Below are positions 1-64,000 of a DNA stretch of 64,000 bases, piece after piece. Position numbers and translations under genes: made by a program. The DNA lies in contig DAOUKL010000030.1 of NCBI GenBank assembly GCA_034421335.1, positions 8,753 through 72,752 on the forward strand, written 5' to 3'. Position 1 is the first letter of the stretch, and each line of letters begins with the position of its first letter. This stretch comes from Dehalococcoidia bacterium (GTDB taxonomy: Bacteria > Chloroflexota > Dehalococcoidia > Lucifugimonadales > Australimonadaceae). Under the pieces are notes generated by a model. That model was not told the DNA's origin. It did not search any database and saw nothing but the letters and a program-made list of their open reading frames with translations.

Positions 1-1137
1 GAAGTACGTTTGCAGGCGCTGGATTGCCGCCTCGTCCTCGGAGGACTGCAGGTAATCGCGGAGTTGATCCGGCGTTAGCTGGCTTTCCGCCCAGCCCTTC
101 CGCTCGCTCCAGAACGCATCCCTGTCGATGAAGATGCCGAGGTCATCATAGTTGGCGTAAAGGATGCTGAATAGATCGCATGCCTTGCTCACATCGACCC
201 AACGCACGGTTTGACTGGGCATATGCTCGATATGCTCGATACCGCTACCGACACGACCGCTACCCAGCCAAGGAGCAGCCACCCAACTTATTTCACTCGA
301 ACTCAAAGCCGTGAAAGCGCCATATCCGTCGCGCTCCAGGATGTCGAGGTCGGGCTTACAGATAAAATAGATGGATTTGGCCTTGCTCAGGAGCGCATCC
401 ACATAATCGCCCCTTTGGTAAGCCAATGCTGCCGTTAGATATTCCGAGAGGGACCGGATGCGAGGAAGCGTGTAGGCGTCAGATTCGTCGTAGTCCGCAT
501 AAGCTGACTCCAGACCTGCGCCGTCGCATCTGGCGAGCAGCGAGCGGACTTCGCGGTGCGTTTCCGGCCAGTCGTCTTCATAGTCCAGCAGGTACTCGAC
601 CAGGAGCGTCGCCGCGCGAATGATGAGGGCGGTGATCAGCTCGTCGCCCCGCTCGTTTGCGTCCGGCTGATAGGAAGTGTCCGGGAGTTTGAGAGCCCTC
701 AGCCGCTCCAACATGTCAGGAATAGGAGGATAGATGGGCGCACCGACCTCCACCACCAGAGATGGTATCCACACCTCTTCTCTGGATCCGACACTGTTCA
801 GAGGGGGAGGTGGGGGCTCCCCGGGGCCCAACCAACGTTTCTTCTGATGATAGTGTACTGGGCAGTGCTCAAATAGCGAATTGAATAGCCCAATAGCAAC
901 GCCAATCAGTTCCGACGCTATGCGCTCATCATTGTTCTCGTTTGCACCGACAACACTAGCAATGCGAAATAATTCGCTATACCGACTTACGAGTGGGCCG
1001 ATGTCTCTATCCGCGGTCGCCGCACGACGAAATTCTTCCCTAGGCTCCTCTAGAAGCCTATTCATCTCCCTTACTACGTCCGAACTCGTTAGGGCTTCGT
1101 AGAGCCCCAACGCCTCCCAGAACCGCTCGTACGCCAT
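1..1137 (-). CDS. Hypothetical protein, partial (>=379 aa, runs off the left edge), lower GC than neighbours
   Basis: Manually read frame: ATG at 1137 (MAYERFWEALGLYEALTSSDVVREMNRLLEEP...) with no stop down to position 1. Starts 4 nt after the ispG stop. Missing from the track because no stop lies in the window. Confidence 0.75.
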   Translation of the reverse strand, partial: MAYERFWEALGLYEALTSSDVVREMNRLLEEPREEFRRAATADRDIGPLVSRYSELFRIASVVGANENNDERIASELIGVAIGLFNSLFEHCPVHYHQKKRWLGPGEPPPPPLNSVGSREEVWIPSLVVEVGAPIYPPIPDMLERLRALKLPDTSYQPDANERGDELITALIIRAATLLVEYLLDYEDDWPETHREVRSLLARCDGAGLESAYADYDESDAYTLPRIRSLSEYLTAALAYQRGDYVDALLSKAKSIYFICKPDLDILERDGYGAFTALSSSEISWVAAPWLGSGRVGSGIEHIEHMPSQTVRWVDVSKACDLFSILYANYDDLGIFIDRDAFWSERKGWAESQLTPDQLRDYLQSSEDEAAIQRLQTYF

Positions 1138-1141
1138 CCCC

Positions 1142-2293
1142 CTACGCCCCTACCGACTCCATCTCGGCGGCGACGGCCTCGACCTCTTCGAGGAGGGCCG
1201 TGAGCATGTCGGCCTCCTCGACGATGCGGGCCTTGCGGCCCTTGCGGAAAATGACGGCCCGGCCCGCGCCGGCGGCGATGCCCACGTCGGCGTCCTTCGC
1301 CTCGCCGGGGCCGTTCACCTCGCAGCCCATCACGGCGACCTTCACGCTCGTCTCCATGCCCTTCAGCATGTCGTCGACGGTGTTCGCCAGCTTGCGGATG
1401 TCGACGTCGGCGCGCCCGCACGAGGGGCAGGCGACCATCTGCGCGCCCTTCTTGCGAAGGTCGAGCGCCTTCAGAATCTCGTAGCCGACCTCGACCTCCT
1501 CGCGGGACTCGTCGCTGAGCGACACGCGAATGGTGTCGCCGATGCCCTCGTACAGCAGCATTCCGAGGCCGATGGCGCTGCGGACGGAGCCGGAGCGCGC
1601 CGTGCCCGCCTCGGTGATGCCGAGGTGGAACGGGTAGGGCACCATCGGCGCGAGTTTGCGGTAGGCCTCGACGGTGGTGTCGATGTCGTACGCCTTCAGC
1701 GAAATCTTGATGAGGTCGAAGTCGAGGTCTTCAAGCACCTGGATCTCCCAGAGGCCGGTGGCGACCATGTGGTCGACCGTCGAGACCTCCTCGCCCTCGC
1801 CGGAGGCTTCGGAGCCCTTGGCGAGCCGGTTGACGCCGTCGTCGTGGCGATGCTGCCCTCGCGTGACGCCGATGGCGCCGACGGGCGGCAGGCTTCCGAA
1901 GTTGACGCCGATGCGGATGGGGACCTGGCGCGCCTTCGCCTCTCGCACCACCTGCCGCACCTTCTCCGCGTCGCGGATGTTGCCGGGGTTCAGGCGCAGG
2001 CAGTCCACGCCCTGGTTGAGGGCTTCCAACGCCAACTGGTAGTGGAAGTGGATGTCGGCGACGATGGGAATCCCGACCTGGCGCTTGATGGCGCCGAGCG
2101 CCTGCGCGGCCTCCATGTCGGGGACGGCGCAGCGGATGATTTCGCAGCCGACCTCTTCGAGCTCGCGTATCTGGCGGGCGGTCGCCTCCACGTTGCGCGT
2201 GTCGGTCTTGGTCATCGACTGCACGCTGATGGGGGCGTCTCCGCCGACCTTCACGTCGCCCACCCAAACCGGTTTGGTCATTCGGCGTCGCAT
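1142..2293 (-). CDS. ispG: 4-hydroxy-3-methylbut-2-en-1-yl diphosphate synthase (flavodoxin/ferredoxin)
   Basis: VGGDAPISVQSMT, IVADIHF, LRLNPGNI, HLGITEAG, CPSCGR and VMGCEVNGPGEA motifs; MEP-cluster context. Confidence 0.97.
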   Translation of the reverse strand: MRRRMTKPVWVGDVKVGGDAPISVQSMTKTDTRNVEATARQIRELEEVGCEIIRCAVPDMEAAQALGAIKRQVGIPIVADIHFHYQLALEALNQGVDCLRLNPGNIRDAEKVRQVVREAKARQVPIRIGVNFGSLPPVGAIGVTRGQHRHDDGVNRLAKGSEASGEGEEVSTVDHMVATGLWEIQVLEDLDFDLIKISLKAYDIDTTVEAYRKLAPMVPYPFHLGITEAGTARSGSVRSAIGLGMLLYEGIGDTIRVSLSDESREEVEVGYEILKALDLRKKGAQMVACPSCGRADVDIRKLANTVDDMLKGMETSVKVAVMGCEVNGPGEAKDADVGIAAGAGRAVIFRKGRKARIVEEADMLTALLEEVEAVAAEMESVGA

Positions 2294-2379
2294 CGTTCTT
2301 CTCCTCCGTCAGGCGGCTGCGAACTCTATTGTACTCCGCCCGTCTCGCCCCCTCCGCCCCTCGGGGAGAACAAAGTTAG

Positions 2380-2430
2380 GCGCTTACGCGCAAACCCTCT
2401 CCCCAGCCCTCCCCCGTCTTTCGGGGGAGG
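2380..2430. repeat. REP-like palindromic element (CCCTCTCCCCAGCCCTCCCCC...GGGGGAGG family)
   Basis: Near-identical copy in the opposite orientation at 60851-60914; intergenic hairpin. Confidence 0.7.
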
Positions 2431-2473
2431 CGGTCAGACCGCCCGGCGCGCAGGCGCTTCCCCAGGGGGTTCG

Positions 2474-3775
2474 TTACTCGCCGAAGATGCTGCCTCCGGC
2501 TATCACCCGCTGAATGTCGTTCACCGAGATGGCCACGATCATCGCGACGAGCGCCGCAAACCCGATGAGGTGCGCCATTCGCTCCTTCCCGGGAGCAAGC
2601 CGGCGCCCTCCGCGGGCCAGTTCGAGCAACACCAGCGCTATCCGCCCGCCGTCGAGCGCGGGAATCGGCAGCAGGTTGATGATGGCGAGGTTCATCGACA
2701 GCAGCGCCGTCCATGTAACGAGCGGACTGAGGCCGGCGCGCGTAATCTCGTTCGTCGCCTGCGCGATGCCCACCGGCCCCGACAGCTCGATCCGCCCCGC
2801 TCCGCCCAGCCAGCGCGAGACCTCGTTGCGGAACAGCACGAGGACCTCCCACATCTGGCGAAGGCTCGACCCCACGGCCCCGACCGGCCCCTGCGACCGC
2901 GACTCCGTGGGCCGCGCCTGCACAGTCAGGCCATCGAGCCCGCCGGCCTCCGGCGGCAACTCCAGCGTAACGAGCGTCCCCCGCCGGAGCACGTCGATCC
3001 GGACCGGTGAACCCGGCGACGCCGCGAGGGCCGCCGTCACAACCGCCTCCGGGTCGCCCTCGTTGAGCACGCGCGAGCCGCCGACACGCAGCAGCAGGTC
3101 GCCTTCCTGCAGTCCGGCAACCGCGGCCCCCGTTCCCGGCGCCGCAGCCGCAACCGTCAGCCGGCCCTCCGACAGCAGGACGCCGACGGCGCCCTCGCCC
3201 GGCGGTGGGGCGACCCGCGCCTCGGGTATCCGCACCTCGACGAGCCTGCCCTGGCGCTCAACCTCTAACGTGACGTCGGCCCCAAGCCGCAGCTGGATCG
3301 CCTTCTGCAGCGTCGTCGAATTGTCGACGGGGCGCCCGCTCGCCGTTCGCACCACGTCGCCGGGGAGCACGCCCGCCTCCTGCGCCGGCGACCCGGGCGC
3401 CACTCCCAGCACTGCTACGTCCGTAACGACGACTTGCTGTGGCGTGAGGAAAAGGGCGGTGAACAGCAGCACCGGGAGGAGCGCGTTCATCCCCGAACCC
3501 GCCCCCAGGATGGCGAGGCGGCGCCACGCGCTCTTCGCCGCGAAGCTCTCCGGTCCGCGCGGGTCCTCCTCCCCTAACAGCCGCACGAACCCGCCGAGCG
3601 GCAGCAGGTTGAGCGAGTACAGGGTGCCCCCTCGCGTGAAACTGAACAGGCGGGGCGGGTAGCCGACTCCGAACTCCAGCACCCGCACGCCGGACAGCTT
3701 CGCCACGGCGAAGTGGCCCAACTCGTGCACGACCACGAGCACAACCAGCACCGCGATGAAGGCGAGGATGCCCAC
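2474..3775 (-). CDS. rseP: RIP (site-2) zinc metalloprotease RseP with PDZ domains
   Basis: HELGH, NLLPLGGFVRL and NLLPIPALDGG motifs; start trimmed to GTG 3775; lies between dxr and ispG. Confidence 0.95.
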   Translation of the reverse strand: MGILAFIAVLVVLVVVHELGHFAVAKLSGVRVLEFGVGYPPRLFSFTRGGTLYSLNLLPLGGFVRLLGEEDPRGPESFAAKSAWRRLAILGAGSGMNALLPVLLFTALFLTPQQVVVTDVAVLGVAPGSPAQEAGVLPGDVVRTASGRPVDNSTTLQKAIQLRLGADVTLEVERQGRLVEVRIPEARVAPPPGEGAVGVLLSEGRLTVAAAAPGTGAAVAGLQEGDLLLRVGGSRVLNEGDPEAVVTAALAASPGSPVRIDVLRRGTLVTLELPPEAGGLDGLTVQARPTESRSQGPVGAVGSSLRQMWEVLVLFRNEVSRWLGGAGRIELSGPVGIAQATNEITRAGLSPLVTWTALLSMNLAIINLLPIPALDGGRIALVLLELARGGRRLAPGKERMAHLIGFAALVAMIVAISVNDIQRVIAGGSIFGE

Positions 3776-3788
3776 GCCCGCGCCGCCG

Positions 3789-4895
3789 CTAGCCGCCGGG
3801 GGCGACGGCGTCCGCCTGTCGCCGCGCCCACTCGTCCGCCTCCAGCACCGCCTCCGGCGTCGCGACGTCGAACGGCTCGTGGCGTTCGAGCACGCCCTCG
3901 ACGACCCGCCGGATGTCGCCGAAACCGATGCGTCCGCCGAGGAACATGTGCACCGCTTCCTCATCCGCCGCGCTCAGCACCGACGGATAGCTCCGCTGCT
4001 TGCGTCCCGCCTCGACGCCGAGCGCGAAGCACGGGTAGCGCGCAGCGTCCATCTCCTCGAACGTGAGCGACGGGTATGCGAGCGGGTTGTACTTCGCGAG
4101 CGACGCATTGGGCGCCCTCGCCGGGTACGTCAGCGCGACCTGGATGGGCAGCCGCATGTCCGGCGGGCCCATCTGGGCCTTCACCGAGCCGTCCGCGAAC
4201 TCCACCATCGAGTGAATGACGCTCTGCGGGTGCACCACGACGTCGATCTGCTCGAACGGCATGTCGAACAGCCACCGGCTCTCGATGACCTCGAACGCCT
4301 TGTTCATCAGCGTCGAGGAGTCGACCGTGATTTTCCGGCCCATCACCCACGTCGGGTGCGCGAGCGCTTCCGCCGGCGTCACGCTCGCTATCTCGTCGAG
4401 CGGACGCTTGCGGAACGGCCCGCCGGACGCCGTGATGATGAGCCTGCTCACCGGCTCGTGCTCCCCGCGCAGGCACTGCCAGATGGCCGACGGCTCGCTG
4501 TCCACGGGCAGGAGCGGCGCGCCGTGCTCGGCGGCGGCGCGGGCGACCATTTCGCCGGCCATCACGATGACTTCCTTGTTCGAGAGGGCGACCTCCTTGC
4601 CGGCGTGCAGTGCGTTGAGCGTCGGGGCCAGCCCCGCCCGGCCCGTCGTCGCCACCATCACGACATCGACGTCCGGCGCGACGACCATCTCCTCCATCGG
4701 CGTCAGCCGCGCGTCGCCGACGGCCTCCGGCCAGGTCATGCGCGGAGCGAACTCCGCGGCCTGACGCCTCAGCAGGTCGACGTTGCGCCCTACGGCGAGT
4801 CCGACGACGTTGAACTCGCCGGGCAGCGTCCGGACGACGTCCAGCGTCTGGGTTCCAATCGAGCCCGTTGAGCCAAGCACTACGAGGTTCTTCAT
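3789..4895 (-). CDS. dxr: 1-deoxy-D-xylulose-5-phosphate reductoisomerase
   Basis: LGSTGSIGTQTLDV, LLPVDSEPSAIWQ, ITASGGPFR, HPTWVMGRKITVDS; start at ATG 4895. Confidence 0.97.
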   Translation of the reverse strand: MKNLVVLGSTGSIGTQTLDVVRTLPGEFNVVGLAVGRNVDLLRRQAAEFAPRMTWPEAVGDARLTPMEEMVVAPDVDVVMVATTGRAGLAPTLNALHAGKEVALSNKEVIVMAGEMVARAAAEHGAPLLPVDSEPSAIWQCLRGEHEPVSRLIITASGGPFRKRPLDEIASVTPAEALAHPTWVMGRKITVDSSTLMNKAFEVIESRWLFDMPFEQIDVVVHPQSVIHSMVEFADGSVKAQMGPPDMRLPIQVALTYPARAPNASLAKYNPLAYPSLTFEEMDAARYPCFALGVEAGRKQRSYPSVLSAADEEAVHMFLGGRIGFGDIRRVVEGVLERHEPFDVATPEAVLEADEWARRQADAVAPGG

Positions 4896-4922
4896 GCCGC
4901 CCTCCGCCCTGCCCATAGCCTA

Positions 4923-5612
4923 TCAGGCGGGCCAGACTTGCGCCGCCGCGTAGACGACCACAAACACGGGCAACAGACTGTCGAGGCGATCGAGGAGCCC
5001 CCCGTGCCCGGGAATCAGCGCGCCGGAGTCCTTCACGCCCGCCTTTCGCTTCAACCACGACTCGAGCAAATCGCCGGCCTGCGCGGCGACGCCGACGCCC
5101 ACCCCCAGCGCAACTGCGGGGAGCAGGCGGCTCTCGACGCCTTCGAGGAGAGCGACGAGCGCAACGGACGCGGCGACGGCGCCGAGCAGGCCGCCGGCAG
5201 CGCCTTCCCACGTCTTGCCGGGCGAGACGGTCGGGGCCATGCGGCGGCGCCCGGCGAGTCTCCCGACGACGTAGGCGCTCGTGTCCGTCGCGAATGTTGC
5301 GAGGAACGCCAGCGCCGTCCATTGCAGGCCGGCGTCGCCGAGCCGCAGGGAGATGAGCGCGGCGAACGGGAGAACGACGTATGCGGCGCCCGACAGGGCG
5401 AATGCGCCGTCGCGCAGGGCCGGTCCCGGGCCGCGCAGAGCCCGGGCGCGGCGGAGCAGGTCCAGCATCTCGCGGAGAGCCAGCACGGCGGTCGCCGAGG
5501 CGACGCCTATGAACCATGGCCCTCCCGCCCAGAGCACGAGGAAGAGGACCGGCAGGCCCACGGCGGCGCTGACGAGGCGAGTGCGCAGTTCGGACCGGGG
5601 CGCGCCGGCCAT
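4923..5612 (-). CDS. cdsA: Phosphatidate cytidylyltransferase
   Basis: SPGKTWEG, GDLLESWLKRKAGVKDSG and PGHGGLLDRLDS motifs. Confidence 0.95.
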   Translation of the reverse strand: MAGAPRSELRTRLVSAAVGLPVLFLVLWAGGPWFIGVASATAVLALREMLDLLRRARALRGPGPALRDGAFALSGAAYVVLPFAALISLRLGDAGLQWTALAFLATFATDTSAYVVGRLAGRRRMAPTVSPGKTWEGAAGGLLGAVAASVALVALLEGVESRLLPAVALGVGVGVAAQAGDLLESWLKRKAGVKDSGALIPGHGGLLDRLDSLLPVFVVVYAAAQVWPA

Positions 5613-6352
5613 CAGTCTTCTTTCGGAAGCGCTCCGAACCGGCGGGACCGCCGCCGGTACTCGGCGAGCGCCTGCTCAACCTCCGCGCCGTCGAAGTCCG
5701 GCCAGTACGTGGAGGTCTGGTAGTACTCGCTGTAGGCGGCCTGCCAGATGAGGAAGTTGCTCAGCCGCTGCTCGCCCGCCGTGCGGATGATTAGGTCGGG
5801 GTCGGGCACGTCCGGCAGGCACAGGTTCGCCCGCACCAGCTCCTCCGTAACGTCCTCGGGGGCCGCGCCGGCCGCGACTATTCCCCGCACCGCCTCCACG
5901 ATCTCCGCGCGGCCTCCGTAGTTGAGCGCCACGCATAGCTCGAGGCCCGTGTTGTCCGCGGTGAGCGCGACGGCGTCCTCGATGGCGTCGGCGATGTCCG
6001 GCGGCAGCTGGCGCCGCGCGCCCATGTGCCGGATGCGGACGTTGCGCCGGTGAAGCTCCTCCGTCTCCTGGCTGATGGCGTAGCGCAGGAGAGCGAAGAG
6101 GCTGTCGACCTCGCCGTTGGGCCGGCGCCAGTTCTCCGTGGAGAACGCGAAAAGAGTCAGGAACTCCACGCCCGCCAGGTGCATCGCCTGTACGACCGGG
6201 CGGAGGTTGCGTGTCCCAGCCTCGTGGCCCTCCAGGCGGGAAAGCCCGCGCTCGGCAGCCCAGCGGCCGTTGCCGTCCATGATGATGGCGACGTGGCGCG
6301 GCGACGACGTCGCGCTGCTCGGCGCCTGCTCGCGGGAAGAGCCGATGGTCAC
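5612..6352 (-). CDS. uppS: Undecaprenyl/polyprenyl diphosphate synthase
   Basis: HVAIIMDGNGRWA, AFSTENWRRP, NYGGRAEI, DLIIRTAGEQRLSNFLIWQ. Confidence 0.97.
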   Translation of the reverse strand: MTIGSSREQAPSSATSSPRHVAIIMDGNGRWAAERGLSRLEGHEAGTRNLRPVVQAMHLAGVEFLTLFAFSTENWRRPNGEVDSLFALLRYAISQETEELHRRNVRIRHMGARRQLPPDIADAIEDAVALTADNTGLELCVALNYGGRAEIVEAVRGIVAAGAAPEDVTEELVRANLCLPDVPDPDLIIRTAGEQRLSNFLIWQAAYSEYYQTSTYWPDFDGAEVEQALAEYRRRSRRFGALPKED

Positions 6353-6356
6353 GCGC

Positions 6357-6929
6357 CTAGACCTCCATCAATTCGGCCTCTTTCTTCGAGGCCACTTCGT
6401 CAGCGAGGGCGATGTGCGCGTCCGTTATCTTCTGCAGCGCGTCCTGCTCCCTGTGCAGGTCGTCCTGCGAAATCTCCTTGTTCTTCTCGAGGCTCCGCAG
6501 GTGCTCCAGCGCGTCGCGCCGGATGTTGCGCACGGCGACGTGCGCGTCCTCCTGCTGCCGCTTCAGGCGCTTCACCATCTCCCGCCGGCGTTCCTGCGTC
6601 ATCGCGGGGATCGGCAACCGGATGACCGACCCGTCGATGTTCGGCGTCAGCCCGAGGTCCGCCTTTTGCAGCCCCTTGCCGATGACGTTCAGGGCGTTCT
6701 TGTCGAACGGCTGCACCATCAGGAGACGCGGGTCCGGCGCCGTCACCGTCGCCAGTTGATTGAGCGGCATCTCCGTCCCGTACGCCTCGATGCGCACCGA
6801 ATCGAGCATCGACGGGTTCGCCCGGCCAGTGCGGATGCTGTCCGACTCGTGCCGCAGCACTTCCACGCTCTTGTCCATGCGCTCGGCGGCGTCTTCCAGG
6901 ATCAGTTCGACTTCCTCGTTCTCAGCCAT
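6357..6929 (-). CDS. frr: Ribosome recycling factor
   Basis: IRTGRANPSML, LGLTPNIDGSVIRLPIP, VAVRNIRRDA; start at ATG 6929. Confidence 0.97.
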   Translation of the reverse strand: MAENEEVELILEDAAERMDKSVEVLRHESDSIRTGRANPSMLDSVRIEAYGTEMPLNQLATVTAPDPRLLMVQPFDKNALNVIGKGLQKADLGLTPNIDGSVIRLPIPAMTQERRREMVKRLKRQQEDAHVAVRNIRRDALEHLRSLEKNKEISQDDLHREQDALQKITDAHIALADEVASKKEAELMEV

Positions 6930-6972
6930 GGTCGAGGACCTCTCTTCTAGGCATCGCCTTTGGGCCGGGGAG

Positions 6973-8256
<1,284 letters not shown>

Positions 8257-9138
8257 TTACGTCTCGCCGGCGCTGGGCTCCTCGGCCTCGACGCCCGCCT
8301 CATCCGCCGTCGCTTCCGCCGTTTCCGCCTCGGCCTCCTCGTCGTCAACCGGCTCGCTCAGCGGCTCCTCTCCCACTGCGCTGTACCCGCCTCGCGTCGC
8401 GAGCCACTGGTTGTGGCCGTCCAGCGCCGCGCGCGCAATGTGGCTCGACACCAGCCGTATCGACCGGATCGCGTCGTCATTCCCCGGCACAGGCCAGCTT
8501 ATCGGCGTCGGATTGCAGTCCGTGTCGACCAACGCGATGATCGGCACCCCGGCCCGCTCCGCCTCCGCCACTGCGATGTTCTCCCGCCCCACGTCGACGA
8601 TGAACATTGCGCCGGGCAGGCCGGTCATCTCCTTGATGCCGCCCAGGTAGCGATTGAGCTTCACGATGGAGGCTTCGAGCTTCAGCGCCTCCTTCTTAGG
8701 CAGGCGCGAAAACTCGCCGCGCGCCTGCCGCTCCTCGAGCCGCACCAGGTAGTCGATGCGCTTCTCGATGGTGGCGAAGTTCGTGAGGGTGCCGCCCAGC
8801 CACCGCTGGTTGACAAAGTACTGCCCGGCGCGCATCGCCTCCTCGCGGATGGCGTCCTGCGCCTGCTTCTTCGTGCCCACCATCAGGATGCGCTTGCCGC
8901 TCGCGGTCACCTCGCGCGCAAACTCGCACGCCTGCTCCAGCAGGCCCATCGTCTGCTGCAAGTCGACTATGTGAATGCCGTTTCGCTGCGCAAAGATGAA
9001 CCGCCGCATCTGCGGGTTCCACCTGTGCGTCTGGTGACCGAAATGGACGCCCGCTTCGAGCAACGACTTCATGCTGAGGGGCTCGTCTCCCTGAGGAGGG
9101 GTTTCTCGCGCGGGAATGGGCGGTGCTTGCTGGACCAT
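8257..9138 (-). CDS. rpsB: 30S ribosomal protein S2
   Basis: [30 protein letters not shown]; alternative start at 9072. Confidence 0.98.
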
Positions 9139-9204
9139 GGGCCTGCCTTTCTGTCGATCTGAGATATCCCGCGGGGCTCGACGTTCCCCGCGACTGCGAG
9201 GGGG

Positions 9205-9213
9205 ATTCTACCA
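9205..9213 (-). promoter_or_regulatory. Putative extended -10 promoter (TGgTAGAAT) of the rpsB operon
   Basis: Reverse strand reads ggctgTGGTAGAATcccc about 70 nt upstream of rpsB. Confidence 0.45.
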
Positions 9214-9271
9214 CAGCCGCGCCCTGCCCTCTCCCCCGGGGAGAGTCCCGCGAGGGACCGATGGCCTCGCC

Positions 9272-9787
9272 CTAGTAGTGAATCAGCGCCACGATGTCCC
9301 GGCCGCCCAGGCGGGCGCGACCGCCGAGGGCGTCCAGTTCGATGAGTGTGGCGACGCCCGCGACTTCCGCGCCCGAGCGGGTCACCAGTTCAATGGCCGC
9401 CGCCATCGTGCCTCCCGTCGCCAACACGTCGTCCACCACCAGGGCGCGGCGCCCCGGGGCCAGCGCGTCGATGTGCATCTCGATTGCCGCGGCGCCGTAC
9501 TCCAGCGAGTACTCCGCAGAGTAAGTCTCGTACGGCAGTTTCCCCCGCTTGCGGATTGGCACGAGTCCCGCGCCGAGCGCGACGGCCAGCGGCGCTCCGA
9601 GCAGGTAACCCCGCGCCTCAATGGCCACCACCCGGTCGATGGCGGCGTCCCGGAACGGCGCCGCCAGGTCGTCGACCGCGGCGCGAAGCGCGGAAGCGTC
9701 GCCCAGCAGTGGCGTGATGTCGCGGAAGAGAATGCCCGGCGTCGGAAAGTCCGGGATGTCGCGGATGAGGTGCTCGTAAGCGGCCAT
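9272..9787 (-). CDS. apt: Adenine phosphoribosyltransferase
   Basis: IRDIPDFPTPGILFRDITPLL, IEARG, VVDDVLATGGT; start at ATG 9787. Confidence 0.96.
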   Translation of the reverse strand: MAAYEHLIRDIPDFPTPGILFRDITPLLGDASALRAAVDDLAAPFRDAAIDRVVAIEARGYLLGAPLAVALGAGLVPIRKRGKLPYETYSAEYSLEYGAAAIEMHIDALAPGRRALVVDDVLATGGTMAAAIELVTRSGAEVAGVATLIELDALGGRARLGGRDIVALIHY

Positions 9788-9893
9788 AGGGCGCCCCAGT
9801 ATAGCGGGCTCTCCCCAAGGAGCGATGAAAAGGCGTACACTAGTTGCGCCCGGAACGCCCGTCCCAACGGCGAGCGTCCGCGCGGAGCGCCCC

Positions 9894-11480
9894 ATGGCCA
9901 ACGTTTCCCTGTACGACACCACCCTGCGCGACGGCACGCAGATGGAAGGCGTGAGCTTGTCGGCGTTCGACAAACTCCGCATCGCCGAGCGCCTCGACCA
10001 ACTCGGCGTCCATTTCATTGAGGGCGGCTGGCCCGGCTCCAACGCAACGGACAAGGAGTTCTTCCAGCGAGCGAGGTCGCTCCCGCTGCAGCATGCCGCC
10101 ATCGTCGCTTTCGGCAGCACCCGCCGCGCCAACACGACCGCCGAGGCCGACGACAACATCAAGGCTCTGCTCGATAGCGAAGCCTCCGTCGTCACCCTCG
10201 TGGGCAAGGCCTCCGAGGACCAGGCGACGCGCGCCCTCGGAACCTCCCTCGATGAAAACCTCGCCATGATCCGCGACTCCGTCGCCTACCTGAAGGACAA
10301 GGGCCGCCGCGTCTTCTTCGACGCCGAGCACTTCTTCGACGGCTACCGCGCGAACCCCGAGTACTCCCTCCAGTGCATCCGTACCGCCGCAGAGGCCGGC
10401 GCTGAGTACGTCGTCCTCTGCGACACGAACGGCGGCACGATGCCCATCGACGTGTTCGCCACCGTCAAGGCGGTCAGCCAGGCGGTCGATTGCCCGCTCG
10501 GCATCCACGCCCACAACGATTCCGACGTGGCGGTCGCCAACACCATCGCCGCCATCGAGGCGGGCGCCACGCAGGCGCAGGCGTCCATCAACGGCTACGG
10601 CGAGCGCTGCGGGAACGCCAACCTTCTCTCCGTGATCGCCAACCTCAAACTGAAACTCGGCATCGACGTCGTCACGGACGAGCAGCTCAGCGGCCTCACC
10701 GAAGTCCACCGCTTCACCGCCGAAATCGCCAACATGCCCCGCGACCGCTACCAGCCCTACGTCGGCGAAAGCGCCTTCGCCCATAAGGGGGGCCTCCACG
10801 TCTCGGCGGTGATCAAAGACGAGGCGATGTACCAGCACGTCCAACCCGAACTGGTCGGCAACGCCAACCACATCGTCATCTCCGAGCTCTCGGGGCGCAG
10901 TAACGTCGCCATCAAACTCGAAGAGGTCGGCCTCGCCGCCGATGTTCCCAGGGAACGCCACGCCGAACTGCTGATGCGGTTGAAGGAGCGCGAGAGCCAG
11001 GGCTTCCAGTACGACGGCGCCGAGGCGTCGTTCAGCCTGCTAGTTCGTCGGACGTTGCCGGACTACAAGGCCCCGTTCGAACTGGTCGACCTCATGGTGG
11101 TAATGGAGAAGCGACGGCGCGAGAGCAGTTCCGGCGACGACTCTCTCTGCGAGGCCGTCGTCAAACTCGCTGTCGACGGCGACGTCCTCCACACGGTCGC
11201 GGCGGGCAACGGTCCCGTCAACGCGCTCGACCAGGCAATGCGCAAGGCGTTGCTGGAGTCCTACCCGCGCCTCCACCGCGTCAAGCTCACCGACTACAAG
11301 GTCCGCGTCGTGCCGCTCGGCCCGGAGAGCGACGGCACCGGCGCCGTCGTCCGAGTCCTCGTCGATTCAACCGACGGCGAGCGCGCCTGGTCCACCGTCG
11401 GCGCGTCCACGAACATCATCGAAGCCTCCTGGCAGGCGCTCGCCGACAGCCTCGAGTACGCGCTGCTGCTTCCCGCGTAG
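9894..11480 (+). CDS. cimA: Citramalate synthase (LeuA/CimA family)
   Basis: YDTTLRDGTQMEG, FIEGGWPGSN, FDAEHFFDGY, HAHND, HKGGLHVSAV, GNGPVNALD, DYKVR. Confidence 0.9.
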   Translation: MANVSLYDTTLRDGTQMEGVSLSAFDKLRIAERLDQLGVHFIEGGWPGSNATDKEFFQRARSLPLQHAAIVAFGSTRRANTTAEADDNIKALLDSEASVVTLVGKASEDQATRALGTSLDENLAMIRDSVAYLKDKGRRVFFDAEHFFDGYRANPEYSLQCIRTAAEAGAEYVVLCDTNGGTMPIDVFATVKAVSQAVDCPLGIHAHNDSDVAVANTIAAIEAGATQAQASINGYGERCGNANLLSVIANLKLKLGIDVVTDEQLSGLTEVHRFTAEIANMPRDRYQPYVGESAFAHKGGLHVSAVIKDEAMYQHVQPELVGNANHIVISELSGRSNVAIKLEEVGLAADVPRERHAELLMRLKERESQGFQYDGAEASFSLLVRRTLPDYKAPFELVDLMVVMEKRRRESSSGDDSLCEAVVKLAVDGDVLHTVAAGNGPVNALDQAMRKALLESYPRLHRVKLTDYKVRVVPLGPESDGTGAVVRVLVDSTDGERAWSTVGASTNIIEASWQALADSLEYALLLPA

Positions 11481-11490
11481 CTTCGCGGTC

Positions 11491-12042
11491 ATGCCCACCG
11501 ACGTCTTCCACATCGACGCCAACGGCGTTCGCATCTCCGCCGACCGCGCGGTGTTCGCTGAACACACGTACGCCACGCGCAACATCCAGAGCATCGTGAC
11601 GGTGACCGACAAGGGCGTCCGCTGGCCCGGCATGGCCATGCTGTTCACCGGGTTCGGCCTCGTCGCGGTGGGGCTCGTCATCGGGCACACGATCACGCTC
11701 ATGTTCGGCGCCGTCGCCATTCTCTCCGGCTCCCTCAACCTCGCCCGCAAGCGCCCGAAGTATGGAGTCCGCATCGTCACGCAGCGCGGCCCCGTCTACG
11801 TTCTCGCCTCCCAGGACAAGCCGTACGTCGAAACCGTCTCCGCGGCCCTCAGCAAAGCCGTCGACGCCTCCCGTCGCCGCCGGAGGGCCGCCCCAAGCGA
11901 CGCTGCGGCTCCCGGCGACGGAGAGCCTGCCGCCGTGTCCGACTCGTCATCTCCGTCGAGGCGGGAATCCCGCCCCGGCGCCGGCTCCTCCGCGCCTCGG
12001 CCCCGCGGCCAACCCGCGCGGTTTCGCAGGAGACGGAGGTAG
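11491..12042 (+). CDS. DUF6232-like membrane protein with a low-complexity C-terminal tail
   Basis: VRISADRAVFAEHTYATRNIQSI followed by two hydrophobic helices; family assignment from recall. Confidence 0.55.
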   Translation: MPTDVFHIDANGVRISADRAVFAEHTYATRNIQSIVTVTDKGVRWPGMAMLFTGFGLVAVGLVIGHTITLMFGAVAILSGSLNLARKRPKYGVRIVTQRGPVYVLASQDKPYVETVSAALSKAVDASRRRRRAAPSDAAAPGDGEPAAVSDSSSPSRRESRPGAGSSAPRPRGQPARFRRRRR

Positions 12043-12126
12043 AGGAACACGCGCACGTTGGCGTTTGCGCCGCCCGCCCGTGTAGGCTGTCGCCTGCCTG
12101 TGGAGCGCGTCGGGACCGAAGAAGCC

Positions 12127-13623
12127 ATGCGTTCGTTGCGAATACTCATACCCTCCCTTCTACTCGGGGCCGCCGTGGCGCTGTCCGCGTGCTCGAATGA
12201 CGAGGGCGCGGCGTGTCCCTCCGCCGGGGGCCCGACGCCAACGCCGACGAGCGCGCCCTCTCCGGCGCCCACGAGCACGCCTCCGGCCTTCGCGGAGTCG
12301 TACGACTCGAACGCGACGATGTGGGCCATCTTCTCCGACCCCGCCCAGCCGCTCGAGTCGTCCTTGGCGGCGGTCGAAGAAGCAGCCGCCCAGGGCGACG
12401 TCTCCATGGTCCCGATCATCGTCGAGATCATGCGGTTCCAGCGGAGTCCGACCCTGTACGCCGCGTACCTCGACGCCCTGGAGACGCTCACCGGCCAGGA
12501 CTTCAGCGGAGCGGACTCGTGGAACGACGCCATGGAGTGGCTGGGCTCCCGGCGCGACCAGTTCCGTCCGCCTTCCGAATACCTGGAGTGGAAGACGAAC
12601 ATCCTGGGGCTGATCGACCCCAGGATGGCGGCGTTCTTCACCGCCGCTCCGGGCTCCGAGCGCATCGACCTGACGGAGGCCGTTTGGGGCGGCGTTCGCA
12701 CCGACGGCATCCCTGACCTGCAGTTTCCGGAGACCCTCTCGCCGGAGGAAGCAACCTACCTCGACCCCCGCGACCGGGTGTTCGGCGTGTCGATCAACGG
12801 GGAGCACCGCGCCTACCCCCTGCGCATCGTGAACGCGCACGAGATGGCGAACGACATACTGGGAGGCGAGCAGATAGCGCTCGCCTACTGAACGCTCTGC
12901 GGCGCCGGAATCGTGTATTCCGCAAACATCGACGGGGAGCCAACCACCTTCGGCACGTCCGGGATGCTCTACCAGAGCAACAAGCTGATGTACGACCGCG
13001 CCACGAACTCGATATGGAACCAGTTCACCGGGGAGCCCGTCGTCGGCCCCCTCGCCCAGAGCGGCATACAGCTCTCCTTCTTCCCGTCCGTTCTCACCGT
13101 CTGGGAGGACTGGCTGGCGGAGCATCCGGACACCACGGTCATCAGCCAGGAGACGGGCCTCTACCCGGCGCAGTTCTACGTGAACGAGTGGGAACCCGAG
13201 GCCATCTACTACAACTACTTCGCGTCCCCCGGCACGATGTTCCCCGTCTTCAACCGCGACGACACGCTGCGGCCCAAGGAGACCGTCATCGGAGTGTCGG
13301 CAGGGGGACGCCACAAGGCCTATCCGGTCAGCGTCTTCTCCAGCGAACCGGTCATCAACGACGAAGTGGGCGGCTGCAACGTGGTGGTTGTCGCGTCCAA
13401 CCTGTTCGGCGAGGCGCGCGTCTACGAGCGCGGCGGCCGGACGTTCTCCGGTGACCCCGATGGCTCGGTCCGGGACAGCGGCGGGGCGCTATGGACCGCC
13501 GGAGAGAACGCGCTGGAGGAATCGGACGGCGAGAGTTCCCTTCCGCGCATCCCGACCGTCACCTCGTTCTGGCACGGCTGGTTCAGCTTCCACCCCGACA
13601 CCGCCCTCTACGGGGAGGAGTGA
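12127..13623 (+). CDS. DUF3179-family selenolipoprotein (498 aa, Sec at codon 255, UxxC)
   Basis: Lipobox LSAC. Track ORFs 12058-12891 and 12913-13623 are in the same frame, joined by TGA 12889-12891 and reading LAY-U-TLC-GAGIVYS at the family CxxC position. DUF3179 motifs RAYPLRIV...HE..ND and FGTSGMLYQSNKLMYDRAT.S.W.Q are present. Confidence 0.88.
12906..12922 (+). promoter_or_regulatory. Putative bacterial SECIS hairpin for the DUF3179 UGA
   Basis: Stem CGGAAT/ATTCCG, loop CGTGT with GU near the loop start, loop beginning 20 nt after the UGA. Confidence 0.6.
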
Positions 13624-13643
13624 CGGGGGCGAAGCGCCACCCC

Positions 13644-16571
13644 CTACCGCAGCGCGTCGGCGAGGTGCTCCGCCCAGTGGCGCGGGGTCTTGCTCGTGAA
13701 GTGGCCTATCTGCTGGCGGCAGGAAATGCCGGAGACGGCGACGGGCCAGCCGCGCTTCTCCTCCGCCTCGATGGCCGGGAAGAGCTTGAGCGACCCCATC
13801 GCCTTCGACGTCTCGTAGTGCTCCTTCTCGAACCCGAACGTCCCCGCCATGCCGCAGCACGCCGAGTCGATCAGTTCCGGCTCGTAGCCGGCGAGCGAGA
13901 GCGCCGTCAGCGTCGGCCCGGCGCCCACCAGCGCCTTCTGGTGACAGTGCCCGTGCACCTGCACTGGACCCCTGTCCCGCGCCACAAAGACGTTCCGAAC
14001 GGCGTCTGGCTCGTTCGCGGCGAGTTGCGCCAGCAGTTCGTCCAGCATCACGGCCTGACCTGCCACCAGCCGTGACTCGTCGTCGCGCAGCAGTTCCGGG
14101 TACTCGTCGCGCAGCGTCAGCAGGCATGACGGCTCGGTGCCGACGATGAGCGCGCCCGCGGCGGCGTGCGGCGCGAGCGCGCGAACGTTCTCGCGCGCCC
14201 ACCCCTTCGCCTTGGCGAGCTGCCCCTTCGAGATGAGCGGACGCCCGCAGCAGCCCCGCCGCGTCTCGATCTTCACGTTGTAGCCGAGCGCTTCGAGCAC
14301 CCGCACGGCGGCGCGCCCGACCTCCGGGTGCATGTACTCCGTGAACGTGTCGTGGAAATACACGGCGTCGCCCCGCGCGCCGTCCGTTCGCGGCTTGCGC
14401 TTGCGGAACCACGACGAGAAGCGGCGCAGGGCGAACCTCGGCAGCGGGCGCTCCCGCGAAATCCCGGCGAAGCGCTCGGCCAGCGCGCGCGCCGGCGGAA
14501 GGTCGGCCATGAAGTTCGTGAACGGCGCCAGCGCCTGCCCGACCCTGCTGAGGCGGGCAACCTCGCCGAACAGCCGCGCCCGCAGCGGCAGCCCGTGCTC
14601 CTCGTAGTACTTGCTCAGCACCTCGGACTTGAGTTTCGCCATATCGACGTTCGAGGGGCACTCCGCCTTGCACGCTTTGCACTCGATGCACAGGTCCATC
14701 GTTTCGTATAGCCGCTTCCCCGTCAGCTCCTCGGCGGGGAGTTTCCCGCTCAGCACCATCCGCAGCATCGTCGCCCGCGCCCGCGTCGAGTGCTCCTCCT
14801 CGCGCGTCGCCATGAACGACGGGCACATTCCGCCGTCGAGCTTCCGGCACGCGCCCTGGCTGTTGCACATCTCCACGTGGGCGGCGAACCCGCCGTCGTC
14901 CGAGAAGTCGAGGTAGGTGGGGATGTCGAACGCCTTGTAGTCCGGGCTTATGCGCAGGTTCTCGCGAATGCCGGGCGTCTCGATTATCTTGCCGGGGTTC
15001 ATTATCGAGTCCGGGTCGAACGCGGCCTTCAGCTCCTTGAACGCCTGGTAGATATCCGAGCCGAACATCTTCTCGGTGAAGACGCCGCGAACGATGCCGT
15101 CGCCGTGCTCGCCAGTGAGGCTCCCTCCGAACTCCAGCACCAGGTCGGAGATCTCCTCCGCGATCGAGGCCATCGTCTCTACGCCGTCGCGCTCCTTGAG
15201 GTTCACCACGGGGCGAATGTGCAGGCAGCCCGTCGACGCGTGGCCGTAGTAAGCGGACTCGGTGCCGTGCCGCGCCACGATCTCCTCGAACCGGCGCACG
15301 TACTCCGGCAACTGCTCCGGCGAGACGGCGGTGTCCTCCACGTAGGGCAGAGGTTTGGCGTCGCCTTTCAGCGCCATCGCGAGCCCGAGGCCGGCCTCGC
15401 GCAGCGCGTACCAGCGGCGCTGCTCGTCCGGGTCGTTGGTGATCATCGTCGCGTAGCCGAGCCGCCGATGCTCCATGTCCGCCTTGAGCGCTTCGAGCTT
15501 CGACCGCACTTCGCGGGGCGATTCGCCGTAGAACTCGACGAACAGCAGTTCCCGCGGCTCGCCGATGAAGTAGTTGAGCAGGTGGCGGTAGCCCGCGTTC
15601 ACCTTGCAGTTGTCGATGATCATGTGCCCGATGAGCTCGACCGCCGACGGGCTGTGTTCGAGGATGGGCGGCGCGGCTTCCATGCACTCGATGAGGTCCG
15701 TGAAGTGCACGACCCCCAGTCCCTTGTACTCCGGCACGGGCACCAGGTTCACTCGCGCCTCGGTTACGGCCACGAGCGTTCCCTCGGAGCCGACGACCGC
15801 CCGCGTGAGGTTCATCGGCCCGTCGCTCATGAAGTCGTCGAGGTTGTAGCCCATCACGCGCCGGAGAATGCGCGGGAACCGCTGCGCTATCTCGTCGGCG
15901 TGCTCCCACGCCAGGCGCCGCGTCTCCCTGTAGACGGCGCCCTCGAGGTCGGACTGGGACATCTTGTCCTCGAGCGCCGCGCCCGTCGTGGGCGCGAAGT
16001 GAACGCGGCTGCCGTCCGAGAGGATGGCGTCGACTTCGAGGATGTGGTCGAGCGTCTTGCCGTATATCACCGAGTGCGGCCCGCAGGAGTTGTTGCCGAT
16101 GCCGCCGCCCACGGTCGCGCGGGCGCTCGTAACCGGGTCGGGGCCGTACATCAGTCCGTGCCGGCGCACGGCGGCGGAGAGGTGGTTGTTGACGATTCCC
16201 GGCTGCACCCGCGCCCAGCGTTCCTCGGGCGACACTTCGAGCACGTTCCGCATGTACTTCGAGAAGTCGATGACGATCGCGTGGTTCGTCGTCTGACCCG
16301 CCAGCGCGGTGCCTCCGCCCCGGGGCATCACCGGCACGCCGTGGCTGCGGGCGACATGGATCGCCGCCTCGACGTCGTCGGCGTTGCGCGGCACGACCAC
16401 CCCCACCGGCGTCATCTGGTAGATCGACGCGTCGGTGGAGTACATCAGGCGGTTGTAGCGGTCCATGCGGACTTCGCCGGAGATCTGGCCGCGCAGTTCC
16501 TCGGAGATGGCGCCAATCTCTCTCTCGGAGATGGCGGCGCCTTTGCGAGCGGTCTCGTACAGAAGCGGCAT
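13644..16571 (-). CDS. FAD-binding/Fe-S oxidoreductase (GlcD/GlcF-type fusion, YdiJ-like 2-hydroxyacid dehydrogenase)
   Basis: YSTDASIY, PRGGGTALAGQ, GSEGTL, GEHGDG, CPSF, CIECKACKAECP, CCGRP, HGHCHQ, CCGMAGTFG. Confidence 0.88.
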   Translation of the reverse strand: MPLLYETARKGAAISEREIGAISEELRGQISGEVRMDRYNRLMYSTDASIYQMTPVGVVVPRNADDVEAAIHVARSHGVPVMPRGGGTALAGQTTNHAIVIDFSKYMRNVLEVSPEERWARVQPGIVNNHLSAAVRRHGLMYGPDPVTSARATVGGGIGNNSCGPHSVIYGKTLDHILEVDAILSDGSRVHFAPTTGAALEDKMSQSDLEGAVYRETRRLAWEHADEIAQRFPRILRRVMGYNLDDFMSDGPMNLTRAVVGSEGTLVAVTEARVNLVPVPEYKGLGVVHFTDLIECMEAAPPILEHSPSAVELIGHMIIDNCKVNAGYRHLLNYFIGEPRELLFVEFYGESPREVRSKLEALKADMEHRRLGYATMITNDPDEQRRWYALREAGLGLAMALKGDAKPLPYVEDTAVSPEQLPEYVRRFEEIVARHGTESAYYGHASTGCLHIRPVVNLKERDGVETMASIAEEISDLVLEFGGSLTGEHGDGIVRGVFTEKMFGSDIYQAFKELKAAFDPDSIMNPGKIIETPGIRENLRISPDYKAFDIPTYLDFSDDGGFAAHVEMCNSQGACRKLDGGMCPSFMATREEEHSTRARATMLRMVLSGKLPAEELTGKRLYETMDLCIECKACKAECPSNVDMAKLKSEVLSKYYEEHGLPLRARLFGEVARLSRVGQALAPFTNFMADLPPARALAERFAGISRERPLPRFALRRFSSWFRKRKPRTDGARGDAVYFHDTFTEYMHPEVGRAAVRVLEALGYNVKIETRRGCCGRPLISKGQLAKAKGWARENVRALAPHAAAGALIVGTEPSCLLTLRDEYPELLRDDESRLVAGQAVMLDELLAQLAANEPDAVRNVFVARDRGPVQVHGHCHQKALVGAGPTLTALSLAGYEPELIDSACCGMAGTFGFEKEHYETSKAMGSLKLFPAIEAEEKRGWPVAVSGISCRQQIGHFTSKTPRHWAEHLADALR

Positions 16572-16648
16572 GAAGCCTCCCTAACCCCAGGTTCAACCCG
16601 AGCGCCCATTGTATGCCAAGCCGAGGAGTGGTTCGTGGCGTCCCTTCT

Positions 16649-16675
16649 GTCATTCTGAGCACGGCGAAGAATATC
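16649..16675. repeat. REP-like element (GTCATTCTGAGC...GCGAAGAAT family)
   Basis: gtcattctgagcacggcgaagaatatc in an intergenic region matches a recalled widespread REP consensus; single copy in this window. Confidence 0.45.
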
Positions 16676-16745
16676 GAGCCCCGCGGGTATGGCGCCCTTA
16701 CGCGCTGTGCGATAGCCTCCACCCCGTAAGACTCAGGAGGCCGTC

Positions 16746-17291
16746 ATGGTTGACCGGAACGACTCCACCGCGGACGACAAGCCCCCCGTCAAGTCGCTCG
16801 GACCCCTGGAGCTCCAGCTCATGGACGCCCTGTGGGACGCCCCCGAGCCCCTTTCCGTCCAGGGCGTCGTCGATTCCCTTGGGCCCGGCCGCAACTACAA
16901 GACCGTGATGACCGTCCTCAACCGGCTCGTCGCCAAGGGCCTGCTCGACCGCGAACTCGACGGCCGCGCTTACCGCTATCACGCCCGGCAGCCCCGGGCG
17001 GACTTCCTCCGCGCAGCCGCCGACGAACTCGTCCATGACTACCTGGCCTCGTACGGGGACGGCGCAGAGGCCAGCCTGGCCGAGGCCCTCGGCGTTCGCG
17101 CACCGACGGACGGAGAACAGCGGGAGCAACCCGCCGCGCCTCCGCCCGTCGTCGCGCAAGTCTTCTCCCTTGGGGACTCGCAGCCGCAACCCGCGCGGGA
17201 ACGGAGGTCGCTCGCGGCGTTCATCTTTGTCGCGCTTGCCCTGGAGACCGCCATCCTCCTTCTCACCCTCGCCCGGCGCGGCGTCCGCTGA
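16746..17291 (+). CDS. BlaI/MecI/CopY-family transcriptional regulator with a C-terminal hydrophobic helix
   Basis: LGPLELQLMDALW...YKTVMTVLNRLVAKGLLDR...GRAYRY; C-terminal LAAFIFVALALETAILLLTL. Confidence 0.85.
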   Translation: MVDRNDSTADDKPPVKSLGPLELQLMDALWDAPEPLSVQGVVDSLGPGRNYKTVMTVLNRLVAKGLLDRELDGRAYRYHARQPRADFLRAAADELVHDYLASYGDGAEASLAEALGVRAPTDGEQREQPAAPPPVVAQVFSLGDSQPQPARERRSLAAFIFVALALETAILLLTLARRGVR

Positions 17292-17301
17292 CGGGCGGCC
17301 A

Positions 17302-18021
17302 GTGGACTGGGACGCTTTCCGTACGGCGGCGGCTGGGCTTTCCGTCGACCTCGACGACCGCCAGATGGCGCAATTCCAGCGCCTGCTCGCGCATCTGCAT
17401 GACGCCAATCGCGCTGCCGCCATCACCTCCGAGGCCGCGCTCCACGACGCCCTCCGCGTCCACTTCCTCGACGCCCTTGCCCTCGTCCCCATCATCCGCG
17501 AGGCGGGCCTCGACAACGGCCGCCTCGTCGACATCGGCTCGGGCGGAGGCTTCCCCGGCATCCCGCTCAAGATCGCCCTGCCCGACATCGACCTCACGCT
17601 CATCGACGCGGCGCGCAAGAAGACGGAGGCGCTCGAGCGCGCTGTCGACGCCCTTGGCGTCGAGGCCCGCGTGCTCCAGCTCCGCGCAGAGAACGCGGGG
17701 CGCGACCCCGCACTGCGCGAGGCATTCGACCTCGCGACGGCCCGCGCGATTGGCCCATGGCCCGTCGTGCTCGAGCTCGCGCTTCCGCTCTGCGCCCTTG
17801 GAGGACGCCTTCTCGGTCAGCGCGGCGCCGACGGCCCCGCTGAATCGGCGCGCTGCGAGCCCGTCGCCGCCGCGCTGGGCGGACGCGTGATGCGGGTCGA
17901 TGCGGTCGGCGCTCCGGCGGGGCTGGACGCCCGCCACGTCGTTATAGTCGAGAAAGTCGGACCGACGCCGGAGCGCTACCCGCGCAGGCAGGGGATACCG
18001 GCGAAGCGTCCGCTGGGCTAA
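17302..18021 (+). CDS. rsmG: 16S rRNA (guanine(527)-N7)-methyltransferase
   Basis: HFLDAL, VDIGSGGGFPGIPLKI, RAE, ARA, RRQGIPAKRPL; start trimmed to GTG 17302. Confidence 0.93.
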   Translation: MDWDAFRTAAAGLSVDLDDRQMAQFQRLLAHLHDANRAAAITSEAALHDALRVHFLDALALVPIIREAGLDNGRLVDIGSGGGFPGIPLKIALPDIDLTLIDAARKKTEALERAVDALGVEARVLQLRAENAGRDPALREAFDLATARAIGPWPVVLELALPLCALGGRLLGQRGADGPAESARCEPVAAALGGRVMRVDAVGAPAGLDARHVVIVEKVGPTPERYPRRQGIPAKRPLG

Positions 18022-18032
18022 CCTGTGTAGCC

Positions 18033-19064
18033 GTGCCGGATCCTGCGCTCCAGCCCCCGGGCAACGTATCGCTGCGGCGACGCTTCCTGTCGCCGCAGAC
18101 CGTCGTGTCGCTCGCCGTCCTCCCGGTCGCCCTCGCCCTCGTCATCTGGCGGTTCGACATCGCATGGAGCGACACTTGGGAGATCATCCGGGCGCTCGAT
18201 TTCCGGTGGTACGCAGCCGGCTTTGTCATCCACTACGCCACCTTCATCTTCCGCGGCGCGCGATGGCGCGCGCTCCTGCAGAACGCCAGCCGCAAGGACG
18301 GCGGCCCTGTCCCCGGCGCCTTCTACGCCGCGCGCGTCATCCTGCTCAGCTGGTTCGCAAACTCCGTAACCTGGTTCCGCATGGGCGACGCCTACCGCGC
18401 CTACGTCTTCGCCGAGGACAGCAAGTCGAGTTTCCTCCGCAGCATGGGCAGCGTCCTCGCCGACCGCCTCGTCGACCTCTCCGTCGTCGCGTTCCTTATG
18501 ACGCTCGGCATGGCTGTCCTGCTCGTCGGAGGGCAGGTCAACCCCCCGCTGTTTCTCATGGTTATCGCGGCGGGGCTGCTCGTCGCGGTCGCCGTCGCTC
18601 TCGGCGCCATGGTCGTCGCCCGGCGCTGGGTCACCCCGCGCCTCCCGCGCCGCGCCCGCGACATCTACCTGCGCTTCCACGACGGCGCTCTCGGCAGCTT
18701 CGGCCGGATGCACGTCGTATTCGCCCTCGGCGTCGCCGGCTGGCTCTGCGAGGTCGGACGCCTCTTCTGCGTCGTCATGGCCGTCGGAACCCCCATAGCC
18801 CTCGGGCTCGTGCTCTTCGTGCCGATGGCTAACGGCCTGCTCAGCGCCCTGCCGCTCACTCCCGGCGGGCTGGGCGTCGTCGAGACCGGCATCACCGGAC
18901 TGCTGGGGCTCGAACTCGCCGTCGAGGCGGCTATCGCCGTCGCGCTTGTCGACCGCACCATCAGCTACGTTAGCATCGTGCTCGTCGGGGGCATCGTATT
19001 CGTCGCCAGGCAAATCGGAACGGCGAGGCGCGCAGGCGCCCCGCCCATTGGAGGAAACGCATGA
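18033..19064 (+). CDS. Lysylphosphatidylglycerol synthase TM-region / flippase-like protein (UPF0104)
   Basis: RGARWRALL, FRMGDAYRAY, DRLVD, LPLTPGGLGVVE, DRTISY. Confidence 0.85.
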   Translation: MPDPALQPPGNVSLRRRFLSPQTVVSLAVLPVALALVIWRFDIAWSDTWEIIRALDFRWYAAGFVIHYATFIFRGARWRALLQNASRKDGGPVPGAFYAARVILLSWFANSVTWFRMGDAYRAYVFAEDSKSSFLRSMGSVLADRLVDLSVVAFLMTLGMAVLLVGGQVNPPLFLMVIAAGLLVAVAVALGAMVVARRWVTPRLPRRARDIYLRFHDGALGSFGRMHVVFALGVAGWLCEVGRLFCVVMAVGTPIALGLVLFVPMANGLLSALPLTPGGLGVVETGITGLLGLELAVEAAIAVALVDRTISYVSIVLVGGIVFVARQIGTARRAGAPPIGGNA

Positions 19065-19828
19065 TAGACGGCGCATTCAGAGCCAGGTTGAAGGCGGGCG
19101 ACCCCCTCGTCGGCGTCTTCGTCAGCATCGAGTCGCCCACCACCGCCGAGTTGCTCGCTCTCGCGGGGGTCGACTACCTCATGATCGACGGCGAGCACAA
19201 CCCCATCGGTCCCGCCGAGGCGGTGGACATGGTGCGCGCCGCCGAGGCGCGCCGCGTTCCGGTGATGGCCCGCGTCGGCGAAAACACGCAGCAGGTCATC
19301 GCCAAGTACCTCGACGCCGGCGCCCTCGGGGTGATGACCCCCATGGTCAACAACGCCGCCGACGCACAACGCGTCGTTGACTCCGTCAAGTACCCGCCCG
19401 ACGGCAAGCGGGGGCTCGCGGGCGTCCGCGCCAACGACTTCGCGACCGGCCCCGATTACACGGCCCACGCCAACGACGCCACCATCGTGATGGTCCAGAT
19501 AGAGACGCTCGGCGGCATCAAGAACGCCGACGAGATCATCGCGACCGACGGCGTCGACGCCGTCTTCCTCGGCCCCTCCGACCTATCGGTCGCCTTGGGG
19601 GTCCCCGGCCAGGCCAAGCACCAAAGCGTGCTCGACTGCATCGAGCAGCTGACCGCAAAGATAACCAGGGCCGGCAAGACAGCCGGCACCATCGCCCGCG
19701 CCCCCGAAGACTACGCCTACTGGCGCGACCGCGGCGTGCAACTCTTCCTCACCGGCGCCAACGGTCTGCTGCTCGCCGCCGCCAAGTCGTACGTCGACGG
19801 CGCCCGGGCTGCTGAGGAGGGACGCTGA
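19061..19828 (+). CDS. HpcH/HpaI (GarL-like) class II aldolase
   Basis: IDGEHNP, LDAGALGVMTPMV, KYPPDGKRG, VQIET, FLGPSDLS. Confidence 0.9.
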   Translation: MIDGAFRARLKAGDPLVGVFVSIESPTTAELLALAGVDYLMIDGEHNPIGPAEAVDMVRAAEARRVPVMARVGENTQQVIAKYLDAGALGVMTPMVNNAADAQRVVDSVKYPPDGKRGLAGVRANDFATGPDYTAHANDATIVMVQIETLGGIKNADEIIATDGVDAVFLGPSDLSVALGVPGQAKHQSVLDCIEQLTAKITRAGKTAGTIARAPEDYAYWRDRGVQLFLTGANGLLLAAAKSYVDGARAAEEGR

Positions 19829-20733
19829 TGACCTCCAAGCCCGAAACCGTGGGAGTCGTCGGCACGGGCATCATGGGAGCGCCCATGGCGCGCAATCTGG
19901 CGAAGGCCGGTTTCGACGTCATCGCGTACAACCGCACTCCGGCCAAGGCGGAGGTCCTGCGCGGCGACGGCGTAACCGTCGTCGAGTCGATCGCCGAAGT
20001 CGGGCGGCGAGCCTCGATCGTCATCACCATGGTTCCGGACACCCCCGACGTGCTGGCCGTCGTCGAGGGCGAGGGCGGGCTCATAGGCGCGATGGCCCCG
20101 GGTTCCGTCCTCGTCGATATGAGCACCATCTCCCCCGGTGAGACGCGCGCCCTCGCCTCGCGTCTTGCCGCTTCGGGCGTCGCCATGCTCGACGCTCCGG
20201 TGAGCGGCGGGTCGTGGGGCGCGCAGCAGGCCACGCTCACGATTATGGTCGGCGGCGAGCAGGAGACGTTCGAGCGCTGCCTGCCGGTGTTCGAGGCGAT
20301 GGGCAAGAGCATTACCCTCATGGGTCCGTCCGGCATGGGGCAGACCACCAAGCTCGTGAACCAGATCCTCGTCGCAGGCACGGCCTCCGCCGTCGCGGAG
20401 GCGCTCGTTTTCGCCGCCGCGCAGGGCGCCGACCTGCTGAAGACGATCGAGGCGGTCTCCGGCGGCGCCGCCGGCTCGTGGCAGCTCGCCAATCTCGGCC
20501 CCCGCATGGTCAAGGGCGACTTCGCCCCCGGCTTCATGGTGAAGCTGCAACAGAAGGACCTCCGCCTCATTCTCGAGGCCGCCCAGGAACAGCGCGTTCC
20601 CCTCCCCGTAATCGGTCTCGCCCGGCAGTACTTCACCGCGCTGGAGGCGCTCGGACTCGGCGACGAGGGGACCCAGGCCATAATCAAGGCCGTCGAGCAG
20701 TTGGCCGGACGCGAGGCGCGGCAGCAGGCATGA
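19828..20733 (+). CDS. 2-hydroxy-3-oxopropionate reductase / 3-hydroxyisobutyrate dehydrogenase family
   Basis: GVVGTGIMGAPMARNL, VDMSTISP, LDAPVSGG, FAPGFMVKLQQKDL. Confidence 0.9.
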   Translation: MTSKPETVGVVGTGIMGAPMARNLAKAGFDVIAYNRTPAKAEVLRGDGVTVVESIAEVGRRASIVITMVPDTPDVLAVVEGEGGLIGAMAPGSVLVDMSTISPGETRALASRLAASGVAMLDAPVSGGSWGAQQATLTIMVGGEQETFERCLPVFEAMGKSITLMGPSGMGQTTKLVNQILVAGTASAVAEALVFAAAQGADLLKTIEAVSGGAAGSWQLANLGPRMVKGDFAPGFMVKLQQKDLRLILEAAQEQRVPLPVIGLARQYFTALEALGLGDEGTQAIIKAVEQLAGREARQQA

Positions 20734-21407
20734 GCCGCACGACCAGCTTCGACGCTGTCGTCTTCGACTACGACGACACGATCGCCGACACCATACCCGC
20801 CCGCATCGAGGCCACCCGCCTCGCTTTTGACGAAGCGGGCCTCGCCTGCGACGCGGCCCAATTCGTCCAGGCCACCCGCGGGATACCCCTCCAGACCGCC
20901 CTCGACGCCGTCGACGGCGGACGCGGTAAGCTCCTCGGCCTCACCGCCATCTACCGCCGCCACTACTGGGGCAAAGAGCCCGGCCTCATCCGGCTCTTCG
21001 ACGGCGTGCGCGACCTGCTGGACGCGCTCGCCGAACGCGCCGTTCCCCTCGGTATTCTCACCTCCAAGCTCCGCGACACTCCTATCGAGGGGCGTCGGGC
21101 CGGCGCTGTCGTCGAGCTCGAAGAGCTCGGAGTCGATGGGCGCTTTCCCTGCGTCGTCGGGTTCGAGGACGTCGCCAACGCCAAGCCTCACCCCGAGGGG
21201 CTTGAGCGTGTGATTGCCTGCCTCGGCGCCGACCCTGCCCGTACGCTTGTCGTCGGCGACAGCTGGGCCGACATGGAGGTTGCGCTGAACGGCGGCGCGA
21301 AAAGCTGCCTGGCGACCTGGGGGCTGGACGATCCCGCGGAGCAACTCGCCCGCGCCGTCCCCGATTTCACCATCAGCGCCCCCGCTCAGCTCCTCGACCT
21401 CCTCTGA
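20730..21407 (+). CDS. HAD-family hydrolase (phosphatase)
   Basis: VVFDYDDTIADT, TSK, KPHPEG, VGDSWADME; start at ATG 20730. Confidence 0.88.
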   Translation: MSRTTSFDAVVFDYDDTIADTIPARIEATRLAFDEAGLACDAAQFVQATRGIPLQTALDAVDGGRGKLLGLTAIYRRHYWGKEPGLIRLFDGVRDLLDALAERAVPLGILTSKLRDTPIEGRRAGAVVELEELGVDGRFPCVVGFEDVANAKPHPEGLERVIACLGADPARTLVVGDSWADMEVALNGGAKSCLATWGLDDPAEQLARAVPDFTISAPAQLLDLL

Positions 21408-21586
21408 CGGTCGGCTCGGATCCCCCTCGCGCGTTGGGCTGCGGGAATCCCGCCTGCGGGGGATTGATGGGCAGGGCGGACTGCGACATTTGCCTGTTGC
21501 GCGGTCGCGCAGGCGAAATGGACACTCTTTGGCGTCCGATCGCCACGGAACACGCGGAGCGGCGTGTGGTAAGATAGTAATAGGCA

Positions 21587-22678
21587 GTGGCGGCCAAGAG
21601 ACGAGGCCAAACAGTGTCTGATAAAGAAGTAGCCCTGGAACTCGCAGTCGGTCAGATCAAGCGCCAGTACGGCCCGGGAGCGATCATGCGCATGGGCGAA
21701 GTCTCCCAGCGCATGCAGGTAGAGGCCATTCCCACGGGCTCCATCGCCCTCGACCTGGCCCTCGGGGTTGGCGGCATCCCCCGCGGGCGCATCGTCGAAA
21801 TCTTCGGAGCGGAGTCCGCAGGCAAGTCCACCCTGTGCCATCACATCGCGGCGGAGGCCCAGCGCCTCGGCGGCGTCGCCGCATACATCGACGCCGAGCA
21901 CGCGATGGACCCGAGTTACGCGGCCCAGTGCGGCATGGACATCGACGCTCTTCTGGTGTCTCAGCCCGATTCCGGCGAACAGGCCCTCGAAATCGTCGAG
22001 GCCCTGGTCCGCAGCGGCGCCGTCGACGTGGTCATCGTCGACAGCGTCGCCGCGCTCGTGCCGCGGGCCGAGCTCGAAGGGGATATGGGCGACGCCCACG
22101 TCGGGCTGCAGGCGCGGCTCATGTCGCAGGCGTTGCGCAAGCTCACCGCCGTAACGAACCACTCCCGAACGGCCGTGGTGTTCGTCAACCAGCTGCGAGA
22201 GAAGGTGGGCGTCTTCTTTGGAAGCCCGGAGGTGACTCCCGGCGGGCGGGCGCTCAAGTTCTACAGCTCCGTCCGCATCGACCTGCGCCGTGTCGAGACC
22301 ATCAAGCAGCACGCCGACCCGGTCGGCGCCCGCGTGCGGGCGAAGATTGTCAAGAACAAGGTGGCTCCCCCCTTCCGACAGGTGGAGTTCGACATCATGT
22401 TCGGGTCCGGCATCAGCAAGGCGGGCGACTTGATCGATCTGGGCACGGAGATGCAGATCCTCCGCAAGGCCGGCGCGAACTACTCGTACGGCGAGACGCG
22501 CCTGGGCCAAGGACGCGAGAACGCCAAGGCGTTCCTCATCGAGCACCCGGAGATAGCGGCGCAGATCGAGGCCGAGGTCCGCGGGCGGGACTCCGCCCGG
22601 CAGGCGACCAACGGCCACAGCGGCGCCGGCATCCCGGAAACCGAGATCGGGGAGCCTGTCGGCCTCTCGGCGCAGTAG
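21587..22678 (+). CDS. recA: Recombinase RecA
   Basis: [55 protein letters not shown]; a TGgTAAGAT extended -10 lies at 21567-21575. Confidence 0.99.
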
Positions 22679-22958
22679 AGCCTGCGGAACAAGGCCTCGT
22701 CTCTTTCGGCCGCTGCCGCCCACGCCAACACGAAAGGCGGACGGCAGCCAATGCCAACGCGCGACAAACGCCCCATAGGGAGCAATCGGGCTGGCCCGCG
22801 TTCAGCGGACCGGCCCGTTGCGCTTGCCGCCGTGCGGCTCTCCCCCGAGACGGGAGGGCCGCCTCGGAGGGCGGGAAAGCGCAGATAGATGCGACCAGCT
22901 TGTCCGGTCCCCCTCGGACGGGGACGCGCGCGCAGGCTGAGTCTGAAAGGAGACGCTC

Positions 22959-24485
22959 ATGGAAGCGTTAGTGACAGTGGTGGTGGCGGCCGGCGGGGTC
23001 GCTCTCGGAATCCTGGGCGCTATCGTCGCCCGCAACATGACCCAGAACAGGAGGGTCGGACAGGCAAGGAACGAGGCCGATCAGATTCTCGGGGAGGCTG
23101 GCGAAGAGAAGAAGCGCCTGCTCCTCGAGGCCAAGGAGGAAGCGCTCAAGACCCGCCAGGAGATGGAGAACGAGCTGCGCGACCGCCGCCGTGAGGTTCA
23201 GCGCGCCGAGGACCGGCTCGCTTCCCGTGAGGAAAGCGTCGATAGTCGCCAGTCCGGCCTTGAAGTCCGTGAGCAGCGGCTTACCGAACGCGAGGAGGAG
23301 GTAGAGCAGGAGCATTCGGAGGTCGCGTCGCTCAAGAGCGAGCAGACCCGCCGCCTGGAGGAGGTCGCCAATCTCACGGAGCAGGAGGCGCGCGACCAGG
23401 TGATGCGCACGGCGGAGGACGACATGAAGCACGAACTCGCCAAGCGCTACTACGCCCTCGAACAGAAGATGCACTCGGAGGCTGACGAGAAGGCGAGGAA
23501 AGTCGTCGCCCTCTCCATTCAGCGGCTCGCCGCCGACGTCGTCAACGAGTCGACCACCTCGCAGGTTGCGCTCCCGAACGACGAGATGAAGGGTCGCCTG
23601 ATCGGACGCGAGGGGCGCAACATCCGCGCCATCGAGGCCGCCACGGGCGTCGACATCATCATCGACGACACGCCGGAGGCCGTGACGATTTCCTGCTTCG
23701 ACCCCATCCGGCGGGAGGTCGCCAAGATCGCGCTCACCAACCTGGTGGCCGACGGGCGCATCCATCCCGCGCGCATCGAAGAGGCCGTGACCAAGGCGCA
23801 GAAGGAGGTGGAGGAGACCATCGCCCGCTGCGGCGAACAGGCCGTCCTCGACGCCGGCGTGCGCGGTCTGAGCCCCGACCTCATCAAGCTCCTGGGACGG
23901 CTCCAGTACCGTTACAGCTACGGCGAGAACGTGCTCCAGCACTCCGTAGAGGTCGCCCGCATCGCCGGCATGCTCGCCGGCGAGATCGAGGCTGATGTCC
24001 AGACATCCAAGGCCGGCGGCCTCCTCCACGACATCGGCAAGGCGCTCACGCACGAGTTCGAGGGCACACACATCGAGCTCGGCGAGGAAGTCGCCCGGCG
24101 CTACAGCCTCTCCGCGGGGGTCACTGCCGCCATTAACGAGCACCACGACGACGACCGCGGTTCGGTCGAGGCCTTCATCGTCGCCGCCGCCGACGCCATC
24201 AGCGCCGCAAGGCCCGGCTCCCGCCGGGACACCGTCGAACTCTACTTGAAGCGGCTCGAAGCCCTCGAAGACGTCGCTAACAGTTTCGACGGCGTCCAGA
24301 AGTCCTACGCCATCCAGGCCGGGCGCGAGGTCCGCATCCTCGTCCAACCCGATCAGGTCGACGACGTGGAAGCCTCCGACCTCGCCCGGAAAGTGGTGCG
24401 CAAGATCGAAGAGAACCTCGTCTACCCCGGCGAAATCATGGTCACCGTCGTGCGCGAGACCCGCGTCACCGAAGTGGCCCGCTAG
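22959..24485 (+). CDS. rny: Ribonuclease Y
   Basis: N-terminal TM helix, coiled coil, KH domain (KGRLIGREGRNIR), HD domain (LLHDIGK), YAIQAGREVR. Confidence 0.97.
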   Translation: MEALVTVVVAAGGVALGILGAIVARNMTQNRRVGQARNEADQILGEAGEEKKRLLLEAKEEALKTRQEMENELRDRRREVQRAEDRLASREESVDSRQSGLEVREQRLTEREEEVEQEHSEVASLKSEQTRRLEEVANLTEQEARDQVMRTAEDDMKHELAKRYYALEQKMHSEADEKARKVVALSIQRLAADVVNESTTSQVALPNDEMKGRLIGREGRNIRAIEAATGVDIIIDDTPEAVTISCFDPIRREVAKIALTNLVADGRIHPARIEEAVTKAQKEVEETIARCGEQAVLDAGVRGLSPDLIKLLGRLQYRYSYGENVLQHSVEVARIAGMLAGEIEADVQTSKAGGLLHDIGKALTHEFEGTHIELGEEVARRYSLSAGVTAAINEHHDDDRGSVEAFIVAAADAISAARPGSRRDTVELYLKRLEALEDVANSFDGVQKSYAIQAGREVRILVQPDQVDDVEASDLARKVVRKIEENLVYPGEIMVTVVRETRVTEVAR

Positions 24486-24494
24486 GAGAGAGCC

Positions 24495-25277
24495 TTGCGC
24501 ATCCTCATGGTCGGCGACGTCGTCGGACGGCTCGGCCGTCGCGCCGTCAAACAAGTCCTGCCCGGGCTCCGCAGGGAGCTCGGGCTCGACTTCGTCGTCG
24601 TCAACGCCGAGAACGCCGCCGGAGGGTTCGGCCTCACCGCCGACACCGCCGACGAGCTGCTCGCCGCCGGCGCCGACGTGCTCACCGGAGGGAACCACAC
24701 CTTCGACAAGCAAGAGGTGATCTCCATCATGGATGGCGAACTGCCCATCCTGCGGCCCGCCAACTATCCGCCGGGGACCCCCGGACGCGGGCATCTGCGC
24801 GTCGGCCCAGTCGCCGTCATCAACCTGCAGGGGCGCGTTTTCATGCCCGAAGGACTGGACTCTCCCTTCGCCGTCGCGGACGCCATCCTCGACGAGGTAG
24901 CCGACTCGGCCCCGAAGGCCATCCTCATCGACTTCCACACGGAGGCCACCTCCGAGCAGGCCGCCTTGGCATGGCGTCTCGATGGCCGAGTCAGCGCCGT
25001 CGTCGGCACCCACACCCACGTCCCCACCGCCGACGCCCGGGTGCTTCCCGAAGGCACGGCGTTCGTCACCGACCTCGGCATGACCGGACCGCGCGACTCC
25101 ATCATCGGCAGCAAGATCGACGACGTTCTCTACCGCTTCCTCACGGCCATGCCCCGGCGGCTCAACATCGAGGAGCGGCGCGGCCCCGCGCAGTTCAACT
25201 CCCTCTTCATCGAGACCGACGACCTCACCGGGCTCGCCAGGCGGGTCGACCGCGTCGACCGCATCGCCGAGGCGTAA
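24495..25277 (+). CDS. TIGR00282/YmdB-family metallophosphoesterase
   Basis: GDVVG, NAENAAGG, TGGNHTFD, DFHTEATSE, VGTHTHVPTAD, TDLGMTGP; downstream of rny. Confidence 0.93.
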   Translation: MRILMVGDVVGRLGRRAVKQVLPGLRRELGLDFVVVNAENAAGGFGLTADTADELLAAGADVLTGGNHTFDKQEVISIMDGELPILRPANYPPGTPGRGHLRVGPVAVINLQGRVFMPEGLDSPFAVADAILDEVADSAPKAILIDFHTEATSEQAALAWRLDGRVSAVVGTHTHVPTADARVLPEGTAFVTDLGMTGPRDSIIGSKIDDVLYRFLTAMPRRLNIEERRGPAQFNSLFIETDDLTGLARRVDRVDRIAEA

Positions 25278-25284
25278 CCCCGTC

Positions 25285-26139
25285 ATGAAGATCGACCTGC
25301 ACATGCACTCGACGCTCTCTGATGGACGCCTCACGCCCACGGAGCTCGTCCGTCTGCTCGAACGCGAGCAGGTCGCCGTGGCGGCTCTCACCGACCACGA
25401 CTCCACCGAGGGCGTGGCGGAGGCGCTCGCCGCCGCCGAGCGCGTCCCCGGGTTGCGGGTGGTTTCCGGCATCGAGATCAGCGCCAGCCATCCCGATATC
25501 CCCAACGCTGAGGTGCACGTGCTCGGCTACTTCGTCGACCACCGCGACGAGGAACTCCAGCGTAGGCTGAGGGCCTTCCGCCAGGACCGCGACGTTCGCG
25601 GACGCAAAATGGCCGAACGCCTCGGCGCCCTCGGCTACCCACTCGATTGGGAGCGCGTGAAGGAGATCGCCGGCGACGCGGGCGTCGGACGCCCCCACAT
25701 CGCCCTCGCAATGGTCGAGCGGGGACACGTCGCCGAGTATCGCCAGGCCTTCGACGGCTTACTGAACGACGGCGGCGCCGCCTACGTCGGCCAGTCCCAT
25801 CTCACCGCGCCCGACGCCGCGGAGATGATCCACGCCGCAGGCGGCGCCGCCGTGCTCGCGCACCCGCTGTACGTCGCCGATTACCGGCGCATGATTCCGC
25901 GCCTCGTCGAGTGGGGTTTCGCGGGCATCGAGGCGCACTACGCCAAGTTCACGCTGGAGGAGCGCGAACAACTCCTCGCGCTCGCCGCCGAGCATGACCT
26001 GCTCCCCTGCGGGGGCAGCGACTTTCACGGCATCGACGCGCAGCGCGAGCAGCCGCCCGGCTCGACCGGTCCTCCGCCGGACGTGTTCGAGGAGCTCGAA
26101 CGCCGCGCCGGGGCACAGCAGGGCTCACGGCGAACATGA
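25285..26139 (+). CDS. PHP-domain metal-dependent phosphoesterase (TrpH/YciV-like)
   Basis: DLHMHSTLSDG, LTDHDS, GIEIS, GRPHIA, VLAHP, GGSDFHG. Confidence 0.92.
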   Translation: MKIDLHMHSTLSDGRLTPTELVRLLEREQVAVAALTDHDSTEGVAEALAAAERVPGLRVVSGIEISASHPDIPNAEVHVLGYFVDHRDEELQRRLRAFRQDRDVRGRKMAERLGALGYPLDWERVKEIAGDAGVGRPHIALAMVERGHVAEYRQAFDGLLNDGGAAYVGQSHLTAPDAAEMIHAAGGAAVLAHPLYVADYRRMIPRLVEWGFAGIEAHYAKFTLEEREQLLALAAEHDLLPCGGSDFHGIDAQREQPPGSTGPPPDVFEELERRAGAQQGSRRT

Positions 26140-26828
26140 GCGAGCCCGTTCTCGTCGCCCTGACCCTCGCCTACGCCTATCTGCTGGGGTCGGTGTCCAG
26201 CGCCTACCTCGTAGGGCGCCTCATCAAAGGGATCGACCTTCGGCGCGTCGGCACAGGGACCCTGGGCGCCTCCAACGTGTACTACAACGTCGGACGGTTC
26301 TGGATCGTGCCCGTCGGCGTTTTCGATCTCTTCGTCAAGGGCCTCACTCCTGCGTACCTCGCCATGTTGCTCGATCTCGATATCGCCGTGCAGGCCGCCG
26401 CGAGCATGCTCGTCATCGTCGGGCACAACTGGCCCCTCTACCTTGGCTTCAAGGGGGGACGCGGCGTCGCGCCGACGGTGGGAGTGCTCCTTGCTATGGG
26501 CCGGCTGGAGCTGGCGTACTTCATGGTGCTCGGCGCCGCCGGCTGGCAGTTCACCCGCGCCTCGGCGGTATGGGTGCTGCTCGCGTTCGCGTCGCTCCCG
26601 CTCGCGTCCCTCTACTTCCAGCGCCCCGCGCCGGTCGTCCTGCTCATGGTCGGCCTGCTGCTCGTAACGGTGGTCAAGAGGCTCACCGCGAACTCCGTCA
26701 GCGGCGCGTCGGACGACGCCGGAGGCGTGCTCCGTCTCCTCTACAACCGCCTCCTCTTCGACCGCGATATCGCCGATCACGGCGATTGGGTGCGCCGGAA
26801 CGCCAACGGCCCGGAGGCGCTGGAATGA
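26136..26828 (+). CDS. plsY: Glycerol-3-phosphate acyltransferase PlsY
   Basis: AYLLGSVS, GTGTLGASNV, GHNWPLYLGFKGGRGVA. Confidence 0.88.
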   Translation: MSEPVLVALTLAYAYLLGSVSSAYLVGRLIKGIDLRRVGTGTLGASNVYYNVGRFWIVPVGVFDLFVKGLTPAYLAMLLDLDIAVQAAASMLVIVGHNWPLYLGFKGGRGVAPTVGVLLAMGRLELAYFMVLGAAGWQFTRASAVWVLLAFASLPLASLYFQRPAPVVLLMVGLLLVTVVKRLTANSVSGASDDAGGVLRLLYNRLLFDRDIADHGDWVRRNANGPEALE

Positions 26829-27325
26829 CGGCGCTCGCGCATTGCCATTGGCATCCCGACCGCGAGACCGGCCTGCGCTGCAGCAGTTGCGGGCGCTCCG
26901 TTTGCGTCGAGTGCATGCGCCAGCACCCCGTCGGCGTCCGCTGCAGGGAGTGTATCAGCATTACCCAGTTGCCTATGTATCAGGCGACGCCGAGCTACAT
27001 TGCGCGCGGAGTCGGCGCCGCCGTCGGCCTGGGGCTCACCGGCGCGGTGGGGCTCGCTCTTGTCCTGGGCTTTTTCCCGGGCGCCGGATTCTTCTACATC
27101 CCGCTCATGATGGGCCTCGGCTACCTTCTGGGCGAAGGGGTCGGCGCGGCGGTCAACCGCCGGCGAGGCCGCCCGTACCAGTACGTCGCGCTGCTCGCGG
27201 TCGCGCTTGCCACGTCGCCCGTGTGGCTCTCCGCGGACTCCGCCGTCCTGAGCATCGGCGGACTCATCCGCCTTGGGGGCGTCGTCTGCGCCGCCCTCTT
27301 CGCCTGGCGACGGCTCGAACCCTAG
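26825..27325 (+). CDS. B-box-type zinc finger membrane protein
   Basis: CHWHPDRETGLRCSSCGRSVCVECM...CREC followed by hydrophobic helices; start at ATG 26825. Confidence 0.8.
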   Translation: MTALAHCHWHPDRETGLRCSSCGRSVCVECMRQHPVGVRCRECISITQLPMYQATPSYIARGVGAAVGLGLTGAVGLALVLGFFPGAGFFYIPLMMGLGYLLGEGVGAAVNRRRGRPYQYVALLAVALATSPVWLSADSAVLSIGGLIRLGGVVCAALFAWRRLEP

Positions 27326-27406
27326 CTATCCCCCTCTCCACAAGTGTGGGGAGGGCCGGAAGGGCCGGTGGACGCCCGCCGCCCTCCCTCCTACAATGGC
27401 ATCGGC

Positions 27407-27481
27407 GCGGGCGTAGCTCAGGGGTAGAGCATCTGCTTCCCAAGCAGAGGGTCGTGGGTTCGAATCCCATCGCCCGCTCCA
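27407..27481 (+). tRNA. tRNA-Gly (anticodon CCC)
   Basis: Acceptor GCGGGCG/CGCCCGC, anticodon arm TCTGC-TTCCCAA-GCAGA, GGTTCGAATCC, encoded CCA; TACAAT -10 just upstream. Confidence 0.97.
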
Positions 27482-27505
27482 GCAGGCATCCCTGGAGGAA
27501 CAGCC

Positions 27506-28633
27506 ATGACAACCTTCAACCCCGAAGCCCGGCCGGAGCAGGAACGCATCGTCAAGGTCGACGCCTATCGGGCGTTCCAGGCGCGGGAGGGCATACCCGT
27601 CGTCACCGGTTTCGCCGTCGACGACCTCCGCACCCTGGAGCTCGGCGACTGGGCCCGCCTCGATTGCCGTGGCGCCTACATCAACCTCGACGGCGCCGGC
27701 GACACGAACGACGCCTACGTCGCCGAGATACCGCCGGGCGGCAAGATGGCCCCCGAGCGCCACATCTTCGAGAAGAACATCTACGTCCTCGCCGGACGGG
27801 GCGCCACGCTCGTCGGCGACGACCCCAACAGCAGGGTCAGCTTCGAGTGGAAGAAGGGCAGCATCTTCTCCATCCCCATCAACGTCTGGCACCAGCACCT
27901 GAACGGCAGTGGCGCCGAGCCCGCCCGCTTCGTCGCCGTCACCACCGCCCCCATCACCCTGAACCTCTTCCACAACGAGGGCTTCATCTTTGACAACCCC
28001 TACGTCTTCGAGGACCGCATCGGCAACCCCAAGAGCTTCCAGGGCGAGGGGAAGATGTGGACCGCCACCACCGGACGCACCAACGCCTGGGAGACCAACT
28101 TCGTGCCTGACGTCGAGACGTTCACCACCTTCACCTGGGCGGAGCGCGGTGCCGGCGGAGCGCACATCAAATTCGAACTCGCAGACCAGACGCAGACCGC
28201 CCACATCTCCGAGTTTCCCGTGGGCACCTACAAGAAGGCGCACCGCCACGGCCCCGGCGCCCACGTCATCATTCTCAAGGGCGACGGCTACTCGCTGCTG
28301 TGGCCGTCGCACGGCAGCCCGCACGACGGCATGGAGCGCGTCGACTGGAAGCCCGGCTCCATGGTCGTTCCCCCGAACGGATGGTTCCACCAGCACTTCA
28401 ACGGGGGCGCCACGCCCGCGCGTTACCTCGCGTTCCGATGGGGCAGCCAGAAGCACTACTTCTCCCTCGGCGTCGCCATGGAGGGCGAGACCGACGTCGA
28501 CGTCAACCTCGGCGGCGGCCAGATCGAGTACGAGAACGAGGATCCCGTCATCCACGACATCTTCCTCGAGGCGCTGACCCGCACGGGCGCTGAGTCCCGC
28601 ATGGCCGAGTTCATCCCCCGCCTGCGGGGATAA
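27506..28633 (+). CDS. Bicupin (two cupin domains) protein, substrate unknown
   Basis: ERHIFEKNIYVLAGRG...WHQH and KAHRHGPGAH.IILKGDG...WFHQHFN. Confidence 0.8.
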   Translation: MTTFNPEARPEQERIVKVDAYRAFQAREGIPVVTGFAVDDLRTLELGDWARLDCRGAYINLDGAGDTNDAYVAEIPPGGKMAPERHIFEKNIYVLAGRGATLVGDDPNSRVSFEWKKGSIFSIPINVWHQHLNGSGAEPARFVAVTTAPITLNLFHNEGFIFDNPYVFEDRIGNPKSFQGEGKMWTATTGRTNAWETNFVPDVETFTTFTWAERGAGGAHIKFELADQTQTAHISEFPVGTYKKAHRHGPGAHVIILKGDGYSLLWPSHGSPHDGMERVDWKPGSMVVPPNGWFHQHFNGGATPARYLAFRWGSQKHYFSLGVAMEGETDVDVNLGGGQIEYENEDPVIHDIFLEALTRTGAESRMAEFIPRLRG

Positions 28634-28711
28634 CCGGCGGCTTTCGCGGCGCATGGACCGGACGCCTGCAGGGACGTGGGCAACGGCTTCGTCCGACGAA
28701 CGGGCGCAAGC

Positions 28712-29599
28712 ATGACCGCTCCCTTTCGCAGCGGGCTCGTCGCCATCGTGGGGCGCGCCAACGTAGGCAAGTCCACCCTGCTCAACGCGCTGATCGGCCA
28801 GAAAGTGTCCATCGTCAGCGCCAAGCCTCACACCACCCGGCACAAGCTGCTGGGAGTGCTCGCCGGCGACGGATTCCAGGCGGGATTGCTCGATACGCCG
28901 GGATTTCTGCGCAAGGGCCGCGACCAGCTCGACGCGGCCATGTCGCGCCAGCTGTCGTCGGCCTTGAGCGACGCGCACGTTGTGACGCTCGTCGCGGAGC
29001 CGCGCAACCCCGGTGACGTGGAGCAGGAGCTGATGCGCCAGATCAAGGCGTCCGGCGCGCCGTCCGTGCTCGCCCTGAACAAGATAGACGCCGTCGCCAA
29101 GCGACGCCTGCTTCCCGTCATCGCGCGCTACGCCGAAGCGCACGATTTCGCCGCCGTCGTGCCCATCAGCGGCCTCGCGAGCGACGGTCTCGACAGGCTC
29201 GTCGAGGCTATCCGCGACGCGCTGCCGGAGCGCAGCCCGCTTTTCCCCGACGAAATGCTCACCGACCGCCCGGTGCGGTTTCTCGCGGGGGAGGTAGTGC
29301 GCGAGAAAGTATTTCAGCTCTACGCTCACGAGGTCCCCTACGACGCTGTGGTCGAGGTCGACGAGTTCGAGGAGCGCGACGGCGACGCGCCCGACTACGT
29401 GCGGGCGGTCGTCTACGTCGACAAGCCGTCGCAGAAGCAACTGCTCATAGGGAAGGGCGGCGCCGCGCTCAAGGAGGTCGGGGTGCTAGCGCGCCCCGAG
29501 ATCGAGGCGTTGACGGGGCGTCCCGTGTACCTCGAGCTGTGGGTGAAGGTGAACCCGAAGTGGCGGCGCAAAGCCGGCTTCATCCAGCGCACGTTGTGA
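28712..29599 (+). CDS. era: GTPase Era
   Basis: GRANVGKSTLLN, TTR, DTPG, NKID, ISG; KH-like C-terminus (LIGKGG..LK); start at ATG 28712. Confidence 0.96.
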   Translation: MTAPFRSGLVAIVGRANVGKSTLLNALIGQKVSIVSAKPHTTRHKLLGVLAGDGFQAGLLDTPGFLRKGRDQLDAAMSRQLSSALSDAHVVTLVAEPRNPGDVEQELMRQIKASGAPSVLALNKIDAVAKRRLLPVIARYAEAHDFAAVVPISGLASDGLDRLVEAIRDALPERSPLFPDEMLTDRPVRFLAGEVVREKVFQLYAHEVPYDAVVEVDEFEERDGDAPDYVRAVVYVDKPSQKQLLIGKGGAALKEVGVLARPEIEALTGRPVYLELWVKVNPKWRRKAGFIQRTL

Positions 29600-29602
29600 G
29601 CC

Positions 29603-30064
29603 ATGGGCGCCCTCATCGTCTTCATTCTCGTGATGTTGGTCGTCGCGACTGCGGTGGCGGCGCCGTGGGCGTGGATGGGCGGCGACCGCCGGCGTGAGGC
29701 CGACGCGCTCGCCATGGGCTCCGCGCTGCTCGGCGGCGGCTGCGGGATCGTTGGGTTGGGCCTGGCCGTCTACTTCCACGCAGCGGGTGAAGGGTACGCG
29801 GAGACCACGGTGGCGCTCTTCGCATACTCGTCGCTGCTGCCCGTGCTGGGAGCGGTGGTGGGGCTGCACGCCGCGCTGCGAAGCCGGTCGCGGCTTGCGC
29901 GACGCGCGTTGCTTGTCGCCGCGTCCGTTCTCACGCTTGCGGGCGCGCCGATGGTCGTGGTGTTCTCGGTCGGCGGGATGCTGGCGTTCCTGGCCGCGCT
30001 GGGCTACCTGGCGGCGTTGTGCAGCCCCCGCGACGTCCTTCGCAAGCTCGACCCTCGGTTCTAG
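29603..30064 (+). CDS. Hypothetical membrane protein
   Basis: Four to five hydrophobic segments, 3 nt after era, typical codon usage. Confidence 0.65.
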   Translation: MGALIVFILVMLVVATAVAAPWAWMGGDRRREADALAMGSALLGGGCGIVGLGLAVYFHAAGEGYAETTVALFAYSSLLPVLGAVVGLHAALRSRSRLARRALLVAASVLTLAGAPMVVVFSVGGMLAFLAALGYLAALCSPRDVLRKLDPRF

Positions 30065-30162
30065 GTCCCAGGGGCGCTCCTGGTCGTGATGAGCCTGCCG
30101 GACCGCGAACCAGACCGGACGCGGCCACGAGACGGCTATACTCCCCGTAGGATGGGAGACGC

Positions 30163-31278
30163 ATGACGACCGACGACCGCCACCAGCGCTATATGCAGCG
30201 CGCCATCGACCTTGCGCGTTCGGCGAGAGGGACGACGAGCCCGAACCCGCCGGTGGGCGCGGTGCTCGTAAAGGACGGGCGCATCGTCGGCGAGGGCTAC
30301 ACGCTCCCGCCTGGTCAGGGCCACGCGGAGTTCATCGCCCTCGACATGGCCGGCGGCGACGCCCGGGGCGCCGACCTGTACGTAACGCTCGAACCGTGCG
30401 CTCATCACGGGCGCACGCCGCCGTGCGCCGACGCTCTCATAGCAGCGGGCGTCGCGTCCGCGCGCATCGCCGTCATGGACCCCGCGCCGCACACCGCCGG
30501 GCGCGGCGCACAGCGGTTGCGCGAGGCCGGCTTGAGCGTGATTGTCGACGACGGCCCTCCCGAGGCCTACCGGCTCATCGAGGCCTTCGCAAAGCACGTT
30601 GCGACCGGCCTGCCGTTCGTGACAGCCAAGTTCGCCATGAGCCTCGATGGCAAGATCGCGACGCGCACGGGCGATTCGCGCTGGATATCGAACGAGGCCT
30701 CCCGCCGGGAGGCGCACCGGCTGCGCGCCGAGGCCGATGCTGTGATGGTCGGCATCGGCACGGCGCTCGCCGACAACCCGCAACTGACGGCGCGGGACCT
30801 TCCGCTTGCCCAACCCGCCCCCTCGGATGAGGGGCAGCCGCTCCGCGTCGTGGTCGACAGCTCCGGGCGGCTTCCGGCAAGCGCGGCGATGCTGTCGGCG
30901 CCGGGGCGGACGCTCGTGGCGGTGGCCGGCGCCGAGGGCGCCAGGGCCGCGGGCGCGACCGGCGCCGACGTGTTCGAGGCTGGCGCAGGCGCCGACGGTC
31001 GCGTCGACCTCGCCTGTCTGCTGGCGGAACTGGGCGCGCGCGACGTGACCTCCGTGCTCGTCGAGGGCGGGGCGACGCTGCACGGCGCGTTGTTCGACGC
31101 CGGGCTCGTCGATAAGGTCGTGGCGTTCATCGCGCCGGTCGTCATCGGCGGCGCCGAGGCGCCGGGGTCGGTGGGCGGCCTCGGGCGCGAGCGCATCGCG
31201 GACGCCTTGCGGCTGACGGACGTCGAGCACGTGGAACTGGACGGCGACCTGATGATCGTGGGACGCCCGGCAGGGTGA
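30163..31278 (+). CDS. ribD: Riboflavin biosynthesis deaminase/reductase RibD
   Basis: PNPPVGAV, HAE, VTLEPCAHHGRTPPC, AMSLDGKIA, VLVEGG. Confidence 0.97.
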   Translation: MTTDDRHQRYMQRAIDLARSARGTTSPNPPVGAVLVKDGRIVGEGYTLPPGQGHAEFIALDMAGGDARGADLYVTLEPCAHHGRTPPCADALIAAGVASARIAVMDPAPHTAGRGAQRLREAGLSVIVDDGPPEAYRLIEAFAKHVATGLPFVTAKFAMSLDGKIATRTGDSRWISNEASRREAHRLRAEADAVMVGIGTALADNPQLTARDLPLAQPAPSDEGQPLRVVVDSSGRLPASAAMLSAPGRTLVAVAGAEGARAAGATGADVFEAGAGADGRVDLACLLAELGARDVTSVLVEGGATLHGALFDAGLVDKVVAFIAPVVIGGAEAPGSVGGLGRERIADALRLTDVEHVELDGDLMIVGRPAG

Positions 31279-31289
31279 AGGGGAGAGGC

Positions 31290-31877
31290 ATGTTCACCGG
31301 CATCGTGGAAGAGGTGGGAGAGGTCGTCGCGGCGACGGCGAACAGCCTGCGCATCGCGGGCGGCGCCGCGATGGACGCGCTCGCCGTCAGCGACTCCATC
31401 GCCGTCAACGGCGTCTGCCTCACCGTAACGGCCCGCGACGCTTCCGAGTTCGCGGTCGACGTGGTCGACGAGACGCTTGCGCGAACGAACCTCGGCGCCC
31501 TGCGCCTGGGCGACCCCGTGAACCTGGAGCGCGCGCTCACGCCGGAATCCCGCATGGGCGGGCACATCGTGCAGGGACACGTCGACGGCTGCGCCGAGGT
31601 GACGGAGGTAGGCGGAGCGCCTGAGAGCAGGGTGCTGCGAGCGCGGCTGCCGGAGGAACTGGCGCGCTACGTCGTCGAGAAGGGTTTCATCGCGGTGGAC
31701 GGGACGAGCCTGACGGTGGCCGCCGTGGACGGCCCCGAGTTCGCCGTCGCCGTGATACCGTATACGTGGGAGCATACCGCGCTGCATGCGAGGCGTCCGG
31801 GCGACAGGTTGAACATCGAGGTGGACATCCTGGCGAAGTACGTCGAGCGCCTCGTCGCGCGCGGGCAGGAGGGATAG
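31290..31877 (+). CDS. ribE: Riboflavin synthase
   Basis: MFTGIVEEVG, SIAVNGVCLTV, VNLERA, GGHIVQGHVD, KGFIAVDGTSLTV. Confidence 0.96.
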   Translation: MFTGIVEEVGEVVAATANSLRIAGGAAMDALAVSDSIAVNGVCLTVTARDASEFAVDVVDETLARTNLGALRLGDPVNLERALTPESRMGGHIVQGHVDGCAEVTEVGGAPESRVLRARLPEELARYVVEKGFIAVDGTSLTVAAVDGPEFAVAVIPYTWEHTALHARRPGDRLNIEVDILAKYVERLVARGQEG

Positions 31878-31879
31878 CA

Positions 31880-33085
31880 GTGCCGCAGATCAGCGTCGAG
31901 CAGGCCATAGAAGACATCCGCACGGGGAAGATCGTCATCGTCGTCGACGACGAGAGCCGCGAGAACGAGGGAGACTTCGTGATGGCGGCGGAGTGGGTTA
32001 CGCCTGAGGCGATCAACCTGATGGCGGCGAGGGGCCGCGGCCTGATCTGCGTACCGATGACCGGCGAACGGCTCAGCCAGCTCAAGCTCGACATGATGGT
32101 CGAGCACAACACGTCCAAGCACACCACCGCGTTCACGGTGTCGGTCGACATCGACAACGGAAGCACGGGCATATCGGCGCACGACCGCGCGGCGACGGTG
32201 AAGGCCCTCGTGGACCCGGCGACGAAGCCTGAGGACCTGGCGCGGCCCGGGCACATGTTTCCCCTGCGCGCGCAGGAGGGCGGCGTGCTCGTCCGCGCTG
32301 GCCAGACCGAAGCGAGCGTCGATCTGGCCCGCATGGCAGGGCTCGTCCCCGCGGGCATCGTCTGCGAGATTATGAACGAGGACGGCACGATGGCCCGGAT
32401 GCCCCAGCTCGAGGAGATATCCCGCGAACTCGGCATCGACATCGTCACGGTGGCCGACATCATCGCGTACCGGCTGGAGCACGAGCGCCTCGTGGAGCGC
32501 GTCGCCGAAGCGCGCCTCCCCACCATGTACGGCATGGCGAAGGCCATCGCCTACCGCTCCGACGTCGACCCGGCCGAGCACGTGGCGCTGGTGTTCGGGA
32601 ACATCCGCACGAAGCAGCCTGTGCTCGTCCGCGTACACAGCGAGTGCCTCACGGGCGATGTGTTCGGGAGCATGCGGTGCGACTGCGGCATACAGCGCGA
32701 CATCGCCATCAAGGCGATCGCCGAGGCCGGGCGGGGGGTGTTCCTCTACATGCGGCAGGAGGGCCGGGGAATAGGCCTTCACAACAAGATACGGGCGTAC
32801 GCGTTGCAGGACGGCGGGGCGGATACGGTGGAGGCGAACCAGCGGCTCGGCTTCCCCCCCGACCTGCGCCACTACGGCGTGGGCGCGCAGATACTGGTGG
32901 ACCTCGGCGTGCGCAACATGCGGCTGATGACCAACAACCCCAAGAAGATCGTAGGGCTCGAAAGCTACGGACTGAACATCGTCGAGCGCGTCCCCATCGT
33001 CGTGCCGAGCAACCCCGAGAACGCGAACTACCTCCAGACCAAGCAGGACAAGCTCGGCCACCTGCTTTCCATCCCCGACCACTAG
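31880..33085 (+). CDS. ribBA: Bifunctional DHBP synthase / GTP cyclohydrolase II
   Basis: DDESRENEGD, RAGQTEASVDL, RVHSECLTGD, CDCG, QEGRGIGL, TNNPKK; start at GTG 31880. Confidence 0.97.
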   Translation: MPQISVEQAIEDIRTGKIVIVVDDESRENEGDFVMAAEWVTPEAINLMAARGRGLICVPMTGERLSQLKLDMMVEHNTSKHTTAFTVSVDIDNGSTGISAHDRAATVKALVDPATKPEDLARPGHMFPLRAQEGGVLVRAGQTEASVDLARMAGLVPAGIVCEIMNEDGTMARMPQLEEISRELGIDIVTVADIIAYRLEHERLVERVAEARLPTMYGMAKAIAYRSDVDPAEHVALVFGNIRTKQPVLVRVHSECLTGDVFGSMRCDCGIQRDIAIKAIAEAGRGVFLYMRQEGRGIGLHNKIRAYALQDGGADTVEANQRLGFPPDLRHYGVGAQILVDLGVRNMRLMTNNPKKIVGLESYGLNIVERVPIVVPSNPENANYLQTKQDKLGHLLSIPDH

Positions 33086-33183
33086 TTCTCCCCCTGGGGA
33101 AGATGCCGCGAAGCGACAGAGAGGGTCTGCCCGCCGGGCGAGTGTGCAGACTGCGGGGGCGGCGGTTCGCATACAATGGGGGT

Positions 33184-33681
33184 ATGGCCCAGGAGATTGC
33201 CGGAACCCTCGACGCGCAGTGGATGCGCGTGGGCGTCATCGTGTCGCAGTTCAACGAGGCGGTCACGTCGCGGCTGTTGAGCGGCGCCCGCGAGGCCGCC
33301 GCCAGGCACGGCGTCCGCGAGGAGCGCCTCACGATAGTGCGCGTCCCGGGCTCATTCGAATTGCCGCAGGCCGCCGCCCGCATGGCCGCGAGCGGGCAGT
33401 GGGACGCGCTCGTCGCGCTGGGGTGCGTCATCCGGGGAGAGACGGCGCACTTCGACTTCGTGGCCGCGGAGGCCGCGCGGGGCATCGCGGAGGTCGCGCG
33501 GTCGACGGGGAGGGCGGTGGCGTTCGGGGTGCTGACGACGAACACGGTGGAGCAGGCGATGGCGCGCTCCGGCGGCGCGGCGGGCAACCGCGGGTTCGAC
33601 GCGATGGAGTCGGCGATCAAGATGGCGAACTTGCACAAGGAGCTGGACGGGGCCGGCAGTCCCGCCGCCGCCACGAGTTGA
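33184..33681 (+). CDS. ribH: 6,7-dimethyl-8-ribityllumazine synthase
   Basis: IVSQFN, VPGSFELP, LGCVIRGETAHFD, FGVLTT; TACAAT ends 6 nt before the ATG (leaderless signature). Confidence 0.96.
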   Translation: MAQEIAGTLDAQWMRVGVIVSQFNEAVTSRLLSGAREAAARHGVREERLTIVRVPGSFELPQAAARMAASGQWDALVALGCVIRGETAHFDFVAAEAARGIAEVARSTGRAVAFGVLTTNTVEQAMARSGGAAGNRGFDAMESAIKMANLHKELDGAGSPAAATS

Positions 33682-33684
33682 GCG

Positions 33685-34128
33685 ATGACGATCCAGGAAC
33701 AGTTGAGCGACGACCTCAAGACCGCCATGAAGGCGCAGGATGCGGTTACGAAGGACACCGTCCGCCTCATCCGCGCCGCGATGAAGAACGCCGAGATCGA
33801 GAAGGGCGATGCGCTCGACGACGCCGGCGCGCTCGACGTGCTGGCCCGAATGGCCAAGCAGTACCGTGACAGCATCACGACGTACCGCGACAACGGACGC
33901 GAGGACCTCGCCGTTCGCGAGGAGGCAGAGCTGGCCGTCGTGGCCCGCTACCTTCCCGAGCAACTCGGCGAGGACGAGGTGCGGGCGCTCGCCGAGCAGG
34001 CCGTGGCCGAGCTGGGAGCGTCCGGCCCTCAGGACCGCGGTAAGGTGATGGGGAAACTCATGCCGCAACTGAAGGGCAAGGCCGACGGCGCCGTCGTGAA
34101 CCGCATCGTCGGCGAACTGCTGGGGTAG
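33685..34128 (+). CDS. GatB/YqeY domain protein
   Basis: DLKTAMKA, YRDNGREDL, YLPEQL, GKVMGKLM, GKADG. Confidence 0.92.
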   Translation: MTIQEQLSDDLKTAMKAQDAVTKDTVRLIRAAMKNAEIEKGDALDDAGALDVLARMAKQYRDSITTYRDNGREDLAVREEAELAVVARYLPEQLGEDEVRALAEQAVAELGASGPQDRGKVMGKLMPQLKGKADGAVVNRIVGELLG

Positions 34129-34165
34129 CGGACGGCGGCGCGCGCACTAACGGCGAGGGGAAGGC

Positions 34166-34879
34166 ATGGCGCCAAGGTACGGCATCATCGTGTTTCCGGG
34201 CACTTGGTCGGATGTGGACTGGCGGGACGCGCTCGCGGGAGTGATGGGCGCCGACGCCGAGTATGTCTTCCACAAGGAGACGAGCGTCGCCGGGTTTGAC
34301 TGCCTCATCGTGCCGGGCGGCTTCTCGTACGGCGACTATCTGCGCCCCGGCGCGATTGCGCGCTTCTCGCCCGTGATGCCGGCCGTGGTCGAGTTCGCTA
34401 ACTCTGGAGGGCCGGTGCTCGGCAGCTGCAACGGGTTCCAGGCGCTGTGCGAGGCGGGACTGCTGCCGGGGGCGCTTATGCGCAACGCGAGCCTCGAGTT
34501 CCGGTGTCAGCCGCAGCATCTGCGCGTCGAGCGCGCCGCCGCCCCGTTCACGTCGCTCGCCCGCGCGGGCGACGTGCTCTCGGTGCCCGTATCGCATGGC
34601 GACGGCAACTACTACGTGGACGACGCCGCGCTCGAACGCATGGAGGCGAACGGGCAGATCGCGTTCCGCTACTGCGACGCGAACGGCGCGGTTACGCCGG
34701 AGGCCAACCCCAACGGGTCACGCGCCAACATCGCGGGAGTCACGAACGAGGCAGGCAACGTGCTTGGGCTGATGCCGCACCCGGAGCGGGTCGTCGAGCC
34801 CGCGCTTGGGGGGACGGACGGGCTGACGCTGCTGCGGTCGCTCGACGAGGCGCTCCACGAGCGCGCGGGCGCAGTCTAA
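34166..34879 (+). CDS. purQ: Phosphoribosylformylglycinamidine synthase subunit PurQ
   Basis: VFPGT, PGGFSYGDYLR, GSCNGFQ, HGDGNY, NPNGS, GLMPHPER. Confidence 0.96.
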   Translation: MAPRYGIIVFPGTWSDVDWRDALAGVMGADAEYVFHKETSVAGFDCLIVPGGFSYGDYLRPGAIARFSPVMPAVVEFANSGGPVLGSCNGFQALCEAGLLPGALMRNASLEFRCQPQHLRVERAAAPFTSLARAGDVLSVPVSHGDGNYYVDDAALERMEANGQIAFRYCDANGAVTPEANPNGSRANIAGVTNEAGNVLGLMPHPERVVEPALGGTDGLTLLRSLDEALHERAGAV

Positions 34880-34897
34880 GACGCGAAAGGACTGAGG

Positions 34898-35863
34898 ATG
34901 GAAGAAAACAAGGGACAGCAGCAACTGGCGAGAACGTTGACTATTGTCAACCTCGTGCTGCTGGCTGCGCTGGTGGTAATAGCGTTCATCGTTTACGCCA
35001 ACGTCAGGAACACGATTCAGACCGTCGACGAGAAAGTCGAGGATGTCACAGGCGTCGTTCAGAACTTGGTGGGCGGCGACGAATTGCAGGCGGCGCTGGA
35101 AGGACTAGACCTGGAAGGCGGCGACACGTCTGAGTTGGAGGCGCGGCTGAAGGCTATTGAAGCGCAGGTCGGCTCTACGGTAGGCGGCAGCCAGCCTAGC
35201 GACGCGAGCACGTCTGGCTTGGAGGCGCGGCTGAAGTCTGTCGAAGCGCGGGTCGGTTCTACGGCAAACGGTAGTCAGCCTGGGGATGCCGACGTCTTGT
35301 TCCAGGTCTTCCCTGAACTCCGGTTCGACGGGATGCTCTCGGATGGGTGCGTTGACGCTATGCGAGCAGATGTCGCGCGCATCTATTCCGACGACCACGG
35401 CTACTCCATATCTGACCGCAGACAGGCTCGAGCGACGATTGATGCGTGGGGCGCCTACCCGTACTCGCAGTTGAGCAACCAGATGCTCGACGAAATCGGC
35501 GACTTGATAGACGCGATGGCGTACTGGCGCGGGTGGAGCGACTGGCAGGGAGACAGCTATAGAGTGTACGACCGTTCATACGATGAGGGTGGAGCAGGCG
35601 CTTCGGGCACGCTGCCATGCATATCCGAACGGGAGGGAGTCAGCGTCTTTATTGCCATTCGCAACGAGAGCCCGATGAGCGACTTTAGGGAAGATGTCGT
35701 CGACGACTATTGGGACTGTGTAGAACGCTTCCAGCCGCCCCCGCCGCCAACGCCAACCCCCGATTACTCCGAAAGAGATACACAGGGATGCAGGCTTCTC
35801 CACGAAAAGTACGCTCACTGGCTGCTGCCCCTTCCCGCCGGGCCGCTCACGGCAGGCGGTTAG
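34898..35863 (+). CDS. Hypothetical membrane-anchored protein with an internal 28-aa duplication
   Basis: N-terminal TM (TLTIVNLVLLAALVVIAFIVY), duplicated TSxLEARLK...GSQP segment, lower GC by eye. Confidence 0.7.
   Translation: MEENKGQQQLARTLTIVNLVLLAALVVIAFIVYANVRNTIQTVDEKVEDVTGVVQNLVGGDELQAALEGLDLEGGDTSELEARLKAIEAQVGSTVGGSQPSDASTSGLEARLKSVEARVGSTANGSQPGDADVLFQVFPELRFDGMLSDGCVDAMRADVARIYSDDHGYSISDRRQARATIDAWGAYPYSQLSNQMLDEIGDLIDAMAYWRGWSDWQGDSYRVYDRSYDEGGAGASGTLPCISEREGVSVFIAIRNESPMSDFREDVVDDYWDCVERFQPPPPPTPTPDYSERDTQGCRLLHEKYAHWLLPLPAGPLTAGG
35126..35293 (+). repeat. 84-bp imperfect tandem duplication within a CDS
   Basis: acgtctgagttggaggcgcggctgaag at 35126 and acgtctggcttggaggcgcggctgaag at 35210. 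Confidence 0.85.
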
Positions 35864-35914
35864 CCGGCGCGCGTATCGCAGGGCAGCCGAAGGCAAGAAG
35901 GTAGAAGAGACAAC

Positions 35915-36358
35915 GTGGGCGTCGGCATTCTGCTGGCCATAGTGGCGACGATGGCGTGGGGCGCGGGCGATGTGTTCGTCCGCCGTGCCATGTTCAGCGC
36001 ATCGGCGGAGTCAGTCGTCATCGTCGTGGTTGGCATGGTGGCGACGTCGTTGGGCGTAGTGATCATGGCGACCGAGGGCGCAGCCGCGTTCCTGGCCCTC
36101 CCCCTTTCGGTGGTGGCGACGGCGGCGCTGATGGGGGCGCTCGCGTGGGTTACGGGCAACCTGTTCTACTTTCACGGGATGCGGAGGGCCGGCGTTACGC
36201 TCGCGGCTCCCATCCTGGGCACGGGGCCGCTGGCCGCCATCGCGCTCGCGGTCGTGTTCGCCGGCGAGCGTCCCAACCTGCCGACGGTCGCGGGCGCCGT
36301 AGCGGTCGTCGTGGGCGTCATCGTCATACTCACCGACCGGAACCGGGTGCTGCGGTGA
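35915..36358 (+). CDS. DMT/EamA-family transporter (single domain)
   Basis: AWGAGDVFVRRA, FYFHGMRRAG, PLAAIALAVVFAGERP. Confidence 0.8.
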   Translation: MGVGILLAIVATMAWGAGDVFVRRAMFSASAESVVIVVVGMVATSLGVVIMATEGAAAFLALPLSVVATAALMGALAWVTGNLFYFHGMRRAGVTLAAPILGTGPLAAIALAVVFAGERPNLPTVAGAVAVVVGVIVILTDRNRVLR

Positions 36359-36819
36359 GCGCAGCGGGGGAGCGCGCCGACAGCCGCCGCGTGACGCTGG
36401 GCCTGACGTTCGCGACGCTGGCGATGCTGTCGTTCGTAACGGCGGGGCTGTTCGCGAACCACTTGGTGGGCGGTGGAGCGTCGCCTCTCGTCATCGCGTT
36501 CTACGAGGCGCTGTTCGGCCTGCTCTTCACGCTCGGCGTGAAGGCGCGGTCGCTGCGGGGCGGCCAGGCGCCCGACCGGACGGCGGTGGCGTGGATGGTC
36601 GCGGCGGGCGCGCTGTTCGCGCTGGCGTCGGCCAGCTTCTACTCCGCGCTCGTGCGGGTGGATTTCAGCGTCGCGGCCCCGGTAACGGGAGCGGTGCCGC
36701 TCGTCTCGTACGTGTTCGTGCTTTTCATGCTGCGCGGCTACGAACGGCTGACGCCGCGCGTCGTGTTCGGGGCGGCGCTGGTGGTCGCCGGCGTGGGCGT
36801 CATAGGAGCGGCAAACTGA
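36355..36819 (+). CDS. DMT/EamA-family transporter (single domain)
   Basis: FYSALVRVDFSVAAPV, PLVSYV...LRGYERLT; GTG 36355 overlaps the upstream stop. Confidence 0.75.
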   Translation: MSAAGERADSRRVTLGLTFATLAMLSFVTAGLFANHLVGGGASPLVIAFYEALFGLLFTLGVKARSLRGGQAPDRTAVAWMVAAGALFALASASFYSALVRVDFSVAAPVTGAVPLVSYVFVLFMLRGYERLTPRVVFGAALVVAGVGVIGAAN

Positions 36820-39026
36820 TGCCCGTGTCGCAAGAGACGCTGGACCGGATCGCGCTGAAGCGCAGCGAGTACGAAATCATCGTCGAGCGCCTCGGGCGCG
36901 AACCGAACGAGTTGGAGTTGGGCCTGTTCGGCGCCCTGTGGAGCGAGCACTGCGGCTACAAGCACTCGAAACCGCTCCTCAAGAACTTCCCTGCGACGGG
37001 GCCCGCCGTGCGGGTGCAGGCCGGCGAGGAGAACGCCGGCGTCGTCGATATCGGCGACGGGCTGTCGGTCGTGTTCAAGATCGAGTCGCACAACCACCCG
37101 TCGGCAGTCGAGCCTCATCAGGGCGCGGCGACGGGCGTAGGCGGCATCGTCCGCGACATCCTGGCGATGGGAGCGAGGCCAATCGCCCTCCTCAACTCAC
37201 TGCGGTTCGGCCCGCCCGACGACGCCCGGAACCGCTACCTGTTCGAGGGCGTCGTCGCCGGCATATCGAGCTACGGCAACTGCATCGGCGTGCCGGACGT
37301 GGGCGGCGAAATCGCGTTCGCGCCCAGTTACAGCGGCAACCCTCTCGTGAACGCGATGTGCGTCGGGCTCCTGCCGCCGGGGGGACTCGTGCGCGCGGCG
37401 GCCACCGTCCCGGGCTCCACCCTGATGGTGGTCGGCTCGGCGACGGGGCGGGACGGCATTCACGGAGCGTCCGGGCTGGCGTCGCGGTCGTTCGAGGAGG
37501 AGCGGGAGATGCGCCCGACCGTGCAGGTGGGCGACCCGTTCCTGGAGAAGGTGCTCATCGAGGCGTGCTTGGAAGCGGCGGCGAGCGGCTGCCTCGAAGC
37601 GATGCAGGACCTGGGCGCCGCCGGGCTGACGAGCTCGGTGATGGAGTGCGCGGCGCGCGGCGGCACGGGCGTCGAGATCGACGTGGCCAAGGCGCCCCGC
37701 CGCGAGGAGGGCATGACCCCCTACGAGATCATGCTGTCGGAATCGCAGGAGCGGATGCTGCTCGTGGTGAAACAGGGGCACGAGGAGGCTGTCGCCGCGC
37801 TCTTCGAAAGGTGGGACCTCTCCGTTTCGGCCATTGGCGCAGTAACCGGCGACGGCATGGCGAGGATCTACGACAGAGGCCGTCTCGTGTCGGAGACGCC
37901 GATCGAAGTGCTGGTCGACGCTCCACGCTATGAGCCGCCGGGCCGGCGTCCGGCGTACCTCGACGCGCTGCAGTCGGCGCCGATGCCGCCGCTTCCGCCG
38001 GCGTCCGAAGCCGGCCCGATGCTGCTGCGCCTCCTTGCGTCGCCCAACGTAGCCAGCAAGCGGGTGGTGTACCGCCGGTACGACCACGAGGTGCAGACGC
38101 GGACGATTGCGAAGCCGGGCGCGGGGGACGCTGCGGTGCTGCGCCTGCGGGAGTCGGCGAAGGGGCTTGCGCTCGCGGTCGACGGCAACGGCCGGCTCGC
38201 GTATCTCGACCCCTACGCGGGAGGCGCGATAGCGGTGGCGGAGGCGTGCAGGAACGTCGCGGCGACCGGCGCGTCGCCTCTTGCGGTTACCGACTGTCTG
38301 AATTTCGGCAACCCGGAGAAGCCGGAGGTGTACTACCAGCTTTCGGAGTGCGTGCGAGGCATGGCCGACGCCTGCCGCGCGCTCGGCGTCCCGGTCGTCA
38401 GCGGCAACGTGTCGCTCTACAACGAGACGCAGGGCGAGGCGGTCTACCCCACGCCGGTCGTCGGCGCGGTGGGACTGCTCGACGACGCGTCGGCGCGCGT
38501 TGGCGCGGCGTTCGCGGACGGAAGCGTCGTCCTCCTGCTGGGCGCGTCCCTCGACGCCGACGAGTCATCGCTCGGCGGGAGCGAGCACCTCGCGGTTGAG
38601 TACGGCATGGTCGCGGGGGCGCCCCGCATCGACTTCGACGCGGAGGCGCGGCTGCAACGGCTGCTCGTCGAGCTCGCGCGGGCGCGGCTGCTGCGGTCGG
38701 CGCACGATTGTTCGGACGGCGGGCTCGCTACGGCGCTTGCGGAGAGCGCGCTTTGGGGAGGCGTCGGCTTCTCCGGCGAGGGCGGTTGGTCGGCGGGCCG
38801 GTGGGACGCGCTGCTGTTCGGCGAAGCGCCGTCGCGGGCGGTGGTCAGTTGCGCCGAGGCGGACGTCGCGGCGGTGTCGGCTGCGGCGGCCTCGGCGGGA
38901 GTTCCTACGGTCAGGCTGGGAATAACGGGAGGCTTGCGGTTCACGCTGCCCGGGCTGGCGGATGAGCCTCTCGACGCGCTGGCCGATGCGTACGAGGGCG
39001 GTCTGGAGCGCGCGTTGGGGCGGTAG
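36819..39026 (+). CDS. purL: Phosphoribosylformylglycinamidine synthase subunit PurL
   Basis: WSEHCGYKHS, KIESHNHPS, AATGVGGIVRD, QDLGAAGL, LSESQERM, VSGNVSLYN, HDCSDGG; start at ATG 36819. Confidence 0.97.
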   Translation: MPVSQETLDRIALKRSEYEIIVERLGREPNELELGLFGALWSEHCGYKHSKPLLKNFPATGPAVRVQAGEENAGVVDIGDGLSVVFKIESHNHPSAVEPHQGAATGVGGIVRDILAMGARPIALLNSLRFGPPDDARNRYLFEGVVAGISSYGNCIGVPDVGGEIAFAPSYSGNPLVNAMCVGLLPPGGLVRAAATVPGSTLMVVGSATGRDGIHGASGLASRSFEEEREMRPTVQVGDPFLEKVLIEACLEAAASGCLEAMQDLGAAGLTSSVMECAARGGTGVEIDVAKAPRREEGMTPYEIMLSESQERMLLVVKQGHEEAVAALFERWDLSVSAIGAVTGDGMARIYDRGRLVSETPIEVLVDAPRYEPPGRRPAYLDALQSAPMPPLPPASEAGPMLLRLLASPNVASKRVVYRRYDHEVQTRTIAKPGAGDAAVLRLRESAKGLALAVDGNGRLAYLDPYAGGAIAVAEACRNVAATGASPLAVTDCLNFGNPEKPEVYYQLSECVRGMADACRALGVPVVSGNVSLYNETQGEAVYPTPVVGAVGLLDDASARVGAAFADGSVVLLLGASLDADESSLGGSEHLAVEYGMVAGAPRIDFDAEARLQRLLVELARARLLRSAHDCSDGGLATALAESALWGGVGFSGEGGWSAGRWDALLFGEAPSRAVVSCAEADVAAVSAAAASAGVPTVRLGITGGLRFTLPGLADEPLDALADAYEGGLERALGR

Positions 39027-39310
39027 CATGGCCGCGTAGTGGCGCACGGGCGCTTCCGTCGATTGCAAGTGGGGCGGGTTGAAGATATTGACCGATTGCC
39101 TGCGCTTGGGGCGACCCTGACGGACGCGGATAATGCCCGCCTGCCCGGATGACCGCGTTGGCGTGGCGCTCCAAGGGCTGCGACAGTTGGGGGTTGCGCG
39201 TTCGCCCCGTCGAGCCCACGGTTATCCGGTATCATTACATGTGGCTTTGCGCCGCATCCTTGCCCGCAGCGAACAGCGGCGGAAGTATCCAGTCCCAAGA
39301 GGAAGTCAGC

Positions 39311-39919
39311 ATGAAGGTCATCTTTCTGGAAGACGTAGCCGGCACGGCGGACGCCGGCGACGTGAAGGACGTGAAGAACGGGTTCGCGCGGAACTACCTG
39401 TTGCCGCGCTCGCTCGCAGCGCCCGCGACGCCCGACCAATTGCAGCGGATCCGCGCCATCGAGAAGGCCGCGCGTGAGAAGCGTGTCAAGTACTCTCAGG
39501 AGTGGGGCGAGGTCGCCGAACTCATCAACGGCACGTCGGTCGCCGTCGAAGTGCGCGTGGGGCCCTCGGGCAGGCTGTTCGGCTCGGTCACGAGCCGCGC
39601 CATCGCCGAGAAGCTCACCGAGGCCACCGGGCGGATGTTCGACCACAAGCAGGTGCTGCTCGGCTCGTCTATCCACGAGATCGGCGACTACCCCGTAACG
39701 CTGCGTCTCTACCGGGAGGTCACCGCCGAGGTGCAGGTCTCGGTCGTGCCGGAAGGCTATCGGCCCGCGGAAGAGGAACCGTCGGAGGACGCCGCGGAGG
39801 ACTTGGCGGAAGGCGGCTGGGGCGAGGAGCCGTACGAGGACGAGCCGGCCGACGAGTCGGACGAGGACTACTACGAGGACGACGAAGACGAGGGCGAGGA
39901 CGAAGAGGAAGGACGATAG
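39311..39919 (+). CDS. rplI: 50S ribosomal protein L9 with an acidic tail
   Basis: MKVIFLEDV, VKNGFARNYLLP, GRLFGSVT; start at ATG 39311. Confidence 0.96.
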   Translation: MKVIFLEDVAGTADAGDVKDVKNGFARNYLLPRSLAAPATPDQLQRIRAIEKAAREKRVKYSQEWGEVAELINGTSVAVEVRVGPSGRLFGSVTSRAIAEKLTEATGRMFDHKQVLLGSSIHEIGDYPVTLRLYREVTAEVQVSVVPEGYRPAEEEPSEDAAEDLAEGGWGEEPYEDEPADESDEDYYEDDEDEGEDEEEGR

Positions 39920-39931
39920 CGGCAGGACTCG

Positions 39932-41296
39932 ATGTACGCGGAGAAGCTGCCTCCTCATGACCCGAATGCCGAAGAAGCAGTTGTCGGCTCCCTGCTGATA
40001 GATGGGGAGGCGATCAACCGGGTCGCGCCGCTCGTCAAGCCGGAGGACTTCTACCGCGAACGCAATCGCTGGTGCTACGAGGCTTGCCAGTCGCTCTACC
40101 AGCGGGGCGAGACGATAGACCAGATCAGCGTCGCCCGTGAACTGTCCCTCAAGGAGCGGCTCGACGGCGTTGGCGGGTTCGGGTATCTCAGTCACCTCAT
40201 CTCCGCCGTCCCCACGTCGCTCCACGCGGAGCATTTCGCCCAGATCGTCAATCGCACCGCGACGATGCGTCGCCTCATACAGGCGGCGGGCGACATCGCG
40301 GCCATCGGCTACGCCGACGCGCCGGACGTGGACCAGGCCCTGGAGCAGGCCGAAGACCTGCTGTTCCGCGTGCGGAACACCCACGCAACGCGCGACTTCG
40401 TCACCATCCGGGAGGTGCTCGACCAGTACCTCGAAGAGACCGCCGACCTGGGAGCGCTCACACGGAGCGTTGCGCCGGTCCCCAGCGGCTTCATCGATCT
40501 CGACAACGCGCTCGGACGGCTCCAGCGGGGAGACCTCTTCATCCTTGCGGCGCGGCCCTCCATCGGGAAGTCGACGCTCGCCATCAACATCGCGCGCTAC
40601 GCCGCCGGACAGGGGGCCGTAGCCGCCGTGTTCAGCCTCGAAATGAGCAATGACCAGCTTGCACTGCGGCTGCTCTCCGCCGAGGCGGAGATCGACAGCC
40701 ACCGGTTGCGCATGGGGCTGCTGGGCGAGCGCGACAACGACCGTATGCTCAACGCGGTGGGCGCCCTTTCCGACCTCCCCATCTACATGGATGACTCGCC
40801 GGCGCAGACCGCGCTGGAGATGCGCTCGAAGCTGCGCAGGCTCCACACCAACCGCAACCTCGACCTCGTTGTCGTCGACTACCTCCAGCTCATCTCGGGG
40901 CGCGGCAACCGGGGGGAGAACCGTGTGCAGGAGTTGAGCGAGATCACCCGGCAGCTGAAGGCGATTGCGCGCGACCTGAACGTGCCGCTCATCGCCATCT
41001 CGCAGCTCTCGCGCGCCATCGAGCAACGCCCCGACCACCGGCCGCAGCTCTCCGACCTGCGGGAGTCAGGCTCGATTGAGCAGGACGCCGACGTGGTCGT
41101 CTTCATCCACCGGGAGGACAAGTACCTCACCGCCGAGCAGTGGGAGCAGCGCCATCCCACCGAGGCCTACCCCGAGAACCTCGTGCAGCTCGTCATCGCC
41201 AAGAACCGTCACGGCCCGACGAACACGGTGCAACTCTACTTCAGGGGGAGCTTCTCGCGGTTCGAGAACCTTGAGTCCGAGCTGGCGCGGCGATGA
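39932..41296 (+). CDS. dnaB: Replicative DNA helicase
   Basis: PPHDPNAEEAV, AARPSIGKST, FSLEMS, VVDYLQL, SQLSR, LSDLRESGSIEQDAD, AKNRHGP. Confidence 0.98.
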   Translation: MYAEKLPPHDPNAEEAVVGSLLIDGEAINRVAPLVKPEDFYRERNRWCYEACQSLYQRGETIDQISVARELSLKERLDGVGGFGYLSHLISAVPTSLHAEHFAQIVNRTATMRRLIQAAGDIAAIGYADAPDVDQALEQAEDLLFRVRNTHATRDFVTIREVLDQYLEETADLGALTRSVAPVPSGFIDLDNALGRLQRGDLFILAARPSIGKSTLAINIARYAAGQGAVAAVFSLEMSNDQLALRLLSAEAEIDSHRLRMGLLGERDNDRMLNAVGALSDLPIYMDDSPAQTALEMRSKLRRLHTNRNLDLVVVDYLQLISGRGNRGENRVQELSEITRQLKAIARDLNVPLIAISQLSRAIEQRPDHRPQLSDLRESGSIEQDADVVVFIHREDKYLTAEQWEQRHPTEAYPENLVQLVIAKNRHGPTNTVQLYFRGSFSRFENLESELARR

Positions 41297-41940
41297 ACGC
41301 GCGCCGGGCCAGGTTCGACGCCTGCGAGAAAGCGCTGCCGGTCCCTGCGTCGCTGCTGGGGTCGCTTCTCGCCGAGATCGACGACGTCGCGGAATTGAAG
41401 TGCGCCCTGCGCGTGGCGGGGCTCGCGGCGCGGGCGAGCGGCGCCCCCAAGCGCGTCGCCGCCTCCCGCCTGGAGACGGACTCGGCGCTGCTCGCCGCCC
41501 TTGGTTCGCCGGAAGAGATCAGGCGGGGGGTGGAGCGCGCCGTGGAGCGCGGCGTCCTGCTGGAGGCGTCGGGCTGGCTGCTGCTGCGGACCCCGCAGAA
41601 TGAGCAGGCGGCGGAGCGGCTCGGCCTGGCCCCGGAGTTCTACGGCGAAGAGAGGGCGGAGCGCCCGAACGTCTACGAACTGTACGAGCAGAACATCGGC
41701 ATGCTGACGCCGTTGGTGGCCGACGAGTTGCGGGACGCGGAGAGGGAGTACCCTGCGGGGTGGGTGGAAGCGGCCATCAGGGAAGCGGCGGCGGGCAACG
41801 TCCGCAACTGGCGTTACGTCGCCGCGGTGCTGGAGCGGTGGAAGAACAGAGGCAGGGGAGCAAAGCGCCGTGGAGAGCCTGGGCGACATCCTGAGACGCT
41901 TACAGCAGCAGAGTATGACGCGCTCCGGCGACGCTCCTGA
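41293..41940 (+). CDS. DnaD-domain protein
   Basis: NVYELYEQNIGMLTPLVA...WVEAAIREAA..NVRNWRYVAAVLERW; lies between dnaB and a DnaC-like ATPase. Confidence 0.85.
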   Translation: MNARRARFDACEKALPVPASLLGSLLAEIDDVAELKCALRVAGLAARASGAPKRVAASRLETDSALLAALGSPEEIRRGVERAVERGVLLEASGWLLLRTPQNEQAAERLGLAPEFYGEERAERPNVYELYEQNIGMLTPLVADELRDAEREYPAGWVEAAIREAAAGNVRNWRYVAAVLERWKNRGRGAKRRGEPGRHPETLTAAEYDALRRRS

Positions 41941-43255
41941 GTGGCTGAAGGAGTTGGACGCCGAGCCGGAGGCGCCGGTCTGCCCGCTGTGCGCGGGGCG
42001 CGGGTGGGTGCGGCGCGACGTTCCGGTGACGCACCCGGACTTTGGCCGCGCGTTCCCTTGCTCATGCCAGGAGGAGGCGAGCGCCGGTCAGCGGCTGGCG
42101 CGCCTGCTGCGGTTCAGCAATCTCGGCATGCTGGCGAGCGTGCGCTTCGACGACCTCAACCCGCAGGGTCCGGGCGCGGGCCCCGAGGCCCAGGCGCGGT
42201 ACGGCATCGCGCTCGACGTTGCGCGGAAGTTCGCCGAAGCCTCCGCCGGCGTGCTGCTGCTCACCGGGGGCCACGGCGTCGGCAAGACGCACCTCGCCGC
42301 CGCCGCCGCCAACCGGCTGATCGAGCGCGGGCAACCCGTGTTCTTCGCCTTCGTGCCGGACCTGCTCGACCAGTTGCGCGGCAGCTACAGCCCGGACTCG
42401 GAGTTGAGCTTCGACGAACTGTTCGACCTCGTGAAGAACGTGCCGACACTGGTGCTGGACGACCTCGGCGGCCACAGCGGCGCGGCATGGGCGGAAGAGA
42501 AGCTCTTCCAGATAATCAACCACCGCTACGTATCCAACCTGCCGACCATCGTCACCTCCTCCGTTCCTGTCGACCGGCTCGACGGCCGGCTGCAGACCCG
42601 GCTGACCGACTCGCGGTGGTCGCGGGTGATCGACCTTGGCGGCAGCGCGCGAGCAGGGACGACGGCTATGGGGGCCATCGAACCCGCGATGCGTCAGTCG
42701 ATGACCTTCGCCTCGTTCTCGCCGGAGGGAAGAAACCTCAGGGGTTACGCGCGGGAGACCCTGAAGGCGGCCTACGACGCCGCGTGGTCGTTCGCGGAAG
42801 ACCCCAGGAGCTGGCTGGTGCTGTTGGGGGACACAGGCTGCGGCAAGACCCACCTGGCAGTCGCGGTGGCGAACGTTCAACTCGAGCGGGGGCGTGAAGT
42901 CTTCTATGCCCTCGTATCCGACCTGCTGGACGACCTTCGCGAGACGTACAGCCCGGACAGCCGGGTCACGTACGACGAGCAGTTCGATCGGGTGAAGCAG
43001 GCCCCGCTGCTCATCCTGGACGACTGGGGGGTCCAGAGCTCGACGCCGTGGGCGCAGGAGAAGCTCTACCAGATCGTCGTCCACAGGCATCACGCCAGGC
43101 TGCCGACGATCTTCACGATGCGCGAGATTCCCAACGGTGAGAACGACCCTATCGCGTCGCGCCTGAACGACTCGCGCGTTTCAACGGTCTGCATCATCCA
43201 GGCGCCGGACTACCGGCCCTCCGGCAACCGCGGCAGGGGCCGATCGTCCCGATGA
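41870..43255 (+). CDS. DnaC/DnaI/IstB-like helicase-loader ATPase with two tandem AAA+ domains
   Basis: N-terminal CPLCAGRG...PCSC zinc motif; Walker A GGHGVGKT and GDTGCGKT; Walker B LVLDDLG and LILDDWG. Confidence 0.88.
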   Translation: MESLGDILRRLQQQSMTRSGDAPEWLKELDAEPEAPVCPLCAGRGWVRRDVPVTHPDFGRAFPCSCQEEASAGQRLARLLRFSNLGMLASVRFDDLNPQGPGAGPEAQARYGIALDVARKFAEASAGVLLLTGGHGVGKTHLAAAAANRLIERGQPVFFAFVPDLLDQLRGSYSPDSELSFDELFDLVKNVPTLVLDDLGGHSGAAWAEEKLFQIINHRYVSNLPTIVTSSVPVDRLDGRLQTRLTDSRWSRVIDLGGSARAGTTAMGAIEPAMRQSMTFASFSPEGRNLRGYARETLKAAYDAAWSFAEDPRSWLVLLGDTGCGKTHLAVAVANVQLERGREVFYALVSDLLDDLRETYSPDSRVTYDEQFDRVKQAPLLILDDWGVQSSTPWAQEKLYQIVVHRHHARLPTIFTMREIPNGENDPIASRLNDSRVSTVCIIQAPDYRPSGNRGRGRSSR

Positions 43256-43692
43256 CGGGGGAGAGGGGCGCGGGGGAACGCTGCGATTTCTGCGCGATCA
43301 TCGCCGGTGAGCTGCCGCGCGAGATTCGCTACGAGGACGACGAGTTCGTCGTGTTCCGCAACAAGCTCGAGTGGGCGCCGGTCATGTGGCTCGTCGTTCC
43401 CCGCCGCCACATGGGCCAGATGGAGTTCTGGACGTCGCCGCTGTTCGAGCAGGGGGCGCGTCTCGCCGTCGCGGTTGGCGAGCAGGATGCGCCCGGGGGC
43501 TTCCGCATCGTCTCCAACTTCGGCGACGACGCCGCGCAGTCGCAGTCCCACGGACATCTGCACGTGCTAGGCGGCGCCGACCTCGGGCTGTACATGGACT
43601 GGCCCGGCAAGGGCGACTACCGGCGCATCGTGTACGGCGGGCGGCGGGCGTCCGCTCCGGCGCCGCAGGCGGAGGCGGAGCGGCGGAAATGA
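43252..43692 (+). CDS. HIT-family protein
   Basis: CDFCAII N-terminus and HGHLHVL histidine triad. Confidence 0.88.
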   Translation: MTGERGAGERCDFCAIIAGELPREIRYEDDEFVVFRNKLEWAPVMWLVVPRRHMGQMEFWTSPLFEQGARLAVAVGEQDAPGGFRIVSNFGDDAAQSQSHGHLHVLGGADLGLYMDWPGKGDYRRIVYGGRRASAPAPQAEAERRK

Positions 43693-44069
43693 CCGACGTG
43701 CTGCTGGTGGGCGCGGGAGGCTTCATCGGCGCGGCGTCGCGCTACGGTGTGCTGGTGGCCGTCAGCCGTCTCCTGGGTCAGCCGGCGTTCCCATGGGGAG
43801 TGCTCGCCGCGAACGTGCTCGGATCGCTCCTCATCGGCGTTCTTGCGGGCCTGGCCGAGACGCGTCAGGTGTTCAGCGCCGAGACGCGGCTCTTCCTGTT
43901 CATCGGCGTCCTCGGAGGGTTCACGACGTTCTCGTCGGTGAGCAACGACACCTTCATCCTGCTGCGCAACGCCGAGTACGCGTCGGCCGCGGCCAACATC
44001 GCGCTGTCGGTGGCGCTTGGCCTCGCCGCCGTGGCCGCTGGCTACGCCGGGGCGCGCGCGTTGTCGTAG
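43689..44069 (+). CDS. crcB: Fluoride efflux channel FluC/CrcB
   Basis: GGFIGAASRY, FPWGVLAANVLGS, GVLGGFTTFSS; start at ATG 43689. Confidence 0.95.
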   Translation: MTDVLLVGAGGFIGAASRYGVLVAVSRLLGQPAFPWGVLAANVLGSLLIGVLAGLAETRQVFSAETRLFLFIGVLGGFTTFSSVSNDTFILLRNAEYASAAANIALSVALGLAAVAAGYAGARALS

Positions 44070-44126
44070 GTCCCACCCTCCCCGCAGGAGTGGGGAGGGT
44101 CGAGCGCGAAGCGCGAGGGGAGAGGT
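44070..44126. repeat. REP-like palindrome (CCCTCCCC...GGGGAGGG with a GCGCGAAGCGCG hairpin)
   Basis: Between convergent genes; similar motifs at 9221-9245, 27330-27355, 33086-33128 and 58764-58910. Confidence 0.6.
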
Positions 44127-45194
44127 TTACGCGCCGATGCTCGCGATGCCGTAGAGCTTCGAGACGTTCTCGCGGAGCAGCTTGGCGCGCACGTCTGCGG
44201 GCAGGGCGCCCATGTCGCGTGCGACGATCCGCCGGGAGTCGGGCCATGTGGAGTTGCCATGCGGGTAGTCGCTGGACCACATGCAGTTGTCGGCGCCCCA
44301 CCAGGAGAGGAGCCTGCCGCCGACCGCGTCGTTGAAGAAGGTTGCGTACACCTGCCTGTTGAAGTACTCGCTGGGAAGCATCGTGAGGTCCAGGGCGGCC
44401 CGGTCCTTGCCGTGGCGCTGGTAGTAGTAGTCCCACTGCTCCAGGATGAAGGGCAGCCAGCCGATCTCGTTCTCAACGAGCACCAGCTTGAGCCGGGGGA
44501 AACGCTCCAGCACGCCGGAGAATATGAAGTCGTACAGGGCGTCCATCGCATAAACGAGCTTCAGATTCACGCTGGTCCGTTCCTGTTCGATGCCCCTGTC
44601 CCCTTCGCCGAAGGCCTGCCGCAGGTTGTAGCCGTGGCCGCTGAGGATGTGCAGGGAGACGGGCATGTCCAGGTCCTGGGCGCGCGCCCACAGGGGGTCG
44701 TAGTGGCGCGACGTGAAGGGAAGCTCCGGGGCGGGTACCTGCCACACCACCACTCCGGACATCCCGGCCTTGCGGCAGCGCTCCATCTCTTCGACGGCCG
44801 CCTCGATCCGGTACGTTGAGAGCAGGCCGAGGCCGATGAGCCTGTCCGGGTCCGCCGAACAGTAGTCCGCCAGCCAGTCGTTGTAGACCCTGGCGCACGC
44901 CTCTTCCAGGTCGCGGTCGCCGAGGACGAGCGTCTTCAAGCCGTGCGTCGGATACAGCACCTCGGCGCTGACCCCGTCGCGGGCCATCTCGTTGACCCGT
45001 TCCGACTTGTTCATCCCGCCGGGAGCGTCGTTCCTCCGTGCTCCTCCCAGGTTGGGAGCGCGGTCGCGGAGCGCCCTGGGAAGGTTCTCCTTCCACAGGC
45101 CCGCAGGCTCGATCACGTGAGAGTCCGCCGAGATGAGCGCCTCATCGACCGCAGGGCCGACCTCGGGAGCGTAGGTGCGTTCGAGGATCCCCAT
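44127..45194 (-). CDS. Amidohydrolase-family (amidohydro_2) protein
   Basis: ISADSHVIEP, PVSLHI, ENEIGW, MWSSDYPH. Confidence 0.9.
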   Translation of the reverse strand: MGILERTYAPEVGPAVDEALISADSHVIEPAGLWKENLPRALRDRAPNLGGARRNDAPGGMNKSERVNEMARDGVSAEVLYPTHGLKTLVLGDRDLEEACARVYNDWLADYCSADPDRLIGLGLLSTYRIEAAVEEMERCRKAGMSGVVVWQVPAPELPFTSRHYDPLWARAQDLDMPVSLHILSGHGYNLRQAFGEGDRGIEQERTSVNLKLVYAMDALYDFIFSGVLERFPRLKLVLVENEIGWLPFILEQWDYYYQRHGKDRAALDLTMLPSEYFNRQVYATFFNDAVGGRLLSWWGADNCMWSSDYPHGNSTWPDSRRIVARDMGALPADVRAKLLRENVSKLYGIASIGA

Positions 45195-45393
45195 GACAAG
45201 CCTCCTCGCGAAACAGGCTACGGGCCATTCATGTCATCGCTGGCGCGAGTGTACCGCAGCAGCAGATGACTCACGACGAGCAGCGTATGAGCGGCGATGA
45301 GCGCGTTCTGCGCGCCCGCGAGCGCCGATGGCACGGAATGACTACGCCGTTTCACTCCTGCGGACGGGACTGCCGGAGGAGTGCCGCGAAAAA

Positions 45394-45500
45394 TTGTGGC
45401 TCATTTCTGCTCATTCAGCCTCATTGCACCTCTGACAACGCGTCTCCGCCAGCGCACCAAGTGGGACATTCCGGGACATTGTGAGCCACTGCACCTCTGA
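45394..45500. repeat. Cluster of short periodic direct and inverted repeats (att/arm-site-like)
   Basis: CTCATT x3 at 10-bp period (45400, 45410, 45420); GGGACATT x2 at 10-bp period (45463, 45473); TGCACCTCTGA x2 (45425, 45490); GTGGCTCA/TGAGCCAC inverted (45396, 45482). Confidence 0.6.
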
Positions 45501-45662
45501 GCCGCGCCAGACGGTCCGCGCCGGTTCCGGGCCTCGCAGCCAAACCATGGTAGGGCGGATGAGGACGATTGCGTAAGGGGCGCGTGTCAGTGATGTGGGG
45601 TATCCGCGCAGTTTGCTCTGGGTCACGGGAGTGACTGGATGAGGCTGCGGATGTATACTGAC

Positions 45663-45735
45663 TGGTGGAGCGGTGGGGAATCGAACCCCATGGGTGAGGG
45701 TGTCAAGGCCTACCTGGGAACCATCCCTCCGCCCC
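45663..45735 (-). ncRNA. Compact 73-nt tRNA-like RNA with an alanine-type acceptor (G3-U70, A discriminator, CCA) and non-canonical D/anticodon arms
   Basis: GGGGCGG/CCGCTCC acceptor, T arm TGGGG-TTCGATT-CCCCA, encoded ACCA, D-like hairpin GGGA-TGGT-TCCC, bulged middle stem. Confidence 0.7.
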
Positions 45736-45737
45736 AT

Positions 45738-45768
45738 GACCCCAAGGTGTTATCCTCACCTTGGGGTC
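45738..45768. other. Perfect 12-bp hairpin immediately 5' of the tRNA-like RNA
   Basis: GACCCCAAGGTG-ttatcct-CACCTTGGGGTC. Confidence 0.85.
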
Positions 45769-45777
45769 TCGCTCTCT

Positions 45778-45806
45778 AATCTAACCCGGAGTCTCTAGTG
45801 TGTCAA
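45778..45806 (-). promoter_or_regulatory. sigma70-type promoter for the hairpin plus tRNA-like RNA
   Basis: Minus strand TTGACA (45806-45801), 17-nt spacer, TAGATT (45783-45778). Confidence 0.7.
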
Positions 45807-45837
45807 CACAAGACAGATATACAGAGAGCTATGTCTA

Positions 45838-45867
45838 TTGACGTATCTCTGGGTGCAGTAGTAGTAT
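45838..45867 (+). promoter_or_regulatory. sigma70-type promoter for the 45889 gene (divergent)
   Basis: TTGACG, 18-nt spacer, TAGTAT. Confidence 0.55.
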
Positions 45868-45888
45868 CTGGCTGAGAACACACCCGAG

Positions 45889-46728
45889 GTGCCCTCTATG
45901 ACTGAATATGTACAGCAACAGAGTGCTAGGAAGAAGCCCCGGAGTCCTGCGTACCCCGCCATAGACCTGCCGGAAGCTCTGCAGAAGGCGGAAATTATCC
46001 GCGTGGCTGAGGGCAAGAACGCCACCAACGTGGAGACGGCTCTTGAGCACTGGGGCTACAGTGCCAAGAGCGGGCCAGGCAAGGCGGCCTTGTCAGCACT
46101 AATCAAGCACGGTCTCCTCGAAGACGAAGGGAAGGGCGACGAGCGCAGGGTGAACCTTACTCCGTTGGCTATGACCATTCTGCTGGACGACAGGCCTGAA
46201 TCGGTGGAGCGCTTGCATGCGATTCGGGAAGCTGCATTGCTACCAACCATCTACGGCGAGGTCTGGCGAAAGTATCAAGGTGCACTGCCATCCGACCCTA
46301 CTCTTCGGTACTACCTCCGGCATGACCGCAACTTTCTCGATGACGCTGCCGGTGAATGTATCAAGAATCTCAGATCTTCATTGGCCTATGCACGACTGCC
46401 TGAATCTGACCATGTGTCATCTGAGGTCGCTGACATGTCAGATCAGGTATCCCATACATCTGAAGATCTACAGTGGTCCGATGAAGAACCCTCGTTGGCA
46501 CCACCGTCCACTGTGATCCAACGCCGCCAGCCTGCACCCGAAGCAGCAGATGAGACAGCAACGATGCGAACGTTGCAGATTCCTCTCACGGATGCACCTT
46601 GGGCAACGATTCAAATTCCTTATCCAATGACAGCGCAAGACTGGGAGGAACTCAGAGCCTGGCTCGACTCCAACGCAAGCCCCCTCACCAAGGGCGCCGT
46701 GAAACCGATGCGTAACCCGCTAAACTGA
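45889..46728 (+). CDS. Hypothetical protein, possibly winged-helix DNA-binding, lower GC
   Basis: RSPAYPAIDLPEAL...WGY...AALSALIKHGLLE...VNLTPLA resembles a wHTH; more A/T-ending codons than neighbours; start may be 45898. Confidence 0.7.
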   Translation: MPSMTEYVQQQSARKKPRSPAYPAIDLPEALQKAEIIRVAEGKNATNVETALEHWGYSAKSGPGKAALSALIKHGLLEDEGKGDERRVNLTPLAMTILLDDRPESVERLHAIREAALLPTIYGEVWRKYQGALPSDPTLRYYLRHDRNFLDDAAGECIKNLRSSLAYARLPESDHVSSEVADMSDQVSHTSEDLQWSDEEPSLAPPSTVIQRRQPAPEAADETATMRTLQIPLTDAPWATIQIPYPMTAQDWEELRAWLDSNASPLTKGAVKPMRNPLN

Positions 46729-46761
46729 TACTTCACAGTCCCTCTCGCAGGAATCCGCGCC

Positions 46762-49239
46762 ATGACCACCCGCAGCCATACGTCGCCCCTCCGCTACGAC
46801 CCCCGCGAACTCGACCGAAAGTGGCAGCAGCGATGGGCCGACGACGACCTCTACCGCGTGGAGGACGACGACCCTCGTCCGCGCTGGTACGCCCTCACCA
46901 TGTACCCCTACCCCTCCGGCGACCTGCACATCGGGCACTGGTACGCCATGGCCCCGTCGGACGCCCACGCGCGGTTCATGCGGATGCGCGGCTACAACGT
47001 GCTTCACCCCATGGGGTTCGACGCGTTCGGCCTGCCTGCGGAGAACGCCGCCATTCAGCGCGGCATCCACCCCGCCGTGTGGACCATGGACAACATCGAG
47101 CGGATGCGGTCGCAGTTGCGCTCGATGGGGGCCACCTACGACTGGGGCAGGGAGGTGGTGACCTGCCTGCCGGAGTACTACAAGTGGAACCAGTGGTTCT
47201 TCCTCCGCATGTACGAGCGGGGGCTCGCCTACCGCGCAGCCGCGCCCGTGAACTGGTGCCCCACCTGCCAGACCGTCCTCGCCAACGAGCAGGTCGTCGA
47301 CGGCAAGTGCGAGCGCACCGGCGACGTCGTCATTCGCCGCGAGATGGACCAGTGGTTCTTCCGCATCACCGACTACGCGGACGAACTGCTCGACTTCTCC
47401 GGTCTCGTCGACTGGCCGGAGCGCATCAAGACGATGCAGACGAACTGGATCGGCCGCAGCGTGGGGGTCGACATCTCGTTCGACATCTCCGAGCACGGGC
47501 TCGACGAACACGAGATCCGCACTTTCACTACCCGCATCGACACCATCTACGGCGTGACGTTCGTTGCGCTCGCGCCCGAGCATCCCCTCGTCGAGCAGCT
47601 CACGACCCCCGACCACGCCGGCGCCGTGCGTGAGTACGTCGCTCAGGCGCGGGAAGCGTCGGAGATCGACAGGCTCTCCGCCGAGCGCGAGAAGACCGGC
47701 GTGTTCACCGGCGCCTACGCGGTGAACCGCCTCAACGGCGAGCGCGTGCCGATATGGGTGGGAGACTACGTGCTGCTCACCTACGGCACTGGCGCCGTGA
47801 TGGGCGTCCCTGCTCACGACTCGCGGGACTTCGAGTTCGCCAACAAGTTCGGGCTCGACATCCGCGTCGTCGTCGCGCCGCCGGAGTGGGACGGCGCCGC
47901 GCTCCCTGAGGCATGGGTCGAGAAGGATGGAACGCAGGTCAACTCCGGGCAGTTCGACGGCCTCCCGAATGCCGAGGGTTACGAGGCTATCGCCGACCAC
48001 GTCGAGCGGCAGGGCTACGGCAAGCGAACGGTCGGCTACCGGATGCGCGACTGGCTCATCAGCCGTCAGCGTTACTGGGGTACGCCCATCCCCATCGTGT
48101 ACTGCGACTCGTGCGGGGCGCAGCCCACGCCCGATGACCAGTTGCCGGTGCTGCTGCCCGGCGACGCCGAGTTCAGGCCCACCGGCGAGTCGCCGCTGCG
48201 CTATCATGAGGGATTCCTGCACACGACGTGCCCGAAGTGCGGCGGACCAGCGACCCGCGAGACGGACACGATGGACACGTTCGTGGACTCGTCGTGGTAT
48301 TTCTTACGCTATGTAAGCCCTTCCTACGACGGCGCCCCGTTCGACCCTGACAGGGCGGGCGTCTGGAACCCCGTCGACCAGTACACGGGCGGCGCAGAGC
48401 ACGCGGTGATGCACCTGCTCTACGCCCGCTTCTTCACGAAGGTCATCCGCGACCTGGGCCTCATCGACTTCGGTGAGCCGTTCCTGCGCCTCTTCAATCA
48501 GGGCGTCGTGCTCTCAGACCACATGAAGATGAGCAAGAGCCGCGGCAACGTCATCGCCCCCGACGAGTACGTGCAGGAAGTCGGCGCCGACGTCGTGCGG
48601 CTCTACCTCATGTTCATGGGCCCCTGGGAGGGCGGCGGCGACTGGAGCGACACCGGCATCAACGGCGTCGCCCGCTGGGTGAACCGGCTGTGGGACCTCT
48701 GCTCCGCGTCCGACGGAGAGTTGCCGCCGGAGGAGGGCGAGGCCGACCGCGCCATTCTCCGCAAGACGCACCAGACGATCCGCAGCGTCGTCGAGGACTA
48801 CGAGCGCTTCAAGTACAACACGGCGCTCGCCGCGATGATGGAGCTCACCAACGAGCTGGCCCCGGCTTTCGAGAGCCGCAGCGTTTCGCAGGGCGTCTTC
48901 CGCGAGGCGGTCGGCGACCTGCTGCTGCTGATCGCGCCGATGGCCCCTCACCTCGCCGAAGAGCTGTGGGAGCGCACCGGAGGCTCCTACAGCATCCACC
49001 TCCAGCCGATGCCGGAGTTCGACGAGGAGCTCGCCGCCGCTGACGAGGCGACGCTCGTCGTACAGGTGAACGGCCGCGTGCGCGACCGCATCGCCGTCCC
49101 CGCCGACGTCGGCGAGGACGCCGCCAAGGAGACTGCGCTGGCGTCCGGCAAGGTCCGCGCCCACACCGACGGCAAGCAGGTCGGGAAGGTCATCTTCGTG
49201 CCGGGGCGTTACCTGGTGAACATCGTTGTAAGGGAGTAG
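46762..49239 (+). CDS. leuS: Leucine--tRNA ligase
   Basis: PYPSGDLHIGH, GFDAFGLPAENAA, WLISRQRYWG, DTFVDSSWY, GGAEHAVMHLLYARF, KMSKS. Confidence 0.98.
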   Translation: MTTRSHTSPLRYDPRELDRKWQQRWADDDLYRVEDDDPRPRWYALTMYPYPSGDLHIGHWYAMAPSDAHARFMRMRGYNVLHPMGFDAFGLPAENAAIQRGIHPAVWTMDNIERMRSQLRSMGATYDWGREVVTCLPEYYKWNQWFFLRMYERGLAYRAAAPVNWCPTCQTVLANEQVVDGKCERTGDVVIRREMDQWFFRITDYADELLDFSGLVDWPERIKTMQTNWIGRSVGVDISFDISEHGLDEHEIRTFTTRIDTIYGVTFVALAPEHPLVEQLTTPDHAGAVREYVAQAREASEIDRLSAEREKTGVFTGAYAVNRLNGERVPIWVGDYVLLTYGTGAVMGVPAHDSRDFEFANKFGLDIRVVVAPPEWDGAALPEAWVEKDGTQVNSGQFDGLPNAEGYEAIADHVERQGYGKRTVGYRMRDWLISRQRYWGTPIPIVYCDSCGAQPTPDDQLPVLLPGDAEFRPTGESPLRYHEGFLHTTCPKCGGPATRETDTMDTFVDSSWYFLRYVSPSYDGAPFDPDRAGVWNPVDQYTGGAEHAVMHLLYARFFTKVIRDLGLIDFGEPFLRLFNQGVVLSDHMKMSKSRGNVIAPDEYVQEVGADVVRLYLMFMGPWEGGGDWSDTGINGVARWVNRLWDLCSASDGELPPEEGEADRAILRKTHQTIRSVVEDYERFKYNTALAAMMELTNELAPAFESRSVSQGVFREAVGDLLLLIAPMAPHLAEELWERTGGSYSIHLQPMPEFDEELAAADEATLVVQVNGRVRDRIAVPADVGEDAAKETALASGKVRAHTDGKQVGKVIFVPGRYLVNIVVRE

Positions 49240-49287
49240 TCGGCGTCAGTAGTCGTTGGAGGAGCGGTTCGCCAAGGAGCAATTCCA

Positions 49288-49668
49288 GTGCTGGACCCAA
49301 CTGAACGTACGAAGTTTCACCTGCTCGTGCGCGGAATGCTGCCCGCGCCGTTCATCTACATCGTCATCGCCTGGGGGTATCTTGCGCTGGTGGACGCCGA
49401 GCCGTTCTTCAGCGGCGGCGCCGCCACGGCGATGGCCGCCGCCGTGGGCATCGCCGCGCCCGTGTGGGCGGTCGTCACGTACAGGGTCGCCCAGGCGCGG
49501 GGCCGCGCCGACGCCCGGCTGGCGCAGGCGTTGCTGGCCCTCGCCCACGGCCCCGGCGCGGCGGGCTTCATCCTCGCTATCGGGTCGACGCTGCTCTGGC
49601 CCGCCGTCGTCCTCGGCGCGGAAGCGTTGGCGGTGCTCCTGATAGTCAGGGCGAAGGTGGGCCGGTAG
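49288..49668 (+). CDS. Hypothetical membrane protein
   Basis: About four hydrophobic segments, operon-like spacing between leuS and the GNAT gene. Confidence 0.6.
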   Translation: MLDPTERTKFHLLVRGMLPAPFIYIVIAWGYLALVDAEPFFSGGAATAMAAAVGIAAPVWAVVTYRVAQARGRADARLAQALLALAHGPGAAGFILAIGSTLLWPAVVLGAEALAVLLIVRAKVGR

Positions 49669-49675
49669 GAGCCTA

Positions 49676-50101
49676 GTGGAGACTGAACGCGTCCGGATCC
49701 GCGATTGCCAGGTGGAAGACATCGAGCAGGTGCTGTCGATCTGGGAGACTTCCAGCGCGGGCCACACGCCTACGGACAATGCCCAGGATGTGCGGCGGGC
49801 GATTGCGGCGCCCCAGCTCGAGTTCCTCGTCGCCGAAGTGGACGGCCGAGTGGTCGGAACCATCATGGGCGGCTACGACGGCTGGCGCGGGGCGATATCG
49901 AGGCTGGCCGTCGAAGAATCCTACCGGCGCAGGGGAATCGGTCGGGCGCTTCTGGCGGAAGTGGAGAAGCGTTTCGATGCCAACGGCGTGAGGGTGGTTG
50001 GCGCTCTGGTCGAGAAAGACCACCCCTGGGCCATGGATTTCTGGGACTCCACGGATTTCACGCTCGATGAGCGCTTCGTCCTGTTCAAGCGCGGCATGTG
50101 A
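49676..50101 (+). CDS. GNAT-family N-acetyltransferase
   Basis: LVAEVDGRVVGTIMGGYDGWRG, LAVEESYRRRGIGRALL. Confidence 0.9.
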   Translation: METERVRIRDCQVEDIEQVLSIWETSSAGHTPTDNAQDVRRAIAAPQLEFLVAEVDGRVVGTIMGGYDGWRGAISRLAVEESYRRRGIGRALLAEVEKRFDANGVRVVGALVEKDHPWAMDFWDSTDFTLDERFVLFKRGM

Positions 50102-50118
50102 CGGGATAGCCCTCGCCC

Positions 50119-50772
50119 CTACCCAACCCGCAGCACCCACACCCGGGCGGACGGGTGCGGCGCCGAGGTTTCCGCCTCGACCGTCATGCCCGACTCCCGC
50201 AGCACCCACTCCCAATCATCCAGCGTGTACTTGTTGTGGATGCGGAACTGTTCGAGCGCGCGCTCGTACCGCGTCGCCTCCGGCTCCCCCGGCTCCACGA
50301 GGCGTCGCGCGATGTACTCCCGCATCGGCTCCCGGAGCCAGTCGAAGAGCATCATGCGCCCGCCGGGCTTGAGCACGCGCGCCGCCTGCTCTCGCAGGAA
50401 CGTGAACGGGTCGTCAAACGTGTGAAGCACCGCGGTCATCGCCAGCAGGTCCACCGACCCTTCGTCGAACGGGAGGGGGTTGGCCTCGACGTCGAGCAGG
50501 CTCAGCGTGGGGACAGGCCCCGCGTAGTCGAGCGAGCGGGCGTTCTCGATCATCGCCTCGTTGGAGTCGACGCCGTATAGGTGGGCGTCCGGCAGGCGCG
50601 CGGAGAGGTCGCGCAGGAAGAGGCCCGGTCCGGGGCCGATGTCGGCGATGACCGGCGCCGGCGGGAGCGTGGGGGCGATGCGCTCGTCCCAGAACTCCCA
50701 GAACGCCGGGTTGAACCGCAACTCGTACCGTTCGAGCTGGCGGCGCAGCGCGCGGTCGTCGCGGGAGGTCAT
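50119..50772 (-). CDS. Class I SAM-dependent methyltransferase (paralog A)
   Basis: IADIGPGPG, YGVDSNEAMI, LPFDEGSVDL, RVLKPGG; start at ATG 50772. Confidence 0.88.
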   Translation of the reverse strand: MTSRDDRALRRQLERYELRFNPAFWEFWDERIAPTLPPAPVIADIGPGPGLFLRDLSARLPDAHLYGVDSNEAMIENARSLDYAGPVPTLSLLDVEANPLPFDEGSVDLLAMTAVLHTFDDPFTFLREQAARVLKPGGRMMLFDWLREPMREYIARRLVEPGEPEATRYERALEQFRIHNKYTLDDWEWVLRESGMTVEAETSAPHPSARVWVLRVG

Positions 50773-51407
50773 CGCGGCGCGCACGCGAGGGCGACGTGGC
50801 TGACGCGCGGATGCGCCTCGCCGGCGACGTCGAACCCGGCCTCCGCCAGCAGCCACCGCCACTCCTCCGCCGTGAAACGGTTGTGGTGCGGCTGCAGGCT
50901 CATCATTGCCGTAGGATCGTCGCCGAGCCCGCCCCGGTTCTCGATGTAGTCGGTGAGCGATTGCCGCTTCCAGTCGTACAGCAGGTACACGCCGCCGGGC
51001 CGGAGCATCCGGCGCGCCTCTGCGAACAGCACGAGCGGATTGTCGAGGAAACAGACAACGTTCGCAGAGATGCAGAGGTCGAACGACGCGTCCTCCACCG
51101 GGTACGGCGCCTCGTTCAGGTCGTGCTTCGTGAACGACGGTGCGCCCGTCGCGTAGTCGAGATCCCGGGCGTTCGCGAGCATCGCGTCGGACACGTCCAC
51201 ACCGCGCAGTGCGGCGTCCGGAAGCCTCGACGCCAGTTCCTGCAGCAGCAGCCCCGGCCCGCAACCCAGGTCGGCAATCGCAGGCGCCGCGCTGATGCGC
51301 GGGCGGACGGCGGACTCGAAGAACTCCCAGAACGCGGGCGGGTAGCGGCGTCCGGTGTTCGACGACATCCGCTCCACCATAGCGCTCTGGTTCCACCGGG
51401 TGGTCAT
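50769..51407 (-). CDS. Class I SAM-dependent methyltransferase (paralog B)
   Basis: IADLGCGPG, RGVDVSDAML, YPVEDASFDL, RMLRPGG; start at ATG 51407. Confidence 0.88.
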   Translation of the reverse strand: MTTRWNQSAMVERMSSNTGRRYPPAFWEFFESAVRPRISAAPAIADLGCGPGLLLQELASRLPDAALRGVDVSDAMLANARDLDYATGAPSFTKHDLNEAPYPVEDASFDLCISANVVCFLDNPLVLFAEARRMLRPGGVYLLYDWKRQSLTDYIENRGGLGDDPTAMMSLQPHHNRFTAEEWRWLLAEAGFDVAGEAHPRVSHVALACAPR

Positions 51408-51409
51408 CG

Positions 51410-51820
51410 CTACTCCGCCATGTTCACTGTGACGCCCTGCTCCTTGAAGATGTCGCTGGCCGCCTGCATGCCGTTGAACGCCGCCGGAAGCCCCGCGTAC
51501 GGAACGGCCTGCAGCAGCACCTCGGCTATCTCCTCCGGCGTGATGCCGAGGTGGAGCGCGTAGCGGGTGTAGGCGGCGACCTGCGGAGTCCGGCCCATCG
51601 CCGTACACATCCCCAGCACGATCATGCACCGCGTTCGAAGGTCGAGCCGCTCCCGCGACCATATCTCGCCGAAGTTGTACCCGATGACGAACTCCTCGAG
51701 CCCCGGGATCATGTCCAGCCCGGCGGCGTTCCCCGTGCTGCGCGACCCCTCCGACCCGCTGATCGCCTTGCGCACGGCCCTGCCCCGCGCCTTGCTCTCC
51801 TCTGCCTGATGCAGCGACAT
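51410..51820 (-). CDS. Carboxymuconolactone decarboxylase (CMD/AhpD-like) family protein
   Basis: FGEIWSRERLDLRTRCMIV, GITPEEIAEVLLQAVPYAGLPAA; start at ATG 51820. Confidence 0.88.
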   Translation of the reverse strand: MSLHQAEESKARGRAVRKAISGSEGSRSTGNAAGLDMIPGLEEFVIGYNFGEIWSRERLDLRTRCMIVLGMCTAMGRTPQVAAYTRYALHLGITPEEIAEVLLQAVPYAGLPAAFNGMQAASDIFKEQGVTVNMAE

Positions 51821-51935
51821 ACCGACCTCCTCGCACGCCACAAGTTTCCGGGGATGCTACACGACGGAAGGGCCGCGCCGCGCGCCCTTCTTGAAGGACC
51901 GACGACGGCGGGTGCGCGCCCCGGCGATTCGCCGC

Positions 51936-51941
51936 TATAAT
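51936..51941 (+). promoter_or_regulatory. TATAAT -10 element 6 nt before the selD ATG (leaderless mRNA)
   Basis: gccgcTATAATcccaccATG, with no Shine-Dalgarno. Confidence 0.65.
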
Positions 51942-51947
51942 CCCACC

Positions 51948-52997
51948 ATGCAACAGGAAGAGATTCGACTAACCAGTCTGGCCACCTGCGCGGGCTGAGC
52001 CGGCAAGTTCAGCCCCGAGGACCTCGGCGAGGTCCTGAGCCACCTCCCCCACGTGCGGCACGACGACCTGCTCGTGGGGTTCGACACGAGCGACGACGCC
52101 GCCGTCTACCGCCTGGCGGACGACCTCGCCGTCGTCCAGACGATCGATTTCTTCCCGCCCATCGTCGACGATCCGTACGACTTCGGCGCCATCGCCGCGG
52201 TGAACGCCCTGAGCGACGTGTACGCGATGGGAGGAACCCCCCTCCTGGCGCTCAACATCGTCTGCTTCCCCGAAGACCTGCCCAAGGAGATCCTCGGGAG
52301 CATCCTCCTCGGCGGCATGGACGTCGCCAGGGAGGCCGGCATCGTCATCGCCGGCGGCCACACCGTGAAGGACCGCGAGCCCAAGTACGGGCTCTCCGTC
52401 ACCGGCGTCGTACACCCCGACCACATCGTCACGAACGCCGCCGCCGAGGTCGGCGACGAACTGGTGCTGACGAAGCCGCTCGGCTCCGGCATCATCACGA
52501 CGGCGGCCAAGGCCGGCGTTGCTGACGACGCCACGATTGCCGGCGCTATCGCCACGATGCGGCAGCTCAACCGCGCGGGCGGCGAGGCGATGGTGGAGGT
52601 CGGCGTGAAGTCCGCGACCGACATCACTGGATTCGGACTCGTCGGCCACCTTCTCGGGATGCTGCGCGCCAGCGGGACCGCCGCCAAGCTGAACCTCGCC
52701 GACATCCCCCTGCTCCCCGGCGTCCGCGACATAGTCGAACGCGGCGTCGTCCCCGGAGGCACGGGCAACAACCTCGAGGCGTTCCGGAACGACGTCGCCT
52801 GGGGCCCCGGCATAACCGAGGAGGACCGGATCATCCTCTCCGACGCCCAGACGTCGGGCGGGCTGCTGATAGCGGCGCCGCCCGGATCGACGCAGACGCT
52901 GCTCGACGCCCTGGCCCGGCGCGGCGCCCCCGGCGTCGTGGTAGGGCGCGTCGTGGCCCGCGAGGACGTTGCCAACACCATCGAGGTCGCGTCGTAG
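51948..52997 (+). CDS. selD: Selenophosphate synthetase (selenide, water dikinase), Sec-containing (SenC of the selenoneine cluster)
   Basis: ATG 51948 reads MQQEEIRLTSLATCAG-U-AGKFSP with TGA 51996-51998 as codon 17, in frame with track ORF 52053-52997. Motifs DDAAVY, QTIDFF, NALSDVYAMGG, GGHT, TDITGFGL, DAQTSGGLL. Confidence 0.96.
52018..52036 (+). promoter_or_regulatory. Putative bacterial SECIS hairpin for the selD UGA
   Basis: 8-bp stem AGGACCTC/GAGGTCCT, loop GGC beginning 27 nt after the UGA. Confidence 0.65.
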
Positions 52998-53019
52998 CAG
53001 GCGCAGGTTCTCCCGCGGA

Positions 53020-54333
53020 ATGAGCGCTTTCGATCTGCCAGCCGCGCCTCCCCGCAGCGCGCGAGAACTCGCCGCCGACGCGTGGGACGCCGCGCAGACC
53101 GTCCTCGCGCTGACGGCGGACCTCGACTCCGCCCAGCAGCAGGGCCCCATGATCCCCATCGTAAACCCCGCCCTCTGGGAGGTCGGCCACGTCGGGTGGT
53201 TCTTCGAGAAGTGGACGCTGCGCAATCTGTACGAGGCCTCGGCGATGATCGACCGCGCCGACGAGCTGTACGACTCCGCCGCCATCGCCCATGACACCCG
53301 CTGGCGTCTCGCTTTCCCGACGTGGGAGCAGACCCGGGAGTTCGTGACTGAGGTCGTGCGCAACGCCACCGGGCCGATAGAGCGCCGCGAGCCGAACGCC
53401 CTGGAGCAGTACTTCCTGCAACTCGCTGCGTTCCACACCGATATGCATGCCGAAGCGTTTACCTACACCCGCCAGACGCTGGGCTTCAGCGAGGTGAGCC
53501 TTACGGCGCCCGTCGTGCTTCCCTCCCCCGAGCCCGGCTTCGAGCCGCACGACGTTGCCGTCCCCGGTGGAACGTTCATCCTCGGCCCGGTCGAGGGCGA
53601 ACTGCCGTTCGTGTTCGACAACGAGAAATGGGGCCACGAGACCCGCGTCGAGCCGTTCGCCATCGCCGCAACCGCCGTTACCAACGGCGAGTTCCTCCGG
53701 TTCGTCGAGGCCGGCGGCTACCGCGACCGCTCATGCTGGTCGGACGCCGGGTGGTGGTGGAAGCAGGCGGCCGGCGCGGAGCACCCCGTCTACTGGCGGC
53801 GCGAACGCGACGGCTCCTGGCTGGCGCGGCGCTACGACGCCTGGGGGCCCATCGACCCCCACGCGGCAATCATCCACGTCAACTGGCACGAGGCCAACGC
53901 CTACTGTGCGTGGGCGGGACGCCGTCTGCCGACCGAGGCGGAGTGGGAATTCGCGGCCTCCGGCGGCGCGAACGGCGCCCCCAAGCGGCGCTACCCCTGG
54001 GGCGACGAGCCTCCGTCCCCCGAACGCGCGAACCTCGACTTCCGCGGACGTGGAACGGTCGACGTGCGCGCGCTCCCGGCGGGCGACACTCCGCTCGGCT
54101 GCCGGCAGATGCTCGGCAACGTGTGGGAGTGGACGGCCACCGAGTTCGGCCCGTATCCCGGCTTCACCCCCGACCCCTACAAGGAGTACTCGCAGCCCGC
54201 GTTCAGCGGCCACAGGGTGCTGCGTGGCGGCGCCTGGAGCACCCGCTCCCGCCTCATCCGCAACACCTGGCGGAACTTCTACACCCCCGACCGGCGCGAC
54301 GTGATGTGCGGCTTCCGCACCTGCGCCGCCTGA
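53020..54333 (+). CDS. senA: Selenoneine synthase (EgtB-related non-heme iron enzyme, DinB-like plus FGE-sulfatase domains)
   Basis: IVNPALWEVGHVGWF, YDSAAIAHDTRW, FHTDMHAEAFTYTRQTL, RRLPTEAEWE, GNVWEW, RNFYTPDRRD; directly between selD and senB; start at ATG 53020. Confidence 0.9.
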   Translation: MSAFDLPAAPPRSARELAADAWDAAQTVLALTADLDSAQQQGPMIPIVNPALWEVGHVGWFFEKWTLRNLYEASAMIDRADELYDSAAIAHDTRWRLAFPTWEQTREFVTEVVRNATGPIERREPNALEQYFLQLAAFHTDMHAEAFTYTRQTLGFSEVSLTAPVVLPSPEPGFEPHDVAVPGGTFILGPVEGELPFVFDNEKWGHETRVEPFAIAATAVTNGEFLRFVEAGGYRDRSCWSDAGWWWKQAAGAEHPVYWRRERDGSWLARRYDAWGPIDPHAAIIHVNWHEANAYCAWAGRRLPTEAEWEFAASGGANGAPKRRYPWGDEPPSPERANLDFRGRGTVDVRALPAGDTPLGCRQMLGNVWEWTATEFGPYPGFTPDPYKEYSQPAFSGHRVLRGGAWSTRSRLIRNTWRNFYTPDRRDVMCGFRTCAA

Positions 54334-54349
54334 GCGGCGCGGAGCCGTC

Positions 54350-55306
54350 GTGTACATCGGACTGGCGACCCCCGCGCCGCCCGGAAGCCGCAGCGGCAAC
54401 CGCGTCACCGCCAGCCGGTGGGCCGGCTTCTTCCGCGAACTCGGCCACCGCGTCGCCGTCCGCCAGACCTACGACGGCGAGAACTTCGACCTCCTCGTCG
54501 CCGTCCACGCGCTGCGCAGCGCGCAGTCCGTGCGGGAGTTCAACGCCCGCCGTCCCGGCCGCCCCGTCATCGTCCTGCTCGCCGGCACGGACGTCTACGG
54601 CCCACTCTACGAGGAGGGCGGCGGCCCTGTGCTCGATGTGGCGGCGCGGGTCGTAACGCTGCAGCGCCTCGCCATCGAGGAATTGCGCCCCGAGCACCGG
54701 CCCAAGGTCCGCGCAATCGTCCAGTCCGCCCGGCCCACGCCCACGGCGGGGCCGTCGCCCAACGCCCGCACGTTCGACGTGAGCGTCGTCGGGCACTTGC
54801 GTCCGGTGAAAGACCCCTTCCTCGCCGCCGCCGCAACCCGACGCCTCCCGCGGGAGTCCCACATCCGCATCCTCCAACTCGGCGACGCGATGACGCCAGA
54901 GATGGCGCGCCATGCGAACGCGCTCGCCGCCGCTCATCCTCGCTACGAGTGGCGGCGGGGACTCCCGTCCTGGCGCGCCCGCCGCGTGCTCAAGAGGTCG
55001 CAGGTCATGGTGATATCGTCGATTTCCGAGGGCGGCGCCAACGTGGTATCCGAGGCGGTTGTCGACGGCGTGCCCGTGCTGGCGTCGCGGATGCCTGGCA
55101 ACGTGGGGCTGCTTGGCGACGACTATCCCGGCTACTTTCCCGTGGGCGATGGCGCGGAACTGCGGCGGCTCCTGCTCCGCTGCGAGCGTGAGCCGGCGTT
55201 CCTCGCGCAACTGCGCGACGCTGCAGCCCCGCTCCGCGCCACCCTCAACCCGGAGCGCGAGCGCGACGACTGGCGCTCGCTGCTGGAGGAGCTGGGGTTG
55301 GGGTAG
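54350..55306 (+). CDS. senB: Selenosugar synthase (GT-B glycosyltransferase, TIGR04348-like)
   Basis: GNRVTASRW, HALRS, GTDVY, VGHLRPVK, SEGGANVVSE, LASRMPGNVGLLGDDYPGYFPVGD match the recalled SenB pattern. Confidence 0.92.
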   Translation: MYIGLATPAPPGSRSGNRVTASRWAGFFRELGHRVAVRQTYDGENFDLLVAVHALRSAQSVREFNARRPGRPVIVLLAGTDVYGPLYEEGGGPVLDVAARVVTLQRLAIEELRPEHRPKVRAIVQSARPTPTAGPSPNARTFDVSVVGHLRPVKDPFLAAAATRRLPRESHIRILQLGDAMTPEMARHANALAAAHPRYEWRRGLPSWRARRVLKRSQVMVISSISEGGANVVSEAVVDGVPVLASRMPGNVGLLGDDYPGYFPVGDGAELRRLLLRCEREPAFLAQLRDAAAPLRATLNPERERDDWRSLLEELGLG

Positions 55307-55316
55307 GGGACGCCCG

Positions 55317-56195
55317 TTAACGCGCCAGCCGCCGCATGGCGGCTGCGAAGAGGTCGACCCCGATGACCAGCAGCAGGTACCACGCAAGCAGCAGTGTCAC
55401 CGTCGTGTAGTGGAAGTGGCTCATCGCGAGCCGGAACTCCATGCCGAGTCCGCCCGCAGCGACGAGCCCCACTACGATGGTCGTGCGGATGATCACCTCC
55501 CAGCGGTAGAACAGGTAGGTGACGAACCGGGGCAGCGCCATCGGAAGCACGGCGTAGACGATCACCTGGAACCATCCCGCCCCCGACGTACGGAGCGCGC
55601 GCGCAGGGCGCGTGTCGAGCCCCTCCACGACCTCCGCCGACAGCTTGCCGAGAATGCCGAAATTGTGCGCCGCCAGCGCAATCGCCCCCGGCAGGATCCC
55701 CGGCGAGAAGATGAACACCAGCAGCATCGCCCAGATGAGTTCCGGCACCGAGCGGCTGAGCACGTACGCGAGACGCACCGCGAAGAACCACGCCTGCCAC
55801 ACGGGGTTGCGGTACGGCGCCAGTTCGCCCGACATCACGTTCCGCGCCGCGAACATGAACGTGAGCAGCGCGCCGATCGCCGCAAGTCCCGCCGCCAGTA
55901 CGCTCATCGCCAGCGTGTCCAGCGCCAGCCCCCCGGCCTCCGCCCACGCCGAACCGTCGAGGTACGCCGGCGTCCGCTCGCTTCCCGACCCCGCAAGCTC
56001 GCCGAGGAACGACCACGCCCGCGACCCCGTCTCGCCGGAGAAGAACCCGTGGCTCGGCCAGCGCTGCGCGAACACGATGTACGTCCACGCGCTTGCCGCC
56101 AGCATCGCCGCCGCGATGACCGAACCCGACACGAACGACAGCCGTAGCCCCCGCGGCCCCGGCGCGGAGTAGGCGGGCGTCGGCGGCGCGCTCAC
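55317..56195 (-). CDS. PhnE/PtxC-type ABC transporter permease 2
   Basis: SRSVPELIWAMLL, GILGKLSAEVVE, YRWEVIIRTTIVVGLVAAGGLG; start GTG 56195 approximate. Confidence 0.88.
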   Translation of the reverse strand: MSAPPTPAYSAPGPRGLRLSFVSGSVIAAAMLAASAWTYIVFAQRWPSHGFFSGETGSRAWSFLGELAGSGSERTPAYLDGSAWAEAGGLALDTLAMSVLAAGLAAIGALLTFMFAARNVMSGELAPYRNPVWQAWFFAVRLAYVLSRSVPELIWAMLLVFIFSPGILPGAIALAAHNFGILGKLSAEVVEGLDTRPARALRTSGAGWFQVIVYAVLPMALPRFVTYLFYRWEVIIRTTIVVGLVAAGGLGMEFRLAMSHFHYTTVTLLLAWYLLLVIGVDLFAAAMRRLAR

Positions 56196-56965
56196 GGAAC
56201 GATTCTCCGCCGCACCTGCGAGCTCCACAGGTCCACGAGCACGACCAGTCCCACCAGCACCCACAGGAACGTCCATACGCGGGCGTACGCGAGGTCCTCG
56301 AGGGCGATCTGCACCTGGAACCCCAGCCCGCCGAGCCCGACCCACCCCAGCACCGCCGCCGACCGGATGCCGCACTCGAACCGGTAGAACGTGTACGAGA
56401 GCATGTCCGGCAGCGCCATCGGCAGCCTGCCGAACAGGAACACGCGCCATTCCGAGGCCCCGGAGCGCCGTAGAGCCTCCAGCGGCGCCTGCGGCACGTC
56501 TTGCAGCAGCTCCGAGTAGATGCGCCCAAGGATGCCCCCGTAAGGAATCCCCAGCGCCAGCACCGCCGCCATCGGCGACAACCCGATGGCCGCGACGAAC
56601 AACAGCGCCCACACCAGCTCGTGGATCGCCCGGAAGAACGCCAGCGCCCCCCGGGCCGTGCCGATCTGCGCCGCGGCGCCCCGGCGCGATTTCGCCAGCG
56701 CTCCCGACGCGATCACGCCCAGTGGAATGCCGATGCACAGCGCGACCGTCATGCCCGCCACTGCGTACGCCACGGTCTGCCACGCGGCGCCGGCGGCCTT
56801 CGCAAGAAGGTCCGGCGAGAGGTCAGGCCGGAAAAGTGCCCCGAGCGTGTCGACTACCGCGCTCAGGCCCCGGGGCTTGAACACCCCCTCGCTCCAATCG
56901 ACGCCCAGCAGGCTCAGTGCGAACGCGCCGATGAGGATGAGGGTTATGACGCGCCGGCCCTCCAT
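56192..56965 (-). CDS. PhnE/PtxC-type ABC transporter permease 1
   Basis: RAIHELVWALLF, GGILGRIYSELL, YRFECGIRSAAVLGWVGLGGLG; start at ATG 56965. Confidence 0.88.
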   Translation of the reverse strand: MEGRRVITLILIGAFALSLLGVDWSEGVFKPRGLSAVVDTLGALFRPDLSPDLLAKAAGAAWQTVAYAVAGMTVALCIGIPLGVIASGALAKSRRGAAAQIGTARGALAFFRAIHELVWALLFVAAIGLSPMAAVLALGIPYGGILGRIYSELLQDVPQAPLEALRRSGASEWRVFLFGRLPMALPDMLSYTFYRFECGIRSAAVLGWVGLGGLGFQVQIALEDLAYARVWTFLWVLVGLVVLVDLWSSQVRRRIVP

Positions 56966-57008
56966 CGTCCGCGGGCCTTCCCGGGGAGGCGTCGATGTCG
57001 CCGGCGGG

Positions 57009-57752
57009 TCAGACCTCACTCCGCAGGCCTTCGATTTCGTACAGCTCCGCCAGCATGCCGTCGTGCACGTCGCACGCCGGCGCGTCGAACTGCACCACTC
57101 CGTTGCGTAGACCGATGATGCGGTCGAAGCGTTCGCGCGCCAGATCCACGGAGTGCAGGCTCGCTATGAGCGTCTCGCCGCGCTCGTCGGTAACCGCCGT
57201 CAACAAGCCCAGCGCCTCCCGCGCGCGCGCCGGATCGAGCGACGCCACCGGCTCGTCCGCGAGCACCACGGTCGGGTTCTGCACGAGCACGCGCGCGATG
57301 GCGACGCGCTGCTGCTCGCCTCCGGAGAGGCGCCCGGCGCTCTGGTGCGCGAGTTGGGCGACGCCCACCCGGTCGAGCGCCTCCATGGCCACGCGGCGCT
57401 CCTGCGGCCACACGAGCGAGAGGAGCGACCGCGCCAGGCTCCAGTCGCCGAGCCTCCCCGCCAGCACGTTGTGCAGCGCCGAGAGGTTGGGCACGAGGTC
57501 GAACTGCTGCGCAATCATGCCGACGAGCCTGGCCAGCTCGCGCCCGGGCCGGAGCCGCGCGAGGTCGCGCCCGCAAAGCTCGACCACGCCGGTCGTCGGG
57601 GCGATGGCGCCCGCCATGAGCCGCAGCAGCGTCGTCTTCCCGGCGCCGCTCGGCCCTATCACCGCCACCCGTTCGCCGCGCTCAATGGCGAAATCCAACG
57701 GCGCCAGCACGATCGTTTGACCGTAGCGCATCGATGCGCCGTCGAACCGCAC
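57009..57752 (-). CDS. PhnC-type ABC transporter ATP-binding protein
   Basis: GPSGAGKTT, LSGGEQQRVAIAR, LADEPVASLDP; start uncertain (GTG 57752 or up to 57830). Confidence 0.92.
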   Translation of the reverse strand: MRFDGASMRYGQTIVLAPLDFAIERGERVAVIGPSGAGKTTLLRLMAGAIAPTTGVVELCGRDLARLRPGRELARLVGMIAQQFDLVPNLSALHNVLAGRLGDWSLARSLLSLVWPQERRVAMEALDRVGVAQLAHQSAGRLSGGEQQRVAIARVLVQNPTVVLADEPVASLDPARAREALGLLTAVTDERGETLIASLHSVDLARERFDRIIGLRNGVVQFDAPACDVHDGMLAELYEIEGLRSEV

Positions 57753-57792
57753 GGCCGGCGCCGCCGCCGGCGCCTCCGATGGATAGAGGGCG

Positions 57793-58668
57793 CTACTCGA
57801 TAATGCCGAATTCGCGTGCGGCATCCTCAATCGCCTGGTACCTGTCGTTGCTCGTGCGAACGAACCTTTGGCCGTTGAATGACTCGGCGATCTCCTGCGC
57901 CCGCCCGCCCCGGTCGACGTCGACAGTGAGCAGCGCGTCGGTGATGTTGTCCAACGCGCCCTCGCCGAACTCGTCGTCGATCGAGGGGTGCGCCACCCAG
58001 TGGTAGTTGACGTATGCCGGCGTTCGGTAGAACACGTCGACCTTGGACGTGTCGACGTCGCCGGCCGCGACGCGCCTCTCCCACACGGCCTCGCTGAGCG
58101 CGCCGGCGTCGAACGAGCCGGCCTCCACGAGCTTCCACGTGCGGTCGTGCGAGCCGCTGAAGCTGATGGAGCTGAGCTCCGTCTCCGTGTCGACTCCCGC
58201 CTGGCTCAGGTAGTAGCGGGGCATCAGGTGCCCGGACGTCGAGCTTTCCGAGCCGAACGTCACCGTCTTGCCGCGCAGGTCTTCGAGGCTGTCGATGCCC
58301 GAACCGGGCGCCGAGACGAAGACGGAATGGAACTCGCCGTCGCGCGGGCGGTGCGCGATGGCGTTGGCCTCGGGAACAGCGATGCGCGCCTGCACGCCCG
58401 TGACGGCGCCGTACCACACCAGGTGGATGTCGCCCTGCTTGAACGACGTGACGACGGCGGCGTAGTCGGCCTGCGGCACGTAACGCACGCTGTAGCCGGT
58501 CTCTTCCGCAAGGTGCTCGGCGAGCCTGTTGAAGCGCTCTTCCAGAACGCTGACGTCCTGGTCGGGGATGCCCGCGATGAGCAGCTCCGGCGTGTCGCCG
58601 CCGTCCGAGCACGCGGCGGCGATTCCCAGCAGCGCGACGCTGGCGAGCGCCGTCAATATCTTCCTCAT
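57793..58668 (-). CDS. PhnD-family ABC substrate-binding lipoprotein, putative selenate-transporter subfamily
   Basis: Lipobox AAAC; IPDQD, DYAAVVTSF..GDIHLVWYGAVTGVQAR, FHSVFV, TFGSESSTSGHLMPRYYL, FSGSHD. Confidence 0.8.
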   Translation of the reverse strand: MRKILTALASVALLGIAAACSDGGDTPELLIAGIPDQDVSVLEERFNRLAEHLAEETGYSVRYVPQADYAAVVTSFKQGDIHLVWYGAVTGVQARIAVPEANAIAHRPRDGEFHSVFVSAPGSGIDSLEDLRGKTVTFGSESSTSGHLMPRYYLSQAGVDTETELSSISFSGSHDRTWKLVEAGSFDAGALSEAVWERRVAAGDVDTSKVDVFYRTPAYVNYHWVAHPSIDDEFGEGALDNITDALLTVDVDRGGRAQEIAESFNGQRFVRTSNDRYQAIEDAAREFGIIE

Positions 58669-58734
58669 GTTGCTCCTACCGATGAGAGGGATAGGACGCC
58701 ATGATACTGTCGAGCGACGCCAACCGGCGGTTTC

Positions 58735-58751
58735 GATTACAATTCTGCATC
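58735..58751. promoter_or_regulatory. Candidate LysR box (GA-T-N11-A-TC) in the ABC/LysR divergent region
   Basis: GATtacaattctgcATC, an AT-rich patch in GC-rich DNA, about 30 nt upstream of a TATCAT -10 on the minus strand (58701-58706). Confidence 0.4.
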
Positions 58752-58763
58752 ACAGCGCCTCAG

Positions 58764-58910
58764 TGCCCCTCCCCACGGGGGGAGGGGCAGGGGAGAGGGA
58801 GGGCTGGCCCCCTCCCCCCGAGGGGGAGAGCCAGGGAGAGGGCCGCGCGCGAAGCGCACCCCCACTCTCCCCCCGAGGGGGAGATGCCCCGAAGGGGCAG
58901 AGAGGGCGGT
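58764..58910. repeat. Composite REP-like cluster
   Basis: Several CCCCT..GGGG hairpins; CCCCCGAGGGGGAGATGCCCCGAAGGGGC is shared with 61966-62008 and is similar to 33086-33128. Confidence 0.75.
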
Positions 58911-58950
58911 TCCGTCAGGGCGCCGAATGAGAAGGGGAGAGGGCGGCACA

Positions 58951-59865
58951 ATGGACATCAGCGCGCTTCGCAGCTTCGTAGCCGTCTGCCGCGCCGGAAG
59001 CTTCCGGGAGGCGGCGCGCGAGCGCCACGTCAGCCAGCCCGGCGTCAGCCGCCACATCAAGCGGCTCGAGGCCGAACTCGGCGTGGCCCTCCTCGCGCGC
59101 AGCCAGCGCCGGGCGACTCCGACAGCCGCCGGAAGCCGCCTCTTCGCCCACGCCGTCGACGCCATCGCCGCGCACGACCGCATCATCGAGTCCCTCGCGC
59201 GCGAGGACGCCGCCGTCCGGGGCGAGCTCCTCATCGCCGCCAGCACCACGCCGGGTGAGTACCTCCTCCCCCGCCTCCTCTCCGACTTCACCGAAATCTA
59301 CCCTGACGTCCGGCCCAACGTCGTCGTCACCGACTCCGCCGCCGCCATCGCCAGCGTCGAAAGCGGCGCCTCCACCCTCGGCTTCGTCGGGATGCGGGCG
59401 CCGCACTCGGACCTGGCGTCGACGCTTTTCACGGAGGATGAACTGGTCCTCGCCGTACCCGGACGCCACCCCTTCGCGGGCAGGGCGTGGATCGACGTAT
59501 CGGAGCTGCGGGGACTGCCCTTCATCGAGCGCGAGCCGGGGTCGGGCGCGTGGGCGGGCTTCCGGCGCGCGCTCGAGCGAGCAGGCTCGCCGGAGCCCGG
59601 CTACCGGCCCGTCATGGTCGTCAATTCGACGCACGCGACGCTCGCAGCCGTGAACAGCGGTTTCGGCTTCAGCGTGGTGTCGTCGCTTGCGGTGCACGAG
59701 CACGAGTTCGAACAGGTCTACCCCGCGCGCCTCACCGGGCTCGACACGCGCCGCAGCCTCTACATGATCAAGCGCCCTTCCTGCACTGCGCCCACCGCCC
59801 TCGCCTTCGGCGACTGGGTGCTCGCACGGCTCGCGCCGGAGCGCGAGACCACCCGAGAGGAGTAG
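58951..59865 (+). CDS. LysR-family transcriptional regulator (CysL / selenium-associated type)
   Basis: LRSFVAVCRAGSFREAARERHVSQPGVSRHIKRLE, IAASTTPGEYLLPRLL; start at ATG 58951. Confidence 0.9.
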   Translation: MDISALRSFVAVCRAGSFREAARERHVSQPGVSRHIKRLEAELGVALLARSQRRATPTAAGSRLFAHAVDAIAAHDRIIESLAREDAAVRGELLIAASTTPGEYLLPRLLSDFTEIYPDVRPNVVVTDSAAAIASVESGASTLGFVGMRAPHSDLASTLFTEDELVLAVPGRHPFAGRAWIDVSELRGLPFIEREPGSGAWAGFRRALERAGSPEPGYRPVMVVNSTHATLAAVNSGFGFSVVSSLAVHEHEFEQVYPARLTGLDTRRSLYMIKRPSCTAPTALAFGDWVLARLAPERETTREE

Positions 59866-59872
59866 TCCCCAA

Positions 59873-60850
59873 ATGCCCCCTGCCTTCACCGTTGCCGTCC
59901 ACATCTCCACCGACGACGAGCGCGCCTCGGCGGTTGACGAGATCGTCCGAGGGCTCACCTCGTCGCCCAAGACGCTCAGCCCCAAGTTCCTCTATCACGA
60001 GGCCGGCGCCGGCCTGTTCGACGAGATAACGCAGCTCGAGGAGTACTACCCCACCCGTATCGAACGGTCGCTCCTCGAGTGTTTCGGCGCCGAGATCGTC
60101 GGCGACGTTCAGCCGCGGGAAATCGTCGAGCTTGGGCCCGGCAACAGCGCCAAGACCGGGCTGCTGCTACGACCGGCCCTTCAGGCGGAAACGCTGCGGC
60201 GGTACATCCCGTTCGACATCAGCGAGTCGGCGGTGCGTGAGGGCGCGGAGGCGCTCGCCGCCGCACACCCCGAACTCCCCGAGATCGCCGCCGTTATCGG
60301 CGACTTCGGGCGGCATCTCCCCTCGGTCCCGCCAGCGGAGGGGCCGCGCCTCGTCGCCTTCCTCGGCTCCACCATCGGCAACCTGCATCCGGACGAGCAG
60401 AGGGAATTCCTCGCCGACGTACGCGGGATGATGCCGGCGTCCGGCGGAGCCCTCCTCATCGGCGCCGACCTCGTAAAGGATGTGAGCGTCATCGAGGCGG
60501 CCTACAACGACGCCAGGGGCGTCACCGCGCAGTTCAACCTCAACTCCCTCAACGCCGTGAACGATCTGCTCGGCGCTCGCATCGACGTCTCCCTCTTCCG
60601 GCATTGCGCCTTCTTCAACGCCGGGCGCTCCCGCATCGAGATGCACCTCGAGGCCCTCGCCGACGTTGCGATTCCGCTGCCGGCGGGCGGCGAGGCGGTC
60701 GTCCGCGCCGGAGAAACAATCTGGACGGAGAGTTCGTACAAGTTCACGAAGGACGGCTTCGCCGCAACGCTCGCGGACGCTGGGTTCGGCAGCGCCCGCT
60801 GGTTCACCGACCCCGACGACCTCTTCGCGCTCGTCCTCGCCAAACCGTAA
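59873..60850 (+). CDS. egtD: L-histidine N(alpha)-trimethyltransferase (hercynine synthase)
   Basis: PKTLSPKFLY, LFDEITQLEEYYPTR, VELGPG, FLGSTIGNL, AYNDARGVTAQFNLN, RIEMHL, TESSYKFT. Confidence 0.93.
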   Translation: MPPAFTVAVHISTDDERASAVDEIVRGLTSSPKTLSPKFLYHEAGAGLFDEITQLEEYYPTRIERSLLECFGAEIVGDVQPREIVELGPGNSAKTGLLLRPALQAETLRRYIPFDISESAVREGAEALAAAHPELPEIAAVIGDFGRHLPSVPPAEGPRLVAFLGSTIGNLHPDEQREFLADVRGMMPASGGALLIGADLVKDVSVIEAAYNDARGVTAQFNLNSLNAVNDLLGARIDVSLFRHCAFFNAGRSRIEMHLEALADVAIPLPAGGEAVVRAGETIWTESSYKFTKDGFAATLADAGFGSARWFTDPDDLFALVLAKP

Positions 60851-60914
60851 CCCCTCCGGCCCCCTCCCTCGAAGTCGGGGGAGGGCTGGGGTGAGGGTTT
60901 GCGCGCGCAAGCGC
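60851..60914. repeat. REP-like palindrome (inverted copy of the 2380-2430 element)
   Basis: Reverse complement gcgcttgcgcgcgcaaaccctcaccccagccctcccccgacttcgagggagg aligns with 2380-2430. Confidence 0.7.
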
Positions 60915-60930
60915 GCATCCGCCGGCGTTC

Positions 60931-61890
60931 TCACCCGCGCGCCTTGAGCCTCCGGTAGGCCGCGGCTACCGCCGCCCACGCCTCGCGCGGACGCTCCGAA
61001 CGGATGGCGGTCATTTGCTCGCCCGCGCCGTAGCACCACGTCGAGATGGTTGCGACGCCGGCGTCCGCCATCGCCTCGACGGCCTGGGCTATCTCCCCCT
61101 CCCGTCCGGCCGGGAGCCCGAACGCTTGGAGCCACGCCATCGGCTCCTGGCCGCTCTCGCGGCAGGCGGCGACGACGCGCGCGCAGGCGTCGGCGACGTA
61201 GGGCGCGACGGGCTGGCCGTGCGCTCGCCACAGCGGTGAGACAGCGACGATGTCGGCAGCCCGCGCCGCGACCAGCTGCTGTTCTAGGACGTCCGCGCCC
61301 TGCTCCGGCGAGCCCGGCAGCACGCCCACCACGGCGCGCATGCCTCGCGCCCGCGCGTCGGCGCAGGCCTCGCTGATGAGGCGGGCGATGCTCCATTGCG
61401 GGAACGTCTGTCCGGCCTCGCGCTCGCGCAGGTACGCCGACATTGCCTGCTCGCAGGCGCCGCAGGCGCAGGCCTCGTCAGCCCCCGGTGGCATCGGATC
61501 GTCGAAGAACGCCGCGTCGGCCCCCGCCGCAGCCGCAGCCTCGACCCATCCGCCGAGCAGCTCCCGGAAGGCGGGCGCGTTGGGGCAGGCCACGGGGACG
61601 CGCTCGCCATTGGGCCGCGTTCGCCACGACTCGGGATGCCGCACGAGGAAGTCGCTGAACGCCTCACCGGCAAACAGGCCGCCCAGCCCCCAGCAGTCGG
61701 CCCACGCCTCCAGCCCCGCCTCGTGCGTGGCCGCGATGAGCCCGGCGCTCTCGCCGCTGTGGAACGCGAGATCGTGCTCGCTCAGCGTATGGACCACGAA
61801 ATCGCAGCCCGCATCGACGACCTCCGGCAGGTCGCGCTCGGCGAAGTGCCGGACGAACCGGTTGCCGAGATACGTGACGCCTAGCTTCAT
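60931..61890 (-). CDS. Putative TIM-barrel glycoside-hydrolase-like protein
   Basis: DCWGLGGLFAGE, HPESW, ACPNAPAF, FFDDP, CACGAC, WLQAF pattern; start at ATG 61890; family from recall only. Confidence 0.55.
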   Translation of the reverse strand: MKLGVTYLGNRFVRHFAERDLPEVVDAGCDFVVHTLSEHDLAFHSGESAGLIAATHEAGLEAWADCWGLGGLFAGEAFSDFLVRHPESWRTRPNGERVPVACPNAPAFRELLGGWVEAAAAAGADAAFFDDPMPPGADEACACGACEQAMSAYLREREAGQTFPQWSIARLISEACADARARGMRAVVGVLPGSPEQGADVLEQQLVAARAADIVAVSPLWRAHGQPVAPYVADACARVVAACRESGQEPMAWLQAFGLPAGREGEIAQAVEAMADAGVATISTWCYGAGEQMTAIRSERPREAWAAVAAAYRRLKARG

Positions 61891-61902
61891 GCGCGCAGCA
61901 TA

Positions 61903-62062
61903 CCCCCTCCCCCGAAGACGGGGGGAGGGCTCCGTCGCCCGCGAAGGCGGGAATCCATCCCCATGTCTCCCCCCGAGGGGGAGATGCCCCGAAGGGGCGG
62001 AGAGGGCGCATCCGTCGCCTGCGAAAGCAGGAATCTCGCCCCCTCCGTCGTTCGGGAGACGG
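61903..62062. repeat. Composite REP cluster (BIME-like)
   Basis: GTCGCCCGCGAAGGCGGGAATCCA (61934) and GTCGCCTGCGAAAGCAGGAATC (62014) flank the element shared with 58866-58907. Confidence 0.8.
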
Positions 62063-63343
62063 CTAGGGTGAAGAGGAGACCCCCTGCCTCTTGAGCGGCG
62101 CGAAGAGGAAGATGAGCGCGCCGGGGGCTGCAACCACGCCGCCGAGCCAGAAGATACTTTCGTACATTCCGGTAAGCCTGACTACCGCGCCCATCACGAG
62201 AGCGCCGACCGTCGCGCCGCTGAGGCTGCTGAGGAACATGATGCCGACCGTCGAGCCCTGCAGGCCGGGCGGCGAGGCGTCCATGGCGGTGGCGTTGACT
62301 ACGTCCTGGCTCGACCAGAGGAAGAGTCCAATGACCGCCAGGGTGAGGGTGATGACGAGGAACTCCGCGTGAAGGGCGACGGATGTGAACGGCACAGTGA
62401 AGTCCAACACGAGGTTGGTTTCCCCGGCGGCGGCGATGACGAGCAGGCCCGCGCCTATGACGAGCATGGCGGCGGCGATGGGGAGCCGTCGTCCGACACG
62501 GTCCGAGAAGTAGCCGAAGACCGGCCCGAAGACGACGCCGAGGAGCGTGAGCAGTCCGACGTGGAAACCGACGCCGAAGCTGTCCATGTCGAGGTCCTGT
62601 GCTAGGTAGACCGGCATGAAGCTGATGAGCCCGAAGTGCGAGAAGGAGCGGGTGAAATTGGCGTAGGCGAGGCTGACATAGACCGGGTACCGGAGCAGGC
62701 GGATGGGGTCGGTCAGCCGGGGGAGTTGGGCCTGCGCTTCGGGTTGCCTTCTGGGCGCTCCGGACAGGAGCCAGAACATGGCGATGGTGATGACGACGGC
62801 GGGGAAGAAGCTGAGGAGGGTGTAGCGCCGCCAGTCGTCGGCGAGCCAGAAGGCGAGGATGAAACCCACAGCGAGCGGCCCGAGCGCCTCGCCTGCGCCG
62901 GAGCCGGAGCCGTGATAGGCGATGGCCATGCCCTTGCGGTCCGGGAAACGCGTGCTGAGCATGGAGATGGCCGGCGGGTGCCAGAACGAGGCGGCGAGGC
63001 CTCCGAGCGAAGCAAGCGCGATGACTGGCCAGATCCAGGGCGCGAGGCCGGAGAGCATCATGAAGAGCGCGGCGAAGAAGAACGAGAGCGGGAGTATCCA
63101 GTGCCAGTAGCCGCTGAGCCGGTCTGACACGTAGCCGACGAAGAAGTTGGGGAAGCCGCCGCCGAACTGCTTGATGATGGCGATGACGGTGACCCCGGTG
63201 GCCGTCAGTTCGTACTCCTCGACGATCAGCGGGAGGAACACCGCAAACGCGGCGATGTACCAGTGCTTAAGCCCATGTCCGACGGCGATGGTAGCGATGT
63301 ACGTCGGCCCAGCCGTTCGGAAGGAGAAGGACGCCGCCGCCAT
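62063..63343 (-). CDS. MFS transporter (FSR-like)
   Basis: About 12 TM helices, GYVSDRL and GYFSDRVGRR loop motifs, FWHPPA. Confidence 0.88.
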   Translation of the reverse strand: MAAASFSFRTAGPTYIATIAVGHGLKHWYIAAFAVFLPLIVEEYELTATGVTVIAIIKQFGGGFPNFFVGYVSDRLSGYWHWILPLSFFFAALFMMLSGLAPWIWPVIALASLGGLAASFWHPPAISMLSTRFPDRKGMAIAYHGSGSGAGEALGPLAVGFILAFWLADDWRRYTLLSFFPAVVITIAMFWLLSGAPRRQPEAQAQLPRLTDPIRLLRYPVYVSLAYANFTRSFSHFGLISFMPVYLAQDLDMDSFGVGFHVGLLTLLGVVFGPVFGYFSDRVGRRLPIAAAMLVIGAGLLVIAAAGETNLVLDFTVPFTSVALHAEFLVITLTLAVIGLFLWSSQDVVNATAMDASPPGLQGSTVGIMFLSSLSGATVGALVMGAVVRLTGMYESIFWLGGVVAAPGALIFLFAPLKRQGVSSSP

Positions 63344-64000
63344 CAGGCCGCTCCCTCGCCGCAGAGCGCCACCGCCGCGCGCAAGTCCAGCAGCCCCTGG
63401 TGGATGGCTTTCCCCACGATCGCCCCCTCCAGCCCCGGAAGCTCCGCAAGTCGCCGAACGTGCTCGATCTCCGCGACCCCGCCCGACGCGATGAGCGCCG
63501 CGCCCACGCCCGCAGCGCGGGCGAGCATGCGCTCGACCGCCGCATAGTTCGGCTCGGTCAGCGCCCCGTCCCGCCCGATATCGGTGTAGATGAACCGGCG
63601 CACCCCCAGCGCCGCCATAGCGTCCAGCAGCTCCCCCGCGTCCGCCTCCCCGCTCACCGTCCAGCCGTCGACCTTCGCCACGCCGTCCCGCGCGTCGATG
63701 CCGATGGCGATGCGCTCCGGCCCGTGCCGCTCGACGACGGCGCGGACGAGTTGCGGGTCGCGCACGGCGGCGGTGCCGAGCACTACGCGCTCCACGCCGT
63801 CGTCGAACGCGGCGTCGATGTCGTCGAGCGTGCGCAGGCCGCCGCCGAGTTGGATGGGAACGCCGACGGCGCCCGCGATGGCGCGTACCTGCTCCGCCTG
63901 CGTGCGCCGCCCCTCCCGCGCACCGTCGAGATCGACTACGTGGATGCGCTCCGCGCCCTCGGCCTCGAAGCGGCGCGCCGCCGCCGCCGGGTCGCGCCCG
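63343..64000 (-). CDS. hisA: ProFAR isomerase HisA, partial (5' end outside the window)
   Basis: Frame continues to the edge: DPAAAARRFEAEGAERIHVVDLDGA, QLGGGLR, VVLGT, TDIGRDG, ASGG, GKAI. Confidence 0.95.
   Translation of the reverse strand, partial: GRDPAAAARRFEAEGAERIHVVDLDGAREGRRTQAEQVRAIAGAVGVPIQLGGGLRTLDDIDAAFDDGVERVVLGTAAVRDPQLVRAVVERHGPERIAIGIDARDGVAKVDGWTVSGEADAGELLDAMAALGVRRFIYTDIGRDGALTEPNYAAVERMLARAAGVGAALIASGGVAEIEHVRRLAELPGLEGAIVGKAIHQGLLDLRAAVALCGEGAA

Follow-up and report, generated by a model that had tools for sequence, protein, structure and literature searches.

A textbook senA-senB pair within a predicted selenoneine gene island of a Chloroflexota genome

Introduction

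The biosynthetic pathway of selenoneine, a selenium antioxidant, was described in 2022 (Kayrouz et al. 2022). The sen cluster of Variovorax paradoxus DSM 30034 encodes SenA, SenB and SenC (Kayrouz et al. 2022; structures 8k5i/8ryz and 8fbx/8jjn), and a subset of sen clusters is accompanied by a putative selenate transporter (Kayrouz et al. 2022). Two relatives of SenA with solved structures are OvsA of Halomonas utahensis (8u41/8u42; Kayrouz et al. 2024) and the type I EgtB of Mycolicibacterium thermoresistibile (4x8b/4x8d).

The locus described here lies in a 64,000-nucleotide stretch of DNA, called the window below. It contains the same three protein families as the V. paradoxus cluster, with the same predicted chemistry. 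Judging from homology, by which every step of the pathway can be assigned, positions 51935-60850 very probably form an island that is self-contained for selenoneine biosynthesis, in the genome of a Chloroflexota bacterium of class Dehalococcoidia. The senA and senB genes are a textbook pair within this complete gene island, which is an ordinary further member of a known pathway and leaves the known facts about that pathway unchanged.

Organization and relatives of the island

Besides senA and senB, the two genes noted in the first-pass annotation, which overlooked the others, the island holds selD/senC, a putative selenate ABC importer, a gene for a LysR regulator and egtD (Table 1). All of these are co-located here, whereas egtD and the transporter occur in only a subset of the clusters described earlier (Kayrouz et al. 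2022). In profile searches SenA, SenB, SelD, EgtD and the importer binding protein all score above the curated NCBIfam cut-offs. The selD, senA and senB genes are on one strand, separated by gaps of 22 and 16 nucleotides, and look like a single operon starting from a conserved TATAAT box.

Table 1. Features of the selenoneine island and their positions in the window
Feature	Position	Strand	Remarks
Probable -10 box CTATAATC	51935..51942	+	TATAAT at 51936-51941; 6 nt 5' of the selD ATG
selD/senC, selenophosphate synthetase	51948..52997	+	349 codons; in-frame TGA 51996-51998 probably read as Sec (U17)
SECIS-like hairpin	52018..52036	+	8-bp stem AGGACCUC/GAGGUCCU, GGC loop; loop G 30 nt after the U of UGA
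senA, selenoneine synthase (non-heme iron selenoxide synthase)	53020..54333	+	ATG 53020, 437 aa; NF041186
senB, selenosugar synthase (GT-B Se-glycosyltransferase)	54350..55306	+	GTG 54350, 318 aa; TIGR04348
PhnE-like ABC permease 2	55317..56195	-	Likely start GTG 56195, overlapping the permease 1 stop (GTGA)
PhnE-like ABC permease 1	56192..57019	-	Start codon uncertain; TIGR01097 197 bits, below cut-off
PhnC-like ABC ATPase	57009..57830	-	Start codon uncertain; TIGR02315 230 bits, below cut-off; synteny kept
Periplasmic binding protein, "putative selenate ABC transporter" family	57793..58668	-	TIGR04553 307.6 bits (cut-off 250)
LysR-family regulator	58927..59865	+	Divergent from the transporter operon; egtD follows 7 nt later
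egtD, L-histidine N-alpha-trimethyltransferase (hercynine, co-substrate of SenA)	59873..60850	+	TIGR03438 316 bits (cut-off 290.9)

The nearest genomes are Dehalococcoidia metagenome-assembled genomes (MAGs) with identical synteny, and the ten-gene order is kept in the Dehalococcoidia/Chloroflexota genomes L001, L002 and L081-83. Three Chloroflexota MAG loci, OZ252088.1, OZ242348.1 and GCA_028874795.1 (JAPPHT010000008.1), have the ten genes in the order of the window; their SenA proteins are 81-82% identical to that of the window and share its HTDMH signature, their SenB proteins have the same A78 and N231, and their selD genes carry the same TGA. The flanks differ. Upstream of selD the window has a CMD-family gene and two methyltransferase genes where GCA_028874795.1 has an MFS transporter gene, and downstream it has an MFS transporter gene and a hisA-like gene in contrast to a glmS-like gene. 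The upstream genes MT1 (50119-50772), MT2 (50769-51407) and CMD (51410-51841) were considered as island members (OvsM or a selenium methylase) and rejected, since 79 of the 80 sen loci lack them, the syntenic L001 and L002 among these. All three match generic families only.

In a wider sample of 80 loci from many phyla, senB adjoins a senA relative in 71. No second EgtB-like gene or SenA paralogue was found within the window. The nearest named relatives of the leucyl-tRNA synthetase (LeuRS) are from Chloroflexota and SAR202, which points to a host in Chloroflexota, near SAR202. The first-pass annotation had proposed a senA-senB pair of Chloroflexota origin. Both open reading frames are where it placed them and exceed the curated NCBI cut-offs, and the origin agrees with the syntenic Dehalococcoidia MAGs and the LeuRS relatives. 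It had also expected an automated pipeline to call senA egtB. Some older NCBI records do use EgtB, but NCBI already assigns SenA: a protein 82% identical to that of the window is named "selenoneine synthase SenA [Chloroflexota bacterium]", and SenA is the name in the GCA_028874795.1 record. The JGI label for Chloroflexota homologues is "iron(II)-dependent oxidoreductase". Proteins of the SenA and SenB kind are already covered by the NCBI annotation models. A literature search for selenoneine in Chloroflexota found no paper in the collection searched.

SenB and its sugar donor

SenB scores 355 bits on TIGR04348 (cut-off 300, E=2e-106) and aligns with the V. paradoxus SenB structures 8jjn/8fbx (E=7e-53). 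The pattern from which it had been recognized is present throughout, as SGNRVTASRW, HALRS, AGTDVY, GHLRPVK and EGGANVVSE. Residues K154, N17, T20, E227, E235, N231 and A78 correspond to K158, N20, T23, E231, E239, H235 and T83 of V. paradoxus SenB, for which residue roles have been reported (PMC10891094). In V. paradoxus numbering, the catalytic Lys158, the donor-selectivity triad N20/T23/E231, the ribose-binding E239 and the acetyl-contacting V157 are all kept, and 12 of the 14 experimentally probed residues are identical. The selenophosphate pocket (N20, H58, R61, T83, T85, R155) is identical at five of its six positions, T83 being replaced by alanine. This replacement is also found in L001 and L002 and is a minority state, present in six of the 71 SenB proteins that adjoin SenA relatives and were used to obtain residue frequencies. 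Single alanine mutants of pocket residues showed lowered activity and no more than that (PMC10891094).

The other difference from V. paradoxus is the asparagine of EGGANV. The literal EGGAHV motif (Huang et al. 2024), which was derived from beta-proteobacterial sequences, is absent from the SenB of the window. The first-pass annotation had taken EGGANV for a variation. It does differ from the V. paradoxus sequence but is no deviation for the family, as asparagine occupies this position in 68 of the 69 neighboring SenB proteins in which it could be scored, across phyla and including Burkholderiales and Halomonas. EGGAHV does not define the SenB family, and its label "conserved" is an artifact of beta-proteobacterial sampling that makes the motif unsafe as a family criterion.

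It had further been suggested that EGGANV could alter the donor preference. On this reading SenB would favor, for example, UDP-Glc, UDP-Gal or UDP-GalNAc by virtue of N231 and A78 while the pathway and product stay the same. Some properties of V. paradoxus SenB fit such a shift: the enzyme is itself promiscuous, accepting six UDP-sugars, its H235 contacts the C4' hydroxyl of the sugar, and mutants of Q131 or H235 show slightly altered activity across donors. In another structure, however, it is the main-chain amide of residue 235 that contacts the phosphates. Because asparagine is the usual residue at this position, N231 is no special feature of the senB of the window, and the selectivity triad is kept together with V157. 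A shifted preference is thus unlikely, and it would leave the end product identical, since the sugar is lost during the SenA step. UDP-GlcNAc is the likeliest donor, in view of the conserved V157, N20, T23 and E231.

SelD and selenocysteine

The selD gene is directly upstream of senA and is concealed from open reading frame calling by the in-frame TGA at 51996. Its 314-residue part scores 364 bits on TIGR00476 (cut-off 125) and 343 bits on NF002098 (cut-off 299). Read through, the protein has the motif C-A-G-U-A-G-K and aligns over its full length with Escherichia coli SelD (3u0o), U17 falling on Cys17 and K20 on Lys20. The same correspondence with the catalytic Cys/Sec and Lys holds for Sec-containing SelD proteins such as that of Aquifex aeolicus (Sec-to-Cys crystal variant, 2yye/2zod). 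The SelD of the window is predicted to be of the canonical Sec type, in contrast to the sampled proteobacterial SenC proteins, which carry CGGCGAK and are about 35% identical. Sec-type selD genes otherwise stand alone or beside selA or selU, whereas the selD of the window opens a probable selenoneine operon.

An identical TGA is present in eight related selD loci, from Dehalococcoidia, Rubrobacter-type Actinobacteria, Gemmatimonadaceae, Thermoanaerobaculia and a Lambdaproteobacteria MAG, and NCBI calls a 349-residue read-through SelD in GCA_028874795.1. Hairpins of 6-8 bp with G-containing loops lie 3' of the UGA in all eight loci, and a compensatory change distinguishes L073 from L042. The folding z-scores of the SECIS-like hairpin are weak, about -1.3 to -1.5, and unremarkable for the GC content. 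A scan of the window at Rfam gathering thresholds detected one tRNA-Gly and no SECIS family.

Alternatively, the TGA might be a true stop, selD being a pseudogene or starting at GTG 52053, and the island inactive or dependent on another selD. Mechanical gene calling does yield the 314-residue piece alone, as do the ENA gene calls on relatives, and the window shows no genes for Sec decoding. Yet the 16 codons 5' of the TGA are in frame and specify the conserved N-terminus of SelD (MQQEEIRLTSLATCAG-U-AGK), the TGA falls exactly at the position of the catalytic Cys17, the arrangement recurs with a downstream hairpin in the eight loci across phyla, and truncation would deprive SelD of its glycine-rich catalytic loop. 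A true stop is accordingly very improbable. Read-through as selenocysteine, the preferred reading, implies a host able to decode UGA in this way; this capacity is inferred, as no selA, selB or tRNA-Sec was found within the window, where tRNA-Gly is the sole tRNA.

SenA and its substrates

SenA has a DinB + FGE-sulfatase architecture and passes the equivalog model NF041186 with 471 bits (cut-off 420, E=3e-141). As controls on this model, V. paradoxus SenA scores 517 bits and residues 38-467 of OvsA score 413 bits, below the cut-off. The family scores of SenA and SenB exclude a chance resemblance. Alignment with M. thermoresistibile EgtB, OvsA and V. paradoxus SenA identifies the Fe ligands H57, H139 and H143 and the catalytic Y387. 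The hercynine triad Y390, N419 and F420 aligns with Y366, N395 and F396 of V. paradoxus SenA. On the selenosugar side the residues are N49, E54, H91, R94, Y421 and R425, compared with S, D, R, R, D and R in EgtB. Thus His91 and Tyr421 replace the thiol-binding pair Arg87/Asp416 of EgtB, a replacement by His and Phe/Tyr that has been described for all SenA proteins. The composite SenA motif xNEH--HRHxHYYN(F/Y)(F/Y)R (Kayrouz et al. 2024) is matched at all 16 specified positions, including the Y/N/F triad, and differs from V. paradoxus SenA only at an allowed F/Y position (NFY versus NFF). The same alignment-based extraction also returns the motifs published for OvsA, EgtB-I and V. paradoxus SenA. 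From these residues SenA is predicted to catalyze formation of the C2-Se bond between hercynine and SeGlcNAc.

The motifs reported for SenA in the first-pass annotation, NPALWEVGH, YDSAAIAHDTRW and HTDMH, are all present, although its pattern "YDS..AH" is one dot short, three residues separating YDS from AH. HTDMH had been regarded as a variation of a proteobacterial HEDMH with a possible effect on substrate preference. The sequence does differ from that of V. paradoxus SenA, which actually reads HEAMH, but it carries little weight for substrate preference: the variable position is not a ligand, and relatives of SenA have E, Q, H, T, A or G there (Q in OvsA). HTDMH is, from these comparisons, a lineage signature at a variable position.

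SenA of the window carries a loop of about 50 residues (314-365), an EgtB-like segment. The loop is lacking in V. paradoxus SenA, the one SenA with an in vitro reconstitution in the literature consulted, to which the SenA of the window is about 42% identical; the assignment of this "long-form" clade to SenA is accordingly a motif-based suggestion. The loop matters for the possibility that the enzyme is of the OvsA type, selenylating free histidine at C5, and that the product of the cluster is ovoselenol rather than selenoneine. OvsA of H. utahensis is the closest solved structure by score (305 and 295 bits, against 243 for V. paradoxus SenA) and can be aligned collinearly with the SenA of the window from end to end, loop included. 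The two proteins have the Fe triad, the catalytic tyrosine and the selenosugar-side NEH/HR residues in common, and in a rough neighbor-joining tree OvsA branches beside the clade containing the SenA of the window. Two genes for SAM-dependent methyltransferases lie just upstream on the other strand. However, the higher rank of OvsA is due mainly to the absence of the loop from V. paradoxus SenA, and the engineered OvsA-YNF (8ux5) outscores wild-type OvsA because the SenA of the window has the Y/N/F residues. The OvsA motif ...YMQAYR, with its histidine-binding M/Q/A, is absent: M401, Q430 and A431 of OvsA correspond to Y390, N419 and F420, exactly the substitutions (M401Y, Q430N, A431F) that switch OvsA to SenA chemistry in mutagenesis. 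Most ovs organisms lack egtD, which is present in the island. No OvsM (ovothiol-type N-pi methyltransferase) was found among the island or nearby methyltransferases; the upstream pair are generic class I enzymes that do not match the ovothiol N-methyltransferase family and, apart from one weak match, are absent from all other sen loci. The Y/N/F residues, the egtD gene in the island and the control scores on the SenA model led to rejection of the OvsA reading despite the top PDB match, and this reading has very little probability.

That senA is instead an ordinary egtB, acting with cysteine or gamma-glutamylcysteine in ergothioneine synthesis beside an unrelated glycosyltransferase, is scarcely credible: although SenA has the domain architecture, fold, three-His site, catalytic Tyr and hercynine-binding Y/N in common with the 37% identical EgtB of M. 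thermoresistibile, egtD is nearby and some older public records call relatives EgtB, the protein scores 308 bits on the EgtB model TIGR03440 (cut-off 360), the EgtB-I thiol-binding residues S, D, R, R, Q, W, D (S/D, R87, Q137, W and D416 of the M. thermoresistibile enzyme) are replaced by the SenA-type N, E, H, R, M, F, Y, and senA is flanked by selD and a TIGR04348 senB, an arrangement kept across phyla. Clustering with canonical EgtB had been proposed as an outcome that would speak against SenA; the neighbor-joining tree puts the protein in the SenA/OvsA group, apart from the M. thermoresistibile EgtB.

Promoter, importer, regulator and EgtD

The sequence CTATAATC is invariant in a three-genome alignment of the window, L001 and L002, in which the DNA farther upstream is unrelated. 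It is probably a -10 box, and the operon mRNA may then be leaderless or nearly so. A consensus promoter and terminator scan of positions 51300-62300 gave nothing above shuffled expectation; it missed the TATAAT because there is no -35 match.

Selenate is the putative substrate of the ABC importer, the name of the binding-protein family being itself "putative". PhnD-like relatives adjoin sen genes in about 12 of the 80 loci, in different phyla. Permease 1 is 85-86% identical in L001 and L002, and permease 2, which scores 167 bits on TIGR01097, below the phosphonate cut-off, is kept in L001, L002 and L081-83. The regulator scores 228.9 bits on NF040786 ("selenium metabolism-associated LysR"), just below the cut-off of 250, the next-best LysR model giving 126 bits. 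Its likelier start is ATG 58951, which has a purine-rich stretch resembling a ribosome-binding site upstream. The gene is kept in L001, L002 and L081-82, where lysR and egtD share 4 nucleotides. EgtD matches Pfam Methyltransf_33 (E=4e-95) and is syntenic and 71-74% identical in L001 and L002. For a conserved unknown protein beside egtD, structure prediction and a fold search found no more than a generic TIM-barrel likeness to GH35 enzymes.

Proposed pathway

In the pathway suggested by these assignments, the ABC importer, consisting of the TIGR04553 binding protein, the ATPase and the two permeases, would take up a selenium oxyanion, which cellular thiols would convert to selenide. Sec-containing SelD/SenC would use ATP to form selenophosphate. 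SenB would then move the sugar of a UDP-sugar, most likely UDP-GlcNAc, to selenophosphate, and its K154 (K158 in V. paradoxus) would help to hydrolyze the Se-P bond, giving 1-seleno-GlcNAc. EgtD would trimethylate histidine to hercynine. SenA, with its three-His Fe(II) site, O2 and the catalytic tyrosine, would couple C2 of hercynine to the selenosugar; the selenoxide so formed would lose the sugar by spontaneous elimination, and reduction would yield selenoneine. The predicted targets of the LysR protein are the divergent transporter operon and lysR-egtD.

Implications

As an example of the selenoneine pathway the island is well resolved, and it comes from an uncultured lineage of Chloroflexota. 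With importer, regulator, selenophosphate synthetase, selenosugar synthase, hercynine synthase and selenoneine synthase within 9 kb, it is a convenient unit for heterologous expression. Beyond the one on EGGAHV, it carries two further cautions for annotation. Gene callers that halt at the UGA of selD conceal the third sen gene. Lists of solved structures rank OvsA over SenA for "long-form" SenA proteins, so that the three substrate residues, and not the top match, should decide the assignment.

A more far-reaching proposal, rather doubtful at present, is that the island is a selenium-gated, ergothioneine-independent selenoneine module whose first cistron, selD, itself needs selenocysteine. If so, a leaderless operon mRNA would tie translation of the pathway to the selenium supply in a positive feedback, and with an egtD, importer and regulator of its own the island would not depend on an egt pathway. 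Uncultured, SAR202-related Dehalococcoidia would then be so far unrecognized producers of selenoneine.

Identification of senA and senB

The two genes were assigned with curated NCBIfam models and their cut-offs. ORF 1 scores 471 bits against the "selenoneine synthase SenA" model NF041186 (cut-off 420) and 308 bits against the EgtB model TIGR03440 (cut-off 360). ORF 2 scores 355 bits against TIGR04348, "selenosugar synthase SenB" (cut-off 300). The scores support the senA-senB identity claimed in the first-pass annotation, whose quoted motifs were all found in the translations of 53020-55306, although in "YDS..AH" the gap is three residues and not two. Pfam finds only generic domains in the two proteins (DinB_2/FGE-sulfatase and Glycos_transf_1). 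As controls for the SenA model, Variovorax paradoxus SenA scores 517 bits, and residues 38-467 of OvsA, the ovoselenol enzyme of Halomonas utahensis, score 413 bits, just below the cut-off.

Features of the window and their positions
Feature	Position	Strand	Remarks
hisA-like gene	63343-63795		Pfam His_biosynth match
GC-rich intergenic repeats	33066-33135; 58847-58916; 61947-62016		paired hairpins
Gene for conserved 321-aa protein	60931-61896	-	just past egtD
Inverted pair, 34 nt	2387-2420 / 60872-60905		94% complementary
PhnE-like permease 1	56192-57019	-	overlapped at its stop by permease 2 start
PhnE-like permease 2	55317-56783	-	mechanical ORF, 488 aa
senB (ORF 2)	54350-55306	+	GTG start to stop, 318 aa
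senA (ORF 1)	53020-54333	+	ATG start to stop, 437 aa
selD, as listed	start 52053		314-aa fragment
Hairpin in selD	52018-52036		8 bp, GGC loop, 22 nt past UGA
selD, extended frame	start ATG 51948		
CMD-family gene, then two methyltransferase genes	50119-51841	-	
LeuRS gene	46762-49239		housekeeping
purL-like gene	36591-39026		
ORF for membrane-anchored protein	34898-35863	+	321 aa, lower-GC patch
Repeat in this ORF	35121-35281		two tandem 84-nt (28-aa) units
purQ-like gene	34166-34879		
ribH-like gene	about 33200-33680		
ribBA-like gene	31766-33085		

The SenA active site

A search of solved structures with SenA gave an unexpected ranking, in which the engineered OvsA-YNF entry 8ux5 (305 bits), OvsA 8u41 (295 bits) and Mycolicibacterium thermoresistibile EgtB (250 bits) stand above V. 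paradoxus SenA (243 bits). The low score of the V. paradoxus enzyme arises because it lacks a segment matching residues 314-365 of the window protein, which is kept in the window SenA, OvsA and EgtB. The engineered entry outscores wild-type OvsA because the window SenA has Y390, N419 and F420 at the positions of OvsA M401, Q430 and A431, as found by residue-by-residue alignments. The substitutions M401Y, Q430N and A431F turn OvsA into a hercynine-using, C2-selenylating SenA (PMC11030361).

The published composite motifs are xNEH--HRHxHYYN(F/Y)(F/Y)R for SenA, xNEH--HRHxHYMQAYR for OvsA and xSDH--RRHQHYYNWDR for EgtB-I (Kayrouz et al. 2024, PMC11030361). When the motif was extracted by alignment from 120 database homologues and three reference proteins, the window SenA showed NEH-HR-HMH-YY-NFY-R, a motif found unchanged in 87 of 119 homologues, and OvsA, EgtB-I and V. 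paradoxus SenA yielded their published motifs. The thiol-binding pair Arg87/Asp416 of EgtB is replaced by His and Phe/Tyr in all SenAs (Kayrouz et al. 2022); the window protein has H91 and Y421 at these positions. In a neighbor-joining tree rooted on EgtB, which is crude and was sampled with a bias towards relatives of the query, V. paradoxus SenA branches first and OvsA second, followed by a large "long-form" clade whose members include the window SenA and three Dehalococcoidia sequences. This tree suggests that OvsA may have originated within the long-form SenAs.

Both histidines of the HTDMH stretch are iron ligands. The corresponding stretch is HEAMH in V. paradoxus SenA and HQNMH in OvsA. 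The residue after the first histidine lies outside the 17 composite-motif positions. In 56 of the 80 sampled loci carrying SenA relatives this residue is E, and Q, H, T and G are also seen. HTDMH itself occurs in 20 of the best 120 database proteins, nearly all of them within the top 21 scorers and at least 66% identical. It is a lineage signature whose functional meaning is not evident, and the effect on substrate preference earlier proposed for it finds no support.

SenB

The window SenB aligns with V. paradoxus SenB (8jjn/8fbx) with an E-value of 7e-53. Of the residues that were mutated in PMC10891094, it keeps N20, T23, H58, R61, T85, D86, Q131, R155, V157, K158, E231 and E239 (V. paradoxus numbering), whereas T83 and H235 are replaced by Ala and Asn. 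The frequency of these replacements was determined in 71 SenBs adjoining SenA relatives in the 80 loci. Ala occupies the T83 position in six of the 71, the two closest genomes among them. At the H235 position, 68 of the 69 scorable SenBs have Asn and one has His. The "highly conserved EGGAHV" was described from more than 200 sequences, mainly beta-proteobacterial (PMC10891094). EGGANV is therefore the common form and not, as had been proposed, a variation that might alter function. V157 contacts the acetyl group in the V. paradoxus enzyme (PMC10891094), and its retention together with the N20/T23/E231 triad would be consistent with UDP-GlcNAc as the sugar donor.

SelD and its probable selenocysteine codon

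The gene directly upstream of senA is listed as a SelD fragment. When extended back to the upstream ATG, the frame reads MQQEEIRLTSLATCAG-TGA-AGKFSPEDL... Once the stop is replaced by Cys, the protein can be aligned with Escherichia coli SelD over its entire length, the TGA corresponding to the catalytic Cys17 and K20 to Lys20. The in-frame TGA is shared by eight related loci (three Dehalococcoidia, two Rubrobacter-type and one each from Thermoanaerobaculia, Gemmatimonadaceae and Lambdaproteobacteria). A hairpin follows the UGA and comparable hairpins were found in all eight loci; its folding z-scores are weak and a scan of Rfam gave no match. In GCA_028874795.1 the NCBI annotation has a 349-residue read-through SelD and the ENA caller a 314-residue protein.

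Two kinds of SelD are found beside sen clusters in the 80 loci. The TGA type, predicted to contain selenocysteine, shares 40-83% identity with the window SelD and occurs in non-proteobacterial phyla and one Lambdaproteobacteria metagenome-assembled genome (MAG). The Cys type is found in Proteobacteria; the SenC proteins sampled there carry the motif CGGCGAK and are about 35% identical to the window SelD (range about 32-39%).

Transporter, regulator and egtD

On the opposite strand, 3' of senB, lie four transporter genes, two for PhnE-like permeases and one each for a PhnC-like ATPase and a binding protein. The binding protein scores 307.6 bits against TIGR04553, "putative selenate ABC transporter substrate-binding protein" (cut-off 250), and about 12 of the 80 loci, spread over several phyla, have a PhnD-like gene adjoining sen genes. 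Kayrouz et al. [quoted passage not shown] The ORF of permease 2 matches PhnE only in its last ~205 residues (283-485). Its true start is likely the GTG at 56195, and the resulting GTGA overlap with the stop of permease 1 suggests translational coupling. The LysR regulator, on the plus strand, has "selenium metabolism-associated LysR" as its top model, at 228.9 bits just below the cut-off of 250. It is followed after 7 nt by egtD (TIGR03438, 316 bits; cut-off 290.9).

Taxonomy and island boundaries

The nearest SenAs among GTDB species representatives are 81% identical and come from OZ252088.1 and OZ242348.1, both complete chromosomes of Dehalococcoidia MAGs, which have the full selD-to-egtD order of ten genes and the conserved hypothetical gene past egtD. 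NCBI lists an 82% identical protein as "MAG: selenoneine synthase SenA [Chloroflexota bacterium]", and its contigs share the synteny. The nearest named relatives of LeuRS are "Chloroflexota bacterium" (83%) and "SAR202 cluster bacterium" (75%). The earlier assignment to a probable Chloroflexota genome is borne out by these relatives and narrows to the class Dehalococcoidia. The GC content is uniform over the island and its flanks (~0.68-0.71) and thus gives no hint of recent transfer.

Upstream of selD, an alignment of three genomes shows that CTATAATC is invariant and ends 6 nt before the ATG, the DNA beyond being unrelated. This break marks the island's left boundary, and it suggests that the selD transcript would be leaderless or nearly so. 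The carboxymuconolactone decarboxylase family (CMD, AhpD-like) gene and two methyltransferase genes upstream were considered as island members and left out, because their place next to sen genes is not conserved in other clusters. The methyltransferases are class I SAM-dependent paralogs with 38% mutual identity. All three genes are divergent from selD, and similarity to ArsM-type models is weak.

Neighboring genes and repeats

The 321-residue protein encoded past egtD, conserved in the window and five relatives with the same ten-gene order, matched no Pfam or NCBIfam family. It has only 60 homologues in a set of 5.8 billion proteins; five of these carry the name of an organism, and four of the five are "hypothetical" proteins of Chloroflexi/Chloroflexota. 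Its confident AlphaFold model (pLDDT 91.8) is a (beta/alpha)8 TIM barrel, closest to the catalytic domains of GH35 beta-galactosidases (TM ~0.69, 10-14% identity), and a CxCxxC motif (C143, C145, C148) is invariant in the family. That the protein recycles a sugar by-product would be pure speculation. In three of the relatives (L081-L083, the Chloroflexota loci with 82% identity) the barrel gene is followed by a glmS-like gene with GATase and SIS domains (18690-20543, minus strand), whereas the window has an MFS transporter gene and the hisA-like gene in this place. GlmS is a source of the UDP-GlcNAc precursor.

The short intergenic repeats have the hairpins CTCCCCC-CGA-GGGGGAG and TGCCCC-GAA-GGGGCA, and copies match the reference one at 84% and 61% identity. 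They flank the block of lysR, egtD and the 321-residue protein gene and look REP-like. The tandem units of the membrane-anchored protein read TSxLEARLKxxEAxVGSTxxGSQPxDA. The five housekeeping-like genes were recognized from their translations, hisA alone being compared with a family model.

Significance

The gene pair is ordinary, one more instance of a pathway that has been known since 2022. About 1,500 SenA sequences have already been classified, dedicated NCBIfam models exist for the parts of the island, and Chloroflexota homologues already carry the SenA name in public records. We infer all mechanistic steps from the homologous enzymes of V. paradoxus and H. utahensis. Of most use among the new results are the complete island, the SelD of probable selenocysteine type, and the cautions on hit ranking and motifs.
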